Assembly (NCBI GenBank): GCA_005776585.1
Contig: SXOX01000045.1
Span: 53,425 to 117,424 of the forward strand
Source of the DNA: Pseudomonadota bacterium
GTDB taxonomy: Bacteria; Myxococcota_A; UBA9042; GCA-2863065
Length of the DNA stretch: 64,000 nt
Direction: 5' to 3'
Shown here: positions 1 through 64,000 of the stretch, piece by piece
How the letters are laid out: every line of letters begins with the position of its first letter
Numbering within the stretch: position 1 is the stretch's first letter
Made by a program: the position numbers and the translations under genes
Notes under the pieces: model-generated
Database searches by the model: none
What the model saw: only the letters and a program-made list of their open reading frames with translations
What the model was told of the DNA's origin: nothing

Positions 1-1040
1 GCGTCCGTCTCGTCGCCCGCGAGCGCGAGGACCTGATTGTAGGCCTCCAACGCTGCCGGGACGGACCCCGCATCGGCCTGGACGCGCGCCCGCGCCATCA
101 GCCTATCGATGACCCGACGCGTGAGGCTGGCCTCGACCGACTTGGGGTCGTCGAAGTACGCCGTGAGCTCACGCGCCGGATCGCCCAGGTCCAGCTCGCG
201 CAGGTAGCTCAGCAGCGCGTCCTCGAGCTCGACCATGGTGGGAAAGCGCGCCTCCGCCTCGCGCTCGTGGCACCGGCGAATGATGAGCTGCAGCCCGCGG
301 CTGATGGCCGGGTTGCGCGTCCTGGGATCGTCACAGCGGACCTCCAGGATCTGGCGCAGCAGCGCATGGGGCGAGGTCGCATCGAAGGGGAGCTTCCCCG
401 TCGTGAGGAAGTAGAGCATCGTGCCCATGCTGAAGACGTCGGCGCGATAGTCGAGCGGGCGCCCTTCGACGTGCTCCGGTGACATGTACGCCGGAGAGCC
501 GACGAGCGCGCCCGTGACAGTCATCTGCTGCATGTCGACGATCTGGGCGATGCCAAAGTCCATGAGCTTCACGACGCCGTCGTCGCGGATCATGACGTTC
601 TCGGGCTTGACGTCTCGATGAATGATGCCCTGCGAGTGGGCATGCGCCAGCGCCGATGCGACTTGATGGGAGATCATGGCCCCTATCTCTGGGAGCGTGG
701 GGCACGTCCGATCGGTGAAGTCCTTGAGCGTCTCGCCGCGGATGTACTCCGTGACGATGAAGCTCTCCTCCGACTCGAGACCCGAGTAGTCGTATATCTC
801 GACGATGTTGGAATGCCGCAGCTTGGCGACGGCCTTGGCCTCGCGCTGAAATCGCATGCGGCTATCCGCGCGGCTCGCGAGGTGCGGGTGCAGCACTTTG
901 ACTGCGACCTCCCGATCGAGGGCGAGGTCGACGCCTTTATAGACGACGGCCATGCCTCCCTGACCGACCTCATGGAGGATGCGGTACTTGCCTTTGAGGA
1001 CGTCTTGCACGACGCCTGCCTCCGGTCGCTGCCCGTGCAC
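1..1040 (-). CDS. Hanks-type Ser/Thr protein kinase, N-terminal catalytic domain (C-terminus lies beyond the left window edge)
   Basis: Absent from the ORF track because it is edge-truncated. My reverse-strand translation from GTG at 1040 reads VHGQRPEAGVVQDVLKGKYRILHEVGQGGMAVVYKG (Gly loop), VAVKVL, IIHRDVKPENVMI, LMDFGIAQ, GSPAYMSPEH. Confidence 0.85.
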   Translation of the reverse strand, partial: MHGQRPEAGVVQDVLKGKYRILHEVGQGGMAVVYKGVDLALDREVAVKVLHPHLASRADSRMRFQREAKAVAKLRHSNIVEIYDYSGLESEESFIVTEYIRGETLKDFTDRTCPTLPEIGAMISHQVASALAHAHSQGIIHRDVKPENVMIRDDGVVKLMDFGIAQIVDMQQMTVTGALVGSPAYMSPEHVEGRPLDYRADVFSMGTMLYFLTTGKLPFDATSPHALLRQILEVRCDDPRTRNPAISRGLQLIIRRCHEREAEARFPTMVELEDALLSYLRELDLGDPARELTAYFDDPKSVEASLTRRVIDRLMARARVQADAGSVPAALEAYNQVLALAGDETD

Positions 1041-1133
1041 CTGGAGCCCCCGGGCAGTCTAGCAGGCTTTGCCCGGACGCGAAGGGGTAAAGTGAAATGC
1101 GTTGTTTACTATATTGCCATACCCCCAACGAAC

Positions 1134-2888
1134 CTATGCGCCCCGCTGCGTCAGGGAGCGCAGAGGCACCGTGTCGCCTCCCGCGCGGCGAATGGCTCGG
1201 ACCGCGCTCTCGGCACGCAACCGTCGCTCCGCGTCGAGGCCGGCCTCGACGGCCTCGCGCTCGTTGTCGACGCGTGGCGGAGCCTTGGTGCGCGACGTCT
1301 CGGGCGTGGCGTCAGCAAAGACGATCCGGTGTCGCTCCCCGGCTGCCACCCGAACGGCGGCTTCGATCTCGCTCGCCTCGCCCACCGAGTCCATGCGGGT
1401 CACCACGACCAGCGTCATCGGGGCCCGGAGACGAGCGCGGTCTCGCCCCTGACCCGCGTCGCGTACGGCCCGCTGAGCCGCTAGGACGAGGCCGGTCCAG
1501 CGCCGCGCGAACGGCGCCCCCAGCGCGCGAGGCAGCTCGATCCCGTGAAAACGACAGTAGGTCAGCAGCCACGCCCGCGCGGTGTCTGTCGCCGGAGCGC
1601 CCAGCACCTGCCGCCACCGCTTGATGGCCGTGGCCTGCGTCGACAGCGCGTGGCGTGCGCGTTCGGCGGTGACCTCGACGAGGAACGGGTCATCGACGCT
1701 CGCCGCGATCGGACCCGCCTGACCGTCGCTCAGCTCAGCCGAGCGTGATCCCTCGCGCTGATCCAAGTGCTCCTGCACCCACAGCGCGAGCTCGCCGTCC
1801 TCGATGGCGACATGGGGGTCGTGGACGATGGCCTCGACCTCGACGAGGTGCTCGAGGATGCGACGGCGCGTGTCGGGACCCGACGCCGCCTGCGTCGTGC
1901 CAAAGACGACGTCGCCGTAGGTCACGAGTCCCACGCGGTGGCCCTGACGTCGCGCCAGCGCCGCCTCCGCAAAGCCCGCCACGAGCGCGACGGCCGCGTC
2001 CAACGCGCGCTGCCCCGGAGCGCCTTCCCGCATCGCCTCCCCGACGTCCATCACGAAGACGACGCCATAGGTAGACTCGCCCTCGACCTCTCGCACGATG
2101 AGCTTTCCGTCGGCGCGGCGCGCGGTCGCCTTCCACGCAATCTGCTTGAACGCGTCGCCCGGGACGTGGTCACGCAGCTCGCGCAGATCCGACCCCATGC
2201 CACGCCGTGGAAGCGAGGCCGTCACGGCATCCGGACTCAGCCCGCGGGGTGCCAAGAGCGCCCAGCGAGGGCGATGGCGAGCGGAACGGGGAAGGACGAG
2301 GACCGCGAGATCGACGGGAGCCTCGAGATGCACACGGGCGCCGACGAGGGCGACCTCGAGGACGACGCGCTTGACGAAGCCGGGGCCCACGCGCAGCCCC
2401 TCGACCTCGCCGCCGAGGACGACGGTCTCCGAGCCTTCGTCGGCGTCGTCGCCAGCCTCGTCCACGCCCAGCGGTGCAGGCTCGCGGACGTGCCGCAGTC
2501 CAGCGCTCAGCTCGACCCGCACCCGCACAACCCGGGGAGCCGTGCCGTGAACGCACCAGCGGAGGGCGACTCGGAGCGGGACCCGGCCCCCGACGGGGAT
2601 CGAGCCATCTCGCGACGCGCGCGCCACGCTGACCCGGAGACCGCCCGCGAAGCGCGGTAGCGAGACGTGCCGCGCCCAGGCGAGGACGAGCGCGACCGCG
2701 GCGAGCAGGGTGGCGCCCCAGGCGATGAGGATCGGCGACGTGGCCGCCAGGCCGACCGCCGCGATGAGCGCGCCGAGGCCGAGTACGGTCTGCGCCTCGA
2801 TCCCGAGCTCGAACCGCCGAGGCGATGCGGTGACGCCCGCAGAACGGGCATCTCCAGGGGCAGAGCCAGTGGCAGCGACAAGGCTCAC
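1134..2888 (-). CDS. DUF58 (VWA-like) domain protein, MoxR partner
   Basis: 584-aa ORF. N-terminal TM helices, then LRELRDHVPGDAFKQIAWKATARR...VREVEGE...VFVMDVGEAM, typical of DUF58. Its start overlaps the MoxR stop by 4 nt. Confidence 0.8.
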   Translation of the reverse strand: MSLVAATGSAPGDARSAGVTASPRRFELGIEAQTVLGLGALIAAVGLAATSPILIAWGATLLAAVALVLAWARHVSLPRFAGGLRVSVARASRDGSIPVGGRVPLRVALRWCVHGTAPRVVRVRVELSAGLRHVREPAPLGVDEAGDDADEGSETVVLGGEVEGLRVGPGFVKRVVLEVALVGARVHLEAPVDLAVLVLPRSARHRPRWALLAPRGLSPDAVTASLPRRGMGSDLRELRDHVPGDAFKQIAWKATARRADGKLIVREVEGESTYGVVFVMDVGEAMREGAPGQRALDAAVALVAGFAEAALARRQGHRVGLVTYGDVVFGTTQAASGPDTRRRILEHLVEVEAIVHDPHVAIEDGELALWVQEHLDQREGSRSAELSDGQAGPIAASVDDPFLVEVTAERARHALSTQATAIKRWRQVLGAPATDTARAWLLTYCRFHGIELPRALGAPFARRWTGLVLAAQRAVRDAGQGRDRARLRAPMTLVVVTRMDSVGEASEIEAAVRVAAGERHRIVFADATPETSRTKAPPRVDNEREAVEAGLDAERRLRAESAVRAIRRAGGDTVPLRSLTQRGA

Positions 2889-3889
2889 GGCAGGGTTGCG
2901 TACACGGTATCCGCGACGATCTCGGCCACGACCTGAGCGACGACCGCTTCGGGTGATGGTCCATCGAGCTCCGCCTCCGGCAGGAGGCGCACGCGATGCT
3001 CCAGGACGTAACCCGCGATTGCCTGGACGTCGTCAGGGATCACGTAGCTCCGGCCCCGCAGCATGGCGTGGACCTTGGCCGAGTTCATGAGCAGCAGGCT
3101 CGCGCGTGGCGAGGCCCCGACGCGCACCCGAGGGTGCGCTCGGGTGGCCGACACCAAGCGAACGATGTACGCGATGAGCTCATCGTCGACGTAGACGCGG
3201 GCAGCAGCGTCGGCCAGCTCCATGATGGTGGGCCCCTCGATCAGCGCACGCACAGGCTCGACGGGCGCACTGTAGGTCCGCAGCAGCCGCCGCTCGTCGG
3301 TCTCGGTGGGGTAGCCGAGCGTCAGCCGGAACATGAAGCGATCGAGCTGCGCCTCGGGCAGCAAGTAGACGCCCTCGTGGTCCATGGGGTTCTGAGTGGC
3401 GAGCACCATGAACGGCGGGTCCAGCCGCTCCGTCTGCCCGTCGATGGTGACCTGTCCCTCCTGCATCGCCTCGAGCAGCGCGCTCTGGGTCTTGGCGGGC
3501 GCGCGGTTGATCTCGTCGCCCAAGATGACGTTTGCAAAGACCGGCCCTCGCCGCAGCTCGAAGCGCCGCGACTCGAGGTCCAGCACGAACGTGCCAGTGA
3601 TGTCCGCAGGCAGGAGATCCGGAGTGAACTGAATGCGGCGAAACGTGCATCCGAGCGTGGCCGCAAACGCCTTGACGAGCGTGGTCTTCGCGATGCCAGG
3701 CACGCCCTCCAGCAGGACGTGACCGCGCGCCAGGAGCGCGATGAGCAACAGCTCTACGGTGCCCGTCGGGCCAATGTAGACCCGCGAGATCTCACGAAGA
3801 ACGGCCTCTCGCAGCTCCGCGGCGCGGGCCAGAGCGGTGTCGTCGAAGGGCACGTCAGCGGCGGCGTGTCGAAGGGCTTGGGACGTCAC
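2885..3889 (-). CDS. MoxR-family AAA+ ATPase
   Basis: 334 aa. GHVLLEGVPGIAKTTLVKAFA (Walker A), FRRIQFTPDLLPADITG, VILGDEINRAPAKTQSALLEAMQE (Walker B / sensor). Confidence 0.92.
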   Translation of the reverse strand: MTSQALRHAAADVPFDDTALARAAELREAVLREISRVYIGPTGTVELLLIALLARGHVLLEGVPGIAKTTLVKAFAATLGCTFRRIQFTPDLLPADITGTFVLDLESRRFELRRGPVFANVILGDEINRAPAKTQSALLEAMQEGQVTIDGQTERLDPPFMVLATQNPMDHEGVYLLPEAQLDRFMFRLTLGYPTETDERRLLRTYSAPVEPVRALIEGPTIMELADAAARVYVDDELIAYIVRLVSATRAHPRVRVGASPRASLLLMNSAKVHAMLRGRSYVIPDDVQAIAGYVLEHRVRLLPEAELDGPSPEAVVAQVVAEIVADTVYATLP

Positions 3890-5325
3890 GGGTGCACTCC
3901 AGGAGTCGATGGGGTGGCGCTGCGCGGGCCGGGCTGACGCGCGCGACGCACATGATCGGAGACGCGCCGAACGTCGACCAGCAAGCGCTGGTAGGCGTCG
4001 TGGCCCATGGCTGCCGTCGCGCCTGGCAGGTCACGCGCCGACGCGACGGACCCACCCAGCCTATGCGACGCCTCGACGCACCTCAAGGCGGCGTCGCGGA
4101 CGGGTTCAGGTGCGTCCCTGACGCGGAGGGGCAGCGCATCGAGCGGTGCCCGATCGGTCTCGAACGCCGCGGCAGAGCCTCCACTGGCGAGGCGCGCGAG
4201 TGATTCGAGGAGGGCGCGGGCTGGGCGCGAATAGTCCGCCGAGTGGCGATCCCGAAGAAGCGCTGCCGCACGATCGAGAGGCTCGCCGCCCCACAGCCGC
4301 ACGCTGGGCCGAGCGCGCGCCTTCGGGGAGGCGAAGACGAAGAGCACCCCGAGGACGGTCACCGCGAGCGCCAGCGTCAGGGCGCGTGTCGTCCATCGCA
4401 GCACCAGCGGGATGCCGACTTGACTGTTGCCGTCCACGGCGAGCGCGTGGAGCGCGTCGACTGCGCGACCAAAGAACCGCTCGAATGACGCGACCGACGT
4501 CACTCGCGTGCCGGCGTATTGTCCGATGTGGGCGACCCCCTCGGGGATCACGATGACCCGACATGGACGCGGCGGGCACGGCTGCGCGCCGCGGCACGGG
4601 GGCTCGGCGCAGTGATACCGGAGGGCGTTGGCGACGAGCTGCTTGTCGCCGTAGGAGCGCTGCTGCATCTCGTCGATGAACAGGCTCGCGTCCGCCAGGA
4701 TGAGCGCGATGCCAGCGCCGCGGCGCACTTCGACGGCCGCGTGACGCTCCGGCTCCGAGTACGACGCGAGAGGGGTCGCAGGGCCCCCTCTCCGGCGTGC
4801 GTCACGCGCCGTGTCGATGACGAGCGCGACGGGGTGATTCAGAACGATCGACTCGACATTGTACCACAGAAACCGTTGCTCGTCGGACGTGAGCTCTCGG
4901 GGCCGCGTCAGCTCGGGGAAGGCCGGGTGCTCGCGGTGAAACCGGTCGTGTGCGACGCCCTCCGGTGAGACGCGGAGGCCCAGGGCCTCGAGCGCCGCGT
5001 CCGGTGGCGCGACGTCGACGGCCACGATGACGTCTCCGCCGTCGTCGAGGAAGTCCGTCAGCGCGTCTGCGTCGATGCGCCGCGACCCGAGAAAGAGGAG
5101 CACGGGCCGCTCGTCACCGCCGCTCGGCAGGGTGCTCCAGTCGAACCGATCCTTGCCGGGAACCAACGTCACGAGCTCCACCCGTGCCTCGGTCGCAGTG
5201 ACCCCGAGGTAGCCCAAGGCGTTCCACTGTCCGTCGCTCGCCGAGAACCACGGCTCCTCCGTCGGCGGGGGCCCGAGGAGCGTGGCGCCAATCGTCCACG
5301 AGACGAGCCACAGTCCGGACGTCAT
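3886..5325 (-). CDS. hypothetical membrane-anchored protein of the MoxR operon (occupies the slot usually held by DUF4350-type proteins)
   Basis: 479-aa ORF with an N-terminal hydrophobic segment. 4-nt overlaps with both neighbours. Family assignment rests on operon position only. Confidence 0.6.
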   Translation of the reverse strand: MTSGLWLVSWTIGATLLGPPPTEEPWFSASDGQWNALGYLGVTATEARVELVTLVPGKDRFDWSTLPSGGDERPVLLFLGSRRIDADALTDFLDDGGDVIVAVDVAPPDAALEALGLRVSPEGVAHDRFHREHPAFPELTRPRELTSDEQRFLWYNVESIVLNHPVALVIDTARDARRRGGPATPLASYSEPERHAAVEVRRGAGIALILADASLFIDEMQQRSYGDKQLVANALRYHCAEPPCRGAQPCPPRPCRVIVIPEGVAHIGQYAGTRVTSVASFERFFGRAVDALHALAVDGNSQVGIPLVLRWTTRALTLALAVTVLGVLFVFASPKARARPSVRLWGGEPLDRAAALLRDRHSADYSRPARALLESLARLASGGSAAAFETDRAPLDALPLRVRDAPEPVRDAALRCVEASHRLGGSVASARDLPGATAAMGHDAYQRLLVDVRRVSDHVRRARQPGPRSATPSTPGVHP

Positions 5326-7091
5326 TGGGCACTCGATGGCGGGTCGCGCGAGGTGTCGCTCTCGCCTGCGTCGCGGGCCAACGTATCCCGGGCCAAGGCG
5401 TCGAGGGCCGTACGCACCGCCTCGGCGTCCGGCGCGCCCGCGGCGCTCGGAGCGCCAAAGTAGAGCCGCTCGAACGCGAGCACCGTGCGTGCCGCGGCCG
5501 CGCCCGAGCGCATCGGACCCCCGGCCGACTCGAGGAGCATGGCGACCTCGCGCGGCGTTCGGGTCCCAAAACGGCGGACACGCCGTGCGTCCGAGGCGGA
5601 GCCGAGCGCAGCCAAGAGGCCGTCGAAGGCACGCGCGGCCAACACGCGCTTTGGGGTCAGGAGCACCTCGGTTGGAAGCCCCCGGACGCCGGAGAGAATG
5701 ACCGGCGCGTAGCCAGGACAGCTCAGCGCGATCGTCGGGGCGAGGAGCACGTCGCTCAGGTCGAGGGAGCCGTCATCCGCCGTGCGAGCCCATCGTTCGT
5801 CGACCCGCACGTCGACGTCCGCCAACGGCCGCCGCGTGAGCAGATCCACGAGGCGGACCCACCCAGGCGCCTGTCGTGGCTCCCCCGAACCCGCGGGGAG
5901 CGGCGGCGGGCTGGCGTTTTGCGGCACGGCCGCGCTCCGATGTGCGGTCGCCGTGGCGCGTCGCTGCCGCCGTTGCCACCGCGTCGCGAGCGCTGCAAGC
6001 AAATCGGCCACTCGGCGCCCGGCACCGCGCCGCCACGCGATCGCCGCCCCCACCAGCGCGAACGCGGCCAGTGCCGGCACTGCGTACTGCGCCAGTGGCA
6101 GCCGCGGCGGGGCAGGGACGTCGATCTCCCAAGGCGCTGACTGCGCGGCAGTCTCCCACGGTGCCAACGCATGAAACGTCGCGCGGACGGCCGCGCGCGT
6201 TGGCCCCATGCGTTCGGAGATCTCTGGCATGGACACCCGGGCGACAAAGCCGCCCCAGGCGTCGGAGATGACGTTCCCGACGAGGATGTCTTCGACCGTG
6301 AGGTCGAGCCGAAGGCCGCCACCGCCACCGGGTCCTTCCAGCCGACCGCTCACGGTGAGCCACGTGTCATCGACCTGCACCGAGTCGAGCGTTGGTCGAA
6401 CGCGGCGCATCGCGAGCACCGTCCGCGTGGCGCTGGCGCGGTTGATGACGTCCGTGCCCGGAAACACGACCTGGAGCCGATGCGGGCCGGCGGGCAAGCC
6501 AGGCAGCGCCCGAAACGTGGCCCGGCCTTCGGCATCGGTGCGCGTGAGCAGGCGCTGCTCCGGCTCTGGACCCAAGATGAGCTCCAGAGGCATTCCTGGC
6601 GCCGGCTCCGCACCGTGGCGTAGCGCGCACAGCACGCGCGGCGCTTGACCCGCTGTGACACGAGAGGGGCTGACTACGACGTCGAGGTCCAGGATCTCGC
6701 GATCGAGATGAAGCCGGGCCTCAGTCAACGCCGGACCGCGCGAGGCATCTCCCGCAAAACGCGCGCGGAGCGTCACCGCCGCGCCCGCCGGCGTCGCTTT
6801 GGCCAGCGCTTCGTGTTCGGCACCCTCGATGCGCACCCGGTAGCGGCCGGAGCGGTCGGTCGTCACAGCCTTGTCACCGACACCGGGCACCGACACGACC
6901 AGCTCTGCGGCGGAGACGGCCTGACCGTCGTCGTCTGAGAGGCGGCCGGTGAGCGCCAGCCCGTTCCACCGTGATGAGACCTCGACGTCCAGCGTCGTGC
7001 GGCTCAGCACGCGCAGCGGCACGGCAAGCGCCGTGGCTGGGACCAGCGAGGCCAACGAGACGAGGAGCATCAGAGCACAGCGCACGCCCAT
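5322..7091 (-). CDS. secreted/TM protein with carboxypeptidase-regulatory-like Ig folds and a C-terminal DUF4129-like region
   Basis: 589 aa. Signal peptide MGVRCALMLLVSLASLVPATALA. LTGRLSDDDGQAV...TTDRSGRYRVRI motif. TM segment LAQYAVPALAAFALVGAAIAW. C-terminal TPREVAMLLE. Confidence 0.6.
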   Translation of the reverse strand: MGVRCALMLLVSLASLVPATALAVPLRVLSRTTLDVEVSSRWNGLALTGRLSDDDGQAVSAAELVVSVPGVGDKAVTTDRSGRYRVRIEGAEHEALAKATPAGAAVTLRARFAGDASRGPALTEARLHLDREILDLDVVVSPSRVTAGQAPRVLCALRHGAEPAPGMPLELILGPEPEQRLLTRTDAEGRATFRALPGLPAGPHRLQVVFPGTDVINRASATRTVLAMRRVRPTLDSVQVDDTWLTVSGRLEGPGGGGGLRLDLTVEDILVGNVISDAWGGFVARVSMPEISERMGPTRAAVRATFHALAPWETAAQSAPWEIDVPAPPRLPLAQYAVPALAAFALVGAAIAWRRGAGRRVADLLAALATRWQRRQRRATATAHRSAAVPQNASPPPLPAGSGEPRQAPGWVRLVDLLTRRPLADVDVRVDERWARTADDGSLDLSDVLLAPTIALSCPGYAPVILSGVRGLPTEVLLTPKRVLAARAFDGLLAALGSASDARRVRRFGTRTPREVAMLLESAGGPMRSGAAAARTVLAFERLYFGAPSAAGAPDAEAVRTALDALARDTLARDAGESDTSRDPPSSAQ

Positions 7092-7117
7092 TCGGCCGGC
7101 GTTATAGCACGCGATGG

Positions 7118-8500
7118 CTACGTTCGCGCGGCGGCCAGCGTGAATCGGAAGGTCGCGCCCTCTCCCGGTCGCGACTCGACCCAGATCGTCCCGCTGTGGC
7201 GCTCGACGATGCGCTTGCAGATGGCGAGGCCGAGGCCCGTGCCGGGGTACTTGGCGCGGGGGTGGAGTCTCTGAAAGATCACGAAGATGCGCTCGAAGTG
7301 CTCCGGCGCGATCCCGATGCCGTTGTCCGTGACCGAGTAGACGACGTCGTCCCCTCGCGCCTCGCCCGAAATCGTCACCACCGGGGCGCTGTCACCGTGA
7401 AACTTGAGCGCGTTGCTGAGCAGGTTCTGAAACACACGCACGAGCTCGGCCGGGTCTGCCATGACCGGGGGCAGAGGCCCGCGGCGAAGCTCAGCGTGCG
7501 TCTCGAGCACGAGCGTCTCCAGGTTGGCGACCGCGTTGTCGAGGGCCAGAGAGGCGTCCGTCGGGCGCGATGCGCCGCTCTCACGACCCACACGGGAGTA
7601 GTCCAGCAACCCGTCGATGAGCCGGTAGGCCCGCGTCACGCCCTGTACAATGGCGCCAATGTACTCGTCTGCGTCGGCGCCAAGCTGGCCCCGGTACCGC
7701 CGCGCCAAGAGCTGCGCATAACTGGAGACGACGCGCACCGGCTCCTTGAGGTCATGGCTCACCGCGTAGGCGAACTGTTCGAGCTCCGCGTTCGAGCGCG
7801 CCAGGTCCTGCTCGGCGCGTCGGCGCTCCGTGACGTCTCGAAACACGGCGAGCGCGCCAATGGGTCGACCGTCGACATCGGAGAGTGGACGCGCATTGAA
7901 GCGCAGCCACGAGCCCTCCGGTCGTCGTGCGGTACGCAGGAGCACGTCGACCTCCTCGACCGGCAGCCCGCGCAGCGCACGCACGAGCGGCAGCTCATCG
8001 CGGGGGCACGGCGTGTCTCCGTCGGCGCGAAAGGTTCCGTACGAGCCCGGATGGCGCAGATCGGCGGGGCGCTCAGCCAGCGGGTTGGTCGACAAGAAGG
8101 CGAGATGCTCGAGGCCGACGAGCCGCGTGGCCGCCGGATTACATAGGACGAGGCGCCCGTCTGGAGCGACGACGACGACGCCGTCGGTCATGCCGTCGAG
8201 CACCGCCTGGAGGATGCGCGTCTGCTCGCGGAGCGCCGCGCGGGACTGCTCGAGCTGCTCATCGCGCTTGCGCAGCGTGTCGCGTGTGACGCGCAGAAGC
8301 GTCGTCGGCGTGAGGCGATCGATCGCCGCACCGTCGGCGACCGTGACCTCGTGGTTCGGCGCCGCGCCCGCTGGCGCATCAGTCGCGCGACCGGCCTCGG
8401 CGTGCGAAGGTTCACCCGCACGACTCCGCTGCTCGCCGCGATAGGCGCTACTGCTTTGGCCGCCCTCTTGGCCGCCGTGCTGACCACGCATGCCCGTCAT
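7118..8500 (-). CDS. PAS-domain sensor histidine kinase
   Basis: H-box SHDLKEPVRVV, N-box LLSNALKF, G1 DNGIGI, G2 GTGLGLAICK, with two PAS-like segments. Start set at the ATG at 8500, preceded by GGAGGAAGA. The track ORF extends to 8599. Confidence 0.85.
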   Translation of the reverse strand: MTGMRGQHGGQEGGQSSSAYRGEQRSRAGEPSHAEAGRATDAPAGAAPNHEVTVADGAAIDRLTPTTLLRVTRDTLRKRDEQLEQSRAALREQTRILQAVLDGMTDGVVVVAPDGRLVLCNPAATRLVGLEHLAFLSTNPLAERPADLRHPGSYGTFRADGDTPCPRDELPLVRALRGLPVEEVDVLLRTARRPEGSWLRFNARPLSDVDGRPIGALAVFRDVTERRRAEQDLARSNAELEQFAYAVSHDLKEPVRVVSSYAQLLARRYRGQLGADADEYIGAIVQGVTRAYRLIDGLLDYSRVGRESGASRPTDASLALDNAVANLETLVLETHAELRRGPLPPVMADPAELVRVFQNLLSNALKFHGDSAPVVTISGEARGDDVVYSVTDNGIGIAPEHFERIFVIFQRLHPRAKYPGTGLGLAICKRIVERHSGTIWVESRPGEGATFRFTLAAART

Positions 8501-8623
8501 TCTTCCTCCGGAGCGCCCGTACTCTACTCCTTGCCGGGCCCAACGGCAACGCCCACCTTGCGCCCCCGACATCGCTGGGGCACGCTCGCCACGACCCACG
8601 AGCGGGTCCGAGAGGAGCGAAAC

Positions 8624-9052
8624 GTGTTTCTTGAGTCCATTTTCGTCGGCGCAGTCGCTGCCGCCCTGGTCATCGGAGGAGTCGTCGAGCCGCCAAGCGT
8701 GGGCGAGCCCAGCGATGACGCGCCCATCACCGCCAACTCGTGCGGTAGCATCTCGAACAACGACATGCGCTACTACTGCCAGGGGTCGTGCGGGAGCATC
8801 TCGAACAACGACATGCGCTACATGTGCCAGGGGTCGTGCGGGAGCATCTCGAACAACGACACCCGCTACTTCTGCCAGAAGTCGTGTGGGAGCATCTCGA
8901 ACAACGACCTCCGCTACTACTGCCAGGGCTCGTGCGGGAGCATCTCGTCCAATGACTTGCGGTACCTGTGTCAGGGCAGTTGCGGGAGCATCTCGAACAA
9001 CGATCTCCGCTACTTCTGTAGCTCAGGAAAGAAGTATCCGTTCGGCAGCTGA
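8624..9052 (+). CDS. small membrane-anchored protein with six tandem 16-aa Cys-containing repeats (CGSISNNDxRYxCQGS)
   Basis: GTG at 8624 preceded by GAGAGGAGCGAAAC, in frame with track ORF 8351..9052. N-terminal hydrophobic helix FVGAVAAALVIGGVV, then the repeats. Confidence 0.6.
   Translation: MFLESIFVGAVAAALVIGGVVEPPSVGEPSDDAPITANSCGSISNNDMRYYCQGSCGSISNNDMRYMCQGSCGSISNNDTRYFCQKSCGSISNNDLRYYCQGSCGSISSNDLRYLCQGSCGSISNNDLRYFCSSGKKYPFGS
8741..9028 (+). repeat. 6 x 48-bp in-frame tandem repeat
   Basis: Read directly: tgcgg(t/g)agcatctcgaacaacgac...cgctac...tgccagg(g/c)(g/c)tcg repeated six times head to tail. Substitutions are concentrated at codons 9 and 12 of each unit. Confidence 0.9.
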
Positions 9053-9094
9053 GCCAGGTCCCACGAGCGCATGCGGCAGCACTGCGTCAGGCCG

Positions 9095-10168
9095 CTAACG
9101 CACGGTGCGGAGGTCGACCAGCGCCCGCTCACCGGCACGCCACACAGCGGCCTGACGCGCGCCCCGCCGCCAGGCGCGACGGAACGCAAACGACGTCTGG
9201 GTCGGCCAGGCGCCGCTGCCATCGGGCCGACGGAGCGCCTCGACCCACGTTTCCTGTACGGTTGGTGGGCCCGCGCTCATCACCACGCGCACCCCCAACG
9301 GCGTCGAGCGCAGCGCTCTCAAGTCGCGCAGCGTGAGATCCGGCTCCGACGCGCGCATGACCGCGTACGTGAACGCGTCATGCTCCAGCGTGTCGAGCCC
9401 CTTGAGCCGGCGCTCGAGTGCGGCGGCGACGTCCGTGCCCTCCAACGCCAGGCGGGGGTTTTCACGCACCTGTGGCGCGGTCTCGGCGCCCTCTTGAAGC
9501 AGCGGTGGGGCACAGAATGCGATTGCGTCGCGGGCTAGCAGGACGTCCAACAGTCGACCGGTCGCTTCCGTGATCGCGGCGGAGATCTGAGGTCGCGGAT
9601 CGCTCTCGGGGACGTCGACGAAGCGGTCCTCGGGCAGCTCGAGCTCATAGCGCGCGATGATCGCGTCGGTGGCCGGATGCACGAGCCGCACGGTCAGCTG
9701 GACGTCGGAGCGGTACTCCCGATGAAGTCGCAGCTCGGCCTTGCGCGTGGCCTCGACGACCTGGCCCGTGGCACCCTCCATCGCCTGGATCTCCAGGACC
9801 GCGACCTTCTTCGGGTCGATGCCGAGCTCCCGGGCGCGCCGCAGCAGCGTCGTCCGCGTCGCGTAGCCGCCCGGTGTCGTCGGGCGCGTGACCGCGTCGA
9901 ACTCCCATGGCGCCACCGCATCGACGGCGGGCCGCTGCTCGACGACCCGTAGGACGTCGCGCGCTCGCTGCCACCGATGCCACGGCTCGACGCCCAGGAG
10001 CGTGACCTCGGGTTCGGCGACCGCGATCGCCTCAAGCTCGAGCGCGGGGCCCGCCTTGCCCGCCGTGCGCATCACCGTCATCCCCGGCGGAAGCGCGCAG
10101 GCCGTCATCCCGAACAACAGCACCCACGCGCAGGAACGGCTTGACATCGCAGCGCGCGACCCTATCAT
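9095..10168 (-). CDS. hypothetical lipoprotein
   Basis: 357-aa ORF with signal/lipobox-like [17 protein letters not shown]. An alternative start at 10147 is possible. Confidence 0.6.
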
Positions 10169-10194
10169 GCGCGCCGCTCTTGCGGGAGGTGTCC

Positions 10195-10413
10195 ATGGCC
10201 CGAGTTACCGTTGAAGATTGTCTCGATCACTGTGAGAACCGGTTCGCGCTCGTCATCCTGGCGACGCGTCGCGCGCGTCAGCTCATGACGGGTGACGACT
10301 CGACCGTCTCGTCCAAGAACAAGCCGGCCGTCACGGCGCTGCGCGAGATCGCCAATGGCTCGGTCGGCTTCGACCGCTCCGTCATCGACCTGCTTCGCGA
10401 CGGTATCCGCTGA
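10195..10413 (+). CDS. rpoZ: DNA-directed RNA polymerase subunit omega
   Basis: [34 protein letters not shown] at 10195 preceded by GGGAGG. The track ORF starts further upstream at a TTG. Confidence 0.9.
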
Positions 10414-11023
10414 GATACGCCAGCTTTCCGGCGCCTCTCAGTCGATAGAGGCGCCGCAGCTCTCCAATCATCGCCTCGAGTCGCGCCGTGACTACGAACT
10501 GGGCCGCAAGCCAGCGGCAGTACGCAGACGCCAGTCGGTTGGCCTCCGCGTAGCGCGTCTGCTCCTCGGGATCGACGACCGAGCGCCGCAGCTCGAACGC
10601 CCCGAAGAGCCGTCCGATGAGACCGGCGACGCCGCGGGGTGACGTCGTCAGGCCGCCACGCGCGTGCAACAGGAGCAGCGCGAACTTGTCGACCTCGGCC
10701 TGCACCTCGAGCTCGAGCTGGCTGACCGACGCATCCTCCCGTGCCGCGCGCGCGACGTACAGGAGGTGGCTGACCCCCTCGGCGCAGACGCAGAACGTAT
10801 CGAGGTTGGCCGCCTTCGCAGAGGTGCCATCGACGAGCTGGTCCTCCAAGACGAGCAAGAGCTCCAGTTCGCCGTCGGACTCGCGCACCAGGAGCTGCTC
10901 GGGGCGGTCTAGCGGCGCGCCCGGCACCTCCGAGCGGCGCGCCACGAAATCCGACAGCTCCAAGCGCGGTTCGAGTGCGTAGATCGAACTCAAGCGCTCC
11001 TGTATCGCCGTCAGGAGACGCAC
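10382..11023 (-). CDS. hypothetical protein
   Basis: 213-aa ORF of ordinary composition. Overlapping alternative-frame ORFs are Arg/Ser/Ala-rich junk. Confidence 0.55.
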
Positions 11024-11670
11024 GCGCGTCCGCCGGGAGCCAGGATGACGCCGAGCTCCGTGAGCTTCTGGCCGGCGCGCGCGTCGCCCTTGGCGTGCCA
11101 GGCATCGACCATCGACAGGATCCCGCGCTCCGTCGCGAGGTGCGTCCGCTCGGCAAGCTCGGCCAGGAGATCGACCAGGTCGCGGAAGTGCGCGGCCAGG
11201 TTTTGATACAGCTCGCGCAGCATCGGCCCGCGGGAGCGGCGCCCGGAGAGGTCGGCGACGCTGGAATAGGCGGTGCCGCCCATGCGAATGAAGTAGTCCA
11301 GCTCCATGCCGCGCCGCTGGAGGCGCTCGGGGAAGAGGCCGGTCGTGTAGAGCGCGACGTCACCCAGACGTCGCAGCTCCTGGACGCGACCGGCCTCGTC
11401 GGCCTCCATCGCGCGCTTCAAGATGAGCGCGAGCGGTTCGGTCTCGCGCCGGCCCTCCATGACCACGAAGAGTCGATCGGAGCTCCCAAAGCGCGCCAGC
11501 AGGTCCGCCACGTAGACCTGTGCGTCCGCGGGAGCGCGACTCCTCAAGTCGGTCGCGACCTGCGCGACCTCCGCCTGAAAGTAGTCGTAGAGGCTGCGAG
11601 AAGTGACCATCGCCGTGTCGGTGCGATCGCCGTCGCCGCCCTGTTCGTGGTGTTCGCCTCGGTTGCTCAT
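11011..11670 (-). CDS. hypothetical protein
   Basis: 219-aa ORF of plausible composition. 13-nt overlap with the downstream gene on the same strand. Confidence 0.6.
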   Translation of the reverse strand: MSNRGEHHEQGGDGDRTDTAMVTSRSLYDYFQAEVAQVATDLRSRAPADAQVYVADLLARFGSSDRLFVVMEGRRETEPLALILKRAMEADEAGRVQELRRLGDVALYTTGLFPERLQRRGMELDYFIRMGGTAYSSVADLSGRRSRGPMLRELYQNLAAHFRDLVDLLAELAERTHLATERGILSMVDAWHAKGDARAGQKLTELGVILAPGGRACVS

Positions 11671-11794
11671 GGTGCCTTTCGTTCCGTCGAGAGTTCCAGT
11701 GCCCTGTTCATAAGAACGGGCATTCGCTTTGATACTTTAGCCAAGGTCCCACGTTGGTCGCAATATTCCGGGCCTGTGCTAGGGTCCGAAGGCT

Positions 11795-12595
11795 GTGTGG
11801 TCCTCCTGTTTCAGGCCTGTGTGGTGCGCCGTGGCGCTCGTCGCGCTCGGGTGCTGCCCTCACCGCTTCACCCGTCCGGCGGGCCCGCTGCCGACCGGCT
11901 CCGAGCTCCTCACACGCGTCCGCGGCGCCAAGCGTGGGATCACGACGTTCGAGCTCAACGCCCGCGCCTCGTATTTCGGTGACGCGTCGGCCCGTAAGGG
12001 CGACGTCGATCTCCTGGGTCGCCGTCCGGCCTGCTTTCGCTTCGAGGCGCTGACGCCGACCGATGACACGCTGGCCTTCCTGGTCAGCGACGGCGACCGC
12101 TTCGCCAGCCACGAGCGCGGCAGCCCCGAGTGTCTCACGGGACGCTCCTGCGTGGAGAACGTTGCGCGCTTCCTGCCGCTCGGCGTCGCGGGCGAGGCGT
12201 TGTTCGATCTTCTGGTCGGCGGTGCGCCGCTCATCGACGGCGAGCCCGTCGCGGCGGACTGGGACGACTGCGAGGGCGCCTACCGGCTCGTCGTCCGCGG
12301 TGCGCAGTCCGAGCAGGAGCTCCTCGTGCGTCCAGACACCTTCGCCCCTATTCGCGTGACGCTCCGCAGTGGCACGGACGCGACCCCGACCTACGTGCTG
12401 AGCTTCGACGAGGACGCGCCCGTCGACGGGACACCGCACCGCGTTCCGCGCACGATCCGCTACGTGTCCAAGGCCGCCGACGTCGACCTGGAGCTGCGCG
12501 TGCGCGAGGTGCACCTGAACGCGCCCAAGGAGGACGCACTCTTTGCACCGAAGTGCCCGCCGAACGTGCCGGCGCGTGAGCTCCCGTGCCAGTGA
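11795..12595 (+). CDS. hypothetical lipoprotein (LolB/DUF4292-like, tentative)
   Basis: GTG start. Lipobox AVALVALGCC. 266 aa. Confidence 0.55.
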   Translation: MWSSCFRPVWCAVALVALGCCPHRFTRPAGPLPTGSELLTRVRGAKRGITTFELNARASYFGDASARKGDVDLLGRRPACFRFEALTPTDDTLAFLVSDGDRFASHERGSPECLTGRSCVENVARFLPLGVAGEALFDLLVGGAPLIDGEPVAADWDDCEGAYRLVVRGAQSEQELLVRPDTFAPIRVTLRSGTDATPTYVLSFDEDAPVDGTPHRVPRTIRYVSKAADVDLELRVREVHLNAPKEDALFAPKCPPNVPARELPCQ

Positions 12596-13266
12596 CGCGC
12601 GGCCTGTTCCTGGTGATGGAGGGGATCGACGGCTCGGGTCGCTCGACGCAGCTCCATCGGCTCGCCGCGTGGTTCCGAGCCCACGGCATCCCAACACTGG
12701 CGACCTTCGAGCCATCGACCGGTGCAATCGGTCAGCTGATTCGCCGCTATCTTCGCGGTGAGGAGCCCGTCGCTGCGCCGCCCGACGCGCTGGCGCTCCT
12801 CTTTGCCGCTGACCGCCTCGAGCACCTCGCGCGCGAGGTGCAGCCCGCTCTTGCGCGCGGCGAGGTGGTGCTCTGCGATCGTTATCTTGCGTCGAGCTTT
12901 GCGTATCAGGGCCTGGGCTCGGCTCCGGAGTTCGTGCGAGCCGCCAACGCTCGCGCGTTGCGGCCGGTAATTACGCTGTACTTCAAGGTTGATCCGGAGA
13001 TCGCCCTCGCCCGGATCGCCGCGCGCGATGGCGAGCGTCGCGAGCTGTTCGAGACGCGCGAGCAGCTCACGCGCATCGCTGCTGCGTACGACGCGGTCTT
13101 CGGGCTCGCGGACGGGCCTGCGGAGTTCCCGGCCACGGTCATCGACGCCGGAGCCCATCCGGATGCGGTCTTTGAGGCCTGCGTGGCCGCTTGTCGGCCG
13201 CTGCTGACCCCGAACCCGGGCCTAGTGCCAACACCGCTCGGGCCCGAGCCGCCCGGACAGGCGTGA
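12586..13266 (+). CDS. tmk: thymidylate (dTMP) kinase
   Basis: LFLVMEGIDGSGRSTQ (P-loop), DRY motif (LCDRYLASSFAYQG). Confidence 0.9.
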   Translation: MPVTRGLFLVMEGIDGSGRSTQLHRLAAWFRAHGIPTLATFEPSTGAIGQLIRRYLRGEEPVAAPPDALALLFAADRLEHLAREVQPALARGEVVLCDRYLASSFAYQGLGSAPEFVRAANARALRPVITLYFKVDPEIALARIAARDGERRELFETREQLTRIAAAYDAVFGLADGPAEFPATVIDAGAHPDAVFEACVAACRPLLTPNPGLVPTPLGPEPPGQA

Positions 13267-13719
13267 ACGCATGACGTCGATGCGATGCCGCGCCTCGCCC
13301 AGCTCGTGGTGGAGTGTCACACGCGCGCTGGTCATGGGCGATTCGCCAAACAGGCGCGAGCGCGCCCAATCGTAGGTGGTCCAGAAGCCGACCTCGTAGC
13401 TCAGGGCCTCGAGCTCCTCACCGTCGAAGAGCGCGGTGAGCTCATCGAAGGCGCAACGGACGGTCTCCAACGCTTCGCAAGCGACCCGACCGGCCTCCCG
13501 GTCCTCGCGGTCCGCCGCACGCAGCTGGCGTTCCAGCGTGCGCGTCGGCGCCGCGATGCGGGCACCGAACGACAGCGCCATCTGAGCGGTCTCCCAGGCG
13601 AAGCTCGCGGTCTCCAGCAGCTCGGAGATGCGCCGGACGTCGTCGGTGACGGCCGTCGCTCCCAGGTACTTCTCGGACCCGAACGCGGGGTGACGTGCGG
13701 GTCGAATGGGCTCGTGCAT
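13222..13719 (-). CDS. hypothetical protein
   Basis: 165-aa ORF with helical-looking composition. The opposite-strand ORF 13285..13794 is Arg/Gly-rich junk. Confidence 0.5.
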   Translation of the reverse strand: MHEPIRPARHPAFGSEKYLGATAVTDDVRRISELLETASFAWETAQMALSFGARIAAPTRTLERQLRAADREDREAGRVACEALETVRCAFDELTALFDGEELEALSYEVGFWTTYDWARSRLFGESPMTSARVTLHHELGEARHRIDVMRSRLSGRLGPERCWH

Positions 13720-13925
13720 GATGGACTCCTGTGCTCACGGGCCAGCACGAACGTCATATTCGCGCTTCGAACGATTTGCCATGGCAGCCGATGAACGTCC
13801 CGGCCGCCCGTGGCCCGAACCGCTTCGTGCGGCGGCGGGCTCACCTGGAATCAACGGGCCCGGGCGCGCGAAGTTAAGGTCTCCGCGGCCGCGCTCGGCA
13901 GATTTTTCCCAGTACGCGCCCGCGC

Positions 13926-15020
13926 TCAACCCAGCCGCGGCGGTATCGCGACCACGTCGTCGAGGTGGCGCGCGCCGGTGGCGAGCATGATGAGCCGATC
14001 GACCCCCAGCGCGACGCCGGAGCACGGCGGGAGCCCCGCCTCGAGCGCATCCAGGAAGGACGCGTCGATGGGGTAGGCCGGTAGCCCCAGGCGCGCCCGC
14101 TCTGCGGCGTCGCGCTCGCATCGGGCCCGCTGCTCGACCGGATCGGTGAGCTCTCCGAAGCCGTTGCAGAGCTCGACGCCGTCGACATAGGCCTCGAATC
14201 GCTCCGCGACGGTCGGGTCGTCGTCACACGGTCGCGCCAGCGAGGCCAGAGCAATGGGCCAGCGCTCGAGCCACGTCGCCCCCAGCGGTGCCAGGGCGGG
14301 CTCGATGCGCTCGACGAGCTGCGTGATGACGTCATCTGGGTCCTGCGATGGGCGGCCGAAGCGCTCGAGGGCCTCCGCCACCGTGAAGCGGGTCCAGGCC
14401 CGGGGCTGGCCCGTCGCCAACGCGACGATGGCCTCGACGTCGTCTTGAATCGCGCGCGGCGGTTCGCCAGCGCGGTACCACTCGAGCATCGTGAACTCGC
14501 CGTGGTGGAGGTGCCCGTCCTCGTCGTCGCGAAACGCGCGGCCGAGGTAGAAGACGCGCTCGGCTCCCGCCGATAGCACGCGCTTGAGGTAGTACTCCGG
14601 ACTGGTGATGAGCCAGCGTGACTCGCGGGTGGAGCGCGCCTCGATCGCGCGGAGATGCACCTCGAGCCCAGGGGACCGCGCCATGACCGGGGTTTCGAGC
14701 TCCACGAAGCCGCGGTCTCGAAACCACGCGCGGAGCTCCGACATGAGCTCACAGCGGCGCACGAGGTTGGGCCAGATCCGGTGCAGCCGCCACCAGTCTT
14801 GCGCCTCCAGGTCGCGCGCTGAGCGATTGCGCGCCACGACGTGCACGTGACCGTTCGCCCACGTGACGAGATCGCCGAGGGCTGCCGTCTCCGTGCTCGA
14901 GCCCATGGGCAGCTCGCGCAGGCCGCTGAGCGTGGAGACGACGACCGCTTCCGGCCGCACACGCACGACCCGACCCGTGGGGAACGTCATTGGGAGGGAA
15001 CCGAGGTCATGCCTCGGCAA
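13926..15020 (-). CDS. epmA: EF-P lysine ligase (class II LysRS paralog, EpmA/GenX/PoxA)
   Basis: 364 aa with the class II aaRS core (FRDRGFVELETPV, YYLKRVLSAG, FRDDEDGHLHHGEFTMLEWY, GVALGVDRLIML). Lies immediately downstream of efp. Confidence 0.85.
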   Translation of the reverse strand: MPRHDLGSLPMTFPTGRVVRVRPEAVVVSTLSGLRELPMGSSTETAALGDLVTWANGHVHVVARNRSARDLEAQDWWRLHRIWPNLVRRCELMSELRAWFRDRGFVELETPVMARSPGLEVHLRAIEARSTRESRWLITSPEYYLKRVLSAGAERVFYLGRAFRDDEDGHLHHGEFTMLEWYRAGEPPRAIQDDVEAIVALATGQPRAWTRFTVAEALERFGRPSQDPDDVITQLVERIEPALAPLGATWLERWPIALASLARPCDDDPTVAERFEAYVDGVELCNGFGELTDPVEQRARCERDAAERARLGLPAYPIDASFLDALEAGLPPCSGVALGVDRLIMLATGARHLDDVVAIPPRLG

Positions 15021-15027
15021 TGCACGT

Positions 15028-15591
15028 CTACGCCTTGGCCCGGCTCATGTACTCGCCGGTGCGAGTGTCGATGCGGATGGTCTCACCGTCATCGATGAAC
15101 AGAGGCACGCGGACAATGGCGCCCGTCTCGAGCGTGGCCGGCTTGGTCGTGCCGGTCGCGGTGTCGCCTCGAATGCCCGGCTCGCAGTAGGTGATCTTGA
15201 GATCCACGAACGTGGGCGGCTCGACGTTGATGGGCCGCCCGTCGAAGAACAGTACCTGCACCGTCGCCTGCTCGATGAGCCACTGCGCGGCGTCCTCCAT
15301 GGCGGTCTTCTGAATGTCGACCTGCTCGTAGGACTCCTTGTCCATGAAGGAGTAGGCCGTCCCATCGTTGTACAGGTACGTCATGTCGCGCTCTTCGACG
15401 TCGGCAGGCTTGAGCTGCTCGCCGGTCTTGTAGGTGCGCTCCACCACGCGGCCCGTGATCAGGTTCTTGGCCTTGGTTCGCGTAAACGCCGTGCCCTTGC
15501 CGGGCTTGACGAACTGGAAGTCCACGATGGTCCACGGCACGCCATCAGCTTCGAACTTCAAACCTTTACGAATGTCACTGGTCTCGTACAT
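15028..15591 (-). CDS. efp: translation elongation factor P
   Basis: MYETSDIRKGLKFEADGVPWTIVDFQFVKPGKGTAFTRTKAKN, with the conserved Lys in KPGKG. Confidence 0.95.
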   Translation of the reverse strand: MYETSDIRKGLKFEADGVPWTIVDFQFVKPGKGTAFTRTKAKNLITGRVVERTYKTGEQLKPADVEERDMTYLYNDGTAYSFMDKESYEQVDIQKTAMEDAAQWLIEQATVQVLFFDGRPINVEPPTFVDLKITYCEPGIRGDTATGTTKPATLETGAIVRVPLFIDDGETIRIDTRTGEYMSRAKA

Positions 15592-15653
15592 GGGCGCGGA
15601 CTGAACCCGATTCCGATCGGGCTGTCAAGCCGCATTCGCGCGCGCGGCAGGCC

Positions 15654-18600
15654 TCACGGGCAGGTCGTCGTCGCACATGTGGACCCCTCCGCGCCAGACG
15701 TTCCGCCCGCGGTCGCGCACTTGGTCAACGCGATCCCGCCCGCGCAGCCGTCGCCGATGCAGCACGCGCCTGTCGCGACCTTGCACTTCGCTGAGAGACA
15801 CGAGCTGCCGGTACCGTTCCACGCGCCGTTCATGGCGTCGCAGTCGGCCTCATCGGTGTTACTACACGTGTTGTTGGCGCAGCACGCGCCGAGCCCCTTG
15901 GGCTTGCACTGGGTCGCGGGGCAGCCGAGGCCAGGGGAGAACACGCCGCCGATGGGTTGGCAGATGCCCGAGTTGGCCATGAAGCACGTCGTCGTGCCGA
16001 TGCAACAGGCGCCGAGCTCCCCAGATCCGGTACAGTCGACCTGCTCGCAGGTGAAGCCGAGCGAGATGGAGCCTCCCGCCAGTGAGCACTCGAGCGCCGT
16101 CTTCTGCGCGCACGTGTGGTCGGGGAGGCAGCAGGCGCCCGTCCCGACGCACTCGGTCGTAGCGCACTTCGTCGACGCGCCCATGAAGACGCCCCCGCCG
16201 ATAACGCAAGAGCCCGGCGTCGGCTCGGTCGTGCACGAGGCGTCCGGATGGCAGCAGGCGGTGCCATTCGAGCCGCTGCATTGGACCGCTACGCAGGCGA
16301 CACCATTGCCCGCATACTGTCCGCCGAGCGCCTGACAGGCCCACGCCTCGAGGTTGGCGCAGCCACTCGGCAGGCAGCAGGCTCCCTTGGGTGTCGTCGG
16401 GCACTGCACCTGGGTGCAGTCCAGCTGGTCGTGATAGACGCCCTCCTTCACCGCGCACTCCGCCGACGAACCCATGGTGCAGACGCCCGACAGCAGGCAA
16501 CAGGCCCAAGGCTGGTCGCCAGCGCAGAGCATCGGCGTGCACTGCGACCCGGCCCCTGAGAACGCGCCCCCAGACTTCTCGCACTCCTCCGCCGTCCGCG
16601 ATAGGCACAGGGGACTTCCAGGGAGGCAGCAGGCGCCGACGTCCTTCAGGCACGTGTCTGCGCACGTCGTCGCGACACCCTGGAAGGTGCCGGTTCCGCT
16701 GAGGCACGCCGACTTCCCAATCTCGGTGCAGAAGTGATCACTCGAGCAGCAGGCGCCCGGTGCGCCGCACGCCTCGATGGAGCAGTCGACGCCGACCCCG
16801 AGGAAGGAGCCAAAGCCCTGGATGCACGACTGGTACGTGGACTTCTTGCAGCTGTAGTCACTGGTGTTGCAGCACGCTCCGGCCGGATCGCACATGACGC
16901 CGTTACAGGTCGTGCCGTCGCCGGCGTAGGACCCGAACTTGCCGATGCACTCCGCCTCAGTCTCCGGCGAGCACTGGCCGTCGTTTCCGCAGCAGGCGCC
17001 CGAGCCCTTCGGTGGTCCCCCGGTGCACTTCACGTCCGCGCAGGCCTTGTTGTCCCCTTGGTAGCCTCCGCCGAGCGCCTCGCACTCCAGCTTGGTGATG
17101 ATCTGGCACTGCGCGGACGGAGTACAGCAAGCTCCGGTGAGATCGTAGTCACAGGCGTTCACGCTCGGGCACGTGGAGTTCGGCCCCTCGAACTCGTGGC
17201 CGAGTTCGGCGCATTGTGCCTCCGTGCGGAGCGTGCAGATGCCATGCGGGCCCGAGCAACAGCCGCCTTTCTTCGAGCCGGCGCAGATGACATTGGCGCA
17301 GCTGGCTCCCACGCCCGAGTAGGTCCCGCCTGCGCCGATGCACGTCACCTGGTCGACCTCGGAGCACTCTCCGTCGAGGCAACACGCGCCCGTTGCGGCC
17401 GTCCCGCAGGGGTTGAATGTGCACGAGCTGACGGCGCCCATGAAGGTACCCCCCGAGCCCGAGCACGCTGCTGGGGCCCCGAAGGTGCACGTCGCCTCCT
17501 TACAGCATGCTCCCGGAAGCGGGCCCGGGTCGCACGTACCGGAGCCACACGCGCTCCCTTGGCCCGCGAAGGTCCCTCCGGCCTTCAGGCATGCCGGCTC
17601 GTTGAGGCTCGTACAGTTGCCACCGGGGGCACAGCAGGCGCCGAGCGCGATCAGCGTGCACGTCCCGGTCGAGCACGTGACGTCCTTGCCCGCCGAGACC
17701 CCGCCGGCCTTGAGGCACGCGTTTGCGTCGATCTCCTTGCACGTCCCGGAGACACAGCACGCGACTTTGGGCAGCTCGCAGGTCCCGGCATTGCACGTCG
17801 AGCCGGGACCCGAGAACTGGCCGCCCGACTGGACGCACGCGTTGAGGGTCTTGGTCGTGCACGTGAGGCTGCTCCCACAACAAGCACCGCTGACGCCACA
17901 CGCGAGTGTCGCGCAGTCGGTGATCTTGAAGCTCATCGCGCCGCCCTTCTTCAGGCACGCGAGCGGCGCGGTGAGCGTGCAGGCATCGCCGGCCTCGCAG
18001 CACGCGACTGGCGCGGTACACGACGTCGCGGCACAGGTCGTCCCTGGGTCGGCAAAGACTCCCGCGGCGGCATCGCAGTCGGCGCCGTTGAGCTCCTTGC
18101 AGCCGGTGTCGGTGCAGCATGCCCCCTTGGGCGCGCAGACACTGACAGAACAGACGGTGTCCTCGCCCAGGAAGCTGCCGCCGGCGGTCTTGCAGAGCGC
18201 GGCCGTGAGCAGCTGGCACGACAAGTTCGGTAGACAGCAGCCTCCCTCGGTCTCCTTGGGTTCGCACGGCTTGGTGGAGCAAGCGATCCCCGCGCCCTGA
18301 TAGGCGCCGCCGCTCGCAGCGCACGCGGCCACAGTCACCGAGACGCAGGTCTCCTTCACGCAGCAGGCGCCTGCGGCCAGCTCTGCGCACGCCGCTTCGC
18401 TACACGTCGAGCCCGAGGCCAGCGGTGAGCCGCCAACGCCAAGGCAGGCAAAGAGGGTCTTCTCCTCGCAAGCCCCCGAGGTCAAGCAGCAGGGCGCGAC
18501 CTGACCGCCCGTGCAGGCGACGTCCGCACACGACAAGGTCGGCCCTTGGACCGTCCCCTGGTTCGCCTTGCACTCCTCTTGCGTCAGGTTCCCGCAGCTC

Positions 18601-20243
18601 CCATCCACCATGCAGCAGGCGCTCGTCGGCGCGGCGCACGTGACCGTCGAGCACGACGCCTCACCCTTGTGCAACGTCCCCCCCAGCGTGGCGCAGCTTC
18701 CGCCGCTCTCCATGGAGCAGGCGCCGTCGACGCAACACGCGGCCACCTTGGCGCAGTCGACGTCGATGCACGACAGGGAGCCCGGCTGGGGCGCGCCGCC
18801 CGAGCCGACGCAGGTCACGAGCGGCTTCAGCGCGCAGGTGCCGTCGGCGGCGCAGCAGGCCGCGTTCTGAGGTGCTGGACACGAGACGGCTGAACACGAG
18901 GTCCCGCCTCCTTGGAAGGCGCCGCCCTCCTTGGCGCAGGTCGTTGGCGTCTTCGGGCCGGCGCACGCACCGTCCGCGAGACAGCAGCCGCCTTCGGGCT
19001 CAGGACAGGTCACGTCCTTGCAGCCCAGGATCTCGCCCTGGGTCGACATCCATGTGCCGCCCGTGTCGACGCAGGTCGCCTTGGTTGCAAAGTCGCAGGC
19101 GCCGCTCTTCCGGCAGCACGCCCCGGGCAGCCCGACCGAGTCGCACTTGACGGCAGTGCACGCCACGGAGTCCCCCTGATAGGTGCCGGAGTCCGCGGCG
19201 CACTCCGAACTCGAGCGGACGTCGCAGTCGCCTTGCGGCAGACAACAGGCGCCATAGCTCGGGGCACAATTCGCTGTGGCGCAGGCGACGCCGTCGTCAA
19301 CGTAAAAGCCACCGGCTGCGCTGCAGACGGCTTCGGGCAGCATCGCGCAACCCGAGCCACCGAGGCAGCACGCGCCCGTGGCCGCGCCGCACGGTGCAGG
19401 GACACAGGTCGTCGCACCCGCCGCTGGCGCCGTGCCTCCCGCCGCCGTGCAGTCGGCCTTGGACAAGAGCGCGCAGAGGCCGAGGTTGAGGCAGCAGGCC
19501 TCCGCCGGGGCCCCACAGGCGCCGGCTGCGCACGTCTGCCCGCCGGTAGCGACCTTGCCATCGACGCTCGCGCACGCAGCCTCGGTCGTCGCGGAGACGC
19601 ACCCGCCGGCCCCACCGACGCAGCAGGCGACTGGCGCCGGGGCGCAGACCTTCGCGTCACACGTCGAGCCCGGCGCCTGCGACTGGCCACCCTTCGATTG
19701 GCATTCGAGCGGGGTCACGCTCGTGCAGGTGCCATCCGTAGCGCAGCAGGCACCTAGCCCGCCGTCCTTGCACGTCGCGGCGTCGCAGGCGCGTCCCAGA
19801 CCGCCGAAGAGACCCCCGAGCAACGCACAGGCCGGTGGCGTCCGCTCCGAGCAGGTGGCGAGTCCGGTCCCCGAACAACACGGACCAGTCGAGCAATTCA
19901 CCGTCGCGCAGCTCGACCCGCCGCCACGAAAGATCCCGCCGGCGGCGCCGCAGTCGTTCGCGGTTGCGACCTTGCACCCCGTAGACGCGCAACACGCGCC
20001 CAGTGCTGGCCCGACGTCCGCGGTCGTCTCCACACCGAGTTCGGCTTGCGGCCCCACCTCGGCGATGCTCCCCACGTCGACCACCGCGTCCTGTCCGCTC
20101 CACACGAACTCGCCCGTGGCGTCATGGACGGGCGTGGCCGCCCCGCCGTCGTCGGGGTCCGCCGCGCAGCCGCCCAGGGCAAGTCCCAGCACGAGCCCGA
20201 TTGCGCTCGGAATCCGTCGCGCGTCCCTGCGTCTACGAGGCAT
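15654..20243 (-). CDS. giant lipoprotein built of ~35 tandem Cys-rich ~40-aa modules
   Basis: 1529 aa. Lipobox LGLALGGC. I counted 35 occurrences of the (G/P/A)-x-CC module start. Each is followed by G-x-C, C, GG..(F/Y).G, C....C. Confidence 0.85.
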   Translation of the reverse strand: MPRRRRDARRIPSAIGLVLGLALGGCAADPDDGGAATPVHDATGEFVWSGQDAVVDVGSIAEVGPQAELGVETTADVGPALGACCASTGCKVATANDCGAAGGIFRGGGSSCATVNCSTGPCCSGTGLATCSERTPPACALLGGLFGGLGRACDAATCKDGGLGACCATDGTCTSVTPLECQSKGGQSQAPGSTCDAKVCAPAPVACCVGGAGGCVSATTEAACASVDGKVATGGQTCAAGACGAPAEACCLNLGLCALLSKADCTAAGGTAPAAGATTCVPAPCGAATGACCLGGSGCAMLPEAVCSAAGGFYVDDGVACATANCAPSYGACCLPQGDCDVRSSSECAADSGTYQGDSVACTAVKCDSVGLPGACCRKSGACDFATKATCVDTGGTWMSTQGEILGCKDVTCPEPEGGCCLADGACAGPKTPTTCAKEGGAFQGGGTSCSAVSCPAPQNAACCAADGTCALKPLVTCVGSGGAPQPGSLSCIDVDCAKVAACCVDGACSMESGGSCATLGGTLHKGEASCSTVTCAAPTSACCMVDGSCGNLTQEECKANQGTVQGPTLSCADVACTGGQVAPCCLTSGACEEKTLFACLGVGGSPLASGSTCSEAACAELAAGACCVKETCVSVTVAACAASGGAYQGAGIACSTKPCEPKETEGGCCLPNLSCQLLTAALCKTAGGSFLGEDTVCSVSVCAPKGACCTDTGCKELNGADCDAAAGVFADPGTTCAATSCTAPVACCEAGDACTLTAPLACLKKGGAMSFKITDCATLACGVSGACCGSSLTCTTKTLNACVQSGGQFSGPGSTCNAGTCELPKVACCVSGTCKEIDANACLKAGGVSAGKDVTCSTGTCTLIALGACCAPGGNCTSLNEPACLKAGGTFAGQGSACGSGTCDPGPLPGACCKEATCTFGAPAACSGSGGTFMGAVSSCTFNPCGTAATGACCLDGECSEVDQVTCIGAGGTYSGVGASCANVICAGSKKGGCCSGPHGICTLRTEAQCAELGHEFEGPNSTCPSVNACDYDLTGACCTPSAQCQIITKLECEALGGGYQGDNKACADVKCTGGPPKGSGACCGNDGQCSPETEAECIGKFGSYAGDGTTCNGVMCDPAGACCNTSDYSCKKSTYQSCIQGFGSFLGVGVDCSIEACGAPGACCSSDHFCTEIGKSACLSGTGTFQGVATTCADTCLKDVGACCLPGSPLCLSRTAEECEKSGGAFSGAGSQCTPMLCAGDQPWACCLLSGVCTMGSSAECAVKEGVYHDQLDCTQVQCPTTPKGACCLPSGCANLEAWACQALGGQYAGNGVACVAVQCSGSNGTACCHPDASCTTEPTPGSCVIGGGVFMGASTKCATTECVGTGACCLPDHTCAQKTALECSLAGGSISLGFTCEQVDCTGSGELGACCIGTTTCFMANSGICQPIGGVFSPGLGCPATQCKPKGLGACCANNTCSNTDEADCDAMNGAWNGTGSSCLSAKCKVATGACCIGDGCAGGIALTKCATAGGTSGAEGSTCATTTCP

Positions 20244-20432
20244 AGTCGATCACCCTCCAGTCGTCACCCTACTGACGAGCGCGGCTGGGTTCAACCGCGC
20301 ATCGCTTCTGACGCGCTGCGTCTTGAAGCGGTCGACTCGAAGTAGTAAGGGCCCCGTGGCCGTGAAGAACGGCGACGTCGCGCGACGGCCGTTGCGTTGA
20401 GCGCCGTGCAGGCCGGACTGGAGAGAGTTATC

Positions 20433-21848
20433 ATGAGCGAGAATTTGACGTTTACCGAGAACGTTTACAAGAACTTCGATCGTGCCATTGCTCGACTGAA
20501 CCTCCCGCGCGGCCTCGCGGAAAAGATCAAGGTTTGCAACTCCATGATCCAGTTCAGCTTCCCCGTTCGGGACGGGGACGGCTTTCGCATCGTCAACGCC
20601 TATCGGGCGGAGCACTCGGTTCACAAGCGGCCGACAAAGGGCGGCATCCGCTACGAAGTGCACGTCAACGCCGACGAGGTCGTCGCTCTGGCCACGTTGA
20701 TGACGCTCAAGTGCGCGGTCGTCAACGTGCCCTTCGGTGGCGCCAAGGGCGGCATTCGCATCGATCCGCGCAAGGAAAGCGCCGAGTTCATCGAGCGGGC
20801 GACCCGCCGCTACACGGCCGAGCTGTACTACAAGAACTTCATCGGCCCGGGCGTCGACGTCCCGGCGCCCGACATGGGCTGCGGCGAGCGCGAGATGGCG
20901 TGGATCGCGGACACCTACGCGACCCTGGCCCACCACGACGTCGACCATCTGGCGTGTGTCACCGGCAAGCCCGTCGCGCAGGGCGGCATCAGCGGTCGCA
21001 AGGAGGCGACCGGACGCGGCGTGCAGTTCGGCATTCGCGAGCTGTTTCGCAGTGCCGACGACGTCAAGGGGTGCGGTCTCTCGGCGGGCCTCGGCGGCAA
21101 GCGCGTCGTGGTTCAGGGCCTCGGCAACGTTGGCTACCACGCGGCCAAGTTCCTCGCGGAGGAGGACGGCTGCCGTATCGTCGGCATCTGCGAGCGCGAC
21201 GGCGCCATCTGGAATGACGCGGGGCTGGACGTCGACGCCGTGAGACGGCACATGGATGAGACGAACGGAGGCGTCAAAGGCTTTCCAGGCGCGACCTACT
21301 TCGAGGACGGAGACAAGGTGCTCTGCGGGCCCTGTGACATCCTCGTCCCCGCGGCTCTCGAGAACCAGATCACGGAGGCCAACGCCGACCGCATCCAGGC
21401 GCGCATCATCGCCGAGGCGGCCAACGGCCCGACCACGGCGGCGGCGTCGGAGCGGCTGTTCCAGCGCGGCGTCATCGTCATCCCCGACCTCTACCTCAAC
21501 GCGGGTGGCGTGACCGTGTCGTACTTCGAGTGGTCGAAGAACCTGGCGCACATCCGGTTCGGTCGGCTCGAGAAGCGCCTCGAGGAGGGCCGCACGCATC
21601 GGCTCATGCAGGCCATCGAGCGGCTCACCGACCGCCGCTTCGGCGACGACGAGTTCACCAACGTCGCGCGCGGCGCCGACGAGATCGACCGCGTGCGTGC
21701 CGGCCTCGATGACACGATGCGGACGTCCTACGCCGAGATTCGCACGGCACAGCGCCGCTTCCCGGGAATCGACCTGCGCACCGCCGCCTACATCGTCGCG
21801 ATCGACAAGGTGGCCACCTCCTACATGCAGCTCGGCGTCTGGCCCTGA
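20433..21848 (+). CDS. gdh: Glu/Leu/Phe/Val-family amino-acid dehydrogenase (glutamate dehydrogenase-like)
   Basis: KGGIRY, VNVPFGGAKGGI, VVVQGLGNVGYHAA (Rossmann). ATG at 20433 after GGAGAG. The track starts at the TTG at 20397. Confidence 0.9.
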   Translation: MSENLTFTENVYKNFDRAIARLNLPRGLAEKIKVCNSMIQFSFPVRDGDGFRIVNAYRAEHSVHKRPTKGGIRYEVHVNADEVVALATLMTLKCAVVNVPFGGAKGGIRIDPRKESAEFIERATRRYTAELYYKNFIGPGVDVPAPDMGCGEREMAWIADTYATLAHHDVDHLACVTGKPVAQGGISGRKEATGRGVQFGIRELFRSADDVKGCGLSAGLGGKRVVVQGLGNVGYHAAKFLAEEDGCRIVGICERDGAIWNDAGLDVDAVRRHMDETNGGVKGFPGATYFEDGDKVLCGPCDILVPAALENQITEANADRIQARIIAEAANGPTTAAASERLFQRGVIVIPDLYLNAGGVTVSYFEWSKNLAHIRFGRLEKRLEEGRTHRLMQAIERLTDRRFGDDEFTNVARGADEIDRVRAGLDDTMRTSYAEIRTAQRRFPGIDLRTAAYIVAIDKVATSYMQLGVWP

Positions 21849-22043
21849 CGCTCTACTGCAGTGCGGCGCTTGCGCTTCGGCGAGCAGACTCTCCGATACC
21901 AACACCGGCTCTTGGTCCCGTGGCCGGCCTCGCTCGCCACGCACGACGTCCGCAGTGATGGAGTCGGTTTCGGGTGCGCGTTCTTTCCCATCGTGAAATT
22001 TCGCGCGCTTTCGGACGGTTGAACGCTTTGAGCGCGCAACCCG

Positions 22044-22072
22044 TTGAGCCGGCGCATGCAGCCGACTACACT
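22044..22072 (+). promoter_or_regulatory. possible sigma70-type promoter TTGAGC-N17-TACACT
   Basis: Read in sequence, ~49 nt upstream of the ATG at 22121. Pattern match only. Confidence 0.2.
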
Positions 22073-22120
22073 GCCGGGGCGGCTGGGCGCGAACGCGCGT
22101 TCGCGAAAACGAGGTGGACC

Positions 22121-22966
22121 ATGACAGAAGCAGCGCAGGACCTACCCACGACGTCGAGTGGGCCGACCCTCTGGATGGCCACGGCCAACGATCGCAAGCT
22201 GTTGCGCTGCGTCCTCCCGGCGGCGGGATTGACTGACGACGTTCTCGTTGCTCACGAGGCCAGCGGCTTCGGCTCGGCCTTGTTCGCCGCCGGGGGCGAG
22301 GTCTTGCAGGTCAAGCGGCCCGTCGAGGCCGGCGCCGCGCTTGGACCGCTGCTTGGCCCGGAGGTGCGCGCGGTGCGGCAGGTCGGCTGCCTCGTGCGCT
22401 CCGACAGCGGCACGCCGCCGCGCTCCGAGACGGTGCCGCCGTTCCGTCACAAGGGCTGGGTCATGGCGATGACCGGCGACGTCCCGCCGCTGCCGCAGGT
22501 CCCCGAGGGCAGCGAGGAGCACGCCCTCCTCCAACGCAACCTCCGCGCCCACACGGGCCCCGAGGCCGTGGCGCACCTCATCATCTCGCGCGTCTATCGC
22601 AGCGCGAGCCAACGGGCGCTTTCGGCCGCCGCGCTCGTCGAGATGGTCAACGGCGTCCTCCGTCCGCTCGAGAGCGCGAGCTTTGGCCGCTGGGTCGCGG
22701 TCCTGACCAGCGAGACGATCGGCGTGGTCATCAACCGGGGCGGCGCGGTGCACTTTCGCACCGTGGAGCGCGTGCGGCGCTGCGTCCAGTGCTCACCCGA
22801 TGGCGCGCGGGACTTCGACGGCGTAAATCATCCCCACCTGCGTGGCGCGGCCGTCGTGTCGGGCGAGGCGAGCTACATGCCGCCGGGCCCCGGCTGGCGT
22901 GTGCTCGGCGCCAATGAGGCGTTGGTCCTCGAGAACGACGCGCCGGCAAAGCGCATCGACGGCTGA
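22121..22966 (+). CDS. hypothetical protein
   Basis: ATG at 22121 preceded by GAGGTGG, in frame with track ORF 21974..22966. Faint resemblance to class II glutamine amidotransferase folds but no N-terminal Cys. Confidence 0.5.
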   Translation: MTEAAQDLPTTSSGPTLWMATANDRKLLRCVLPAAGLTDDVLVAHEASGFGSALFAAGGEVLQVKRPVEAGAALGPLLGPEVRAVRQVGCLVRSDSGTPPRSETVPPFRHKGWVMAMTGDVPPLPQVPEGSEEHALLQRNLRAHTGPEAVAHLIISRVYRSASQRALSAAALVEMVNGVLRPLESASFGRWVAVLTSETIGVVINRGGAVHFRTVERVRRCVQCSPDGARDFDGVNHPHLRGAAVVSGEASYMPPGPGWRVLGANEALVLENDAPAKRIDG

Positions 22967-23018
22967 GCGCGAGCCCTCCGCGACCGCGCCGGCGAAGCGC
23001 ATCGACGGCTGAGCGCGC
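22939..23018. repeat. 34-bp direct duplication (1 mismatch, 46-bp period) of the 3' end of the preceding CDS
   Basis: cgcgccggcAaagcgcatcgacggctgagcgcg at 22939-22972 recurs at 22985-23018 with A>G. Confidence 0.85.
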
Positions 23019-23033
23019 CCGACAACTCCAGCG

Positions 23034-26000
23034 CTAGCGCACCGCGCGACGCAGTCGAAGCACGTCCCGAGCCGTGGCGCGTCCGTCGCCGTCAAGATCC
23101 GGCAGAGTCTTCCCTGACAGCAGCCCGTGGCGATAGGCCATCACGTCACGCAGCGTGAGCTCGCAATCGCCATCGAGGTCCATCGGGCCCGCCACGCCGC
23201 TGCACGCGGGGTCGAGATCGCCGAGACCGGCCACGATCGCGTGCGAGCCGTTCGGCCCGATGGGCGTCACCGCGTCGATGGAGACCGCTTTGATGACGGT
23301 GCCCCCCATCGTCGAGACCAGGTCGCCGCCCTTGAGGGCCTTGTACGAGACGGTGAACAGATGCAGGTCCGGGCCCTTCTTGATCCCTGCCAGCGGGTTG
23401 AAGATCGCATTCAACAGGATCTTGCCGCCACCGACGAACGGGTTCGCGTTGAACGTCGCCCCTTGCGCCGCGGGGCCGGCCTGCACGTCCAGCGCGTCGA
23501 GTACCTGCGGATCGAAGGCGAGCTGTACATCGATGGCGCCGAGCGGCAGGTCGCAGGTGTTGAAGCGCCCGTCGAGGGTGAATGTGGTGCCCGGTGCCCG
23601 ATCCTTGAACGCCAGACCGACCGTGTCGCCGAGATCGATGTCGCCGCAGTCGGGCAGCAGGTTGCAGTCCGTCGAGGTCTCTGCCGGCGGATTGAAGTTG
23701 CCGCCCTTGTCCACGGCCAGGTTCACGTCGACGCGAAACACCGTCGACTTGTTGCCGCGAATGGTCGCGAGTCCGGCGGTGTCGATGGTCGCACCCTCCG
23801 TGTCGGTCGAGCTGAACTCCAGCAGCGTCGGAACGAGGTGCGGCCCGACGAACTTGCGGCGCGTGCCGTCGTTGAACAGGCCCCACAGCTCGAGCTGCGA
23901 GGTCCCCTGATCTTTGATGCCCGAGAACGTCGGGCCCGCGGCGAGGCTTGGGTAGAGCGCGACGAGGCCCTCGTTGAACGTGTCGACCTTGAAGCCGGCA
24001 ATTTGGCTGACCATCGAGCCGAGGCTGAACTGAAGGTCGACAACGCCGTTGGCGCCCGCCTTGACGGTACCCAGCGCAGGATCGAGCTGAAGCACCGCGT
24101 TGTTTGGCGACTGTGTCCCCGCGTTGAAGACCTTGACCTGCGCCTGCGCGGTCACGTCGCTTGACGTGCCGTCCGTATAGTTGAGGATGACGACGTACGT
24201 GCCATCCTGCCACGTGGGCGTGCCCTCGATCTTCGAGAACGTGTGGTCGCTCACCCGCGGCGGGAAGGGGGTATAGGGCTCGTAGACATCCGCGGTCAGG
24301 CCGCTCGCCTTGACGACCTTGACGGTCACGTCGGCGGTGCCCAGGGCCGGATACTGGCCGATGGACACGCGCACGCTCGCGTCGCCCGTGGCCTTGCCCG
24401 TCGCACTGACGAGGCCCGTGGTCGTCGCTTGAATCAGGTCACCCGCGTCGAGCACCGTGGCGTCGTAGGCCGTCGTGGCGTGCGCCGTAAAGTCGATGAG
24501 GGAGCCATCCTGGTAGAGCACCTGGACCTGGAGCTGCTGACTGGTCGGCAGGCCCTTGATGGTCGCCGCGGTGTCCGTGGCCGCGATCGCGATCGTGCTC
24601 GCCTTTGGCGTCACGATGAGCTGCTTCGGGGCCGGCAGGTCCACCTTGACCGGCGTGCTGCCGGTGCACAGGTCCTTGCCGCCGACCGTCCAGGTCGCGC
24701 TGACCGTCGCCGTGCCGCCACCCACCGCGGTCAAGAGCCCACCCGGCGTGCTCCCGACGATGCTCGGAGACAGCGAAGTGACCGCCAGACCCACGGCGCC
24801 CGTGATGTTCATCCGGGCCCCGTCGCCAAAGCGCGCGTACACCTGCGCCTGGCAGGTCTGGTTGTACTGCTTCATAAAGGCGAAGACGCCTGCCTCGGCC
24901 GTCGTCTGGCCGACCTGAACCGTGGGCTGCGCGGGGAGCAGCGACATCATCGTGACGTCGCACGGCGCGATGACCTGGAGGCTCGTGCACTGGACCGTGG
25001 CCGCGGGCTGAACCGAGATGGCCTGTGACGCCAGGACATTCCCTGCCGCGCCGCGGGCGTTGAGCGTGAACGTCCCGGCCGTCGTCGCGGTCAGCACGCG
25101 ACTCGCCGGATCGTAGACGCCACCCGTCGGGAGGTCGAAGTCCTTGGCCTTCAGAAGCGGCGTCATGTCTTGCTTCCAGAGGGTCTGCTTGCCGTCCGAC
25201 CACGGGAGCTTGAGGCGCAGCGCCGCGGTCTGGACCTTGGTCGTCCCGGTGATCGTCTGGAGGATGGAGTCCGACAGCTCGAGCTCCGCCGTGCCGGGGA
25301 CGAGCACGCGCACACGACCGCTCGAGGCAAAGCCCGAGTGGCCGCCCGTGATGATCGCGGTTCCGGCCTTGCCTGCCGCAGTGAGGGTGCCACCGGCGCC
25401 GACCTTGACGATCGTTGGATCGGTCGAGCTGAGGGTCGTGCCCACGTCGGAGGCGCCCGGAAGCTGCGCACAGTCGCGGCGGAAGAGCGTGAAGCCGACG
25501 ATGGACGTGTCCGGGATGCCGGTGACGGGAGCCCAGTTCAGGAGCTGGACGTCGGGCAGCGACAGGAGCACGCCGCGCACCGCCCGCGACCAGGTCGTGA
25601 CCTTGCCCGACGCCGACGAGCCCGAGGCGTCCGCGACGGCCAACGGCGCGTTTGCCGCGAGCGACGAGAGGTTCTTCGAGTAGAGATCCTCAAGCGTGCC
25701 GGAGATGGACGCGAAGGCGATCGGGCTGTCTGGAGTGAGGCTCTCCAGCGCGCGGAAGCCGAGCGTCGCGACGTGGATCTTGCTGCCCTTGGTGCACGTC
25801 GTGACTCCCAGCGAGGCGAGCGCGTTGAACTTGATCTGCCCCGATTGATTGGCGTTCGTGGTGACGTTGCTCACCGGATCGTCGAAGTCGGCGCAGCTGC
25901 CCTTCTGGATCGACATGACCTCGAGCTTCGACTGATCGAAGGTGATCTTGATGTCGTAGGCACCAATGTCGTCGGCCTGCGAGGCAAGGTAGACCGGCAC

Positions 26001-29000
26001 CTGGAAGACGTCCTTGACGAACTGCGGCGACAGCGGGAGCTCGAGACCGGCTCCGGGTGAGGCGATGGCCAGCGCGACGGGTCGCGGGGTGATGGCGATC
26101 GTCACGGCTTGCGGTGGGAGGCCACCGACCGAGACGCTTGCGGTGACGCTGCCGCTCTGATTGAACACGCTGGCAGGCGCGGTCCACGAGATGACGCAGC
26201 GGCCGGTCGCGTCGGTCGAGCACGTGGCCTGCGTCGCCGCGGGCAGCCCGGCCCCCGAGAGCGCCGCGGTGACCACGGTGCCCGGCTTGACCGGACGATA
26301 GCCTGCGTCACGCACCTGGACTGCGAGCTTGGTCGCCGATGCGTCTGCGTACAGGACATCCCGCATCAGCACGACCTCGAGCACCCCGGGGGCCAGCGCG
26401 AGCACGTTGAAGCCCATCGGCGCGGACTTCACCCCGTAGGCGTCGACGAACACGGAGCCAGCCTCGTTGGGGTTGGCGAGATCCTGGATGACCGTGTCGT
26501 AGGTGCCATCGCCGTTGTCGATGACCAGGTTCTCGACCTGACCGAGCGAGCTCTGGAAGCGGACCTCCGCGCCTGCGACCGCCGGCTTGTCACCGAGGCA
26601 GTTCGCCTCGTCGATGGAGCCGTTGCAGTCATTGTCCTTGCCGTCGCCGCACAGCTCCTTGACCTTGGGTGCGGTGCACGACTGGAAGGAGCCATTGGTG
26701 CAGACCTCGGTGCCCTGGACGCCGCACGCGTTCTGGCACGGCTGGACGAGCGCCAGGTTGAAGACCGGATCTTCGTCGATGAGGCCGTCGCAGTCGTCGT
26801 CGAGCCCATTGCAGACCTCGGGCGAGGAGGCCTTCGTCGTAAACGTGGACTGCGACGTTGCGGCGACGCAGGTCTGACACCCGTTCTTGGGGTTGGTCGC
26901 TCCGTCGACGTAGCACACGTTGCCGATCAGGCAGAAGGCCGGCTGCAGGACGTGACCGCAGCCCGTGACCGGATCGCAGGTCTCGCCGGTGCAGAACAGC
27001 CCGTCATCGCAGACCTTCGGATCGGCGATGTGCAGGACCTGGCCCGTCGCGTCGTCGCACAGGTCGAGGGTACACGCGATGTCGTCGTTCGTGGTCGGCC
27101 CGACGCCAGGCTGGCAGTCGAGCGTCGGATGGCACGACTCGTAGCCATTGCAGAACTTGCCGTCGTCGCACTTGCTGTCGTTGAGGATGTGCTTGAAGGC
27201 CTTGGTCCCCTCATCGCAGACGTCGTCGGTGCAGGGCACGCCGTCGTCACTTCCTGCCGGCGGCGTTCCGAGGACGCAGCCCTTGCCGACCTCGCAGCGC
27301 TCGGTGCCATTGCAGTAGCTCGCATCGACGCACAGCGCGTCATTGGGCACGTGCTCGCAGACGGCGTTGACGCCTTGCGCGATGCACGCGTCCTTCGTGC
27401 AGGCAAAGCCGTCGTCGCAGTCGGCCGCGACGTTGCAGCACGTGGCGCCGAGCGTGAGGTTCTTGCAGCGCCCGTAGACGCATGCGTCGGCCGTGCAGCT
27501 GTCGCCGTCGTCGCATTGCGCCTCGGCCGTGGCCCCGGTCGCGAGATCGCAGCACTTGCCGAGCGCCGTGGCGGGCACCGGCACGAAGGCGCACACGCCG
27601 TTGACGCACGTCTCGGCCGTGCACTGATTGCCGTCACCGCACTGCACGCTGATGGCGATCGGCGCGTTCGGATCGCAACAGGTGCCGCCCCCCGAGGGCG
27701 CGATGGGCGCATGCGTGCACAGGTGCGTGGCGACGTTGCAGGCGTCGAGCGTGCACGTGTTCTGATCGTCGCAGTCGGAGTCGGCCGAGCAGCAGCCCGC
27801 GCCCGAAGGGACATGCCGGCAGCTCCCGATGGCTCCCGGAATGACCTTGCCGCCGGAGGCCACGCAACCGTCCTGCGTACAGGCGTCCGTGTCATCGCAA
27901 TGCGAGGCCGGACCGCCGATGGTGCAGCATCCGGCGATGCCGTACTGGCTGCACTTGCCGGTCTTGAGGTTGCACACGTCGTCGGTGCACGGGTCGGCGT
28001 CGTCGCAGGCGGTGTTTAGCGTACAGCAGCTTGGGATGGCGTCGTAGACACACGCCTTCTTGGCCACGTCGCACTGCGTGCCGGTGCACGGGTTGTCGTC
28101 GAGCGCGCAGTGGTTGATCTTGCCCGACTCGCCTACCTGACCGTCGCAGTACGCCGGGTCTGGATACGACAGGCAGTGGTAGTCCTTGCAGCTGTCGACG
28201 GTGTCCGGGAGCCCGTCGTCGCAGATGGCGTCGGTCGTGGCCTTGGGGTAGGTGTTCACCGAGCAGCAGCCCACGCCGCCCTTGAGCACCGGCGGCTTGC
28301 ACACGTGCTTGGCCTCATCGCAGTCGACCGTCGCGCACGGGTCGGAGAGGGAGCCGCAGTCGCTGTCCACGTTGCAGCAGGTGCTCCCGAACTGCGCCAC
28401 GTCCGGACCATGGCGGCACGTATTGCCGAGGCACAAGTCCATCGTGCAGGTGTCGGCGTCTCCGCACTGTCCGCTCTCCACGCAGCAGGTCGGCGGTGGT
28501 GTGACGGTAAACGTGCAGGCGTTGCCCTGGCAGGTCGGCACATGACAGGCCGTTGGCCGCACGCAGTCGGCGGCCTCGTTGCAGCAGCCTGCGACCGGCA
28601 GATGGCCGCACTCGTTCGCCTGGCAGACGTCCAGCGTGCACGGGTCGTCGGCAGGCTTCTCGTGACACTCCGGGGCCACGAGCGGCGAGTACACGTCGGT
28701 GTTGGCGCTGCCGGGTGTACCGAGATCGCCCGCCCCGCCGGGGATGGCCGCGCTCGAGGCCTTCCAGCTCTGGCCGAGATCGTTGTCCGCTTCGACGTTG
28801 GTCAGCGCGATGCTCGCTCCAGACGGGTTGGGGAAGTTGGGACCGCCGTCGTAGTGGACAGCGTCGTGCGTGGCTCCGGACTTGTCCTTGAGCAGGACGG
28901 AGTCCTCGCCGTTGTTCAGCGTGAAGCCCGTGCCGTACACCGCGCCACACGAGATGCCGCCGTTCTTGGCGGCGTCGCCGTTCTTGCACAGCACCAGCGC

Positions 29001-30635
29001 GCCCTTGGCGGGGACGAACAGCGGCCCGCCCGGCGAGAGGGTCACCTGCGTGCCGGTCGCGCCTTCCTCGGCGAGGATCCAGCCTCCGATATCCACGGGG
29101 GAGCCCGTCGTGTTGAACAGCTCGATCCACTCGCCATCGGCGTCCGCGACCGCCACCGGGTCGATCATCAGCTCGTGGATGACGATCGCGCTCTGCGGCT
29201 TGGTGGCGCAATAGCCCGAGTCCGGGACGTGCACACATTGGTTGGCCGTGCACCGATCCAGTGTGCTCGGGTCGAGGTCGTCGCACGCGTCGTCGCCCGC
29301 GCAGCAGCCCGTCTGCGCCGTCTTGACCTGAAAGACGCAGGAGTGCGCGACCGTGTCGCACTTGTCGTTGGTGCAGGCGTTGCCGTCGTTGCAGTCGGGG
29401 TCGGCGTTACAGCACGCGGTCATCCCGGGGAGCTGGAGCGGGTGACGGCAGACGTTGGCGACGCACAGGTCGGTCGTGCATGGGTCCGCGTCGTCGCACT
29501 GGTCGTGCTTGCCGGTCTCGCAGCAGGCGCCCTCGGCGTTCTGGACGGGGGCGTGGGTGCACGTCTCGGTGCCGCAGTCGCAGCCGTCCGTCGTACAGGA
29601 CTTGCCGTCGTCGCACTGCGTCGTGACCGCGGTGCCCGCGGCGCAGTCGCAGCACGTCGGCTTCTGGGGGTCCTTCGTGTGCGAGCAGCCGTGGGTCGCC
29701 GCGTCACACAGGTCGATGGTGCACGCGTTCTTGTCGTCGCACGCCGGGTCCCCGTTGCCCTCGCAGCAGACGCCGGTCGGCGTGTCGATGGGCTGGTTGA
29801 GGCAGGTGTAGGTTCCGCACAGGCACAGGTCGGAGGTGCAGCTCTTGCCGTCGTTGCACTGGGACTCCCCGGCGTTCGCGGCGCCGCAGTCGCAGCAGCC
29901 TGGCTTGGCCGAGTCCGGGGTCGTCACGCAGGAGCCGCCCGTGCAGACGTTCTTGGTGCACGGGTTGCCGTCATTGCACTGGATGTCGAGCTGGCAGGCC
30001 GGCGAGCAGGTGTGGGACGTGAGGTTGCAGTGCTCGCCCGGCGCGCACTGGAACTCGCCACCGCAACACGTCGCGTCTGCCGCCGGGCCGAAGACGCATT
30101 GGCCTTCGGCGGAGCATGTCGGCGCATCACACACGAAGGCCGTCTCGCAGTCCGTGGCGCTCTGGCAGGGCTTGGGAACCGCGAACGCGGGGAGGACGCA
30201 GCGCGCTGCGGCCGAGGCCAACGGGTAGCCGGACGGGAGTGCGATGGCGACCGCCAGAGCGTGGCGACCCGGTCCGACGGCGATGGTGAGCTTGCCGGCG
30301 ACCTTGGTCGTCCCGAGCGGTGTGTTGGCCTCGTCGTACCAGGCGAGCACGAACTGCCCCGAGGCGAGATCCGCCGCGACGTTGGTCGTCACGTCGACCG
30401 TCACCTGGGTGAGCTGTGGCGAGGTCGTGTCCGACCACACGCACGTGATCGCCGGGCCGCTCGCCTCCGCCGTCACCGTCGACAGCGTCGAGACGGGCGC
30501 GCCCGCGTCGGGGCTCGGGTCGACCGCGCACGCAGCGGCGGAGAGGCCCAACGCCAGCATCGCCGTGCGCAGCCAGCGCCCGGCCCTCACTTCGAACGCG
30601 CCCCGAAGGGCGACTGCAACGGGAACCTGCGGCAT
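23034..30635 (-). CDS. giant surface lipoprotein: Cys-rich CxDGNxCTxDxC repeats, lamin-tail domain, MopE-like CNGxDDDCDGxIDE motifs, Ig-like domains, two cohesin-like domains, C-terminal dockerin
   Basis: 2533 aa. Lipobox LGLSAAAC. CDDKNACTIDLC-type repeats. IVIHELMIDPVAVADADGEWIELFNTTGSPVDIGGW (LTD). VPVYLASQADDIGAYDIKITFDQSKLEV (cohesin-like). DLDGDCELTLRDVMAY...DLDGDGRATARDVLRL (dockerin). Confidence 0.9.
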   Translation of the reverse strand: MPQVPVAVALRGAFEVRAGRWLRTAMLALGLSAAACAVDPSPDAGAPVSTLSTVTAEASGPAITCVWSDTTSPQLTQVTVDVTTNVAADLASGQFVLAWYDEANTPLGTTKVAGKLTIAVGPGRHALAVAIALPSGYPLASAAARCVLPAFAVPKPCQSATDCETAFVCDAPTCSAEGQCVFGPAADATCCGGEFQCAPGEHCNLTSHTCSPACQLDIQCNDGNPCTKNVCTGGSCVTTPDSAKPGCCDCGAANAGESQCNDGKSCTSDLCLCGTYTCLNQPIDTPTGVCCEGNGDPACDDKNACTIDLCDAATHGCSHTKDPQKPTCCDCAAGTAVTTQCDDGKSCTTDGCDCGTETCTHAPVQNAEGACCETGKHDQCDDADPCTTDLCVANVCRHPLQLPGMTACCNADPDCNDGNACTNDKCDTVAHSCVFQVKTAQTGCCAGDDACDDLDPSTLDRCTANQCVHVPDSGYCATKPQSAIVIHELMIDPVAVADADGEWIELFNTTGSPVDIGGWILAEEGATGTQVTLSPGGPLFVPAKGALVLCKNGDAAKNGGISCGAVYGTGFTLNNGEDSVLLKDKSGATHDAVHYDGGPNFPNPSGASIALTNVEADNDLGQSWKASSAAIPGGAGDLGTPGSANTDVYSPLVAPECHEKPADDPCTLDVCQANECGHLPVAGCCNEAADCVRPTACHVPTCQGNACTFTVTPPPTCCVESGQCGDADTCTMDLCLGNTCRHGPDVAQFGSTCCNVDSDCGSLSDPCATVDCDEAKHVCKPPVLKGGVGCCSVNTYPKATTDAICDDGLPDTVDSCKDYHCLSYPDPAYCDGQVGESGKINHCALDDNPCTGTQCDVAKKACVYDAIPSCCTLNTACDDADPCTDDVCNLKTGKCSQYGIAGCCTIGGPASHCDDTDACTQDGCVASGGKVIPGAIGSCRHVPSGAGCCSADSDCDDQNTCTLDACNVATHLCTHAPIAPSGGGTCCDPNAPIAISVQCGDGNQCTAETCVNGVCAFVPVPATALGKCCDLATGATAEAQCDDGDSCTADACVYGRCKNLTLGATCCNVAADCDDGFACTKDACIAQGVNAVCEHVPNDALCVDASYCNGTERCEVGKGCVLGTPPAGSDDGVPCTDDVCDEGTKAFKHILNDSKCDDGKFCNGYESCHPTLDCQPGVGPTTNDDIACTLDLCDDATGQVLHIADPKVCDDGLFCTGETCDPVTGCGHVLQPAFCLIGNVCYVDGATNPKNGCQTCVAATSQSTFTTKASSPEVCNGLDDDCDGLIDEDPVFNLALVQPCQNACGVQGTEVCTNGSFQSCTAPKVKELCGDGKDNDCNGSIDEANCLGDKPAVAGAEVRFQSSLGQVENLVIDNGDGTYDTVIQDLANPNEAGSVFVDAYGVKSAPMGFNVLALAPGVLEVVLMRDVLYADASATKLAVQVRDAGYRPVKPGTVVTAALSGAGLPAATQATCSTDATGRCVISWTAPASVFNQSGSVTASVSVGGLPPQAVTIAITPRPVALAIASPGAGLELPLSPQFVKDVFQVPVYLASQADDIGAYDIKITFDQSKLEVMSIQKGSCADFDDPVSNVTTNANQSGQIKFNALASLGVTTCTKGSKIHVATLGFRALESLTPDSPIAFASISGTLEDLYSKNLSSLAANAPLAVADASGSSASGKVTTWSRAVRGVLLSLPDVQLLNWAPVTGIPDTSIVGFTLFRRDCAQLPGASDVGTTLSSTDPTIVKVGAGGTLTAAGKAGTAIITGGHSGFASSGRVRVLVPGTAELELSDSILQTITGTTKVQTAALRLKLPWSDGKQTLWKQDMTPLLKAKDFDLPTGGVYDPASRVLTATTAGTFTLNARGAAGNVLASQAISVQPAATVQCTSLQVIAPCDVTMMSLLPAQPTVQVGQTTAEAGVFAFMKQYNQTCQAQVYARFGDGARMNITGAVGLAVTSLSPSIVGSTPGGLLTAVGGGTATVSATWTVGGKDLCTGSTPVKVDLPAPKQLIVTPKASTIAIAATDTAATIKGLPTSQQLQVQVLYQDGSLIDFTAHATTAYDATVLDAGDLIQATTTGLVSATGKATGDASVRVSIGQYPALGTADVTVKVVKASGLTADVYEPYTPFPPRVSDHTFSKIEGTPTWQDGTYVVILNYTDGTSSDVTAQAQVKVFNAGTQSPNNAVLQLDPALGTVKAGANGVVDLQFSLGSMVSQIAGFKVDTFNEGLVALYPSLAAGPTFSGIKDQGTSQLELWGLFNDGTRRKFVGPHLVPTLLEFSSTDTEGATIDTAGLATIRGNKSTVFRVDVNLAVDKGGNFNPPAETSTDCNLLPDCGDIDLGDTVGLAFKDRAPGTTFTLDGRFNTCDLPLGAIDVQLAFDPQVLDALDVQAGPAAQGATFNANPFVGGGKILLNAIFNPLAGIKKGPDLHLFTVSYKALKGGDLVSTMGGTVIKAVSIDAVTPIGPNGSHAIVAGLGDLDPACSGVAGPMDLDGDCELTLRDVMAYRHGLLSGKTLPDLDGDGRATARDVLRLRRAVR

Positions 30636-30819
30636 GGGCCAACTCCTCGGGATGAGCGCGGCTCGAACGGAGTGCCCACCGGGGCTCCGGGCGAGACCAC
30701 GCCGGACAGCGAGTATACGTAAGCCGCGCGCGCGCCGGAAGCAGCTTCGGGGCTCGACCGCACGATCTTGTCAGCCGAGGCCCTTGAGGCCGGGCCCCGG
30801 CATCCGTATCCTCGCCGCA

Positions 30820-31947
30820 ATGCGGCCCACTTCGACACACCTGCGAATTTCGTCGATGCTCCTCGCCCTCTCCTGGCTCGGTGCCTCCTGCGCCACGGAG
30901 GCGACCCCCACGAGCGACCCGGCGCGCTGGCAGCGCGTGTCCCCGAAGCCGCTCGCGGGCGCGGTGATCTCGATTTGGGGAGCCAGTGAGCGTGACCTGT
31001 GGGCCGTAGGCGGGGACGTCCCGAGCGTGGATCCCGATGGACCGATGGTCCTCCGCTTCGACGGCGCGCTCTGGAAGCGTGAGAAGGTCGGCTCACCCGG
31101 CGCGCTCTGGTGGGTGCACGGCTTCCCGAGCGGGCCGGTCTTCCTCGCCGGCGCCGGCGGGCGGATCCTCAAGTGGGAGCCGGGCAGCGGGACGTTTACG
31201 CCCATGCCTACGCCGAGCGGGGCGACGGTCTTTGGCCTCTGGGGCGCGTCACCGACGGACCTGTGGGCCGTGGGCGGCGCCAACTCCGGGACCGGCGCGG
31301 CCTTCGTCTGGCACTCGGACGGTGTGAGCTGGAAGGTGCAGGGCGGCCTGCCAGCCGAGCTCGCGGAGCAGGCCGCTTGGTGGAAGGTGCACGGGTGCGG
31401 GCCAAACGACGTCTGGTTCGTCGGCTCCGGCATCGCCAACAAGAACTTCGGCGCCACGATGCATTGGGACGGGACCGCGATGACGTTCGTCAACACCGGC
31501 CAGGGCGAGCCGCTGTTCACGGTGCACAACACCTGCGGCAAGACGCGGCTCACCGCGGCCGTGGGTGGCGGCTCCAACGGCCTGATCTTCGAGAACACCG
31601 GGTCGGGCTGGAAGAGCGTCGGACCCAAGGGCGCGCCGGGGTTTGTCGGAGTTTTCCTACAAGAGTCGAATATGTCCCAGGGCGGTGTCGTCGGGATCGC
31701 GACAGCACAATTTGGCGGCGTCGCATTCCGTGACCCCACGACCGGCCAATGGAGCGACCACAGTGAATCGATGTACAAGGCCTTGGGCGACGACGCGGCG
31801 CCATCCAACGAGACGTTGCACGCGGGGTACATCGACCCGACGGGTGCCCGCTGGATCGTGGGCGGCGACATCACTGTCGAACCGCTAAAGGGCGGTCTCG
31901 TGCTACGTTACGCGACGTCTGTCGTACCAAGCCTACTTGCAAAGTGA
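30820..31947 (+). CDS. beta-propeller-like lipoprotein (repeated DLWAVGG blades)
   Basis: ATG at 30820 (MRPTSTHLRISSMLLALSWLGASC lipobox). The upstream part of track ORF 30244..31947 is antisense to the giant gene and is rejected. Confidence 0.65.
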   Translation: MRPTSTHLRISSMLLALSWLGASCATEATPTSDPARWQRVSPKPLAGAVISIWGASERDLWAVGGDVPSVDPDGPMVLRFDGALWKREKVGSPGALWWVHGFPSGPVFLAGAGGRILKWEPGSGTFTPMPTPSGATVFGLWGASPTDLWAVGGANSGTGAAFVWHSDGVSWKVQGGLPAELAEQAAWWKVHGCGPNDVWFVGSGIANKNFGATMHWDGTAMTFVNTGQGEPLFTVHNTCGKTRLTAAVGGGSNGLIFENTGSGWKSVGPKGAPGFVGVFLQESNMSQGGVVGIATAQFGGVAFRDPTTGQWSDHSESMYKALGDDAAPSNETLHAGYIDPTGARWIVGGDITVEPLKGGLVLRYATSVVPSLLAK

Positions 31948-32016
31948 GCACACTGCGGCGTAGGCTTCGCCCGATGCAATCGCCCGCGACTCTGCTCGCG
32001 GTGGAGGAGACCCAAC

Positions 32017-33231
32017 ATGCACTTTGGTGACAAGCTACAATCGGCACTCGGGTGCCTTGCCCTGGCGTCCGGGCTCATCACGGCGGGTGGCGCCGCGCTC
32101 GGCTGCGCGGCCGAGGAGTCCGAGACCGCCAAGACGACGAACGGCAAGCAAACGGCGACCCTGCCACCGCCTTGCTCGGGGTCCGGCATCGCGTGCCGCT
32201 ACGCGGGGACACAAATCGGTGGGCTGTCCGTCGATGGCGACAAGGCCCTGCTCACCCGGTTCTACTGGCCCGTGGATCTCCACTTCGGCAAGAACGGCGT
32301 GCCGTACCTCATCGACTGGAACAACCACAAGATCCGCGAGGTCGCCGAGGGCGACGCCATCGAGACGATCATCGGCACGGAGCTCCCGGGAGACGGCGCT
32401 GACCTCAAGGCGCCCATCAAGGGCGTCGACTGCGCCGTGAACCATCCCACGCAGCTGCTCAATGCGCCAGACGGTGCCATCTATATCGCCGCGTGGCACA
32501 ACCACAAGATCCGCCGCTGGGACCCTGCGACGGGCATGATTCAGACCATCTACGGCAGTGGTCCGGGCTTTGCTGGGGACGGCGGCAGCGGCAAGTCGGC
32601 CAAGTTCAACCAGCCCAAGGCCCTGGCGCTCTCGAAGGGCGGCGACCTCTTTGTGTCCGACCAGCGCAACTTCCGCGTGCGCAAGTTCACGCCCGATGGC
32701 AAGACCTCGACGGTCGTTGGCAAGGGCACGAAGGGCTATTCGGGTGATGGCGGAAAGCCCCTTGAGGCGGAGCTCAACTTCGAGGCCGGCGGCAATCCGG
32801 AGCCCTCCGGTGGACTGGTCGTCGACGCGTCCGATCGGCTCTACATCGCAGACTCCGAGAATCACCGGATTCGGCGCGTGGACTTCGCCACAGACCTCAT
32901 CGAGACCATCGCCGGCACCGGCGAGGGCGGCTACTCCGGTGACGGCGCCGCAGCGACGGCAGCCAAGCTCAACAAGCCGCGCGACCTGGAGATCGGGCCT
33001 GATGGCCACCTCTATCTCGCCGATACGGAGAACCACCGCATCCGCGCCATCGACCTGACCTCGGGCATCATCCGGACGGTCGTCGGCTCGGGCGTCGAGG
33101 GCAGCGACGGTGAAGGCAAGCCCGCGGCTGAGATTCAGCTCCGGCGGCCGTTCGGCCTCGCGTTCGACGCGAAGGGCAACCTCTACGTGGCCGACACGTT
33201 CAACAACCGCTTCCTGGTCATCGCGAAGTAA
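32017..33231 (+). CDS. NHL-repeat lipoprotein, paralog 1
   Basis: Lipobox GAALGC. Repeated NHKIRR / NHRIRR + GDGG blades. Confidence 0.8.
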   Translation: MHFGDKLQSALGCLALASGLITAGGAALGCAAEESETAKTTNGKQTATLPPPCSGSGIACRYAGTQIGGLSVDGDKALLTRFYWPVDLHFGKNGVPYLIDWNNHKIREVAEGDAIETIIGTELPGDGADLKAPIKGVDCAVNHPTQLLNAPDGAIYIAAWHNHKIRRWDPATGMIQTIYGSGPGFAGDGGSGKSAKFNQPKALALSKGGDLFVSDQRNFRVRKFTPDGKTSTVVGKGTKGYSGDGGKPLEAELNFEAGGNPEPSGGLVVDASDRLYIADSENHRIRRVDFATDLIETIAGTGEGGYSGDGAAATAAKLNKPRDLEIGPDGHLYLADTENHRIRAIDLTSGIIRTVVGSGVEGSDGEGKPAAEIQLRRPFGLAFDAKGNLYVADTFNNRFLVIAK

Positions 33232-33244
33232 GGAGAGGCCTCAT

Positions 33245-34600
33245 ATGAACCACACCATCAAGCTCATCGTGGCCACCGGGGCTGCCGCGGTCGTCGGCTG
33301 CGCTGCCGAGAAGTCCACTCCGGCCCCGACGCAGTGCACTCCGGCGCCGGGTACGATCTGCACCGTCGTCGGCAACGGCGATCCGGCGTTCTACGGCGAC
33401 AACAAGAGCGCCCTCGAGGCCGCCATCTATCAGCCGGTCGACATTCTCTCGCACAAGGACGGCGCCATGTACGTCGTTGACTGGTCCAACCACAAGATCC
33501 GCCAGATCGACAAGGCCGGCATCATCACCACGGTCGGTGGCATCGACGGCCTGGGCGACGGGCCCGATGGCCCCGCGCTCAAGCACCACTTCAATCACCC
33601 GACGCACCTCACCTTCGACTCGGTGGACAACATCGTCATCTCCGCGTGGCACAACAGCAAGATGAAGCTCCTGGACCTCAAGGCGGGCACCATCAAGGAC
33701 TTCTGTGGGACGGGCAAGCGCGCCTACGCGGGAGACGGGGGACCGGCGGTCAAGGCCGACCTGGATTTGCCGTCGTCTGCGGCCTACGACAAGGCGGGGA
33801 ACCTCTTGTTCACCGATCAGGCCAATCACCTGATTCGGCGCATCAAGCAAGACGGGACCATCGAGAGCGTCGCGGGCCAGTGTATCGTCGAGCAGGCGAT
33901 GACGCCCGAAGGCAAAGACTGGGGCGCGACGAAGTGCGCCGAGGGTGAGGTCCCCAAGAAGTGCAGTGACTTCAACGGTCCCGACGGCAAGCCCATCGCC
34001 AGCCAGAAGCGATTCTGCGGCAACGTGACCGACCCAGCGATGGTCAACCCCATCTGTCAGGCCCTGTGCACGGCGGGCTTCAAGGGCGACGGCGGGCCGG
34101 CGACCGAGGCGCGCTTTGCCCAACCAACGTCGCAGTCGGCCGATCCGGGCGGACGGATGGTGCTCGACGCCAACGACAACATCCTCGTGGCCGACACGCT
34201 CAACCACCGCATTCGCCGGATCGACGCCAAGACGAACATCGTGACGACGGTCGCAGGCAAGGGCCAGTTTGGTGTCACCGGGGGCAGCTACTCGGGAGAT
34301 GGCGGAAAGGCCACCGACGCCGATCTCAACTACCCCACGGATCTGGAGGTCGCGAAGGATGGCACGTTGTTCATTGCGGACACGTACAACCACTGTATTC
34401 GCAAGGTTGGGACCGATGGCGTGATTACAACCTTTGCGGGCCAGTGCGGCAAGAAGGGTGACGAGGGCGATGGCGGCAAGCCCACCGACGCGCGGATCAA
34501 TCGTCCCTACGGGATCGCGTTGACGAAGGCGGGGGACCTGCTCATCGCCGACACCAACAATCACCGCATCCGCATGATCAAGGGCGCCGCCGCCCCGTGA
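33245..34600 (+). CDS. NHL-repeat lipoprotein, paralog 2 (with Cys-rich insert)
   Basis: ATG at 33245 after AGGAGAGG. MNHTIKLIVATGAAAVVGC lipobox. NHKIRQ/NHLIRR/NHRIRR blades. Confidence 0.8.
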   Translation: MNHTIKLIVATGAAAVVGCAAEKSTPAPTQCTPAPGTICTVVGNGDPAFYGDNKSALEAAIYQPVDILSHKDGAMYVVDWSNHKIRQIDKAGIITTVGGIDGLGDGPDGPALKHHFNHPTHLTFDSVDNIVISAWHNSKMKLLDLKAGTIKDFCGTGKRAYAGDGGPAVKADLDLPSSAAYDKAGNLLFTDQANHLIRRIKQDGTIESVAGQCIVEQAMTPEGKDWGATKCAEGEVPKKCSDFNGPDGKPIASQKRFCGNVTDPAMVNPICQALCTAGFKGDGGPATEARFAQPTSQSADPGGRMVLDANDNILVADTLNHRIRRIDAKTNIVTTVAGKGQFGVTGGSYSGDGGKATDADLNYPTDLEVAKDGTLFIADTYNHCIRKVGTDGVITTFAGQCGKKGDEGDGGKPTDARINRPYGIALTKAGDLLIADTNNHRIRMIKGAAAP

Positions 34601-35931
34601 CCGTCCGCCTCCCGGTCGCTGCCGGGCTCGCCGTCATGGCGTTGCTCGGCTGCGCAGACCGGGAGGAGCCTCCCGCCTGCACTCCCTCCAAAGGCACGAT
34701 CTGCACTGTCGTTGGCAATGGCGATCCGGCCTTCTATGGCGACGGTGGGAGGGCCCTCCGTGCTGCGCTCTATCAGCCGCTCGAGGTCCTCCCGGGCCCC
34801 GAGGGCCTGCTGTTCGTCCTGGACTGGTCCAACCACCGGGTCCGACAGGTCGACGGGCACGGGACCATCACGACGATAGCGGGCACCGACGGGCTGGGCG
34901 ATGGACCCGACGGTCCGGCGCTGACGCATCACCTCAATCATCCGGTCGGGCTCGCGCTCGACGCGGCCGGTGACCTGATGGTCGCTGCGTGGCACAACAG
35001 CAAGATCAAGCGGCTCAAACGCTCGGAGGGATTGCTCCTGGACTTCTGCGGGAGTGGCCGGCGTGCCTACTTCGGGGACGGGCGACCGGCACGCGAGGCT
35101 GACCTGGACCTGCCATCCTCGCTCGCCTACGACCGGCAGGGGCGGCTCGTGTTCGCGGAGCAGGGCAACCACGTCATTCGGCGGATTCGGCTCGACGGCA
35201 CGCTCGAGACGATCGCGGGGCAGTGCATCGTCGAGCAGTCGCTGACTCCTGATGGCGAGGGACTCGGTGCTGCACACTGCGAGGCCGCCGAGGTGCCGCG
35301 CCGCTGCTCGGACGGCCTGGACGCGGCGGGAAGGCCCATCGCCAGCGACAAGCGCTACTGCGGGACCGTGGCGCCAAAGGACGTGTCGAGCGTATGCGAG
35401 AATCCGTGTAGTGCGGCATTTGGTGGGGACGGCGGCCCGGCGACGTCGGCGCGCATCGCCTCGAGCTCGGCCGATCCGGGCGACCGGTTCGTGCTCGATC
35501 ATGACGATCACATCTTCCTCGCGGATACTGGCAATAGTCGTATTCGTCGTATCGACGCTAGGTCAGGTGTCATCACCACGGTGGCGGGGCGCGGTGACGT
35601 GCGGATGGCCTCCGGGGGGTACTCCGGTGATGGCGGGCCCGCGACCGACGCCGACCTCAACTTTCCTAGCGATGTGGCCGTCGCGCACGACGGAACGATC
35701 TTCATCGCCGACACCTACAACCATTGCGTGCGGCGCGTGGATCCGCAGGGGGTCATCTCGACGTTCGCGGGTCGGTGTCGAGTGCGGGGCGACACAGGGG
35801 ACGGCGGACCGCCCAGTGAGGCGCTGCTCAAGAAGCCCTATGGCGTCGCGCTCGCTGCCAACGGAGACCTGTACATCGCCGATACCAACAATCACCGCAT
35901 CCGGGTGGTCCTAGGCGCTGCGACGCCGTAA
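34597..35931 (+). CDS. NHL-repeat lipoprotein, paralog 3 (with Cys-rich insert)
   Basis: GTG overlapping the stop of paralog 2. Lipobox MALLGC. Colinear with paralog 2, including the GQCIVEQ...C...C...C...C insert. Confidence 0.8.
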   Translation: MTVRLPVAAGLAVMALLGCADREEPPACTPSKGTICTVVGNGDPAFYGDGGRALRAALYQPLEVLPGPEGLLFVLDWSNHRVRQVDGHGTITTIAGTDGLGDGPDGPALTHHLNHPVGLALDAAGDLMVAAWHNSKIKRLKRSEGLLLDFCGSGRRAYFGDGRPAREADLDLPSSLAYDRQGRLVFAEQGNHVIRRIRLDGTLETIAGQCIVEQSLTPDGEGLGAAHCEAAEVPRRCSDGLDAAGRPIASDKRYCGTVAPKDVSSVCENPCSAAFGGDGGPATSARIASSSADPGDRFVLDHDDHIFLADTGNSRIRRIDARSGVITTVAGRGDVRMASGGYSGDGGPATDADLNFPSDVAVAHDGTIFIADTYNHCVRRVDPQGVISTFAGRCRVRGDTGDGGPPSEALLKKPYGVALAANGDLYIADTNNHRIRVVLGAATP

Positions 35932-37353
35932 CCCGGTGCGGGCAGCCCACAGGAGCGCCAGGAGCGTGCTCGCGAGGCCCAGCGGGCCCTCCTGCGATTG
36001 GTGAGCTGCGCCACAGCCCGACGCTGCGCTCCCGTTGGCGGCCGCGGTCGTCACCAGCGGTGGCTCGGCGATCGTGGCTGGCTCCGTCGCCCCAGCGGAT
36101 GCCGGCTCAGCGCCAGCTTCTGGAGTCGGCTCCGGAGTGGCCTCCGTCGCGACCTCCGCCGTCGCCGCTGGGACCAGCGTCTTCAGCAGGGCTCCCGGGT
36201 CGACGATGCCATAGCCGTAGGTGTCGTGATGACCCTTGGCGTCGCGGGTCACGAGCGGGGAGGGCAGGGCGGTCGTGACGAGCAGCTCGCGCAGCGCTTT
36301 GGCCGTCAGGCTGGGATCGACGCTCACCGCCCACGCCGCGAGGCCCGCGACCACCGGCGCGGCCGCGGAGGTGCCGCCAAAGGTCTTCGTGATGCCGTCT
36401 CCGGGGGCGAGGCTCACGGTCGCCGAGGGTGCAGAGATGTCGACCGTCGCCCCTCGATTGGTGTAGGCCGTTGGGTAGCCGTACGAGTCCACGGCGGAGA
36501 CGCACAAGACGTCGTCGAGCGCCTCGATCTCGTCGTCCAGCAGCACGCGGTCGTCGTTGCCCGCGGCGAATATGACCAGCGCGCCCTTGCCGCCGCGCGT
36601 CTCCGTTGCGGCGCGGTGGATGACGGCTGCGAGCGTCGGCGGCGCGGGGACATGCTTGCTGAAGCCCCACGAGTTGTTGATGACGGCGACGTCGGCGGCG
36701 ATTGCGTGCTCGAACGCGCGGACGTCGTCGGAGAGCGCAGTTTGCGTGTCGGAGATGAGCCGAATCGGCACGAGCGTGCACGCCGCGCAGAGGCCGACGA
36801 TGCCGACGCCGTTGTTGGCGCGCGCGGCGACGATGCCGCTCACGGCCGTCCCATGGAGGTCGCAGATGCCGGTCTGGCCGCTCGGACAGTCGTCGCCGGG
36901 CACAGGCGATGGGTCGTCGTCGTGGCCGAGCGCGTCATAGGGGCTGAAGACCGCGAGCGTGAGGTCCTGGCAGCCGATGTCGATGCCCGAGTCGATGACC
37001 GCGACCCGCGTCTTGGGATCACCCAGAGTCACGGCGAAGAGCGCGGGCATCCCGAGCGATTCGAGGTACCATTGGCTCGCATACTCTGGATCGTTAAACG
37101 CGTGACGACGGTGAGGTAACAACACGTCGGGCTCGGCCGCGGCGACCTCGGGTCGCACGGCCCAAGCGCGCGCGTCGGTCACGGGGTCGGTCGAAGGGAG
37201 CCGCCAGGAGCGCCCGCCCAAGGATGTCCCGCGCGACCGCAGCTCGACGGGTGGCTCGACGCGCGCCTCCAGCACGATGACGATGGCCGGGAGGGCAGGG
37301 AGCGGCGGAGTCGGCGCAGCCAGCGAGACCAAAAACATGAGTTGCGGGAGCAT
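35911..37353 (-). CDS. S8 subtilisin-family serine protease with MYXO-CTERM-like tail
   Basis: VIDSGID (Asp), HGTAVSGIVAA (His), GGTSAAAPVVAGLAA (Ser). C-terminus SGCGAAHQ...LLALLWAARTGLRRRSA. Confidence 0.88.
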   Translation of the reverse strand: MLPQLMFLVSLAAPTPPLPALPAIVIVLEARVEPPVELRSRGTSLGGRSWRLPSTDPVTDARAWAVRPEVAAAEPDVLLPHRRHAFNDPEYASQWYLESLGMPALFAVTLGDPKTRVAVIDSGIDIGCQDLTLAVFSPYDALGHDDDPSPVPGDDCPSGQTGICDLHGTAVSGIVAARANNGVGIVGLCAACTLVPIRLISDTQTALSDDVRAFEHAIAADVAVINNSWGFSKHVPAPPTLAAVIHRAATETRGGKGALVIFAAGNDDRVLLDDEIEALDDVLCVSAVDSYGYPTAYTNRGATVDISAPSATVSLAPGDGITKTFGGTSAAAPVVAGLAAWAVSVDPSLTAKALRELLVTTALPSPLVTRDAKGHHDTYGYGIVDPGALLKTLVPAATAEVATEATPEPTPEAGAEPASAGATEPATIAEPPLVTTAAANGSAASGCGAAHQSQEGPLGLASTLLALLWAARTGLRRRSA

Positions 37354-37396
37354 GGCCGCCTAGGTTACCTACGCGCGGACTCGGGAGCTAACTCAG

Positions 37397-38314
37397 GTGA
37401 GGCACATGACACGTTGGATCACGAAAAGCGCGTTCTCCGGAATCATCGCAGGGGCCGTCTGCCTGGGCTGTAGCAGCGGCGGCGGGAGCACGGCGACGAG
37501 CGACACGGTGGTGGCGACAGTCGACGTCGCCTCGGTCGACACGGCGGCTGTCGAGGTGGGCACGCCCGTTACGGATGCGGTCGTCGTCGACTCGGGACTG
37601 CCGTCTGCGGAGGTGACACCCGACACGGGGCCAGACACCGCCGCGCCGGCCTCCTGCAAGGCGAAGCCCCCGCCATGCGTCGACGCGATGATCCTCGACT
37701 TGTCGCTGCATGCCGACAAGAAGAGCACGGGCGCAGTCACGACCACGAAGGAGGGCGATGACTTCGTCACCGTCATCGACGCCACCGCCGGCGGCTTCAA
37801 CCAGTCGAGCAAGAACCCGTGGGTCTACGTCGCGTTCACGAGTGAGGGGGCCAAGCGGGTCGAGCTCGACGACGAGAGCGCGCTGGAGTCCATGGACTGG
37901 GACCTCTCACTGCGCCGGTTCATCCTTCGGCTCAACGGCGGGGACTCGGGCCCCTCCTGTGTCGGCGCCGTCAGCTTCCTGGAGAAGACGTACGCGGACC
38001 TCACGAGCGTGCCCGCGGGCCTCAAGTACAAGCTCGACGACTACTACACCGACAGCTGCTCCATCGTGAACGACTCCTCGGGCCTTCCGGGCTCGCCACA
38101 GGTCGCGCTGGCGCCGTGGTGGTCCTACCCGGGCTGCGTGTCCACGACGCAGGTGCCTCACCTCGTGCGTCTGGGCGACGGACGCGTCATCAAGCTGCTC
38201 GTCGAGCAGTACTACAAGGACGCCGCGCACCAGAAGGCCTGCGACACGACACAGGCTGCGCCCGCGGGTGCGGTGGCCGCCGTGTTCACCTTGCGTTGGC
38301 GGTTCATGCCGTGA
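37397..38314 (+). CDS. HmuY-like lipoprotein (tentative)
   Basis: Lipobox AVCLGCSS. DWDLSLRRFILRLNGGDSGPSCVGAV resembles the HmuY-family core as I recall it. Confidence 0.55.
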   Translation: MRHMTRWITKSAFSGIIAGAVCLGCSSGGGSTATSDTVVATVDVASVDTAAVEVGTPVTDAVVVDSGLPSAEVTPDTGPDTAAPASCKAKPPPCVDAMILDLSLHADKKSTGAVTTTKEGDDFVTVIDATAGGFNQSSKNPWVYVAFTSEGAKRVELDDESALESMDWDLSLRRFILRLNGGDSGPSCVGAVSFLEKTYADLTSVPAGLKYKLDDYYTDSCSIVNDSSGLPGSPQVALAPWWSYPGCVSTTQVPHLVRLGDGRVIKLLVEQYYKDAAHQKACDTTQAAPAGAVAAVFTLRWRFMP

Positions 38315-39786
38315 GCCCGCGTCTCGTCCTCCTGCTCTGCTTCTCGGCATGCGTCGCGACGGCGGGGCGACCCGACGCCGGGACGGACCTGTTCAACTAT
38401 TCGTCGACCGACGTGCTGAAGTCCGTCGATGGCCCGACGGGTGCCGTGCGGGTGCACTACAGCGTGTCCGGTCCCAACGTCACGCTGCTCATCGACAGCG
38501 ATGGCTCGGGCGTGCCCGACTTTGCCGAGCTCGTTGCAGCGACCGCCGAGGAGGTGCTGGCTCTCTTCGAGAAGGCCGGCTTCGAGCGCCCGCTCTCGGA
38601 GGCCCTTGTCGGCCTCGGCGATCTGGGGGGCAGCCCCGCGTTCGACTTCTATCTACTCGACTACGGTGGCGGCGCCGATGGCCAATACGCCTCGGACGGG
38701 TGCAAGCAAGGCGTCTGTGCGGGACACATGGTCATGGAGAACGATTTCAAGGGCTATGGCTACTCGTCTCTGAAGGAGGCCGTGAAGGTGCTCACCTCGC
38801 ACGAGCTGTTCCATGCGGTGCAGGCCGCCTACGTGCCGAACCTGCCGGTCTGGGTCTCGGAGGGCACGGCGACTTGGGCCGAGCGCCTCTTCGAGCCGGA
38901 CGTGGCCGACTTCCTCGCGTTCTCGAATGCGTACCTCGCCGACACCGGCCGCTCGCTCGACCGCCCTCCGACCGGCCCGGTGCCTGCCTTCGCGTACGGC
39001 ACGTGCCTGTTCTGGGAGTTCTTGAGCCAGCGCCATGGAAACGCAGTCGTGCGCTCGGTGCTCGAAGCTTCGGTCAAGAACGACGGCGTCGACGCCGTCA
39101 CGGTCGCGCTCGTCGCCAGCAAGACCACGCTGTCCGAGGAGTGGCTGGCCTTCGTCGCGGCCAACCTTGCGACGGGCACGCGCGCCGGCAAGACCGCCGT
39201 CTATCCGTTTGCGGCCAAGCTCGCGGGCGTTACCGCCACGGCCACGGGCAGCAGCTTGGAGCGCACTGATCGGTTCTACCCCCTCGCCGCATCGTACTAC
39301 GTCGTTGAGCACGGCGGCGGCGCGCTGGGTTTCGCGAGTGACGACGACGCGACCGGCCTCGTCTTCTCGCTCGCGCCCATCGAGTCCGGCAAGGTCGGCG
39401 CCGTGCTCCAGAGCTGGTCGCCCACGACGCCCGCGCTCGTCGCGCTCGGCGACCGACCTGCCGGGAACTACTGGCTGTGGGGCACCTATCCCGAGCAGGC
39501 CGCCAACAGTCGCCGAATCCACTTCTGCGTCGGCCCACCGGTCGCTCTCGCTCCGTGTGCTCCGCCCGTGACGCCCGAGCCGGTCGTGGCAATCGCCGAA
39601 CCCGACCCGACGACGCCCGAGCCGGTGCCGCCCGAGCCTCAGGTCAGCGCCGAGCCCGTTGACTCTGCGGCGTCCAATTCGTCGGGTGGAGCCTGTGGCG
39701 TTGGCGGTCACGGCGGAGGGCTCCCGGGGCTCCTCTCCGTCGCCCTCATTGCGTGGCTCCGTCGCCGTCGCGCGTTGGCCGCTTGA
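38311..39786 (+). CDS. secreted HExxH zinc metalloprotease-like protein with MYXO-CTERM-like tail
   Basis: GTG at 38311 overlaps the upstream stop (GTGA). Signal VSPRLVLLLCFSACVA. TSHELFHAVQ. C-terminus GGACGVGGHGGGLPGLLSVALIAWLRRRRALAA. Confidence 0.65.
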   Translation: MSPRLVLLLCFSACVATAGRPDAGTDLFNYSSTDVLKSVDGPTGAVRVHYSVSGPNVTLLIDSDGSGVPDFAELVAATAEEVLALFEKAGFERPLSEALVGLGDLGGSPAFDFYLLDYGGGADGQYASDGCKQGVCAGHMVMENDFKGYGYSSLKEAVKVLTSHELFHAVQAAYVPNLPVWVSEGTATWAERLFEPDVADFLAFSNAYLADTGRSLDRPPTGPVPAFAYGTCLFWEFLSQRHGNAVVRSVLEASVKNDGVDAVTVALVASKTTLSEEWLAFVAANLATGTRAGKTAVYPFAAKLAGVTATATGSSLERTDRFYPLAASYYVVEHGGGALGFASDDDATGLVFSLAPIESGKVGAVLQSWSPTTPALVALGDRPAGNYWLWGTYPEQAANSRRIHFCVGPPVALAPCAPPVTPEPVVAIAEPDPTTPEPVPPEPQVSAEPVDSAASNSSGGACGVGGHGGGLPGLLSVALIAWLRRRRALAA

Positions 39787-39810
39787 GCTTTGCCGGGGAG
39801 GCGTGCGATC

Positions 39811-40308
39811 GTGACGCTCATGTCAACGCCAGCACCTCTCGTTCTTGTGACTCTGACTGGCGCCCTCGGGACGCTCGGCTGCAACCAGGTCACGTCGACG
39901 GACAACGCAACGCAGGCCATCGTTCCCGCGGACTACAAGTCGACCTTCACGGAAGTGCGCGGCTGCCGCAAGACCGGTGTCGGCCACGAAGGGGACTTGT
40001 TCATCCGCGTCCTCGCCGGTCCGTCGGCCAAGGCGCCCTACACCGAGCGCAAGGTGCCCTTCCCTGAGGGCGCGGTCGTGGTCAAGGAGCAGTTCGACGA
40101 CGAGAAGTGCCAGACGCTCGTCCAGTTGACGGCCATGCGCAAAGAGGCCAAGGGCTATGACCCCACCGCGTCAGACTGGCATTGGCAGACGCTCGGTGCC
40201 GATCGGGCGGTGAAGCTCGACGGCAAGGTCAAGCGATGCATCGGCTGCCACGCCGACGCGGCCGGTGAGTGCAACGGCGGCTACGACTTGACCTGTACAG
40301 CGCCTTAG
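39811..40308 (+). CDS. cytochrome P460-like heme c lipoprotein
   Basis: Lipobox LGTLGC. FPEGAVVVKEQ...DWHWQTL...CIGCH (CxxCH) near the C-terminus. Start ambiguous (39790 TTG, 39811 GTG or 39820 ATG). Confidence 0.65.
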   Translation: MTLMSTPAPLVLVTLTGALGTLGCNQVTSTDNATQAIVPADYKSTFTEVRGCRKTGVGHEGDLFIRVLAGPSAKAPYTERKVPFPEGAVVVKEQFDDEKCQTLVQLTAMRKEAKGYDPTASDWHWQTLGADRAVKLDGKVKRCIGCHADAAGECNGGYDLTCTAP

Positions 40309-40313
40309 CGGGC

Positions 40314-41264
40314 TCAGCTCAGCGCGATCTGGCTGCCGTACTTGGCGAGCCACGCGTCGAAGGTCATGAGCCCCGGATACAAGGAACGGCAGCGGGCGAG
40401 ATCGCGCATGGCGCAGAACTCAGTCTCGAAGTCCGCCTTGAACTGGAACATGTTGCCGAGATCATCGGCCCCGGGGAACCCAAAGCTGCGATAGACGTCG
40501 GCGGGCACGCCGTTGTAGTCCACCGCGACGCCGAGACGCTCGCTCATGCGCTGCGCCATCTGCGTGCCCGTGAGGTGCTCGCCCGCGACGCCGACCTTCT
40601 GGCCGAGGTAGGTGTCTCCCGCCTGAAAGACCCCGAAGGCGCAGCGGCCGACGTCCTCCGCGGCGATACCTGGGAGCTTCTTGTCGCCCATGGGCAGCGT
40701 GAACGCATAGCGGCCGTCCGGGCCCGCCTTGGGTCCCATGCCGAAGTGGATGAGGTTGTCCCAGTAAAACGACGTGAGCAGGAACGTGGTGGGCACACCG
40801 AGCTCGGTGAAGACGGCGTCCGCCTCGGCCTTGGCGTCGAAGTGTGGCACCTTGTAGCGCTCGTGCAGCGTGGGCATGCGCGTGTCGCTCAGCGGGATGA
40901 AGGTGCGGGTGTCCTCGAAGGTCGACCAGATGGCGTGCTTGACGCCGGCGGCCTTGGCCGCACGCGCCGCGTTGCCGCCTTGCGTGGTCTCTTTGATGGG
41001 CGAAAAGTGCTCCCAGAAGTTGGTCACGAAGTAGGCCCCGTGCGCGCCCTCAAGCGCGCGCGCGAGGGTGCCGACGTCGTCCAGGTCTCCGGAGACGACC
41101 TCGACGCCTTGCGCGGCCAGGGCCTGCGCCTTGGGTGAGCTCACGTTGCGCGTGATGGCGCGGGCCGCGAATTGGCCGGAGGTGTCCGCCAAGAGGCCAC
41201 GAATGACGCCGCCTCCCTGCGCGCCTGTGGCTCCAACGACGGCGATGATCTTCTTGTCGGACAT
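40314..41264 (-). CDS. NmrA-family NAD(P)-binding protein
   Basis: MSDKKIIAVVGATGAQGGGV Rossmann motif. 316 aa, NmrA-like length and composition. Confidence 0.85.
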   Translation of the reverse strand: MSDKKIIAVVGATGAQGGGVIRGLLADTSGQFAARAITRNVSSPKAQALAAQGVEVVSGDLDDVGTLARALEGAHGAYFVTNFWEHFSPIKETTQGGNAARAAKAAGVKHAIWSTFEDTRTFIPLSDTRMPTLHERYKVPHFDAKAEADAVFTELGVPTTFLLTSFYWDNLIHFGMGPKAGPDGRYAFTLPMGDKKLPGIAAEDVGRCAFGVFQAGDTYLGQKVGVAGEHLTGTQMAQRMSERLGVAVDYNGVPADVYRSFGFPGADDLGNMFQFKADFETEFCAMRDLARCRSLYPGLMTFDAWLAKYGSQIALS

Positions 41265-41385
41265 GATTCAGCTCCAGTGATGTTGGGTCGTGACGACCCG
41301 GCTGGCACAGGGCGGTGTCGAGACCGCGCCACCGGGTGCGAAGGGATAGGCGGGAGTCCGGTCCATGACAAGGGCCGAACGCAGA

Positions 41386-44022
41386 TTAGTCGACCGCCTG
41401 GAGGTTGAAGCAGGCATGGCGCCACTCGGGGCGCGACGAGACGACCGAGACGTCTACGTCCGCGACGCCCTCCTCGGTGTCGACCTCGATGCCTTGGAGG
41501 CTGCCGTTGCCGCTCTGTTTGAAGCTCACCGGGGCGTTGTCCCCCACCGTGATGGAGAGCGTCACCTCGCTCGTGCCCTGGCTGGAGTCGAGCAGGCCGA
41601 AGAAGCCCGAGAGCCGCCGCCTGAGCGGGACGTCCTTGAAGCGCAGGTGCTTTTCGCCCGCGGGGCTCGGGTGGAGGTAGATGCAGTAGCGGCTGTCGTA
41701 GGTGAAGCTGTAGAGCCCGCGATCGATGCGGTCCCAGGGCTCGGTGCATCGCCAGCCGGGGCCGGTATCGGACTGACGGCACGGCACCGTCGTGTCGTTT
41801 CCGAGCTCGACGACCTTCTCGGCCTCCTTGACGTGCCGGTCGAAGGTGTACACGCGCTCCCGGGCACGGACGAAGCCAAAGACGACGAGCAGCGCGGGCA
41901 CCGCGACGAAGGTGACCCAGGTGATACGCGTGCCGATGCGACGCAGGCGTACGCCGGGCTCGAGCCGAGCGCGGACGCGATCGAGCCACCAATCGCGGCG
42001 GCGGCCGAGTCGTCCGAGCGGCATGCTGCCCAGGACGAGGGCGACCAGCCCGAGCCACGATACCGCGCTGAGCCAGAAGCCGAGCACGTCGCCTCGCGTG
42101 TCCTCGAACTTGAGCACGACCGCGCCGTCGCCTGGGACCTCGACGCTCATGAACGCCGGGTAGAGGCTCGCGGCGTGGAGCGCGACGCGCTCGATCGGCA
42201 GCGTGGACGCGGCGCCGTCATCTGGCGTGTACGTGACGGTCCAGTTCGGGTAGTCCGCGCGATGGATCCGCACCCGGCACGGGCCATCCGACTCCGTGAC
42301 GCTGAAGACCAGCGTCTCGTCGCCGATGGCCTCTTCGGTCACCGTGCACCGACCCATGGCCGAGACCCGGCGCGGCTCGGCGTCGCGCAGGCCCTCGACG
42401 ACGTAGACCTTGAGGTTTCCGAAGGTCTCCAGCAGCTTCAGATCCTTTCGACCGTCGCCGAAGTTGCCCATCGCGAGCACGTAGCGGACGCCCACGGCCT
42501 CGAGCGTGGCCGCGTCGCGCTGGCCGTCGAAGAAGTAGACGTAGGTATGGGCCGGCACGTAGCCACCGGAGTACACGGGCCGGCCGGTGAGCACCGGCAG
42601 GAGCGAGAACACGTGGTCGTAGGGGTTGCCAAACGCGCCGATGCGGCTCCAGGGCGCGTCCGACAGGCGCTCGTTGAGGTAGGCCACGGCGGCCTGGAAG
42701 TCCCCCCACCAGGGCACGTCGGCGCGCGTGACCAGACTCTCGTCTTTGACCGTGTGGTTCTCGCGGAAGTAGCTCTTCACGTCCGAGAGGAATGGCACCA
42801 TCAGTCCGACCGGCAGCGCGATGGCCAATGCGCCGCGCAGTCGCTCGTTGCGCGGGCCGTGGCGCAGGGCCAAGAGCGTTGGCCACATCAGCCGCCACAG
42901 CTCGTGTGTCGCGTAGCCCGCCACGACGTAGCAGAGCACGCGGATGATCCCCAGGAAGCGCGGGTACTGAATCGACGCCAGCGGCGGCAGGATATCGAAC
43001 AGGCGGAGCTGATACAGCACCGTGGTCGAGGCGAGCAGCGCCATGGTGGCGCCGAGCACGACCACCATGAGCACACCATACTGTCGGCGCGCGATGGCGA
43101 AGCCGAGGCCCACGACCGAGAGGCCCATGACCAGCCGCCACTCCGTGCCGAGCAGGTTGAGCTGCGCCACGGGGGCGAGCACCTCGCCGAGGTCGAGCCA
43201 CGTCTCGCCGAGCTTCTGCGAGTAGCTGCTCTTGGTGATGAAGGGGATGAGCCACGAGGCGCAGAGGCCAACGGCCAGCACGAGGGCCCCGGCAGCGCGC
43301 AGGATCGGTCGCGTCGCCTCGCGACCGCGCTCCAAGACGACGTAGCCGACGAGCACCGGACCCGCGAGGCCGAGCACGATGAGGCTCATCGGGTGGCCGA
43401 CGAGCGAGGCAGCGATCCAGAGCGACGAGGCGACGAGCCGGCGCGCGCCGCCATGCAGCAGGTAGCCGCGCGCGACCGACAGCGCGATCAACGTGAGCGC
43501 TGCGCCCAACGCAAACGGCCAGACGCCCATCTCGAGGATCCAGAACCAACCGAGGTCGTACCAGCTGCCCTTGGTCAGTGCGAGGCAGAGGCCGGCGACG
43601 AGGCCCGCGGTTCGACCGACGAACGCTCGGCCAAAGACGTAGGCCGACATTGGCACGAGCACGAGCAGGGCCCACATCGCGAGGCCGTAGGTCGCGCCCC
43701 AGGTGAGGCGACCAAAGGTGAGCCACCGGAAGAGGCAGACCCAAAGGCTCCCGCCAGGTCCGTAGAGGTCGTTGGCCGGGTAGCCGGCAAACCACAGGTC
43801 CGACCAGCCGCGCAGCTCGCCGCGTGGGATGAGCACGTCGCTCGTGAGCCACGCGTTGAACAGATGCGCCGGATGGTCGTGGCTGACGGGGAAGTCGCCC
43901 GAGAGCAGCTTCCGGAAGTAGATCGTGACGATGGTGACGATGAGCGCCGGTCCCACGATCTCGCCCCACGGCCACCGGCGGAGGGCGGTCATCAGGCGTT
44001 TGAGTCGGGGGAGGGCCACCAC
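41386..44022 (-). CDS. large polytopic membrane protein with C-terminal soluble domain (GT-C/YfhO-like, tentative)
   Basis: 878 aa. More than 10 hydrophobic helices in the first ~600 aa, then a ~270-aa hydrophilic C-terminus. The function call is weak. Confidence 0.65.
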   Translation of the reverse strand: MVALPRLKRLMTALRRWPWGEIVGPALIVTIVTIYFRKLLSGDFPVSHDHPAHLFNAWLTSDVLIPRGELRGWSDLWFAGYPANDLYGPGGSLWVCLFRWLTFGRLTWGATYGLAMWALLVLVPMSAYVFGRAFVGRTAGLVAGLCLALTKGSWYDLGWFWILEMGVWPFALGAALTLIALSVARGYLLHGGARRLVASSLWIAASLVGHPMSLIVLGLAGPVLVGYVVLERGREATRPILRAAGALVLAVGLCASWLIPFITKSSYSQKLGETWLDLGEVLAPVAQLNLLGTEWRLVMGLSVVGLGFAIARRQYGVLMVVVLGATMALLASTTVLYQLRLFDILPPLASIQYPRFLGIIRVLCYVVAGYATHELWRLMWPTLLALRHGPRNERLRGALAIALPVGLMVPFLSDVKSYFRENHTVKDESLVTRADVPWWGDFQAAVAYLNERLSDAPWSRIGAFGNPYDHVFSLLPVLTGRPVYSGGYVPAHTYVYFFDGQRDAATLEAVGVRYVLAMGNFGDGRKDLKLLETFGNLKVYVVEGLRDAEPRRVSAMGRCTVTEEAIGDETLVFSVTESDGPCRVRIHRADYPNWTVTYTPDDGAASTLPIERVALHAASLYPAFMSVEVPGDGAVVLKFEDTRGDVLGFWLSAVSWLGLVALVLGSMPLGRLGRRRDWWLDRVRARLEPGVRLRRIGTRITWVTFVAVPALLVVFGFVRARERVYTFDRHVKEAEKVVELGNDTTVPCRQSDTGPGWRCTEPWDRIDRGLYSFTYDSRYCIYLHPSPAGEKHLRFKDVPLRRRLSGFFGLLDSSQGTSEVTLSITVGDNAPVSFKQSGNGSLQGIEVDTEEGVADVDVSVVSSRPEWRHACFNLQAVD

Positions 44023-44035
44023 GGACGGCGCAGGC

Positions 44036-44272
44036 TAGCCGAAGGGCGCGGCGCGGTCGAGAGCAGCCGCTCGAGATGGCAGAGCGCGTTGGCCCTCGAG
44101 CGTCCCGTTCCGGTTCATGGGGCTCACCGTCTCGGCCTCGACGACGATGTGGCCCTGGGGTTGCGCCAGAAGAGGACCGGTTCACCTGGGCGCACGCGCG
44201 AAGTTCAGGAAGAGGCGACCGCGCGCCGAACGGACGTGTTCGGGATTACGGGTCACCCACGCCGGGTCACGG
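44036..44272 (-). pseudogene. decayed AbrB/SpoVT-type antitoxin (vapB paralog remnant)
   Basis: 44115-44195 is about four-fifths identical by eye to 44953-45034 in vapB. Translation gives TVTRRG*PVIPN...VRPGEPVLFWRNP, with in-frame stops and a 1-nt deletion (CCCCAGGG vs CCCCCAGGG). Confidence 0.45.
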
Positions 44273-44422
44273 TGCGGTAAGGACAGCTAGCCCGGCGACG
44301 GTCTCGCCCGCCATCAGCGCCTTCATCGCGGCGGTCGGCGGCGCGGGGTTCTCGATCATCCTCACCACTGCCTCGAACGACTCAGGGGTCAGGACGATGC
44401 GGGGCGGCACGACCAGCTCCAC
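44267..44422 (-). CDS. 51-codon ORF resembling the C-terminal half of DUF1778 (TacA-type) antitoxins; probably a remnant
   Basis: GAGGAG-N5-GTG. VELVVPPRIVLTPESFEAVVRMIENPAPPTAAMKALMAG. Below the ORF-track size cutoff. No cognate GNAT toxin follows. Confidence 0.3.
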   Translation of the reverse strand: MELVVPPRIVLTPESFEAVVRMIENPAPPTAAMKALMAGETVAGLAVLTAP

Positions 44423-44465
44423 GGGAACTCCTCGTCCGCAACGGGTTCGTCGGTGGGATTCTCGC

Positions 44466-44861
44466 TCACGGGCTGAAGAACTCGGGCTCGTTCACGAGGG
44501 CCTTGTCGAACGTGGCGACCCGGTCGCAACCGGCGGCCGTCGCAACCTCTCGGATGACGTAGTCGGCGAAGTCGCCCTTGCCCCCGGCGAAGACGTCCAC
44601 GGCTCGGCGCACGCCGTCCTTCTCCCGGATCTCCAGCTCCTTCGCCTGCAAGAGCGCCCGCAGGGTCTTCACCAGTTCGTCCTTCGAGAGCTTGTAGACC
44701 CGGGCGAGCACCCACACGACTTCACAGAGGACGACCTCGCTGACGAACACGGGCTCGTTCTTGGTCACGGCGTCCTGGATGAGGCGGACGGTGCGCTCGG
44801 TCTGCGCGTCGTCGTCCTCGACGATGAAGCGCACGAGGACGTTCGTGTCGAGGGCGATCAC
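44466..44861 (-). CDS. vapC: PIN-domain toxin VapC
   Basis: MIALDTNVLVRFIV (first acidic residue). 131 aa. 4-nt overlap with the upstream antitoxin. Confidence 0.88.
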   Translation of the reverse strand: MIALDTNVLVRFIVEDDDAQTERTVRLIQDAVTKNEPVFVSEVVLCEVVWVLARVYKLSKDELVKTLRALLQAKELEIREKDGVRRAVDVFAGGKGDFADYVIREVATAAGCDRVATFDKALVNEPEFFSP

Positions 44862-45103
44862 GAGTGGGCTTCGGCCACCGCCTCGGCGACGGCCTCGTTC
44901 ATCTCCTCGACGGTGACGCCCTTGCGCTTGCCCTTGAGCATCCCCTTCAAGCTCATCAGGCTCACCGTCTCGGGCTCCACGATGACCTGGCCCTGGGGGT
45001 TTCTCCAGAAGAGCACCCGGTCACCGGGGTGAACGCCGAGGCTGTCCCGGATCTCCTTGGGGAGGGTGATCTGGCCTTTGCTGGTCACGGTGGCGGTCGG
45101 CAT
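44858..45103 (-). CDS. vapB: AbrB/MazE/SpoVT-family antitoxin VapB
   Basis: MPTATVTSKGQITLPKEIRDSLGVHPGDRV swapped-hairpin motif. 81 aa. Confidence 0.88.
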   Translation of the reverse strand: MPTATVTSKGQITLPKEIRDSLGVHPGDRVLFWRNPQGQVIVEPETVSLMSLKGMLKGKRKGVTVEEMNEAVAEAVAEAHS

Positions 45104-45207
45104 TCCTTACCTCGATGGCCAAGTCCTTGCTCATCGTAAGGCGCCAAAGAGGAGGCGTCAACCGGGGGGTGGGAAACGGTATCCAGCCCAACCCGGTGAT
45201 CCGGCGT

Positions 45208-45236
45208 GGGAAACGAAATCCAGGATATCGTTTCCC
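45208..45236 (-). terminator. 9-bp stem hairpin GGGAAACGA-N11-TCGTTTCCC, ~46 nt 3' of ssrA (and within the vapBC upstream region)
   Basis: Read in sequence. No U-tract. A half-copy GTGGGAAACGG also lies at 45169-45179, so it could instead be an operator. Confidence 0.25.
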
Positions 45237-45281
45237 AGCCGGTTTTACGGTGTCTAAGTTGTTGAAATCATTGATGAAAAG

Positions 45282-45634
45282 TGGAGGCGCCGGGAGTCGA
45301 ACCCGGGTCCGAAATGCTTCGAGTCGAAGCCTCTACGTGTGTAGGCCGCTGGTTGTACCTTCCTGGGCGGCCCATCGGCCGCGCCGCATCCAGGCAGGAG
45401 CTCGTCAATCTCGTCGCCGACAGAGAGAGCCACGCTCGCTCGGCAACCAGCCTGCTGTTTGCGCTACGGGACCGCAGGCGTTTCCCGTAACGGGCTCATG
45501 GTGTTTTAGGCCGCGAGCGCGAGGTTGTGTTCAACGTTGTCGTTGGCACTTGTGGTTTTCCGTTTGCTAACGGGGGCCGGACCCCCGACACGCCACTTGG
45601 ACCGTATTCACTCCGTCGAAACCGTTTCGCCCCC
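45282..45634 (-). ncRNA. ssrA: tmRNA (transfer-messenger RNA)
   Basis: The minus strand starts GGGGGCGAAACGGTTTCGACGG and ends TTCGGACCCGGGTTCGACTCCCGGCGCCTCCA. The acceptor stem has a G3-U pair. Tag frame 45506-45547 encodes ANDNVEHNLALAA followed by TAA. CCA is not genome-encoded. Confidence 0.9.
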
Positions 45635-45685
45635 ATGTCAAAGACCGCGCGGCAACGCTAGCGCTCCCGACCGCCCACCGCAAGG

Positions 45686-46159
45686 CTACCGATGCGCTTT
45701 CATCGCACGATCGATGTCGCGCTTGGCCTCTCGGTCGGCGATGGCGTCGCGCTTGTCGTGCTGCCGCTTGCCACGCCCGAGTCCGATCTCGACCTTGACG
45801 TGCGCGCCGCGCCAGTAGAGCCGCAGCGGCACGATGGTGAAGCCGCGCTCGACGTTCTTGGTTGTGAGCTTCTCGAGCTCGTGCTTGTGCAGCAGCAGCT
45901 TCCGGTCGCGCTTGGGGACGTGTCCGTTGTAGCTGGCCGCCTGGTACTCCGAGACGTGCATCCCGATGAGCCACAGGCCCTCACCGACGGGCTTGCAGAA
46001 CGCGCCGTCGAGCGACGCGTGGCCGGCGCGCATGCTCTTGACCTCACTGCCGGTCAGCATGAGGCCGGCCTCCCAGGTGTCGGAGATGTCGTACTCGAAC
46101 CGCGCCTTCTTGTTCTGCGCGATGAGCTTGGTGACGTGGCCTTTGTCGCTCGATGCCAT
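45686..46159 (-). CDS. smpB: SsrA-binding protein
   Basis: MASSDKGHVTKLIAQNKKARFEYDISDTWEAGLMLTGSEVKS. Start set at the ATG at 46159. The track ORF extension to 46402 is rejected. Confidence 0.92.
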   Translation of the reverse strand: MASSDKGHVTKLIAQNKKARFEYDISDTWEAGLMLTGSEVKSMRAGHASLDGAFCKPVGEGLWLIGMHVSEYQAASYNGHVPKRDRKLLLHKHELEKLTTKNVERGFTIVPLRLYWRGAHVKVEIGLGRGKRQHDKRDAIADREAKRDIDRAMKAHR

Positions 46160-46238
46160 GGTCTGGAAACGGTAGTCGCCGCGACCGCCGCGCGCAACCG
46201 TTGACCGCGCTCCCTTCACGTGCCTACGCTCCGCGCGG

Positions 46239-47168
46239 ATGTCCGACTGGCCCCCGCCCTCGCCCAACCTGCTCGACCCGCTCCGAGCGCTGGCCTCCAA
46301 CGCCGCGCGCAAGGCCGCCGACGTGCGCGACGCGGTGCTCGCCACGATGCGCGATCCGGACCTCCAACGTCGCCTGGAGCTTCTCAGCCACCAGAGCCTC
46401 AACGACTTCGGCTTCGACCCCTTCGGCTACTCGCCGGCCTACGTGCGCGAGCTCCTGCCGTACATGGCGGTGCTCTACCGCAACTACTTTCGCGCGCGGG
46501 TCCATGGCATTGACCACGTCCCGCCGCAGGGGCGCGTCATGCTGGTCGCCAACCACTCCGGCCAGCTCCCGTTCGACGGCGCCATGATCGGCCTCTCGCT
46601 CCTGCTCGACCGCGAGCCGCCGCGCATGACGCGCGCCATGGTCGAGAAGTGGGTGCCGACCATCCCGTTCGCGTCAGTCTTCATGGCGCGCTGCGGCCAG
46701 GTCGTCGGCACCCCCGACAACTGCCGCGCGCTGCTGCGCCAGGAAGAGGCCATCCTCGTCTTCCCGGAAGGCGCGGCCGGCATCTCCAAGACCTTCGACC
46801 ATCGCTACCAGCTCCAGAGCTTCGGCATGGGCTTCATGCGCCTGGCGCTCGAGACGCGCACGCCGATCGTGCCCGTCGCCGTCATCGGGGCCGAGGAGCA
46901 GGCGCCGTCGCTCTACAACTGGCAGGCCATGGCCCGCCTGCTCGGCACGCCTGCGGTGCCCATCACGCCCACGTTCCCGTGGCTCGGTCCGTTGGGCCTG
47001 CTCCCGCTGCCGGTGCGCTACCACCTGCACTTCGGCGAGCCGCTCTCGTTTCAGGGTGACCACGACGACGACGACCTGGCCATCGGCAAGCACGTCAAGG
47101 TCGTCAAGACGGCGCTGCGGGGGCTCATCGAGCGCGGCCTGTCGCAGCGCACGGGGATCTTCGTGTGA
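46239..47168 (+). CDS. PlsC-family lysophospholipid acyltransferase
   Basis: VMLVANHSGQLPFDG (H-x4-D block), ILVFPEGAAGISK (PEG block). Confidence 0.8.
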   Translation: MSDWPPPSPNLLDPLRALASNAARKAADVRDAVLATMRDPDLQRRLELLSHQSLNDFGFDPFGYSPAYVRELLPYMAVLYRNYFRARVHGIDHVPPQGRVMLVANHSGQLPFDGAMIGLSLLLDREPPRMTRAMVEKWVPTIPFASVFMARCGQVVGTPDNCRALLRQEEAILVFPEGAAGISKTFDHRYQLQSFGMGFMRLALETRTPIVPVAVIGAEEQAPSLYNWQAMARLLGTPAVPITPTFPWLGPLGLLPLPVRYHLHFGEPLSFQGDHDDDDLAIGKHVKVVKTALRGLIERGLSQRTGIFV

Positions 47169-48103
47169 CCGCCGAGCAGCACACACGCCGGGTCGTGATC
47201 ACCGGCATCTCGGGTCGCCTCGGTCGGCTGCTGGCGCTCGATCTCCACCGCGAGCACGCGGTCGTCGGCATCGATCGTCGCCCGTTCGAGGGCGCGCCCA
47301 GCGACGTCACGCTCCACCAGCTCGACATCCGCTCGCGGCGCTGTGAGGACGTGTTCCGGCACGGCAAGGTCGACGCCGTCGTGCACCTCAACATCATGCA
47401 CGACCCCCGGCGCTCGGCCGAGGAGCACCACACGTTCAACGTCATCGGTACGCAGCAGGTCATGGAGTACTGCGTCCGGCACAAGATCCCCAAGCTCGTC
47501 GTCCTGTCGACGGCCAACGTCTACGGTCCACATCCGCGCAGCCAGATGTACCTCACCGAGGACGCGCCGCTCATGGCGTCGGAGACCGATCCGCAGGTCC
47601 GCGACCTCGTCACGACCGACATGCTCACCTGCGGCTTCTTCTGGAGGCATCCGGAGATCGAGACGGTCGTGCTGCGCCCGGTGCACATCCTCGGCACGGT
47701 GCGCAACGCGCCGTCCAACTACCTGCGCCTGCCGCGCATCCCGAAGCTTCTCGGCTTCGACCCCATGATCCAGGTCATGCACGAGCACGACGTCGTCCGC
47801 GCACTGCGGCTCGTGCTCGCGCCCGGCGTGCGCGGCGTCTTCAACGTGGCGGGCCCGCCCGCGGTGCCGCTGTCGGTGCTGCTCGCCGAGACCGGCAGGC
47901 CCGTGCTGGAGATCCCGCACCCCATCTTCGAGTCCCTCATGCGCTCGCTCTACGCCCTGCGCGTCTGGAGCTTCCCCCCGCCCGAGATCGGCTTCCTGAA
48001 GTACGCCTGCCTTGCCGACGACTCACGAATTCGCTTCGAGCTCGACTACGAGCCCCGGGTCGACCTCCGCGCGATCTTGCAGGACTTCCGCACGACCCGC
48101 TGA
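47165..48103 (+). CDS. NAD-dependent epimerase/dehydratase (extended SDR)
   Basis: RVVITGISGRLGRLLA Rossmann motif. 4-nt overlap with the acyltransferase gene. Confidence 0.8.
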   Translation: MTAEQHTRRVVITGISGRLGRLLALDLHREHAVVGIDRRPFEGAPSDVTLHQLDIRSRRCEDVFRHGKVDAVVHLNIMHDPRRSAEEHHTFNVIGTQQVMEYCVRHKIPKLVVLSTANVYGPHPRSQMYLTEDAPLMASETDPQVRDLVTTDMLTCGFFWRHPEIETVVLRPVHILGTVRNAPSNYLRLPRIPKLLGFDPMIQVMHEHDVVRALRLVLAPGVRGVFNVAGPPAVPLSVLLAETGRPVLEIPHPIFESLMRSLYALRVWSFPPPEIGFLKYACLADDSRIRFELDYEPRVDLRAILQDFRTTR

Positions 48104-48158
48104 CACGCCCCACGCGCCCATGCTAGAAGCGCGCGTCTTGAACCTTGCAGGAGACACC

Positions 48159-50123
48159 ATGAAGCACCTCAGACCGTTGACCTTCTCCTTGGCGTTGCTG
48201 GCCTCGTCCGCGTTCGCGGCGCAGACGCCCGCACCGACGACCCCGCCGTATGGCCTCCCCAAGCTCGATCGCGACGACTTCAATCGCCTCGCGGGCGAGA
48301 CGGGCGTTCCGCTCTTCTGGCGTAGCGACGTGGAGTCCCCGGGAGAGCTCGCGGCGCTCGAGATCGTCGTGCTGGGCAACGATCCCAAGAACCAGGGCCG
48401 CTTCATCAAGGCCGGTGCGTTCACCGCCGACTTCGAGAAGGCCTATCGCGCGCTCGTCGAGCTGCGCCGTCGCGAGGCCGTCCGCGCGGAGCTGGCCCAG
48501 GGCCGACCGACGCTCGTCGAGCTCGACGCGACCAAGCTCCCGCCCGAGGAGCAGACCATCCTCAAAGGCTTCCAGAAGATCGCCGAGCTCATTGACCAGC
48601 TCTACGACTTCCAGGTCGGCGCCGCCGGCCTCGAGAAGCTCATCCCCAAGGACGACGCCGCGAGCCTGGCGCTGTTTCAGCGCAACCACGGCGCCTGGTG
48701 CGAGGCCCCGAAGACCCAGGGCGATGCGTTCTGCAACGCGACGTCGACCTTCGCCGAGAAGAAGACGCAGAGCTACCCCTTGGATGTCGTGACCGACAAG
48801 GCCTTCTGCGACGCGCTCCAGAAGGAGGCCAACGCCAAGGACCTCACCGCGCCGTTTACGGTCGTGCGCAAGGCCAAGGCCGGCGGCTACGAGGCCGTGC
48901 CCTACGGCAAGGTCTATGGCAAGTGGACGAAGGCCATCGCGAAGGAGCTCCTCACGACGGCCAAGGCCATCGGCTCGGGCGAGGAGATCCGGCTCAAGAA
49001 CTACCTGGAGGCGGCGGCCAAGGCCTTCGAGACCAACGACTGGGTGCCCGCGGACGAGGCGTGGTCGGCCATGGCCGGCTCCAAGTCCAAGTGGTATGTG
49101 CGCATCGGACCCGACGAGACGTATTGGGATCCGTGCGGACTGAAGGCTGGCTACCACCTGTCGTTCGCGCGCATCGATCCGAGCGCGGAGAAGCTCAAGG
49201 AGCAGCTCACGGCCATTCGGACGGACCTGGAGAAGGCGCTCGAGACGCTGGTCGGAGCCGAGGTCTACAAGGCGCGCGACGTGAAGTTCAACCTGCCGGA
49301 CTTCATCGAGATCGTGCTCAACGCGGGCGACAGCCGCGATGGCCTCGGCGCCACGATCGGTCAGTCGCTGCCCAACTTCGGCAAGGTGGCCGAGGAGTCG
49401 CGGGGCCGCACGGTCGTCATGGCCAACCTGTACACGGACGTGGACTCGCTGGCCGACGGCAAGGCCAAAGACGAGCTGCTGCTCAGCAAGAAGTCGCTCG
49501 AGGGCCGTGACGACAAGGGCGACGCGGGTCGTATGACCACCGTGCTGCACGAGGCCACCCACAACCTCGGACCCACCGGCTCCTTTCAGGTCGGCGGCAA
49601 GAAGCCCGAGGAGCTCTTCGGCGGCGATCTCGACGCCATCTTGGAGGAGCTCAAAGCCGAGACCGGCGCGCTCTACTACCTGCCGCTGCTCAAGGCCAAG
49701 GGCGTGCTGACCGACGAGCAGGTAAAGCAAGCCTATCTCGCGGCCATCTCGTGGAACTTCGGCCACATCTCGCGCGGTCTGTTTACGCCGGACAAGCGAC
49801 CGAAGACCTATAGCCACGTCGCGGCCATTCAGACGCACGCGCTCATCAAGGCGGGCGCGCTGACCTGGGACCCGGCGGACGGGCAGGGCACGCCGGACGC
49901 GGGGCGGCTCGCCATCGACTACACCAAGGTCCCCGCGGCAATGGAGGCGCTCATGAAGGAGGTCGTGACCATCAAGGCCAAGGGTGACAAGGCCGCCGCC
50001 GAGAAGCTCGATCAGACGGCGACGAGCGAAGAGGCCGTGAAGGCCATGCACGCCGACGCCATCACGGAGCGGATCTTGCGCTTTGCCAAGGCGAGCTTCG
50101 TCTACGCGGTGCGCTGGCAGTAG
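48159..50123 (+). CDS. secreted M49 (DPP III)-like zinc metallopeptidase homolog
   Basis: ATG at 48159 after CAGGAGA. Signal MKHLRPLTFSLALLASSAFA. VLHEATHNLGP plus downstream EELKAE resemble the two M49 zinc motifs. Confidence 0.55.
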   Translation: MKHLRPLTFSLALLASSAFAAQTPAPTTPPYGLPKLDRDDFNRLAGETGVPLFWRSDVESPGELAALEIVVLGNDPKNQGRFIKAGAFTADFEKAYRALVELRRREAVRAELAQGRPTLVELDATKLPPEEQTILKGFQKIAELIDQLYDFQVGAAGLEKLIPKDDAASLALFQRNHGAWCEAPKTQGDAFCNATSTFAEKKTQSYPLDVVTDKAFCDALQKEANAKDLTAPFTVVRKAKAGGYEAVPYGKVYGKWTKAIAKELLTTAKAIGSGEEIRLKNYLEAAAKAFETNDWVPADEAWSAMAGSKSKWYVRIGPDETYWDPCGLKAGYHLSFARIDPSAEKLKEQLTAIRTDLEKALETLVGAEVYKARDVKFNLPDFIEIVLNAGDSRDGLGATIGQSLPNFGKVAEESRGRTVVMANLYTDVDSLADGKAKDELLLSKKSLEGRDDKGDAGRMTTVLHEATHNLGPTGSFQVGGKKPEELFGGDLDAILEELKAETGALYYLPLLKAKGVLTDEQVKQAYLAAISWNFGHISRGLFTPDKRPKTYSHVAAIQTHALIKAGALTWDPADGQGTPDAGRLAIDYTKVPAAMEALMKEVVTIKAKGDKAAAEKLDQTATSEEAVKAMHADAITERILRFAKASFVYAVRWQ

Positions 50124-50156
50124 AGCTGCTGGCAGTAGAGCTGCTGGCAGTAGCGG

Positions 50157-51311
50157 CTAGGTTGGTGCCGGAGGCTCCGCCGGGACGAACCACGGCATCG
50201 AGCCTTCGGGCATCGCCAACAAGAACGACCGATAAAAGTACTCCGCGGCGCCGATGGACGCCTTCGCGATCGGCAGGTCGACCTGTTTGCGGTCGGTCAG
50301 CAGGCAGAGCGCGGCCATCGTGCGCAGTGCGAGCGCGAACGCGTGCACGACCGAGCCGTAGGAGAAGTGCAGCCGACGCGCGGCCGAGGCAAAGAGCGCC
50401 ACGTAGCGATGCGCCAGGTAGCGGCGGAGTAAGCTTTGCGGCAGAAAGGGTCCGACGCGCTCGTCGTAGCTCTGATGCCACTCGGCGTACACCTTCGTGA
50501 GCCGGGCGCGCAGGTCGAGCACGGGCAGCTCGACGTCAAACACGAAGCGTTGGTAGGTCATGAAGTTGCGCGCCAACGCCGCGGGATCGTGCGCGTTGAT
50601 GGTCTTTCCGAGGAACGTGTTGAACTCGTCACGGTTGGCGACGGGGACGACCCTGAACGCGTCGAGGTCGCCCGAGGTCGCGGCCTTCCCAAGCGCGTAG
50701 GAGATGTCCGCCAGCAGCTCGAAGATGGTGCCGGGGTGCGTGTTGCAGGCCTCCATGATGCGCATGCGGAGGGCGTCGAGTTGCTCGAACGTCGCCGGCA
50801 CGGTGCCGTTCAGCGACACGTTCGGGTGCCCGGCGACGAACTCCACGCGCGGGGCGGCGACCTCGATGTCCGAGGAGATGCCCTCGACCATGCGGTAGGG
50901 AGCGTCGCTCTCGGCGATCTGGTCGAGCACCGACGGGCACACGAGGTCGAAGTGCAGCTCGACGGGCACCTCCTGCTCCATGGGGTTGGGTCCCCGCGCG
51001 ATCGGCACGACCGGGAAGTTGACGCAGAGCCCCGGCAGCGCCGCGGGGCCGAAGCGGCGATGGACCTCGCAGCCGCCCGTGCCCTCGACGAAGCGGCACT
51101 TGCCGTCGGCGGACACGGGGTCCAGCCGCACGTGCGGCACCTCGCCGGGCTTGTCGAGCGTGTCCTCCGAGATGATTGTGATGCCCTCGAGCCGTGCCGC
51201 GCGCTCGTCCTCCGGGAGATGGCTCGCGAGCCGACCGATGTCATCAACGGTGAAATGAATCAGCCAGCCCTGACAGCAGCAGGCTTTTTGGTTGCACCGA
51301 TAGCGTGTCAT
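50157..51311 (-). CDS. Cys-cluster protein (YkgJ/FliB-like N-terminus), function unknown
   Basis: ATG at 51311 after GGAGG. MTRYRCNQKACCCQGWLIHF. Confidence 0.5.
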   Translation of the reverse strand: MTRYRCNQKACCCQGWLIHFTVDDIGRLASHLPEDERAARLEGITIISEDTLDKPGEVPHVRLDPVSADGKCRFVEGTGGCEVHRRFGPAALPGLCVNFPVVPIARGPNPMEQEVPVELHFDLVCPSVLDQIAESDAPYRMVEGISSDIEVAAPRVEFVAGHPNVSLNGTVPATFEQLDALRMRIMEACNTHPGTIFELLADISYALGKAATSGDLDAFRVVPVANRDEFNTFLGKTINAHDPAALARNFMTYQRFVFDVELPVLDLRARLTKVYAEWHQSYDERVGPFLPQSLLRRYLAHRYVALFASAARRLHFSYGSVVHAFALALRTMAALCLLTDRKQVDLPIAKASIGAAEYFYRSFLLAMPEGSMPWFVPAEPPAPT

Positions 51312-51358
51312 CGCCTCCGGGAGGACGACGCGGCGGTCGCGTGCCTGGGGGAGCTCGC

Positions 51359-51814
51359 TCAGGCCGCCTCGCGGTAGTGCGCCACCCACCCGACCGGATC
51401 CTGGAAGAGCCGCACGCACCGGATGTGGCGCGAGTCTCCCAACGTGAAGCGGTGGTGGCGATCCCGGGGGATGATGAGCAGGTCACCGGCCGCGACATCC
51501 ACGCGCATCCAGCGGTCGTCGCGCGAGCGAATGTCGAACGTGCCGTCGCCCGACAGCACGAAACGCACTTCGTCCTCGGCGTGCGAGTGCTCGGGCGTGA
51601 ACTTGGCGAGGATGGCGTCGAGGTTGGGCGTCTCGGGATCGAGGCGCACCTCGTCGCGCGCCACGTAGCCGCAGCCACGCGACAGCGCGGCGATGACGGG
51701 CTCGAACTGGCTCGGGTCGAGCGGGAGATGATCGGCATGTACGCCGTCTCGCGCGAGTTCCCACAGGGGGATCGGCTCGCCCTTCTGAGGTCCCTCCAGC
51801 CAACGAATGTTCAT
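51359..51814 (-). CDS. mtnD: acireductone dioxygenase (ARD, cupin)
   Basis: FTPEHSHAEDEVRFVLSGDGTFDI...DLLIIPRDRHHRF. ATG shares 1 nt with the mtnB stop (TGATGA). Confidence 0.85.
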   Translation of the reverse strand: MNIRWLEGPQKGEPIPLWELARDGVHADHLPLDPSQFEPVIAALSRGCGYVARDEVRLDPETPNLDAILAKFTPEHSHAEDEVRFVLSGDGTFDIRSRDDRWMRVDVAAGDLLIIPRDRHHRFTLGDSRHIRCVRLFQDPVGWVAHYREAA

Positions 51815-52449
51815 CACGACACCTCCTCGGGACGCAGCCCCATGGCGGTCATGCGTACGGCCGCCTCGAACAGATAGTGGTAACACTCCGCCTGGGTCTT
51901 GGCCTCGACCCAGTCTTTGCCCCAGATGTAGACACCGTGGCGTCGAACGAGCACCGCGTTGGCGTTGGGGTAGCGCCTGATCGCGTCGCCGAGCGCATCC
52001 GCCAGATCGCACTCGTGCGCCGTGTTCTCGATGATCGGCACCTGGAGCACGTCATGGTAACCCGTGCCGACGATGCCCTTCATCATCTCGAGGTGCGTGA
52101 CCTCGAAGACATCCCGCCGCCCGCCGTGGAGCAGCGTGGCGAGCATGGCGAAGACGCCGTGCGAGTGGATGACGGCCCCGGCGTCGCGCAGCGCATAGGC
52201 CTTGAGGAACAGCGGCGTGCACGCGCTCTGGCGGAAGGCCGGGTTCGCGGGTGCCGTGAGCAGCGTCCCGTCGCGGTCAAGCGTGAAAAGGTCTTCGGGC
52301 GACAGGCGCTCCTTCTGCACGCCGCTCGGAGCGACGTAGACCGTCTGTCCGTCGCGGACGCTGATGCCGCCGCCCGTGCCCGAGACCCAGCCCTGCGCGT
52401 AGAATTGGCGGCAGAGCTCGACGATCAGCGTACGGGTGTCCGCGTTCAT
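51814..52449 (-). CDS. mtnB: methylthioribulose-1-phosphate dehydratase (class II aldolase/adducin fold)
   Basis: LCRQFYAQGWVSGTGGGISVR...VYVAPSGVQKERL...VIHSHG. Confidence 0.85.
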   Translation of the reverse strand: MNADTRTLIVELCRQFYAQGWVSGTGGGISVRDGQTVYVAPSGVQKERLSPEDLFTLDRDGTLLTAPANPAFRQSACTPLFLKAYALRDAGAVIHSHGVFAMLATLLHGGRRDVFEVTHLEMMKGIVGTGYHDVLQVPIIENTAHECDLADALGDAIRRYPNANAVLVRRHGVYIWGKDWVEAKTQAECYHYLFEAAVRMTAMGLRPEEVS

Positions 52450-52474
52450 TGGTTTGTCACTCTAGCACGAACGC

Positions 52475-53893
52475 TCAGTCTCTGCAGCACAGCACGCCCC
52501 CCTTGTCCCAGCTCGAGAGCGGTACCCCGTCGTAGCTACAGCCGGCCTTGGCGCAGCCCTTCTTGGTCACGTGCTCGCCCTCTTCGAGATCGCTCCCGGG
52601 ACCGCCCTTGCACTCCCAGGGTCCCAGCGGTGGCTCGGCCTCGTTGAAGCCGCACTTGTCGGCCTGCGTCGAGGCCAAGACGCGATCCAGGGGCCCGCAC
52701 TTCTTGTCGGGGCCGAGGCCCGTCCCGAGGTTGCCGCAGCCAAACACGTCGTTGACGCCGTCTCCCCATTGTCCGCACACGCTGCCGTTCTTGGACGGCT
52801 GCCGGGCAGCGAAGAAGAGCGACTTGGACTTGGCGTCCGGCGGCGTGGCGCCCGCGCAGCCCGTCGGCGAGCGCTTGGCCACCTCCTGCCAGGTGCTGCA
52901 GACGTGCCATCCGGTCGCACACAGGTCGGGCGTACCACAGCCTGTGCCGTCCTTCTTGGCGCCGTCGTCGCCTGCCTGTCGACTACAGGTCGGCACGAGC
53001 CCGTCGGGAGTGATGCCCGGCTGCTGCCAGGCTCCCGCACACGCCGCGATCTGGGGGTAGGTGGCGACGTCCAGGAACCCTTCCCGCTGGCCATCGGCGC
53101 ACCCGACCTCCGGAGTCTGTGGCGGAGAGGGCTTGGCATCGACGACGAGCTGCGCCGCCGTGCAGCTCACCGTGCCGTCGGAGTCCCACACGGTCAGGGA
53201 GATCAGGTACTGGCCGGCCACGTCGCACACGAGCGTGGGCGCACCGACGGTCGGGGAGGTGATGAACTTCGCGGCCGAGCCATCGGGTGCGTTGACGGCC
53301 CATTGAACCTTGCCGAGCGTCTTTCCCGCCGCGACCGTCGATTTGGCGCTGTCGAGGTGCAGCGTCGTACCAACGTCGACGGAGACCGCCTCGGCGAGCG
53401 TGATGACGGCCGTCGGACACGCTGGTGGCGGCGTCGGCTGGCAGTCGGGGTTCGGAGGACAGTCCTCGTTGATGAGGCCGTCGCAATCGTCGTCGGTGCA
53501 GTTCCCGCAGAACTCCGCTGGAGGCACGCACGGCCCCCAGTCCTTGAGGCACTTGCGCTTGCCGACCGAGATGCACGCCGTGACGCAGGCCTCGGTCGCG
53601 AGCGGCTTGCAGGGATAGTCGAACGCGGGTCCCTGGTCGGTCTCGGTGTGTGCGGCGTCACTGGCATCGGCAGTGTCGGTGCTGGTGTCGGTGCTGGTTT
53701 CCGTGTCGGTGATAGCGTCGCCAAGCGCGGGTGGCTCATCGCGTGGAGCGTCGCCGGTGTCCCCGCCGAGATCTGTTAGCACGGCCGCATCGGCCCCGCT
53801 GTGGGCATCGGCTCCCGTCGGGACGGGCTCCGGGTCCCCACCGCACGCGGCCAGAACGCACACTGCGAGGAACAGGCGCGCGCTCACGGGCAT
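52475..53893 (-). CDS. secreted lipoprotein with MopE-like Cys motif and Ig/PKD-like domain
   Basis: Lipobox VLAACGG. CGNCTDDDCDGLINEDC. An Ig-like segment, then a Cys-rich C-terminal domain. Confidence 0.65.
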   Translation of the reverse strand: MPVSARLFLAVCVLAACGGDPEPVPTGADAHSGADAAVLTDLGGDTGDAPRDEPPALGDAITDTETSTDTSTDTADASDAAHTETDQGPAFDYPCKPLATEACVTACISVGKRKCLKDWGPCVPPAEFCGNCTDDDCDGLINEDCPPNPDCQPTPPPACPTAVITLAEAVSVDVGTTLHLDSAKSTVAAGKTLGKVQWAVNAPDGSAAKFITSPTVGAPTLVCDVAGQYLISLTVWDSDGTVSCTAAQLVVDAKPSPPQTPEVGCADGQREGFLDVATYPQIAACAGAWQQPGITPDGLVPTCSRQAGDDGAKKDGTGCGTPDLCATGWHVCSTWQEVAKRSPTGCAGATPPDAKSKSLFFAARQPSKNGSVCGQWGDGVNDVFGCGNLGTGLGPDKKCGPLDRVLASTQADKCGFNEAEPPLGPWECKGGPGSDLEEGEHVTKKGCAKAGCSYDGVPLSSWDKGGVLCCRD

Positions 53894-54708
53894 GTCGGCA
53901 CCACGAGCACGCTGTTCTTGCCGCCAAAGCCGTCGTCGGCCTGCGTAGGGTTCTTCGGGTCCACTTTCCAGGTCCCATCGACGATGTACTTGTACTGATA
54001 GGTCGTGCCCGGCGTGAGCTTGAGCGAGGCCGTGAAGACCCCATCGTGATCGGGATCGGCCATCTGCGTGGCGGTCGTGGCGTTCGAGCCCCAGCCGTTG
54101 AAGCTGCCCGAGAGGAGCACCTCGGTGACCGTGGCCTTCTGCGCATCGAACGCAAACGCGACGACGCCGCAGGTCTCCACCGGCTTCGGCGGCTCGACGA
54201 GCGTGACGGTGACCACGAGATCGCGCGCCGTGGTCAACGCGCCCGAGTCGCGCACCGTGACTGTGACGAGCTCATCTCCCGACCAGTCCGTGGGCCCGAC
54301 GATCCGCAGCACCGGGCCCGGCTCGATGGTGAGCCCAACATGCGCGACGCTCCACTCGAACGTGAGCGCCGCGTCCGCGTCCTCGGCGTCAGCGACCTTG
54401 GCCGCCCGATCGATCGTGGTGCTGTGGCCCATCTTGACGGTCACCGTGCCCAGTGGCGTGAGCGTCGGCGGCGAGTTGGGAGGGCTCGTGTCGGTTGTCA
54501 GCACGTCGGGCACGTCGGGCACGCTCGGGAGCTCGACTGCGCCGACGTCCGGCACGCTGGCGTCCGGCACGCCCGCATCCGGCGCGGGCGCGTCGGGGAC
54601 CCACACGAGGTGCGCGTCCTTCGGTGCGGTGACGTCGTCGTCCGGCGCACAGGCCCCGAGCGCGAGCACGACGACCACGACCGGAGAGCAGCGCGACACG
54701 AGGCCCAT
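53884..54708 (-). CDS. lipoprotein with C-terminal CBM48/AMPK-beta-like (E-set) domain
   Basis: ATG at 54708. Lipobox VLALGAC. VLLSGSFNGWG...M..DPDHDGVFTASLKLTPGTTYQYKYIVDGTW. The upstream 335 codons of track ORF 53884..55713 are antisense to the YeeE genes and are rejected. Confidence 0.6.
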   Translation of the reverse strand: MGLVSRCSPVVVVVLALGACAPDDDVTAPKDAHLVWVPDAPAPDAGVPDASVPDVGAVELPSVPDVPDVLTTDTSPPNSPPTLTPLGTVTVKMGHSTTIDRAAKVADAEDADAALTFEWSVAHVGLTIEPGPVLRIVGPTDWSGDELVTVTVRDSGALTTARDLVVTVTLVEPPKPVETCGVVAFAFDAQKATVTEVLLSGSFNGWGSNATTATQMADPDHDGVFTASLKLTPGTTYQYKYIVDGTWKVDPKNPTQADDGFGGKNSVLVVPTCP

Positions 54709-54814
54709 CGTCGCGCGCGCCTGCGAGGGAATCAACCTCGGTTTGTCGTCTCGCGTGCGCTCCCGTATCTTCGTTGCGCGGCGAGCCGCTCGCCCCTGAC
54801 CCCAGTGGAACAGA

Positions 54815-55243
54815 ATGACCATCAATGACGCCCTCCGCGCCTCCTTGGGTGGCGCCCTCATCGGCCTGTCCATCGCCATCGTCCTGCTCGTGAAGGGCCG
54901 CGTCGCCGGCGCGACCAGCGTCTTCGCCGGCGCGATGCGGCCCGGCACACCGGAGTTCCCGTGGCATCTGCGCTTCGTGCTGGGCCTCCTCGCGGGTGGG
55001 CTGGTCATGGCGCGCCTGAGCCCCGACGTCTTCGACGTCGCCAGCGCGCGACCGCTGCCCATTGTGCTGGTCGCCGGCCTCCTCGTCGGCATCGGCGCGC
55101 GCGTCGCCAACGGGTGCACGAGCGGCCACGGCCTCTGCGGCATGAGCCGGCTGTCGCTGCGCTCGATCGTGGCGACCGGGACGTTCATGGCCGCCGGCGT
55201 CGTCACCGCCATCGCCGCAGGTCGCCTCTGGGGGGCCTCGTGA
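54815..55243 (+). CDS. YeeE/YedE-family sulfur-transport membrane protein (half-size)
   Basis: GARVANGCTSGHGLCGMSRLSLRS signature. 142 aa. Confidence 0.8.
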   Translation: MTINDALRASLGGALIGLSIAIVLLVKGRVAGATSVFAGAMRPGTPEFPWHLRFVLGLLAGGLVMARLSPDVFDVASARPLPIVLVAGLLVGIGARVANGCTSGHGLCGMSRLSLRSIVATGTFMAAGVVTAIAAGRLWGAS

Positions 55244-55671
55244 TTCGCGGCCTCGTTGCCTTTGGTGCCGGCGTGCTGTTTGCGGTTGGCCTCGGCGTCT
55301 CCGGCATGTCGCGCCCGTCCAAGGTGCTCGCCTTCCTCGATGTCACCGGCTCGTGGGATCCGAGCCTCCTGTTCGTCATGGGGGTCGGCCTCGCCGTCGT
55401 CGCCATCGCGTGGCGGCTCGCAGCGCGCATGGCCTCGCCATTGCTCGGCGGCGCGTTCCCGCCCGCACCCTCCAAGGTCATCGACGGCACTCTCATCGGC
55501 GGCTCGCTCGTCTTCGGGCTGGGCTGGGGCCTCGTAGGCTTCTGCCCCGCGCCGGGCCTGCTCGCCATCGCCAGCGGCGCTGGCTGGGCGCTGGCCTTCG
55601 CGGGGGCCATGCTCGCGGGGATCGCGCTCGTGAGCGCGTTTGAGCACTGGCGCTCGACGAGCGATGGCTAA
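55240..55671 (+). CDS. YeeE/YedE-family membrane protein (second half-size subunit)
   Basis: GTG at 55240 overlaps the upstream stop. GLGVSGMSRPSKVLAFLD. Four hydrophobic helices. Confidence 0.75.
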   Translation: MIRGLVAFGAGVLFAVGLGVSGMSRPSKVLAFLDVTGSWDPSLLFVMGVGLAVVAIAWRLAARMASPLLGGAFPPAPSKVIDGTLIGGSLVFGLGWGLVGFCPAPGLLAIASGAGWALAFAGAMLAGIALVSAFEHWRSTSDG

Positions 55672-55672
55672 A

Positions 55673-56101
55673 TCACTGAACGGCGTTAGGTCCGGCCAGC
55701 GTGAATGGCGCAATCGTCGCGTGAAACGTATCGCCGCTGGGTCTCACCAGGCCGTAGGTGCCGCGCATCGTACCGAAGACCGTCCGCAGCGGGCAGAAGC
55801 TCGTGTAGGCGAACGAGTCCCCCGGCTCAATCACCGGCGTCTCGCCGACCACGCCGACGCCTTCGACCTCCTCGACCTGATCCCGCGCGTCGGTGATGAT
55901 CCAATGCCGCGTGAGCAAGCGCACCGCGGTGTCGCCTTCGTTGGCGATGGTGACGTGGTAGGCAAAGAAGAACTGGTTTGCGGCCGCGTTCGAGCGTTCG
56001 GGGATGAACTTCGCCTGAACGCGAACGCGCACGCCCTGAGTCACAGCTTCGGAGGTCCCCGGCATCCCCCAAGAGTCGCCGTCTCCGGGCCTTTGCGTCA
56101 A
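55673..56101 (-). CDS. apaG: ApaG protein
   Basis: FFFAYHVTIANEGDTAVRLLTRHWIITDA...GVVGETPVIEPGDSFAYTS. Confidence 0.88.
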   Translation of the reverse strand: MTQRPGDGDSWGMPGTSEAVTQGVRVRVQAKFIPERSNAAANQFFFAYHVTIANEGDTAVRLLTRHWIITDARDQVEEVEGVGVVGETPVIEPGDSFAYTSFCPLRTVFGTMRGTYGLVRPSGDTFHATIAPFTLAGPNAVQ

Positions 56102-56127
56102 GTCGCCCCGGTGATAGAAGCCTCGGC

Positions 56128-56523
56128 ATGAGCGGTCTCCCCGGCCTGATGGGCTTACGTCACGTGGCCCTCGTGGTCACCGACATGGCGCGCATGCGGT
56201 GGTTCTACGAGTCCGTCATCGGGCTCTTGCCGGTCTGGGTCCCTGACGAAAAAAACGTATATCTTTCGATGGGCCGCGACAACTTGGCCTTGCACACGGG
56301 CACAGTCCCAGCCGACGCGCCGCAGCGCCTCGACCACCTCGGCTTCTGTCTCGCGGCTGCCCACGACGTCGACGCCGCCGCCGAGCGCCTCGTGCACTTC
56401 GGACTCGTGCTCGACAAGCCTGTGCGCACGCACCGCGACGGCAGCCGCTCGTGCTATGTGCGCGACCCCGACGGCAACCTGGTCCAGCTGCTCTTCATCC
56501 CCGACATCGCGCGCGCCGGGTGA
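56128..56523 (+). CDS. VOC-family (glyoxalase/bleomycin-resistance/dioxygenase) protein
   Basis: LRHVALVVTDMARMRWFYESV...LDHLGF...YVRDPDGNLVQL. Confidence 0.8.
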   Translation: MSGLPGLMGLRHVALVVTDMARMRWFYESVIGLLPVWVPDEKNVYLSMGRDNLALHTGTVPADAPQRLDHLGFCLAAAHDVDAAAERLVHFGLVLDKPVRTHRDGSRSCYVRDPDGNLVQLLFIPDIARAG

Positions 56524-57596
56524 CCACGCCGAGAGCCGGCGTGTGGCTCGTCTCGGCGCGCTACGATCTCACGCTGCTGGCGTTGGGCCCAGCGCTCCTC
56601 GCGCTGCTCCTGCTCCTGCCGATTGCCCTCGGCGTTTGGCCCGCGGACCTCGACGCGCCGCTGTGGGCGTATGCGCTATTCATCCTGGGCGTCGACGTCG
56701 CGCACGTCTGGGCGACACTGTACCGGGTCTATCTCGATCCCGCCGAGCTCCGCCGCCGCCGCGCGCTGTATCTCGGCGTGCCGCTCGCGACCTGGTTCGC
56801 CAGTCAGGTCCTCTACCTAGCGCACCCGGCGTGGTTCTGGACCGTGCTCGCATATCTCGCCGTTTACCACTTCATCCGCCAGCAGATGGGCATGGTGGCC
56901 CTCTACCGCGCGCGCGGCGGTACGCGTTCGACTCGCGCCAGGCGACTCGACGACCTCGCCGTGCTGACCGGCACGCTCGTGCCCGTGCTGTACTGGCACG
57001 CCCATCTGCCGCGCCGCTTCAGCTGGTTCATCCAGGGCGACTTCATCGGTGGGCTCGTGCCCGTCGATGCGTTCCCGGCCTTGTGGCTGCTGTACGGCGG
57101 GGTCGCGGCCGCGTGGCTCGTCGCTCGGGTTCGAGAGCGCGTGCTCCACCCGGGCCGCGACCTCACGATGCTGTCCACGTGGCTGTGCTGGGGCGTCGGC
57201 ATCGTGGTCCTCGACGGCGACTTTGCCTTCCTGGTGACGAACGTCCTCCTCCATGGCGTCCCGTATGTGGCGCTCGTCGGTCACGTCACGCGCGGACGCG
57301 TCACGGAGCCGGACGCACCCCAGCTCCTGCGCCGGCTCACCGGGAACGCGCTGCCGTTCGTTGGCCTGCTTGTCGTCCTCGCCTTTGTCGAAGAGTGGAC
57401 CTGGAACCGCACCGTCTGGCACGAGCACGCGGCGCTCTTCGGTTCTTCGGGACCCATGCCGGCCTGGCTGCCGGAGCTGATGGTGCCGCTGCTCACGGTT
57501 CCGCAGGCCGCGCACTACGTCCTGGATGGCTTCATCTGGCGCCTCGACGGCTCGAATCCGGGGCTGCGCGAGCGGCTGTTTGGGACCGCGACCTAG
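56520..57596 (+). CDS. hypothetical polytopic membrane protein
   Basis: GTG at 56520 overlaps the upstream stop. Multiple hydrophobic helices. The competing ORF 56456..57655 is Arg/Ala-rich junk. Confidence 0.55.
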   Translation: MTTPRAGVWLVSARYDLTLLALGPALLALLLLLPIALGVWPADLDAPLWAYALFILGVDVAHVWATLYRVYLDPAELRRRRALYLGVPLATWFASQVLYLAHPAWFWTVLAYLAVYHFIRQQMGMVALYRARGGTRSTRARRLDDLAVLTGTLVPVLYWHAHLPRRFSWFIQGDFIGGLVPVDAFPALWLLYGGVAAAWLVARVRERVLHPGRDLTMLSTWLCWGVGIVVLDGDFAFLVTNVLLHGVPYVALVGHVTRGRVTEPDAPQLLRRLTGNALPFVGLLVVLAFVEEWTWNRTVWHEHAALFGSSGPMPAWLPELMVPLLTVPQAAHYVLDGFIWRLDGSNPGLRERLFGTAT

Positions 57597-57725
57597 GCTT
57601 GCCTATCGCTGGCCTGGCATGGCATAAGCCCGCTGCGGCTCGCCGCACTCGATGACTGAAGGCCATCCCAGCTTCGTTTCTCCCTAGCACCTCCGGGGTC
57701 GTGTGCCCTCCGGAAGGAGGCGGCC

Positions 57726-59051
57726 ATGACCACGACGGCAACCCCACCGCAAAGCGACGTCGAGGCGCTGCTCGACGCGTGGCCCACGCTGGACGTCGAT
57801 GAGCAGCTCGCGCGCTTCGTGCCGCTGCCGCGCCACGAGGCCGAGGAGGTCTTCTTCGCCCTGAGCGCGCGCGACCAGGCCGCGCTCCTCGTCGGGCTCC
57901 CACATCGCCGCTCGTGGATGCGGCTGCTCGCGCCCGACGACGCGGCGGACCTCATCCAGGAGCTGGAGCCCGAAGAGCGCGAGGCCACGCTCGCTCTGCT
58001 CGACGATCCGACGCGGCTCGAGGTCATGGCGCTCCTCGCCTACGCCGAGGACGAGGCCGGCGGTCTGATGAACCCGCGCTTTGCGCGCGTGCGTGCGGAC
58101 ATGACGGTGGACGAGGCCGTGAGCTACCTGCGCAAGCAGGCGCGTGAGCGGCCGTCGTCCATGTCCTACATTTACGCGCTCGACGACCAGCAGCGCCTTC
58201 TGGGCGCGCTGTCCTTTCGCGAGCTGTTCGCCGCGCCGCCCGATCGGCGCGTCCGCGACGTCATGACCGCGCTCGAAGACCTCGTGACGGTGCTCGAGGA
58301 CCAGGATCAGGAGCAGATCTCGCACCAGATGGCGGAGTTTGACCTGATCGCCGTGCCCGTCGTCGACAGCGAGGGTCGGATGAAGGGCGTGGTCACACTG
58401 GATGACATTGTCGACGTCGTCCAGGAGGAGGCCACCGAGGACATCGCGAAGATGGCGGCGGTCAGCACTCCCGAAGCGCCGTACCTTCAGACGCCGTTCC
58501 TCGACATGATCCGGCAGCGCGGTGTGTGGCTCACTGTCCTGTTCTTGGGCGAGATGCTGACGGCGTCCGCGATGGCCTACTTCGAGGGCGAGCTTCACAA
58601 GGCCACGGTGCTGGCGCTGTTCATCCCGCTCATCATCAGCTCCGGCGGCAACTCCGGCTCGCAGGCCTCGACGCTCATCATTCGCGCGATGGCACTCGGC
58701 GAGGTGCGGCTGCAGGACTGGTTTCGCGTCGTGCGTCGCGAGCTGGGTCTGGGTCTCGTCCTGGGCACAGGTCTCGGGCTGCTCGGCATCCTTCGCGTCA
58801 TGGTCTGGGAGCAAGTCTCCCCGGGCCTTGGCGCACACTACGTCCTCATTGGCGTGACGGTGGCCTTGAGCCTCGTCGGCGTCGTCACCTTCGGCACGAC
58901 CGTCGGCTCGATGCTGCCGTTTCTGCTCCGACGCCTGGGCCTCGACCCCGCGAGCGCGTCTGCGCCCTTCGTCGCCACCCTGGTCGACGTGACGGGCCTT
59001 GTCATCTACTTCACCGCCGCCATCACCCTTCTACGCGGTACGCTCTTGTAG
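57726..59051 (+). CDS. mgtE: magnesium transporter MgtE
   Basis: N-domain, tandem CBS, then TM domain. DDIVDVVQEEATEDIAKMAAV, PLIISSGGNSGSQ, DPASASAPFVATLVDVTG. Confidence 0.92.
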   Translation: MTTTATPPQSDVEALLDAWPTLDVDEQLARFVPLPRHEAEEVFFALSARDQAALLVGLPHRRSWMRLLAPDDAADLIQELEPEEREATLALLDDPTRLEVMALLAYAEDEAGGLMNPRFARVRADMTVDEAVSYLRKQARERPSSMSYIYALDDQQRLLGALSFRELFAAPPDRRVRDVMTALEDLVTVLEDQDQEQISHQMAEFDLIAVPVVDSEGRMKGVVTLDDIVDVVQEEATEDIAKMAAVSTPEAPYLQTPFLDMIRQRGVWLTVLFLGEMLTASAMAYFEGELHKATVLALFIPLIISSGGNSGSQASTLIIRAMALGEVRLQDWFRVVRRELGLGLVLGTGLGLLGILRVMVWEQVSPGLGAHYVLIGVTVALSLVGVVTFGTTVGSMLPFLLRRLGLDPASASAPFVATLVDVTGLVIYFTAAITLLRGTLL

Positions 59052-59076
59052 GACGCCATAAGGGGACGACGCAACA

Positions 59077-59250
59077 GGGGGACGGTCCTGACATGTTGAC
59101 ATTTGATTTTCCAAAGCGCTGTCAACTGGTCGCGGGAAGTCAACATATCAGGACCGTCCCGGTCTTTGTCCCCGGTCTTTGTCCCGATGTTTCAAAACGC
59201 AGTCGATTCGTCGCGGGAAATCAACATATCAGGACCGTCCCGGTCTTAGG
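59077..59250. repeat. structured intergenic repeat element: 22-bp inverted repeat plus ~62-bp unit duplicated with 81-bp period
   Basis: GGGACGGTCCTGACATGTTGAC (59079-59100) pairs with GTCAACATATCAGGACCGTCCC (59139-59160), 1 mismatch. Unit 59105-59170 recurs at 59186-59247. CCGGTCTTTGTCC occurs twice in tandem at 59159-59184. Confidence 0.8.
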
Positions 59251-60451
59251 CGCCGGTTTCAGCCGCCATGGGTCGTAGGCAATGCTCGCTTGCCATGCTC
59301 GACCCGTAGGCGCCGGCGGGCAGCAGGGCGACCAGGTCGCCCTCGGCGATCCGCGGCAGGGCGACGTCTCGTGCGAAGACGTCGTTGGCCTCGTTGATGT
59401 TTCCAGCGACGTGAAGGGGCAAGGGCCAGGCGTCGGGGGCGTCGAGCGGCGCGCGTAGCGGCACGACCGCGAGCGGTATGCCATAGTGGGCGGCGTACAC
59501 GTTGACGTTGTGACCTGCGTCGAGGCCAATCCACGTGGCGTCGCGCCGATGCTCGACCGTCGTGACCTCACAGAGGAGCACCCCGGCCGTCGCGGTGACG
59601 AAGGTCCCGGGCTCGCACGCGACGCCGAGGTCCGTTCCCGCGAGCGAGCGCCGCAGGATGTCGCCCCACGTCTCAACCGACAGCTGCTCGTCCTCCGCCC
59701 GAAAGCGCGGGGCGAGGCCACCGCCCACGTTCAGCCACTGTACGGTCGGCACCTGCTGCGCGAGCCCGACGAGCGTCCTCACGACGCGCTCGAAGTCCGC
59801 CGCAGCCGACGCGGGAAGCCCCCATCCGAGGTGGACGTGGAGCGCGTCGATGCCAACACCGAGCGCGCTCGCGCGTGCCACGAAGCGCGGCAGCGCCTCC
59901 TGATCGAGCCCGAACTTGCTCTTGCCGTACGCCAGCTTGGCCGAGCCACCCCACCCGAGCGCCACGTCCGGGTTGATGCGCACCCCGATCGTGACGCCAC
60001 GTCGCGCGCGTTGCGCGAAGCGCTCCAGGGCCGAAAACGCGTCGAGCGTGACGTGCACGTTGGTGGCGACCAGCGTGTCGAGGTCGCGATTGGACAGCAT
60101 CCCTGCGTTGAACGAGAGCTGCTCCGCTCGAAACCCGGCCGCGAGAGCCCGCTGCACCTCGCCGGGCGAGCACGCGTCAATCCCGATGTCACCCTCGCTC
60201 CGGATGACCTCCAGCACCGGCCCGAAGCGGTTGGCCTTCATCGCGTAGAAGATGCGATGCCTCGACGGCAAGACCTCACGCAGCCGCTGGAGCTGCCGTC
60301 GGATGGTATCGGTGCCGTACACATAGAGCGGCGTGCCACGCGCCCGCGCTAGCTCGACGAGCCCCACGCCGTCGAGCGTGAGCCCTTCGGGCCCCACCGA
60401 CAGCCCCTCAGTCAGCCACCAGGGCGCGCTCATTCGTCGTAGAGAAGCCAC
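59246..60451 (-). CDS. lysA: PLP-dependent group IV decarboxylase (diaminopimelate decarboxylase family)
   Basis: FYAMKANRFGPVLEVIRSEG.IGIDACSPGEV. 401 aa. Substrate not certain, so the symbol is tentative. Confidence 0.75.
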   Translation of the reverse strand: MASLRRMSAPWWLTEGLSVGPEGLTLDGVGLVELARARGTPLYVYGTDTIRRQLQRLREVLPSRHRIFYAMKANRFGPVLEVIRSEGDIGIDACSPGEVQRALAAGFRAEQLSFNAGMLSNRDLDTLVATNVHVTLDAFSALERFAQRARRGVTIGVRINPDVALGWGGSAKLAYGKSKFGLDQEALPRFVARASALGVGIDALHVHLGWGLPASAAADFERVVRTLVGLAQQVPTVQWLNVGGGLAPRFRAEDEQLSVETWGDILRRSLAGTDLGVACEPGTFVTATAGVLLCEVTTVEHRRDATWIGLDAGHNVNVYAAHYGIPLAVVPLRAPLDAPDAWPLPLHVAGNINEANDVFARDVALPRIAEGDLVALLPAGAYGSSMASEHCLRPMAAETGA

Positions 60452-61596
60452 GGCCGACGGTCGACACGAAACGCCTCGGCCTCGGCGTCGAGCCCGGACA
60501 CGACCGCATCCAACGCGTCGCCCTCCTCGATGCGGTGGCGCAGCGCCGAGTCTCCGAGCAGCAGGTCGATGGCGATCCGATCCTGGACGAACTCATAGGC
60601 GTCCGACCGCCACTGGAATCGATCCCCGCCAAGCTCCTTGAGCGCCAACAGCACCGCGATCCCGAGCCGCACGGGCTCCAACGCGCGGGCATCATCGAGG
60701 ACGACCCGCACACCACCGCAGGCCTCACCTGCCCACTTGTCCCAGCTCGGCTGAAAGACGTGCGGCACAAAGCGCACGCCTTCGAGCTCGTCCTCCATGA
60801 GCCGCGCGGCGAGCGCGAACGGGTCGTAGAACGGCGCGCCGAACACCAGGAACGGCGTCGTCGTGCCGCGGCCCTCGCTGACGTTCGTGCCCTCGAGCAG
60901 GCACATGCCCGGGTAGACGACCGCGGTGTCCAGCGTCGGCACGTTCGGCGACGGCGGGAGCCAGGCCAGCCCGGTGTCCTCCCAGCGGAGCGCGCGGCGG
61001 TAGCTCTGCATCCGCACCGCGGTGCCGGCGCCACCGGAATACGCCCGAACCAGCTCCGCGACCGTCAGCCCGTGTCGCTGGAGCATCCCGGGGTGACCCA
61101 CGAACGAGGCCCACGCGCCACCGAGCCGATTTCCCTCGACGACATCTCCGCCGAGCGGGTTGGGCCGATCGCAGACATAGGCGGGGAGGCCGGCGGCGAC
61201 CGCGCCTTGCACCGCCCACGCGGCCGTCTGCGCGTAGGTGTAGTAGCGCGCGCCGACGTCCTGAACGTCGACAATGACTGCGTCCAGGCCCACGAAGACC
61301 TCGGGCGGAGGACGGAGCGAGGCCTCGCTCTCTCCGTAGAGGGAGACGACCTCGAAGCCGCTGACCGGGTCCACGCCGCCATCGACGGCCACCATGTACT
61401 GGGCCGTACCCCAGGGCCCGTGCTCGGGTGCCAGGAGACGAATCACCTCCGCCCCCGCGCCGCGCAAGGCGAACGGCGCCCAGCTCAGCTCGCGCGTCAT
61501 CGACGCCGCGTGGCACAGCACCCCGACGCGCTTGCCGCGAATGACGTGCGCCAGCTCGTCGCTGAGGCGATCGAGGCCGGTTCGAAACAGCGTCAC
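60430..61596 (-). CDS. DUF1343 / NamZ-like exo-beta-N-acetylmuramidase family protein
   Basis: VIVDVQDVGARYYTYAQTAAWAV and overall DUF1343 layout. 388 aa. Confidence 0.8.
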   Translation of the reverse strand: MTLFRTGLDRLSDELAHVIRGKRVGVLCHAASMTRELSWAPFALRGAGAEVIRLLAPEHGPWGTAQYMVAVDGGVDPVSGFEVVSLYGESEASLRPPPEVFVGLDAVIVDVQDVGARYYTYAQTAAWAVQGAVAAGLPAYVCDRPNPLGGDVVEGNRLGGAWASFVGHPGMLQRHGLTVAELVRAYSGGAGTAVRMQSYRRALRWEDTGLAWLPPSPNVPTLDTAVVYPGMCLLEGTNVSEGRGTTTPFLVFGAPFYDPFALAARLMEDELEGVRFVPHVFQPSWDKWAGEACGGVRVVLDDARALEPVRLGIAVLLALKELGGDRFQWRSDAYEFVQDRIAIDLLLGDSALRHRIEEGDALDAVVSGLDAEAEAFRVDRRPWLLYDE

Positions 61597-61606
61597 TCGC
61601 GGTGGC

Positions 61607-63256
61607 TCAGTGCGATGGCACGGCGCGCGGCTCGACCTTGACGGCCGGAGCGGGCGCGACGGGCGGCGTCGCGGACTTGCTGGGGTCTGGGTACTTCTTG
61701 CGATACGCGTCCACGATGGCCTTCACCTTGGGCTCGTCCGCCAGGCGCGTGTCGACATCGAAGAGCGCGTACTTGAGCGTCGAGGTCTCGGCCCCGCTGG
61801 ACTTGGCCTGCGCCTCCCGCGCGTCCTCCAGGTCGAGCTTGACCGCCGCGAGGTCCGTCTTGAGACGCACGAGCGACTCCTCGAGCAGCTTGACGTTGCC
61901 CGACTGATCGCGCACGACGGCGCCCGCGACCGGCGGAGGCGCAGGCTTGGGCTTCTTGGCCGCTTCGATGGCCTCTTCGCGGTACTTGACGTCCCGCTCG
62001 AGGTTGGCCTTCTTGCCCTCCAGGCCCTGCACGACGCCCGGATCCGAGAACGCGAAGGACTTGCCCTTGACCGTGAGCTCCAGCACCGCGAGGTTCTTGC
62101 CGCGCATGAAGGCCTCCGCGATCCACGTGTCCTTCTCTCGCCGCGCGAGCTGCTGCATCGGATAGCCCTGACCGCCCACGAGGATGCGCACCTCGGGGCA
62201 CTTGGCCGCGATCTCCTTCATCTCGGTGTCGTTCAGGTGGCCGAGCACGACGAACAGATCGACGCCGTCGGACTTGCGGCGCGCGATCTCAGCCTGCACG
62301 GCGTCGACGGGCAGGCTCATGGTGAAGCCCTCGGCCTTCATCCGCTCCTGGTTGTTGGCAAACAGCGTCGTCGTGGCGCCGATGACGGCGATCTTGAAGC
62401 CGGCGACGGTCTTGAGGACCGACGGTTGGAAGACGGGCTTGCCGTCGACGAGGATGTTGGCCGAGAGGTAGGGGAACTTGGAGCGTTTGGCGACCTTGCG
62501 CAGCAGCGACAAGGGCAGGGCGAGATCCCGGTCACCCACCGTGTAGGCGTCCAGCCCGATATGGGAGAGCGACTCGCTGAAGACGTCGGCGAGCGCCTCG
62601 TACTGATCGAGCTTGGTCTTGTCCGCCGCGAAGCTCTCCATGAACATGTCACCGGCCTCGAGGTGCAGCACCGGGATCTTGGCGGCCTCCAGGGCCTTCA
62701 GGTACGTCGCACGCCGGGCTAGACCGCCCAGCCGATTGTGTACTCACCCACAGGGTTCGACTTCGCCTTGCAGGTTGGAGCTGCCGACGATCATGAACGT
62801 GGGCCGCGTCGCCGGGAGGAGCTTCTCGGGCGCGACGAACGTGGGCATGGGCTCCGGCTGCGCGCGCGCGGCAGGCGCTCCGGGCGGTGCGGTGGGCACG
62901 GCGACGGGCGCGTTGGGTGCCACGGGTACCGGCGGACCGGCCGGCGGCAACATCGACGGAGGCAGCGCGATGGGCGAGGACGGGGCCGCGAGCTGACCAA
63001 CGACCGGGACCGAGGGCACCTGCGCGCCGTCGATGGGACGCCGAGGCTCCGTGGACGGCGCGGTCTTCGGGGGCTCCGGCGCAGCAGCTGGCGGTGCGGC
63101 CTCGGCAGGCGCGACGGCCGCGGGCTCAGCCGGTGCGGGCTCGGCCGGTGCGGGCGAGGTCTGTTTGCAGCCCGACGCGATGGCGACGGCAAGTCCCAAC
63201 AGCACCGCCTGCGTGAGACGAATGAGAGACGGGGAGTGCGAAGAGCGGCTCGACAT
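61607..63256 (-). CDS. UshA-type metallophosphoesterase/5'-nucleotidase-fold lipoprotein; one reading frame interrupted by a single in-frame TGA (62744-62746): candidate selenoprotein or pseudogene
   Basis: Track ORFs 62744..63256 and 61607..62671 are in the same frame, and the 24 codons between them are sense codons. Lipobox VAIASGC, Pro/Ala linker, then FMIVGSSNLQGEVEPCG-TGA-VHNRLGGLARRATYLKALEAAKIPVLHLEAGDMF...FPYLSANILVDG...IAVIG. Confidence 0.6.
62702..62746 (-). promoter_or_regulatory. SECIS-like hairpin immediately 3' of the in-frame UGA
   Basis: UGA GUAC ACAAUCG GCUGGGC [GGUCUA] GCCCGGC GUGCGAC GUAC. 7-bp apical stem (one U-G), 6-nt loop starting 18 nt after UGA, 4-bp basal stem. Confidence 0.4.
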
Positions 63257-63302
63257 GCGCGGACTCTACGGTGCCGGACGCTGACGCGCAAACGCCCGCG
63301 GC

Positions 63303-63992
63303 CTAATCCATTGCGGCGGCGACCGGGTCCGGTGGGAGCGCCTCGTCCGCTTCGGCGGAGACGACGTCCTCGAGCAGGAAGGCACCGGCCAGCGGCAACC
63401 CGACGACCAGCCCGGCCAGCACCAGGTACTCGCGGAGCAGTGGACCGAGCCCGGGGATCTCGCCCTGCAGGCCGGCCTTGAGCACCAACGGGAGCAGGAA
63501 CGCGAGCAGGTAGCTCATCGCGCAGAACCCGAGCAGCCGCGACAGGCCCACGCCATCCCCCTGGTACCTCGCGCGACGGACCAGGAGCAGGCTCAAGAGC
63601 GTCAGCAAGGCTGGCGTAAAATAAATGACCGCGAAGTACACCGACGTCAGCCGCAGCGGCGAGGCTTGCTCCAGCGCGCGCGCCTCGCGCTTGAGCCAGG
63701 CCTTGGCGCCCGGGCGGGCCTCGCTCGTCTCGAGCTCCTTCTCCAGCTCACGGCCCTTGGCGACGAGATCGTCGGCGAAGGTGTAGAAGCGCTTGGTCGT
63801 CTCGACGTTCTGGAGCGCGGCGACGCGCATCACGGGAGCCCCCGAGTACGGCACGACGTAGTAGGCACCGAAGAGCACCGCGCCCGCGAGCAGCAGCCGC
63901 GCGCCGAGGGGAGACGCGACCCGCACCGTGCGCACGCGTGCGCCGAGCGCGAGCAGCAGCATTCCGGCAGCGAACAGCGCGCGGTGGAGCAC
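63303..63992 (-). CDS. hypothetical membrane protein
   Basis: 229-aa ORF with about 5 hydrophobic helices. No recognisable family. Confidence 0.55.
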   Translation of the reverse strand: MLHRALFAAGMLLLALGARVRTVRVASPLGARLLLAGAVLFGAYYVVPYSGAPVMRVAALQNVETTKRFYTFADDLVAKGRELEKELETSEARPGAKAWLKREARALEQASPLRLTSVYFAVIYFTPALLTLLSLLLVRRARYQGDGVGLSRLLGFCAMSYLLAFLLPLVLKAGLQGEIPGLGPLLREYLVLAGLVVGLPLAGAFLLEDVVSAEADEALPPDPVAAAMD

Positions 63993-64000
63993 GTCCTCCC

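Follow-up and report, generated by a model that had tools for sequence, protein, structure and literature searches.

A small gene on the forward strand of the window, by which we mean the whole 64,000-nt stretch of DNA analysed here, encodes a protein with an N-terminal export signal and six 16-residue cysteine units, and this protein belongs to a family of exported repeat proteins that database models do not describe. In our view, six disulfide-stapled loops probably make up a compact domain that is exported and may be tethered; a structural or binding role is our default assumption for it.

The gene, its reading frame and the repeat array

The gene spans 8624–9052 (+) and specifies a 142-aa product, from GTG 8624 to a TGA stop at 9050–9052, in which a hydrophobic N-terminus is followed by a Pro/acidic linker, six 16-aa units (CGSISNNDxRYxCQGS) and a short tail, KKYPFGS (Table 1). 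A Shine-Dalgarno sequence (AGGAG, 8613–8617) lies 6 nt ahead of the GTG, and an alternative in-frame TTG at 8558 has none. An earlier, sequence-only reading of this DNA had proposed the same start with a good SD, the same approximate length and the same N-terminal layout, and all of these stand: the hydrophobic segment and the linker occupy residues 1–21 and 22–39 of the translation as described, and GTG 8624 is supported because relatives such as P0007, L009, L019 and L020 likewise open straight at their hydrophobic segment and because the window's subgroup begins with such a segment at residue 1.

Table 1. Features of the repeat gene and its immediate surroundings in the window
Feature	Position	Strand	Basis
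Soluble PAS histidine kinase (PAS_4, HisKA, HATPase_c), divergent	7118–8500	−	Pfam; absent beside homologs
Divergent spacer, 123 bp, from kinase start to repeat gene, contains AGGAG	8501–8623		Sequence
CDS of the 142-aa repeat protein	8624–9052	+	Translation, GC3, orthologs
Hydrophobic export signal, residues 1–21, MFLESIFVGAVAAALVIGGVV, cleaved or signal anchor	8624–8686	+	Translation; relatives' signals
Pro/acidic linker, residues 22–39, EPPSVGEPSDDAPITANS	8687–8740	+	Translation
Six 48-bp units, residues 40–135, C1-G-S-I-S-N-N-D8-x-R10-Y-x-C13-Q-G-S	8741–9028	+	Tandem Repeats Finder; ungapped ortholog alignment; Cys1/Cys13 covariation
C-terminal tail motif S-G-K-K-Y-P-F-G-S	9023–9049	+	Kept in all type a relatives
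Convergent ORF, up to 357 aa, lipobox-like internal GMTAC, no family match, not a conserved partner	9095–10168	−	

The repeat gene is a genuine protein-coding gene. GC at codon positions 1/2/3 of the array is 0.32/0.52/0.91 in the called frame (window GC, 68.6%), the third-position value of 0.91 being confined to that frame and its mirror (GC3 is 0.86 over the whole ORF), and comparison with L008, the closest ortholog at 73% protein identity, gives a pN of 0.13 and a pS of 0.92; the in-frame GC3 and this strong purifying selection against orthologs together show that 8624–9052 is coding. Several overlapping frames are open across the array in DNA of this GC content, as they would be if it were a non-coding tandem repeat open by chance in a GC-rich genome, a reading to which we give virtually no credence. 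The further open frames are the usual high-GC artefacts, and homolog searches and substitution analysis have already refuted a non-coding repeat, with the codon signal limited to the called frame and its mirror, the peptide conserved despite saturated synonymous sites and dozens of homologs bearing signal peptides. Codon usage favouring another frame and homologs with a non-coding repeat region were two outcomes that the earlier reading had named as telling against the gene, and the opposite was found for both.

Every relative carries a signal peptide or a lipobox at its N-terminus, as judged by eye and regex. In about 40% of the tailed members the hydrophobic stretch is short and closes in a lipobox (LLAC, LGAC, ATAC); the remaining members carry conventional AxA-terminated signal peptides or, in the window's subgroup, a short, uncharged hydrophobic segment from residue 1. 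We take the window protein to be exported as well, with an N-terminus that could equally be cleaved (for example after VIGG) or retained as an anchor; of the label 'membrane-anchored' given to it earlier, the N-terminal export or anchor segment stands, and for the anchoring itself a cleaved signal peptide is an equally possible reading.

Tandem Repeats Finder reports a 48-bp period in 5.9 copies at 8738–9018 (82% matches, score 366) together with an additional 144-bp super-period (86% matches), and the 48-bp periodicity is far beyond chance. From 8741 the units read CGSISNNDMRYYCQGS / ..MRYMCQGS / ..TRYFCQKS / ..LRYYCQGS / CGSISSNDLRYLCQGS / ..LRYFCSSG. The six 16-aa Cys units recognised by the earlier reading are confirmed by sequence, translation and Tandem Repeats Finder alike, and the C-x11-C-x3-C spacing is, as it had stated, invariant inside the window gene. 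Most of the within-gene differences do fall at unit positions 9 and 12, the two positions that it had singled out as variable, with other changes at position 6 (unit 5), at position 15 (unit 3) and in the divergent end of unit 6, but neither position shows diversifying hypervariability; across the family the residues there are hydrophobic (L/M/I/V/T at 9 and Y/L/F at 12), and their pattern is partly kept unit by unit between orthologs. The suggestion of concerted evolution also holds in part. Units 1–4 share 85–92% DNA identity, compared with 65–77% for same-position units between orthologs, and some recent homogenisation or duplication of these four units seems likely from the sequences; units 5 and 6, however, are only ~70% identical to the rest, and the strong codon bias (GC3 0.91) inflates the DNA similarity of units. 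Within L008 the units have a pN of 0.10 and only 39% of third positions in common, so that synonymous sites are saturated and the peptide is kept. As these units differ at nearly all synonymous sites, selection on the peptide, and not homogenisation alone, keeps the units alike.

Extent and architecture of the family

The best Pfam-A match to the window protein scores 13.9 bits against a cut-off of 25, its NCBIfam matches are noise, neither library gives anything above cut-off or a consistent family for 20 relatives, and a profile search of all PDB sequences returned chance matches only (E ≥ 0.6). In a set of 5.8 billion proteins, 28 clusters were recovered by single sequence and 61 by profile; their members are 57–239 aa long, nearly all are metagenome singletons, and where names are given these read 'hypothetical protein'. 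An exhaustive search of 1.84 billion representatives yielded 146 at E ≤ 1e-3 and 61 at E ≤ 1e-10, and the best E-values to relatives reach 4e-51. The long proteins among the 146 (P0033, P0040, P0043, P0058, P0065, P0072, P0082, P0084, P0090 and P0103) were set aside after inspection as unrelated low-complexity or other 16-residue repeats. P0072 and P0090 are phage-tail-fibre-like, with a Cys-free 16-residue repeat (SGSNISxFxNDxxYxx) that matches at E about 1e-8 to 1e-11; we judged this likeness compositional, curious as the shared period and the G-S-x-I-S..N-D..Y skeleton are. On the sequences recovered, the family is a rare one, with about 60–150 sequence clusters, and is without a curated description.

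Within the window's phylum the family is carried by 26 of 401 genomes, in a single copy each, and by 20 of 255 genera; the window's own assembly has one copy and one distant cousin. Relatives in named genome records come from MAGs with the labels Myxococcales, Polyangia, Deltaproteobacteria or 'proteobacterium' and from one Spirochaetales MAG, and the habitats of these MAGs are lakes, a tropical river and activated sludge. Also in the window's genome, outside the window (L007 1474–2190 (−), that is, G000:C123), we observed a 238-aa lipoprotein with lipobox LLAC in which a Somatomedin_B domain (E 1e-8) precedes five or six units of 16 aa, of the form DCKGIAxxDKSYCxxx and spaced C-x10-C-x4-C; it adjoins L007 2195–3091, whose product has a copper type II monooxygenase C-terminal domain. 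This lipoprotein, a distant cousin of the window's units (hhalign probability 84%, E 7e-6), resembles the family in its 16-residue period, in a Cys...I...D...[KR]..Y.C skeleton and in lipoprotein export, and differs from it in the cysteine spacing, in the appending of its units to Somatomedin_B and in the lack of a GKKYP tail.

The unit consensus, drawn from ~270 units, is C-[GS]-[SFAL]-I-x-[ND]-x-D-[LM]-[RK]-[YN]-[YLF]-C-x-x-x, in which Cys1, Ile4, Asp8, Arg/Lys10 and Cys13 are near-invariant, whereas positions 5–7 and 14–16 differ between subfamilies and are uniform inside one protein. In the type a architecture, which includes the window protein, whole units are followed by a tail, S-G-[RK]-[KR]-[YFW]-P-[GF]-x-x, whose motif is conserved in all type a relatives; the linker varies among relatives in both length and sequence. 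The window protein has the features by which we delimited the family, namely an export signal, at least two units in the 16-residue register and the G-[RK]-[KR]-[YFW]-P tail (type a).

Six units are the preferred number. The tailed members comprise 21 with six units, 16 with four and 8 with two, three or five, and family members from genome bins nearly all have six. The window protein aligns ungapped to 11 six-unit relatives at 45–84% identity, and the resulting alignment of 12 proteins, with the window protein as reference, has unit-specific features: unit 4 always reads D-L-R/K-Y-Y/F-C, and units 3 and 5 lose Cys. On the ungapped alignment and these features, the array behaves as one domain of defined size and is not freely expanding. 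The count is not obligatory, since members with two to five units exist, although some of these lower counts may be due to short-read assembly collapse. At two syntenic loci of related lake MAGs we found two units (L016 6061–6198) and six units (L010 6061–6390), a difference that reflects either a genuine contraction or the collapse of a highly homogenised 96-bp super-repeat in short-read assembly.

A second architecture, type b, starts in mid-unit (..S-x-N-D-L-R-Y-x-C) after a basic helix-like segment and stops exactly at C-G-[SA]-I. In P0013, P0018, P0019, P0025, P0158 and L015, a conserved basic K-[KR]-[KR]-x-A-x-A-A-A-R-x-R precedes the first half-unit. The two end fragments (positions ~5–16 at the N-terminus and 1–4 at the C-terminus) sum to one unit, and the total comes to six in P0003, P0030, P0035, P0036, P0039, P0041, L013, L035 and L036 and to four or three elsewhere. 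By this layout type b is a circular permutation of type a. Larger metagenome lipoproteins of 292–404 aa (P0056, P0071 and P0073) have a duplicated uncharacterised N-terminal domain (..VNxSGxExCxLxVSP..WGxDxLG..) and a C-terminal array of type b units, and the stapled units are therefore used as an add-on module as well.

Cysteine pairing and candidate folds

Cys1 and Cys13 are kept or lost together. Across family members, 271 units have both and 29 have neither, with one Cys only in 7 units, five of which belong to the spurious eukaryotic P0043; the association has a Fisher p of 1e-33, calculated over sequences that are non-independent. The commonest replacement is Y/G, Tyr and Gly being a classic large-for-small compensating pair, and the others are N/A, A/A, T/G, T/A, H/G and S/V; as these pairs differ between lineages, paired loss happened several times. 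Counted from the C-terminal end, cysteines are missing from the second and fourth units, which in a six-unit protein are units 5 and 3, and the first and last units are never affected. In distant relatives C-x11-C is kept while the spacer between units grows from 3 to 8 residues (P0029, P0166, P0117) or to more than 20 (P0068). Because both Cys vanish together and C-x11-C outlasts linker growth, the pattern points to one intra-unit disulfide, Cys1–Cys13, per unit and suggests that a stapled 13-residue loop is the basic building block of the family. Among the roles floated by the sequence-only reading, a repeated disulfide ectodomain is thus the one that the relatives support. The ends of type b proteins, which begin with a lone Cys13 and end with a lone Cys1, would fit a C13-x3-C1′ pairing better, unless the two ends meet.

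The other two roles floated at that stage, metal binding and a multi-core peptide precursor, are not supported on comparison with the relatives. A periplasmic thiol-based metal chelator or redox buffer, like metallothioneins or copper-buffering peptides, would hold its 12 Cys in junction C-x3-C pairs that coordinate Cu, Zn or Cd or switch between the thiol and disulfide states, in line with the cysteine content (12 of 103 residues after the linker), with the C-x3-C invariant in the window gene, with the permuted relatives, whose start at Cys13 and end at Cys1 place every Cys in a C-x3-C pair, and with the sub-threshold Pfam match noted above, which is to yeast metallothionein (Metallothio_yeast, E 0.085). 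We nevertheless consider such a chelator improbable: Cys1 and Cys13 of a unit vanish jointly (Y/G, N/A, S/V), which breaks two C-x3-C motifs at once, their replacements are non-ligand residues, typically Tyr/Gly and never His apart from the H/G pair listed above, distant relatives keep C-x11-C and not C-x3-C, and no metal-resistance or copper-handling genes lie near any of the 24 loci. The Cys pattern therefore speaks against the junction C-x3-C as a functional element and hence against metal chelation. Less probable still is a multi-core precursor of ribosomally made peptides, in which each 16-residue unit would be a core, perhaps Cys-modified, that is excised, so that one precursor would yield a small cyclic peptide in several copies. 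Near-identical units in a small gene would suit such a precursor, and a disulfide-closed 13-mer is a plausible hairpin peptide, but no radical SAM, YcaO, MNIO/DUF692 or lanthipeptide enzyme, dedicated protease or ABC exporter is present within ~8 kb in the window, the 23 other loci have neither a maturase nor a conserved neighbour, and cleavage sites between units are not conserved. Sec or lipoprotein signals (judged by eye and regex) stand where a leader would be, many relatives being lipoproteins with a lipobox, and the conserved unit number and unit-specific differences favour one folded domain. To our knowledge, exported Cys-rich peptide precursors that MNIO (DUF692) enzymes modify, such as bufferins and oxazolins, always lie beside the MNIO enzyme and a partner; they too are small and combine a Sec signal with repeated Cys motifs, whereas the window and the 23 other loci are without MNIO and the Cys of the window family are lost in pairs, like structural disulfides.

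AlphaFold2 was run twice, with 18 sequences for the full-length protein and with the 12 ungapped six-unit sequences for the mature domain, and gave low-confidence models (pLDDT 52 and 56, pTM 0.35 and 0.46), both of which have short strands every 16 residues and a beta-solenoid-like look. Foldseek found no significant match in the PDB for a low-confidence model (best E-value 0.9), and its returns, all insignificant, were beta-helix proteins only (ice-binding proteins, bactofilin with a TM of 0.51, pectate lyase, autotransporter passengers), which show only what the weak model looks like. The unit pattern could equally fit a strand-turn-short-helix, with Asp8 as a possible helix cap, hydrophobic positions 9/12/13 and Gly15. 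An open-ended beta-solenoid rod with one disulfide-stapled 16-residue coil per unit is one specific fold that the stapled-loop domain could take, and we find it rather unlikely; such a rod would bind a periodic surface (polysaccharide, mineral, ice) or form head-to-tail polymers. It agrees with the strict 16-residue period of the strands in both models, with the exclusively beta-helical Foldseek returns and with the distant cousin in the window's genome, which keeps the 16-residue period though its Cys spacing is shifted by one. Models at these pLDDT and pTM values and a best E-value of 0.9 carry little weight, however; the outward-facing residues are unconserved family-wide (S/F/A/L at position 3, S/R/G/T at position 5), relatives with 19–35-residue spacing retain the stapled loop, and an open rod leaves both the six-unit preference and the permuted lone-Cys relatives unexplained. 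The sampled habitats, with activated sludge and tropical lakes and rivers among them, and the lack of conservation at surface positions make ice binding unlikely, and we rejected it.

Several known repeat proteins bear comparison with the window protein. The Tenebrio molitor AFP is beta-helical with 12-residue TCTxSxxCxxAx coils, and the spruce budworm AFP has 15-residue coils. Like the window protein, these insect AFPs are small and secreted, with very short near-identical tandem units and about one disulfide per unit, and the low-confidence models of the window protein also appear as stacked coils; unlike them, the window family is bacterial, comes from non-cold habitats and has no conserved Thr/Ser face, and it shares with them neither sequence similarity nor unit length and motif. 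The Helicobacter cysteine-rich proteins HcpA/B/C consist of Sel1-like repeats, ~36-residue helix pairs with one intra-repeat disulfide each, and are likewise exported bacterial repeat proteins in which every repeat is pinned by a disulfide, but no Sel1 or other Pfam model matches the window protein or 20 relatives. The Myxococcus cysteine-rich repeat TIGR02232 is longer than the window unit and has more Cys per unit. It is similarly a Cys-rich tandem repeat of exported Myxococcota proteins, and the NCBIfam search gave no match between it and the window protein at E ≤ 1. This repeat occurs in the TraA receptor (PMC3325183, PMC6372800), and a full-text literature search returned only this unrelated TraA repeat.

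If pairing is intra-unit, each type b protein has one lone Cys per end, and such a lone Cys would be expected to pair in an oxidising compartment, so that either the ends meet or molecules join head to tail. We tentatively raise the possibility, which we hold with some doubt, that the two ends of the six-unit array meet, in a small ring with pseudo-symmetry or in a compact domain, rather than lying apart in an open rod. The two unpaired Cys of type b could then provide a 'velcro' disulfide that locks the ring, or else could link head-to-tail covalent filaments. A ring, if true, would be a new ~100-residue mini-fold of 16-residue stapled loops with circular permutation visible in nature.

Genomic neighbourhood and proposed role

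The repeat gene is a stand-alone unit. The divergent histidine kinase most likely starts at ATG 8500, with GGAGG ahead of the ATG, which matches the 123-bp intergenic region described by the earlier reading. Co-regulation of the two genes, which that reading had suggested, we rejected: the pairing is unique to the window's genome, no relative adjoins a kinase or any common neighbour, and the kinase is without a membrane segment. A consensus scan at the locus of the repeat gene found no sigma-70-like promoter and no terminator. Upstream, the window has an operon-like run at 1134–7091 (−) of DUF58/VWA, MoxR-type AAA ATPase, DUF4350 and 589-aa CarboxypepD_reg protein genes, which resembles a MoxR–VWA envelope system; the other neighbours are rpoZ, two unclassified ORFs, an EpmA-like tRNA-synthetase paralog and EF-P. 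The longest form of the convergent ORF at 9095–10168 (−) overlaps the start of rpoZ (10141–10413, +) by 28 bp, which makes a more internal start for this ORF probable. No peptide-maturation enzyme, dedicated protease, exporter or metal-handling gene is among the window neighbours, and in all-against-all BLAST of the flanking ORFs, covering 13 and then 24 loci, no neighbour was common to at least three loci, the sole recurrent matches being overlapping-frame ghosts of the repeat gene. On one 98-kb contig the repeat gene sits between the genes for citrate synthase and 2-oxoglutarate dehydrogenase.

Taking the domain of six stapled loops as the preferred reading, we envisage that the Sec pathway exports the protein by means of its N-terminal hydrophobic segment and that, in the oxidising periplasm, the Cys1–Cys13 disulfide would shut each unit, leaving six stapled loops of 13 residues with 3-residue linkers between them. 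These loops would pack into a compact, rigid domain of fixed, six-unit size, followed by the conserved basic/aromatic tail GKKYPF, and the domain would display the invariant Asp8, Arg10 and Tyr11 side chains at regular intervals. It would be either free or tethered, in the window protein through the uncleaved helix and in many relatives through a lipid, and would most likely serve as a module with a structural or ligand-binding role in the periplasm or at the cell surface.

The family is a good small target (~11 kDa) for structure determination and for stapled-repeat protein design, because it combines a 16-residue unit with near-perfect Cys covariation that predicts the disulfide map, a preferred count of six and a natural circular permutation. 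Exported disulfide-stapled mini-repeat proteins are a recurring and poorly charted feature of Myxococcota and other uncultured bacteria.

Follow-up and report, generated by a model that had tools for sequence, protein, structure and literature searches.

What could be the use of an exported protein built of one short cysteine-rich unit that is repeated dozens of times? The question is raised by a gene located at 15654..20243 (-) of the stretch of 64,000 nucleotides analysed here (the window). The gene is genuine, its ORF translation giving 1529 codons from an ATG start to a TGA stop codon (15654..15656 (-)), and the product is an acidic, predicted lipoprotein (~144 kDa, pI 4.3) with 211 cysteines (13.8%), six per module plus that of the lipobox. 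The translation begins with the signal peptide MPRRRRDARRIPSAIGLVLGLALGG (residues 1-25; 20169..20243 (-)), whose n-region is positively charged and whose h-region is hydrophobic, and which carries the lipobox L-G-G; followed by Cys26, MPRRRRDARRIPSAIGLVLGLALGG fits the PS51257-type PROSITE lipobox pattern (GLVLGLALGG-C26). A lipobox of the same type is found in four complete orthologues and in a paralogue located on contig C257. Cys26 (20166..20168 (-)), with Ala at +2 and Asp at +7, would be the lipid-modified +1 residue of the mature protein, as predicted from this pattern. Residues 27-81 (20001..20165 (-)) form a linker of 55 aa without Cys that contains 11 D/E and 0 K/R and is probably disordered. 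The remainder (residues 82-1529; 15657..20000 (-)) consists of 35 'GACC' six-Cys modules arrayed without interruption, each of them an HMM match of its own and all in a single frame; no other domain is present and the C-terminus lies two residues past the final Cys. The lipobox and the acidic linker had already been described in a sequence-only reading of the locus.

Cutting the protein at the CC dipeptide yields exactly 35 modules, the number counted in that reading, each of 36-45 aa (~41 typical), and the consensus, G-A-C-C-x(3-6)-C-x(7-8)-C-x(3)-G-G-x-[FY]-x-G-x-G-x-x-C-x(4-5)-C, is close to the pattern given there. When the 35 modules are aligned, all six Cys columns prove invariant and a single Gly is conserved at 90% or more, with column identity averaging 36%. 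The spacing CC-x(3-6)-C-x(7-8)-C-x(11-14)-C-x(4-5)-C is obeyed in 35/35 modules, and the GG-x-[FY]-x-G motif carries its aromatic residue in 22/35 (F 14, Y 8). Beyond the putatively lipidated Cys there are 210 cysteines, so that as many as 105 disulfides are predicted to be possible, in agreement with the earlier estimate of roughly 100. The divergence of the modules at the DNA level was also borne out: pairwise identity averages 56% (range 45% to 69%), exact direct repeats reach at most 17 nt, and no ~123-bp period was seen by Tandem Repeats Finder. Since the modules are diverged and the array is positionally orthologous to arrays of other genera, the sequences identify the modules as old copies, neither a recent amplification nor an assembly artefact.

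The module had been left without a named family, and the searches gave it none: the whole protein and pieces of one, three and four modules produced 0 matches in Pfam, NCBIfam and PHROGs at E<=10 or 0.01, no characterised repeat was matched, and no catalytic or binding domain was found in the protein with these three collections. Within the viral collections covered, PHROGs and BFVD, nothing pointed to a phage tail-fibre repeat: there was no PHROG match at E<=0.01 and no BFVD viral fold match at E<=10. A phylogenetic survey, as suggested in the sequence-only reading, revealed two features missed there, namely a very large family beyond this genome and an orthologue conserved at the family level. 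A profile built from the 35 modules retrieved 8,081 cluster representatives at E<=1e-3, mainly from Phycisphaerae/Planctomycetota, of which 969 remained at E<=1e-30, and the search with the whole protein gave 89 matches (best E 5.7e-115). By profile similarity, the module belongs to a very large uncurated bacterial family. The Phycisphaerae/Planctomycetota repeat shares with it the ~41-aa module, the six-Cys spacing and the G-A-C-C and GG-x-[FYW]-x-G-x-[GD]-[ST]-x-C motifs. However, in those relatives the array is mostly joined to dockerin-like, P-domain, LTD, laccase or SdrD-B domains and the signal peptides are ordinary ones, whereas the window protein has a lipoprotein signal and no domain other than the modules. 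Many proteins of the family are annotated as 'hypothetical', and other uncultured lineages also carry the repeat. In the Myxococcota the module is sporadic (31/301 sampled genomes, mostly 1-2 copies). The GTDB family of the source has 23-66 modules in 8/8 genomes, and the rest of the class has the module in 5/33. That this uncultured Myxococcota family has large module arrays in all of the genomes sampled is a new observation.

An orthologous array gene is present in 6/6 relatives examined. The four complete orthologues (G002, G005, G006 and G007, from three other genera) are made up solely of a lipobox, an acidic linker and an array of exactly 48 modules; orthologue linkers span 40-56 aa with 10-20 D/E and 0-1 K/R. 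The order of the modules is colinear with that of the window protein at 5-9 sd above shuffled order, and the comparison shows the window copy to keep modules 1-11 and the C-terminal block, with the loss of ~13 middle modules. On these alignments the window gene is this genome's orthologue of a family-wide conserved lipoprotein. The orthology of the array gene across the family, with four complete copies holding 48 modules in conserved order, is likewise new, as is the dominance of Cys, Gly and Ala at the positions that are invariant between orthologues: in the 4-way alignment overall identity is only 38-47%, and the 459 invariant columns include 275 Cys, 116 Gly and 33 Ala (92% in all). As read from the alignment, conservation is limited to the Cys, Gly and Ala scaffold and to the order and number of the modules, while the surfaces vary freely.

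Structure prediction for two or three modules had also been suggested. The AF2 models reached a pLDDT of 87.2 for a single module and 86.4 for three modules, and in the predicted fold a beta-hairpin is followed by a short helix and then by a third strand. The pTM of the three-module model was only 0.44, and therefore the inter-module geometry is not fixed. The sole sequence relatives in the PDB were iRhom1/2, a weak match (E 0.003-0.009) in which all six Cys aligned with the module profile. Alignment of the module to the iRhom segment with hhalign gave a probability of 62% (E 7.6e-5), and the iRhom score, 24-27 bits against 5 +/- 4.7 for Cys-fixed shuffles, was matched by 0-3/1000 of them. The iRhom chains were also the sole Foldseek matches of both models against the PDB, with an rmsd of 1.5-1.6 Å over 37-40 columns; the TM was 0.74 normalised to a single module, and the E value of 4-10 is non-significant alone since the unit is so short. 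The iRhom structures compared were PDB 8SNL, 9O58, 9XY4 and 9Q7Y. Sequence and models point weakly to part of the animal iRhom homology domain (IRHD) as the only detectable relative of solved structure, by homology or by convergence. The IRHD is extracellular and 'stapled by 8 disulfide bonds' (PMC11248996). It differs in being one ~230-residue domain with 16 Cys, placed between TM1 and TM2 of a rhomboid-like protein, and in binding ADAM17, whereas the window protein, with no rhomboid fold and no ADAM partner, consists of tandem modules alone after its lipoprotein signal. Neither a transmembrane rhomboid core nor a Rhomboid Pfam match is present in it.

The EGF-like and LDL-receptor class A modules of eukaryotes resemble the GACC module in size (~40 residues), in their six Cys, which form three disulfides as predicted for GACC, and in their arrangement in long head-to-tail arrays of extracellular proteins. 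No Pfam match to EGF, LDLa or other Cys-rich families was obtained, nor any PDB sequence or fold match besides iRhom, and the vicinal CC start and the predicted hairpin-helix-strand topology set the GACC module apart from both. TraA of M. xanthus contains a different Cys-rich tandem repeat, proposed to form 'a rigid stalk' at the cell surface (PMC3325183). TraA (TIGR04201) and the proteins with PF00526 Dicty_CTDC-type repeats are, like the window protein, exported myxobacterial envelope proteins with small tandem Cys-rich repeats that are assumed to be disulfide-bonded. However, TraA carries a PA14 head together with a MYXO-CTERM tag, while the window protein has a predicted N-terminal lipid anchor and neither head nor C-terminal tag. 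The TIGR02232, TIGR04201 and PF00526 models gave no match at E<=10 to the whole protein or its fragments. The giant protein encoded nearby (2533 aa) has Pfam matches to Dicty_CTDC, Cohesin and LTD, none of them shared by the window protein, and its PF00526-type repeat belongs to a different family, as had been noted before.

Because only scaffold, module order and module number are conserved while the surfaces change, a structural role is favoured here, with a probability of about 0.55: the protein would be an outer-membrane-tethered, disulfide-stapled, beads-on-a-string element in which length is important. It would be exported by Sec and then lipidated at Cys26, from which the disordered acidic linker would lead to the 35 tandem GACC mini-domains, with three disulfides per module (~105 in total) made in the oxidising periplasm. 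Such a flexible string, anchored at the outer membrane, could act as a protease- and denaturation-resistant tether, spacer or surface coat. Disulfide formation, outer-membrane targeting and exposure are all presumed in this proposal, and the stapling is argued by analogy with the iRhom domain. In M. xanthus lipoproteins, Lys at +2 directs sorting to the inner membrane and Ala at +7 to the matrix (PMC3222651); neither residue was found at these positions in any orthologue, the rules being extrapolated from the distant M. xanthus. Disordered N-terminal linkers are described as typical of outer-membrane lipoproteins in a preprint (bioRxiv 10.1101/2021.01.05.425367). The long runs of modules beside varied domains in other phyla fit a spacer or stalk, and the rigid stalk proposed for TraA may be taken as an analogue. 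Probably, a structural element is to be preferred to an enzyme or a sequence-specific receptor. Against the structural role, it can be argued that a stalk-only protein lacks an obvious head to present, that the 35 modules of the window copy, against 48, show the length not to be strictly fixed, that fast surface change is equally expected of an adhesin under diversifying selection, and that no conserved partner gene, although sought, was found adjoining the orthologues.

A multivalent adhesin or lectin, each module binding glycan, mineral or prey surface in the manner of hevein-type or CBM-type modules and the lipid-anchored whole gaining avidity, is conceivable though unlikely. Many tandem units of identical fold, the fairly conserved GG-x-[FY]-x-G motif with its aromatic in 22/35 modules, and the position of the module in other phyla next to enzymes (multicopper oxidases and peptidases, for instance), the usual place of a carbohydrate-binding module, would agree with it, and adhesins under diversifying selection likewise show low identity, as do the orthologues here (38-47%). 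However, since 92% of the invariant positions are Cys, Gly or Ala there is no evident conserved surface patch; about a third of the window modules lack the aromatic, and no likeness to known binding modules was detected in Pfam or the PDB. A location within the periplasm was also considered. In E. coli the length of Lpp sets the envelope spacing, and the array, held at the inner leaflet of the outer membrane and folded within the periplasm without surface exposure, might likewise set or buffer that distance. The lipoprotein signal without inner-membrane retention residues and the 48 modules kept in four orthologues suit such a ruler or tether, and for the lineage neither a surface-export signal nor a partner gene is known. 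Nevertheless, 35-48 domains would extend, as estimated from their count, to several times the periplasm length, the pTM of 0.44 suggests a flexible chain and not a rigid strut, and the window copy falls 13 modules short of those in its nearest relatives, which leaves this arrangement rather improbable.

The abundance of cysteine could instead indicate a thiol buffer, a giant exported metallothionein with its 210 Cys reduced or cycling to trap Cu, Zn, Cd or oxidants. The 13.8% Cys and the vicinal CC pair of each module invite this idea, but the Cys spacing is fixed inside a confidently predicted beta-hairpin/helix fold, the sole structural relative is disulfide-stapled, the lipoprotein signal sends the protein to an oxidising compartment, and no metallothionein or metal-binding family was matched in Pfam or NCBIfam; a metal or redox function is very unlikely. 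Finally, as the source genome is a fragmented MAG of 334 contigs, the gene might be a mis-assembled repeat or a decaying, unexpressed ORF. This is scarcely credible: modules with at most 69% DNA identity and no exact repeat longer than 17 nt are too diverged to collapse or mis-join, the frame stays open for 1529 codons with the six Cys invariant in 35/35 modules, positional orthologues occur in at least six related genomes, and an identical protein is on record in a 203-kb ENA contig.

Downstream, the proximity to efp-epmA on the same strand, pointed out in the sequence-only reading, was verified. A gap of 62 nt separates the array gene from efp (15028..15591 (-)), which encodes an EF-P of 187 aa with a PGKG loop (Pfam EFP_N/EFP/Elong-fact-P_C), and 3' of efp lies the gene for an EpmA-like class II aminoacyl-tRNA-synthetase paralogue of 354 aa (13926..14990 (-); Pfam tRNA-synt_2, 1.3e-39). 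The adjacency to efp, shared only with relative G004, is real but for the most part incidental, a point that the sequence-only reading had missed. The divergent upstream neighbour is a called gene for a glutamate dehydrogenase of 471 aa (20433..21848 (+); Pfam ELFV_dehydrog and ELFV_dehydrog_N). A 564-aa ORF at 20250..21944 (-) was discarded as the upstream gene, being a spurious antisense frame over gdh with no family and an implausible composition. The 189-bp divergent intergenic region that separates the repeat gene from gdh (20244..20432 (-)) was read, and neither a sigma-70 consensus nor an Rfam family was found in it. The repeat gene presumably has its own promoter in this region, and a Shine-Dalgarno-like motif, GGAGGG, is located ~9 nt upstream of its ATG.

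The gene at 15654..20243 (-) is real and was correctly described in the sequence-only reading as encoding a lipoprotein of 35 six-cysteine modules. Its 1529 codons begin with an ATG, a GGAGGG motif being located about 9 nt 5' of it. Residues 1-26 (MPRRRRDARRIPSAIGLVLGLALGG-C) contain the lipoprotein signal and the lipobox cysteine and match a PS51257-type pattern. They are followed by a Cys-free linker (residues 27-81) with 11 Asp/Glu and no Lys/Arg, and the module array extends from residue 82 to the C-terminus, the chain stopping two residues past the last cysteine; no C-terminal sorting tag and no domain besides the modules was found in the protein. CC-anchored splitting of the translated product, at every CC dipeptide, gave 35 contiguous modules of 36-45 residues each, and a module HMM produced 35 separate matches, all within the single frame of the gene. 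The protein contains 211 cysteines (13.8%), six per module and one in the signal peptide. Hence, the mature product (1504 aa, 143.7 kDa, pI 4.34) has 210 cysteines beyond the lipidated one, and up to 105 disulfides are possible. When the 35 modules are aligned (A1), mean column identity is 36%, all six Cys columns are without variation and a single Gly is conserved to 90% or more; the consensus is GACC-x5-C-x3-T-x3-C-x3-GG-x3-G-x-G-x2-C-x4-C, from which the unit is referred to as the GACC module or bead.

The modules had also been said to be diverged at the DNA level, and to reflect neither a recent amplification nor an assembly artefact. Both points were borne out: pairwise identity between modules averages 56%, from 45% to 69%, exact direct repeats within the gene do not exceed 17 nt, and no period of ~123 bp was detected with Tandem Repeats Finder. 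Therefore, the array is real and old, and its being an artefact can hardly be entertained. A 203-kb ENA metagenome contig carries the identical protein with identical neighbours.

No named family could be assigned to the module from the sequence alone, and HMM scans with the whole protein and with one-, three- and four-module fragments were likewise empty against Pfam, NCBIfam (E<=10) and PHROGs (E<=0.01). A word-indexed search of 5.8 billion proteins returned 89 matches (best E 5.7e-115), those with a named source being mostly from Phycisphaerae/Planctomycetota MAGs, plus one Candidatus Eisenbacteria MAG. The matched proteins share the unit GACC...C...C...GG.YQGD.T.C....CP in runs of up to ~30, and in other phyla such runs occur joined to a wide variety of domains, among them SdrD-B, proprotein-convertase P-domain, lamin-tail domain, multicopper oxidase and dockerin-like tails. 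An exhaustive HMMER search of 1.84 billion cluster representatives with the 35-module profile yielded 8,081 representatives at E<=1e-3, 4,007 at E<=1e-10 and 969 at E<=1e-30. These thousands of matches, together with the empty library scans, define a very large family without a model in the searched domain libraries. A tandem, small, disulfide-rich extracellular repeat is of a familiar kind; the GACC family itself is uncatalogued and very large, and full-text literature searching turned up no account of the repeat from bacteria, but only analogues, TraA among them. With thousands of protein clusters and no Pfam, NCBIfam or PHROGs model, the member proteins end up with the label 'hypothetical'; with a curated model, thousands of proteins, surface or secreted, in Planctomycetota, Myxococcota and candidate phyla would receive an annotation. 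A whole-protein pattern search of genome contigs gave 20 pattern matches, none of them confirmed. One GACC-carrying contig (CAYMSD010000007.1, locus L058) is deposited as an 'uncultured Klebsiella sp.' MAG; since all other matches are from Planctomycetota or Myxococcota, it is probably mis-binned or mislabelled.

The window is located on contig C15 of a 7.0-Mb MAG (334 contigs, 87% complete). Module matches occur in all eight genomes of its GTDB family, which belongs to Myxococcota (23-66 in each), in 5 of the 33 other genomes of the class, and in 31 of 301 genomes sampled across the phylum (E<=1e-5), mostly as one or two copies. The window extends the module family into Myxococcota, and it brings a modules-only lipoprotein architecture and a family-wide 48-bead orthologue in which only the scaffold is conserved. 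In the same genome the module recurs in one other protein, encoded on contig C257 (L026:2128-4356 (-)), a predicted lipoprotein with the lipobox FGGA-C and no NCBIfam match, in which a different Cys-rich region with C-x-D-x-x-x-C-type motifs precedes seven CC-anchored GACC modules at the C-terminus, six of them reaching HMM significance. In another genome of the class, G296, two arrays in 875-aa frames (G296:C3:258596-259072 and G296:C8:58496-58972) have identical scores at every module, and represent either a very recent duplication or a contig duplicated in the assembly.

The orthologue-carrying contigs of the related genomes were retrieved with a five-orthologue alignment (A4). In four genomes from three genera (G002, G005, G006 and G007) the product of the main array gene consists of a lipobox signal, an acidic linker (40-56 aa, 10-20 Asp/Glu, 0-1 Lys/Arg), exactly 48 modules and nothing else; in two others the gene runs off the contig end after at least 43 (G003) or at least 24 modules (G004). 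Module i of one 48-mer matches best module i of another across much of the length. Modules 1-11 of the window protein are colinear with modules 1-11 of the 48-mers, nearly gap-free and at 40-45% identity in A4. Module-level dynamic-programming alignments of the window protein with each 48-mer scored 5-9 sd above shuffled module order (for G007, 925 versus 615 +/- 35), and consistently paired window modules 26-29 with 48-mer modules 39-42. As EF-P identity places the window genome nearest to a 48-module genus, g4 (69-71%), the 35-module state would most simply be explained by secondary loss of ~13 central modules.

The four-way alignment of the 48-mers has 2102 columns, of which 459 are invariant; 275 Cys, 116 Gly and 33 Ala make up 92% of them. 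Overall identity is 47% within a genus and 38-40% between genera. The near restriction of invariance to Cys, Gly and Ala, along with the 48 copies kept in register, argues that selection maintains the scaffold and the number and order of beads, and so geometry in place of surface chemistry. The dN/dS ratio between orthologues was set aside because dS is saturated (1.1 to >3). The Myxococcota orthologues constitute a clean natural experiment, a modules-only protein with 48 positional copies in four genomes of three genera, and this makes the protein well suited to structural work on its disulfide map, bead spacing and flexibility.

Models of one and three modules were obtained with AlphaFold2 from module alignments. 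In the predicted fold, a beta-hairpin leads into a short helix and then a third strand, and the last two cysteines sit on an extended tail behind it. The one-module model had pLDDT 87.2 and pTM 0.59, and the three-module model pLDDT 86.4 and pTM 0.44; the pairing of low pTM with high pLDDT in the latter suggests well-defined beads whose orientation to one another is not defined. When all PDB sequences were searched with the profile, the only matches at E<1 were chains of the animal proteins iRhom1 and iRhom2 (9XY4, 9Q7Y, 9O58, 8SNL; E 0.003-0.009). Within the iRhom homology domain (IRHD), one segment is aligned across all six of its cysteines, and a second segment can be aligned with the first half of the module. 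When the two models were searched against the PDB with Foldseek, iRhom chains were the only matches for either, with E-values of 4-10 that lack significance for a unit of this length; the rmsd was 1.6 A over 40 columns for the three-module model, and 1.5 A over 37 columns, with a TM of 0.74 normalised to the module, for the single one. Against viral predicted structures (BFVD) Foldseek gave no match. An 85-module alignment compared with the iRhom1 segment by hhalign had a probability of 62% (E 7.6e-5). As a control, iRhom segments shuffled with their cysteines kept in place were scored against the module HMMs; the real segments reached 24-27 bits versus 5 +/- 4.7 for the shuffles, only 0-3 of 1000 attaining the real score, so the resemblance comprises more than Cys spacing. 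The IRHD is 'stapled by 8 disulfide bonds' according to the iRhom2/ADAM17 cryo-EM paper (PMC11248996), and was described by its authors as structurally unprecedented, without structural relatives.

The link between module and IRHD, in sequence and in fold, is hence weak and two-way, tantalising but unproven. The two probably share a building block, and the odds that they are homologous are roughly even. The window protein itself is no IRHD, since it has neither the whole-domain architecture nor the rhomboid membrane core. A further-reaching proposal is that the bead would be a true bacterial homologue and candidate source of the IRHD building block, used in this Myxococcota family as a lipid-anchored ruler in which bead count (48, secondarily 35) and order are selected while the surface is free; taken as a whole, this has perhaps one chance in four. 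If true, it would represent an envelope or surface spacer of defined length, for which no bacterial example has been described. The IRHD link is moreover a testable lead on the origin of a domain published as unique.

That extracellular stalks can be built from small disulfide-rich modules in tandem is well known. Considering how the array is conserved and how other phyla use the module, we infer the array to be a structural element. By established lipoprotein biology, the protein would be exported through Sec, processed by Lgt, LspA and Lnt at Cys26 and folded oxidatively in the periplasm, and the resulting disulfide-stapled, flexible chain of beads could serve as a long tether, spacer or coat. 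In Myxococcus xanthus, a Lys at position +2 sorts lipoproteins to the inner membrane and an Ala at +7 to the matrix (PMC3222651). Neither occurs in the N-termini of the window protein and the four 48-mers (+2: A/S/S/G/G; +7: D/S/E/D/T), so that, extrapolating from these rules, the outer membrane would be the default prediction. A disordered N-terminal linker is presented as typical of Escherichia coli outer-membrane lipoproteins in a preprint (bioRxiv 10.1101/2021.01.05.425367). Functionally, the nearest parallel within the phylum is offered by TraA, whose unrelated Cys-rich repeat has been proposed as a stalk presenting a PA14 head (PMC3325183); the window protein has no head.

Among the alternative roles, a multivalent adhesin or lectin is unlikely, being weakened by the lack of conserved surface residues among the orthologues. 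Placed on the periplasmic side, the chain might instead act as a ruler within that compartment; this is considered distinctly unlikely. Judged by domain number, an extended chain of 35-48 small domains should far outreach the periplasm, which would favour exposure outside. The abundance of cysteines could also be read as a thiol or metal buffer, a role rendered very improbable by the fixed fold of the module and by its disulfide-stapled relative. The structural reading, a tether, spacer or coat, is preferred.

The position of the repeat gene directly upstream of efp-epmA on the same strand also stood, efp starting after 62 nt. The pair (13926..15591 (-)) encodes a protein with three EF-P Pfam domains, then an EpmA-like class II synthetase paralogue; in its PGKG loop the window EF-P has the lysine at which EpmA-type beta-lysylation is expected. 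The 62 nt between the stop of the repeat gene and the efp start (15592..15653 (-)) include a perfect TTGACA hexamer as well as a small hairpin (CCCGATcggaATCGGG), so efp may be driven by a promoter of its own; a consensus scan of the locus, this spacer included, reported neither a sigma-70 promoter nor a terminator, and Rfam gave no family there. On the other side, a 564-aa ORF (20250..21944 (-)) that seemingly abuts the repeat gene is a spurious antisense frame over a glutamate dehydrogenase gene (20433..21848 (+)), the true, divergent upstream neighbour. Hence, the repeat gene does not stand second in an operon, and has its own 189-bp upstream region. The EF-P genes of ten related genomes were located and their flanks fetched: an array gene lies directly upstream of efp-epmA only in G004 (locus L023) and is absent from that position in G002, G005 and G007, where sufficient upstream sequence exists, the count leaving out G001, G003 and G006, whose contigs are too short. 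No conserved partner gene was found beside the orthologues, flanks being common only to same-genus pairs. A functional link to efp-epmA, as operon or regulon, was consequently rejected as a general feature, and the adjacency is treated as historical.

The module differs, as had been noted, from the Cys repeat of the neighbouring giant protein (2533 aa, 23034..30635 (-)), which is of the Dicty_CTDC type, a Cys-rich repeat of Dictyostelium/Myxococcus type, and accompanies Cohesin and Lamin-tail (LTD) domains in a protein without an NCBIfam family. A second, unrelated Cys-repeat surface protein is thus encoded 2.8 kb from the GACC gene. Another predicted envelope or surface protein, of 404 aa (32017..33231 (+)), carries NHL/teneurin-type beta-propeller repeats.

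Follow-up and report, generated by a model that had tools for sequence, protein, structure and literature searches.

Two adjacent reading frames in a Myxococcota metagenome contig very probably encode a single selenocysteine-containing lipoprotein of the known UshA-like CxU family

A family designated 'COG0737, UshA-like, CxU' is among the 51 previously described families considered by Zhang & Gladyshev (2008; PMC2398784), who list 76 Sec and 92 Cys sequences for it in the GOS data, and the UshA-like CxU family also appears in reviews of 2022 and 2026 (PMC9312934, PMC13188914). Our literature search returned no experimental or functional study of any UshA-like selenoprotein. In NCBIfam, the equivalog NF041198 ('UshA_like_PCGU', "UshA-like (seleno)protein, PCGU") has a 519-position profile, the tail of which (about 380-519) corresponds to a multihaem cytochrome c module in relatives. 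A minimal bacterial SECIS has been delimited as a 17-nt stem-loop lying 11 nt after the UGA, inside the ORF, with G23 and U24 in the loop and a bulged U17 (Liu et al. 1998, as described in PMC8659212).

We analyzed a 64,000-nt window of a 203-kb metagenome contig. Two minus-strand ORFs (63256-62744 and 62743-61607) lie in one frame, and their sole interruption is a TGA; read-through yields ...FMIVGSSNLQGEVEPCG-TGA-VHNRLGGLARRATYLKALEAAKIPVLHLEAGDMF... and a single coding sequence of 549 codons, with Sec at codon 171 (Table 1). ATG, GTG and TTG are all missing from the 24 codons 3' of this TGA, and the codon immediately following it is GTA. The initial annotation had described two ORFs sharing a frame, with the TGA and 24 start-less codons between them, and both the coordinates and the translation agree with it; its count of A/T-ending codons among the eleven after the TGA (five: GTA, AAT, GGT, CTA and CGT) was reproduced. 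As it anticipated, standard annotation splits the gene: public calls give one ORF of 170 aa and another of 346 to 400 aa, in the orthologues as well as in the window. The frame is continuous, with a GC3 of 0.87 on the 5' side of the TGA and 0.88 on its 3' side, and neither the 378 downstream codons nor the orthologues contain further stops or frameshifts. Furthermore, the orthologues, one of which (in MAG CAZJHX01) is 47% identical, are collinear with the read-through gene along its full length. Lipoboxes are present in them too (LALSC, LSFGC, LVSGC), and their linkers resemble the window's Pro/Ala tether in composition, not in sequence. When the window was scanned for further TGAs lying in frame between two stretches of coding signal, no other credible candidate emerged.

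Table 1 Features of the selenoprotein locus and its neighbors, in window coordinates
Feature	Position	Strand	Basis or remark
Single coding sequence, 549 codons	61607..63256	-	read-through of codon 171
Called ORF, 170 aa	62744..63256	-	same frame as the next
Called ORF	61607..62671	-	same frame as the preceding
Lipoprotein signal peptide with lipobox (…AVAIASG-C30)	63167..63256	-	by eye against lipobox consensus
Low-complexity Pro/Ala tether, residues 31-148 (118 residues)	62813..63166	-	36 P + 28 A = 54%
Motif N161-L-Q163-G-E165-V-E167-P-C169-G-U171	62744..62776	-	invariant in six orthologues
In-frame TGA (U171)	62744-62746	-	last codon of the motif
Spacer from UGA to hairpin, 11 nt	62733-62743	-
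SECIS upper hairpin GCUGGGC-GGUCUA-GCCCGGC, 20 nt	62713..62732	-	minimum-free-energy fold, covariation, fdhF match
Hairpin loop G22 G23 U24 C25 U26 A27	62720-62725	-	starts 18 nt after UGA
NF041198-matching region: degenerate metallophosphoesterase-like domain and C-terminal segments	61688..62818	-	profile positions 17-379 of 519
Charged segment, residues 411-482, helical by sequence appearance	about 61811-62026	-	within NF041198-matching region
Conserved YRKKYPDP motif, residues 518-525	61682-61705	-	orthologue alignment; Pro-rich tail after motif
Terminator of the gene, TGA	61607-61609	-
Upstream multi-pass membrane protein, 3' part (about 379 aa in full)	63303..64000	-	runs past window end; candidate partner
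NamZ_N/NamZ_C (DUF1343-type) gene	60430..61596	-	starts 10 nt after selenoprotein stop

The best NCBIfam match of the read-through protein is NF041198 (E 4.7e-61, 206.9 bits), and a Pfam scan gave no match. The initial annotation had proposed a new selenoprotein on a fold absent from the described families. This proposal does not hold, as NF041198 exists and the COG0737 CxU family was catalogued by 2008. The window protein is a member of the known UshA-like CxU family, the case is one of mis-annotation, not of a new selenoprotein, and no new selenoprotein family is added by it. The NF041198 cut-off of 275 bits is reached neither by the window protein nor by its orthologue L003 (202.8 bits), and cytochrome-less Cys homologues score between 165 and 211 bits. 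The cytochrome c tail of the profile is unmatched by the window protein; of the database proteins, P0074 matches positions 14-518 and P0106 scores 358 bits, and both carry CxxCH repeats. The missing cytochrome module and the sub-cut-off score together probably explain why gene callers split the gene.

Alignment of homologues at the TGA column revealed the same TGA, in the context QGE[VI]EPCG-TGA, in 40 loci representing 32 unique sequences from several phyla, taken from MAGs with the labels Myxococcales/Polyangia, Deltaproteobacteria, Thermodesulfobacteriota, Fidelibacterota/Neomarinimicrobiota and Eisenbacteria. The column is kept among these 32 sequences even where protein identity falls to about 25%, and the peptide flanking the TGA is conserved though the underlying DNA differs synonymously. 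Cys (TGC or TGT, giving PCGC) occupies the position in 9 loci, and many full-length database homologues also have Cys there, as PCGC or DCGC. The codon 3' of the TGA is GTG in the closest orthologues and AAG, CAA, ATA, CCG or CAC in other clades.

Directly after the UGA, the predicted minimum-free-energy fold contains a stem of 7 bp formed by nt 15-21 and 28-34 (numbered from the U of UGA). Across 28 sequences this stem is paired in 93.4% of cells, compared with 18-54% in slid controls. Compensatory GC<->UA changes occur at pairs 15-34 and 18-31, and the covariation score was reached by none of 500 shuffles, which answers the call in the initial annotation for covariation support. One pair is preserved through a synonymous double change, CTG…CGG in the window and CTT…AGG in orthologues. 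None of the 28 sequences departs from G22, G23, T24, C25 and T26 in the loop; U17 is present and at least 90% conserved, and is predicted to form a U·G wobble with G32 in 25 of the 28, the window included. The second Gly codon, which lies in the loop, is GGT in all 27 Sec forms and in 2 of 9 Cys forms. Among the 1,396 TGAs on both strands of the window, 12 have GGTC at nt 22-25, and a 7/7-bp stem in register occurs only here. The hairpin overlaps the conserved LGGLAR peptide, so its conservation is partly protein-driven; in stability, the local fold does not exceed shuffled sequence (z = 0.30). A lower helix of the SECIS, pairing nt 9-11 and 37-39, was rejected at 49% paired. Of the hairpin first described, the 20-nt upper part and a loop beginning 18 nt after the UGA were recovered; the '~42-nt' extent is unsupported, because the lower helix is not conserved and the window's lower pairs vary between folds. 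An Rfam search at the gathering threshold, extended to E<=10 near the TGA, yielded no SECIS-type family and noise only.

The likeness to E. coli fdhF noted in the initial annotation, in spacing and in a GGUC loop, is borne out by the K-12 gene, which has the same nucleotides at the same positions: an 11-nt spacer precedes a hairpin whose first nucleotide is nt 15, and U17 and G22-U26 are identical. In contrast to fdhF, the window stem has 7 bp, is GC-rich and closes a 6-nt loop, and the prediction places its U17 in a U·G wobble, whereas that of fdhF is bulged. These comparisons support the assignment of the hairpin as an fdhF-like SECIS and a putative SelB-binding element.

Taken together, the conserved TGA, the Cys homologues, the hairpin covariation and the suppressed synonymous variation argue for a Sec codon at the TGA and for a single gene in place of the two ORFs. 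The earlier suggestion of a Sec codon in a C-G-U motif inside a UshA/5'-nucleotidase-type fold is thus supported by comparative evidence, and the product is very probably one membrane-tethered protein that has selenocysteine at the in-frame TGA. Sec-decoding genes themselves were not encountered in the sequence searched, which comprised the window, an 8.6-kb extension and the fetched loci: tblastn with E. coli SelA, SelB and SelD found none in the 64-kb window or any fetched locus, ARAGORN reported no tRNA-Sec in the window and 48 loci, and the 8.6 kb of contig past the window's 64000 end (L001) contain no selA, selB, selD or tRNA-Sec.

This absence could fit a pseudogene or a sequencing or assembly error, in which a Cys-type gene shows the TGA through a recent nonsense mutation or a miscalled base, and the split made by gene callers might be taken the same way. 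The same TGA, however, is present in an independent assembly of identical sequence (Logan SRR8894379), a covarying SECIS follows it, the 378 codons beyond it and the orthologues are free of stops and frameshifts, and its conservation in 32 unique sequences across lineages effectively refutes this explanation. Two separate genes, one for a small lipoprotein that stops at the TGA and one translated by termination-reinitiation from an adjacent GTG, might be suspected from the closest orthologues, in which GTG directly follows the TGA and database products begin there (P0002-P0005). We consider such an arrangement highly improbable: the window has GTA in place of that GTG, and its first possible start lies 24 codons on, past the conserved GGLARR, so that the domain could not be made without read-through; other clades have none of these GTG codons either (AAG, CAA, ATA, CCG or CAC instead); the TGA separates the first strand and ligand loop of one domain from the remainder; and the Cys-form homologues are continuous polypeptides.

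Read-through of the UGA without Sec, by near-cognate insertion of Cys or Trp or under a reassigned code, would likewise accommodate the Sec machinery not being found in the searched sequence, but there is very little to recommend it. Because the gene itself ends at TGA, UGA keeps its stop meaning in this message and has not been reassigned across the genome; in the downstream element one sees fdhF's specific SelB-recognition features instead of a generic context for read-through; and a single column that alternates between Sec and Cys is what classically marks a selenoprotein. It is also unlikely, if somewhat easier to envisage, that the gene is a relic, intact in a lineage that recently lost Sec decoding and with it full-length expression. 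Reviews state in general terms that selenoprotein loss is common in bacteria. Against this, the window hairpin has lineage-specific compensatory synonymous changes that preserve pairing, and in the 378 downstream codons GC3 is still high and no family-invariant residue has been lost, which points to continuing selection on both the RNA element and the protein. We therefore favor, with a probability of roughly 0.88, the reading that the two ORFs form a single gene, encoding a lipoprotein of about 549 residues, a member of the UshA-like (COG0737, C-x-U) selenoprotein family with a remodelled phosphoesterase fold, in which UGA171 is read as Sec.

Under this single-gene reading, UGA171 would be decoded as selenocysteine during translation, a SelB-type factor carrying Sec-tRNA(Sec) presumably binding the 7-bp hairpin 11 nt past the UGA, which would offer it U17 and the G22-G23-U24-C25-U26 loop, determinants that the fdhF SECIS shares. 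The protein would then be exported and lipid-anchored at Cys30, and the 118-residue tether may keep the domain away from the membrane. By alignment, that domain is a remodelled calcineurin-like phosphoesterase fold. It matches the PDB 5'-nucleotidase 2z1a at E 9.6e-10, UshA chains at about 2e-7 and the NCBIfam UshA model NF007109 at E 1.6e-12, and its metallophosphoesterase-domain homology to UshA and the 5'-nucleotidases (1USH, 2Z1A, CD73) spans E 1e-9 to 2e-6. Two UshA residues are kept, D84 as D203 in the GD motif and H217 as H340. The catalytic pair His117/Asp120, in contrast, is replaced by Arg243/Ala246, and several of the metal ligands are changed (D41->N161, H43->Q163, N116->D242, H252->Q363, Q254->Y). 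In 5'-nucleotidases, the place of the N-x-Q-G-E-x-E-P-C-G-U loop is taken by the metal-ligand loop D-x-H-G-H. Pfam detected no C-terminal substrate-binding domain of the 5'-nucleotidase type, and the PDB alignments end inside the N-terminal domain; the C-terminal region instead consists of the charged segment, the YRKKYPDP motif and the Pro-rich tail. Loss of the catalytic His-Asp pair and the presence of an invariant loop in the metal-ligand place make a nucleotidase role unlikely, and we conclude from the alignments that the window protein is probably not a nucleotidase. Cys169 and Sec171 more probably form a putative redox or chalcogen/metal-binding center outside the cytoplasm.

In relatives, a multihaem cytochrome c is fused at the C terminus; the window copy, which is without this module, may pair with the membrane protein encoded upstream. 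The gene for this protein lies directly upstream in L001-L005, L008-L012, L043, L044 and L049, that is, in the window's clade, at every locus where it was detected. It was not detected in L045/L047 within 1.5 kb of upstream flank, and L006/L007 contributed no upstream sequence to the comparison. NCBIfam gave no meaningful match to it. On the other side, the NamZ-type gene is probably co-transcribed with the selenoprotein gene and is not conserved as a downstream neighbor at orthologous loci. We offer only tentatively, at rather less than even odds, the idea that the cytochrome-less, lipid-anchored clade, paired with the membrane protein, represents a functionally distinct extracytoplasmic enzyme, whose dimetal site has become a Cys-Gly-Sec center that carries out redox chemistry or handles sulfur, selenium or metal.

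The main value of the case is practical and lies in the split calls of the window gene and its orthologues. The NF041198 cut-off excludes the cytochrome-less clade, and these selenoproteins consequently go unannotated in Myxococcota and other MAGs. To our knowledge, the UshA-like family is a rare selenoprotein on neither a thioredoxin-like nor another known redox fold. Experimental leads are added by the lost catalytic residues, by the fdhF-matching SECIS and by the conserved neighbor as a candidate partner; the match to the fdhF determinants suggests that expression in E. coli might work.

The SoxB thiosulfohydrolase (TIGR04486; 2WDC) is the second-best NCBIfam match (E 4e-15, 55 bits against a cut-off of 550); it has the same fold, is extracytoplasmic and acts on a sulfur compound, not a nucleotide, but it is without the Cys-Gly-Sec loop, and no sox genes were found near the window locus. 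Family 2 of the UshA-like selenoproteins (NF049981) has the same fold and contains Sec, and is matched weakly (51 bits against a cut-off of 140); its motif is CxxU, whereas that of the window protein is CxU. With the UshA-like CxU family the window protein shares the P-C-G-U motif, the Sec column, Cys homologues, a SECIS directly after the UGA and homology to the N-terminal domain of 5'-nucleotidases. It falls below the NF041198 cut-off and is without the C-terminal multihaem cytochrome c of that profile; in addition, proteins of its clade carry a lipoprotein signal and a lengthy Pro/Ala tether, and a membrane-protein gene is conserved upstream of theirs.

The two minus-strand open reading frames (ORFs) that the initial annotation had placed in a single frame, 63256-62744 (170 codons) and 62743-61607, are separated solely by the TGA at 62744-62746; translation across the stop yields ...FMIVGSSNLQGEVEPCG-TGA-VHNRLGGLARRATYLKALEAAKIPVLHLEAGDMF... 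ATG, GTG and TTG are all absent from the 24 codons 3′ of this TGA, as had also been noted, and the GC content at third codon positions of the read-through frame is 0.87 on its 5′ side and 0.88 on its 3′ side. The N-terminus carries a lipoprotein signal ending at Cys30, followed by a tether (residues 31-148) with a Pro and Ala content of 54%. Public gene calls cut such genes, when they lack a cytochrome module, into two ORFs (for example P0001, 346 aa, plus a 170-aa ORF).

The nearest database homologues (40-46% identity) all have annotated starts exactly at, or soon after, the first residue 3′ of the TGA; their contigs share NLQGE[VI]EPCG-TGA-VKARLGGLARR, accompanied in every case by a lipoprotein signal and a Pro/Ala linker. 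A further 41 loci came from scanning GTDB genomes and JGI metagenomes. In total, TGA occupies the column of Sec171 in 40 loci (32 unique sequences), and the TGA-bearing MAGs are labelled Myxococcales/Polyangia, Deltaproteobacteria, Thermodesulfobacteriota, Fidelibacterota/Neomarinimicrobiota and Eisenbacteria. Among genomes, the closest orthologue is found in a MAG labelled "uncultured Myxococcales", one orthologous record carries the name Myxococcota, and the GC content of the window is 68.6%; on these grounds the source organism probably belongs to Myxococcota. Nine loci have TGC or TGT at the Sec column, the label Bdellovibrionota applying to at least five, and many full-length proteins among the 4,067 homologues returned by an exhaustive HMMER search carry PCGC or DCGC at the site. 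The nine Cys loci (L017, L019, L024-L026, L029, L030, L032 and L042) are all MAGs with the context QGE[VI]EPCG-x, and hairpin-compatible codon choice was not seen in them. Their pattern fits exchange between Sec and Cys, in either direction, in step with the Sec-decoding trait.

The hairpin proposed 3′ of the UGA as a SECIS, the RNA element directing Sec insertion, occupies nt 15-34 counted from the U of UGA, with a stem pairing nt 15-21 with 28-34 and a loop G22 G23 U24 C25 U26 N27. In an alignment of 28 distinct sequences the paired share of cells is 93.4%, compared with 18-54% in controls with a slid 3′ arm. The stem covaries: pair 15-34 alternates between GC and UA (4 sequences), pair 18-31 between UA and GC (9 sequences), and none of 500 shuffles gave a covariation score as high as that observed. 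Between the window and its closest orthologues, a synonymous double change (Leu CTG to CTT and Arg CGG to AGG) replaces a G-C pair by U-A. The conserved LGGLAR peptide is encoded within the hairpin, and codon choice was therefore compared between Sec and Cys forms: the second Gly codon, the source of G23 and U24, is GGT in 27/27 Sec forms outside Eisenbacteria and in 2/9 Cys forms, the rest of which use GGG, GGC or GGA. The hairpin is not a chance feature, since GGTC lies at nt 22-25 after 12 of the 1,396 TGA trinucleotides in the window and a complete in-register 7-bp stem accompanies it only at 62744-62746. The originally suggested size of about 42 nt was too large; the 20-nt hairpin is conserved, but a candidate lower helix (nt 9-11 with 37-39) is not, leaving the larger structure unsupported. 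Local folding energy is ordinary for the GC content (z = 0.30), and no Rfam model matches the element.

Two kinds of variant were observed. In L015 and L021 (Deltaproteobacteria and Thermodesulfobacteriota MAGs), a GGLPR variant (Ala to Pro, GCC to CCC) has its stem register shifted by one, and the hairpin, with a 6-bp stem and a 5-nt GGUCU loop, is retained despite the coding change. The Sec forms in L028, L031, L033 and L039 (Eisenbacteria and uncultured MAGs) have one residue fewer after Sec (U-HG[AKR]KGGLAR), a spacer shorter by one codon and no GGUCU loop at nt 22-26; another GC-rich hairpin, GGCCC-NNN-GGGCC, lies farther downstream, which suggests that these loci may use a variant SECIS geometry.

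The conserved TGA, the Cys homologues and the covarying hairpin together support recoding of the TGA as Sec, a reading to which we give a probability of about 0.9. Conservation of the TGA across loci and the Cys homologues argue against a pseudogene, and a search for additional stops or frameshifts downstream of the TGA, in the window gene and its orthologues, found none. A sequencing error is contradicted by the recurrence of TGA at one column in 40 loci and by the source of the gene: the window lies on a 203.5-kb metagenome contig (ENA ERZ27257034, k141_7529), and an independent Logan assembly contains an identical gene. As for two coupled genes, reinitiation directly after the TGA is impossible in the window because the next codon is GTA, and other clades have AAG, CAA, CCG or CAC there. 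Nor is UGA reassigned by a variant genetic code, since the same gene terminates at TGA. Conservation, Cys forms and the stop and codon evidence jointly rule out all four alternatives to Sec recoding.

The top NCBIfam match of the read-through protein is NF041198 (UshA_like_PCGU, "UshA-like (seleno)protein"; E = 4.7e-61, 206.9 bits). The alignment covers positions 17-379 of the 519 in the profile, and the score lies under the curated cut-off of 275 bits; a Pfam scan of the protein gave no match. PDB sequence searches led to the N-terminal metallophosphoesterase domain of 5′-nucleotidases (2z1a, E = 9.6e-10; UshA and CD73 at about 1e-7 to 1e-6). A multihaem cytochrome c module corresponds to NF041198 positions 380-519 (the homologue P0074 matches 14-518, and P0106 scores 358 bits). 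It is because this module is absent from the window protein and its cytochrome-less homologues that they miss the cut-off, those examined, Sec and Cys alike, scoring 165-211 bits. Several relatives have the domain fused to multihaem cytochrome c at the C-terminus, which points to a possible extracytoplasmic electron-transfer role.

The initial annotation had taken the gene for a new selenoprotein family on a fold absent from described bacterial selenoproteins. Both claims were mistaken, because the literature already names the family: Zhang & Gladyshev 2008 list "COG0737, UshA-like, CxU" among 51 selenoprotein families described earlier and count 76 Sec and 92 Cys sequences for it in GOS data (PMC2398784), and it recurs in a 2022 review (PMC9312934) and in a 2026 review that links it to NF041198 (PMC13188914). 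The window gene is a new, unannotated member of this known family, within a cytochrome-less clade; gene callers divide it in two, and it escapes detection at the curated HMM cut-off. Its interest is modest and lies in the chemistry of a selenoprotein on a degenerate phosphoesterase fold, not in its existence.

UshA residue identities and numbering were verified on the K-12 sequence, and 59 family members were aligned to it. Among the UshA metal ligands (1USH), which we take to be D41, H43, D84, N116, H217, H252 and Q254, D84 and H217 are kept as D203 and H340 of the window protein; D41, H43, N116, H252 and Q254 align with N161, Q163, D242, Q363 and Y365, and the presumed catalytic residues H117 and D120 with R243 and A246. 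The His-Asp catalytic pair is lost family-wide (Arg in 29/59 and Ala in 32/59 aligned members), and the invariant loop N-x-Q-G-E-x-E-P-C-G-U sits at the position of the D-x-H-G-H ligand loop, replacements that make a canonical phosphoesterase mechanism appear unlikely. We propose that the enzyme would be lipid-anchored and held on its tether. Very tentatively, the Cys169/Sec171 pair may form a redox centre of the selenenylsulfide type or a site that binds a chalcogen or metal, which D203, D242 and H340, remnants of the old metal site, may assist. Because the protein is weakly similar to SoxB (NCBIfam), a sulfur or selenium substrate would be a reasonable first guess. A literature search found no functional study of any UshA-like selenoprotein member.

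Within the window's clade, the membrane protein encoded next to the selenoprotein gene was detected in loci L001-L005 (L001 being the window's own contig), L008-L012, L043, L044 and L049, always immediately upstream and at 28-55% identity, but not in L045/L047. Its conserved motifs include YFPREDTLH and NPF; it matches no Pfam or NCBIfam family and is a candidate functional partner of the selenoprotein. Its sequence is 100% identical between L003/L004 (JGI contigs Ga0115650_1003301 and Ga0105015_1005160) and L011 (MAG 'uncultured Myxococcales bacterium binchicken_co141_27', CAZJHX010000036.1), so these probably derive from one population. An Orn/DAP/Arg decarboxylase gene follows the NamZ-type gene, and both are probably co-transcribed with the selenoprotein gene in the window; this neighbourhood is not kept in orthologous loci. 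Elsewhere, at 54815-55671 (+), adjoin small genes for Sulf_transp (PF04143, YeeE/YedE-type, 142 aa) and DUF6691 (143 aa), in which no in-frame TGA was seen; in other settings, some members of the YeeE/YedE family contain Sec (review table, PMC13188914). The permuted-tmRNA model RF04321 overlaps the tmRNA gene at a borderline 47.6 versus 47 bits and is probably redundant.

Features of the window near the selenoprotein gene and beyond
Feature	Position	Strand	Remark
Multi-pass membrane protein, about 376-379 aa	63303-64000, running past the window end (L001 8206-9345)	-	Adjoins the selenoprotein gene on its 5′ side
SECIS hairpin GCUGGGC-GGUCUA-GCCCGGC	62713-62732	-	RNA fold 3′ of the UGA
NamZ-type (DUF1343) gene	60430-61596	-	Begins 10 nt past the selenoprotein stop
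tmRNA gene, tag peptide ANDNVEHNLALAA	45281-45634	-	Rfam RF00023, 158 bits

No selA, selB, selD or tRNA-Sec gene was found in the 64-kb window, in the 8.6 kb of contig past its 64000 end, or in the orthologous loci examined. We infer that the organism decodes Sec, because the TGA, the SECIS and the 378 downstream codons appear to be under ongoing selection.

The fdhF-like spacing and GGUC-type loop described in the initial annotation were borne out by direct comparison with E. coli K-12 fdhF (TGA at codon 140): both hairpins begin at nt 15, and the bases are the same at U17, G22, G23, U24, C25 and U26. The window hairpin likewise agrees with the minimal SECIS as published (PMC8659212), whose 17-nt stem-loop lies at a distance of 11 nt from the UGA and has U17, G23 and U24 as critical bases, although U17 is predicted to form a U·G wobble in the UshA-like hairpin rather than a bulge.
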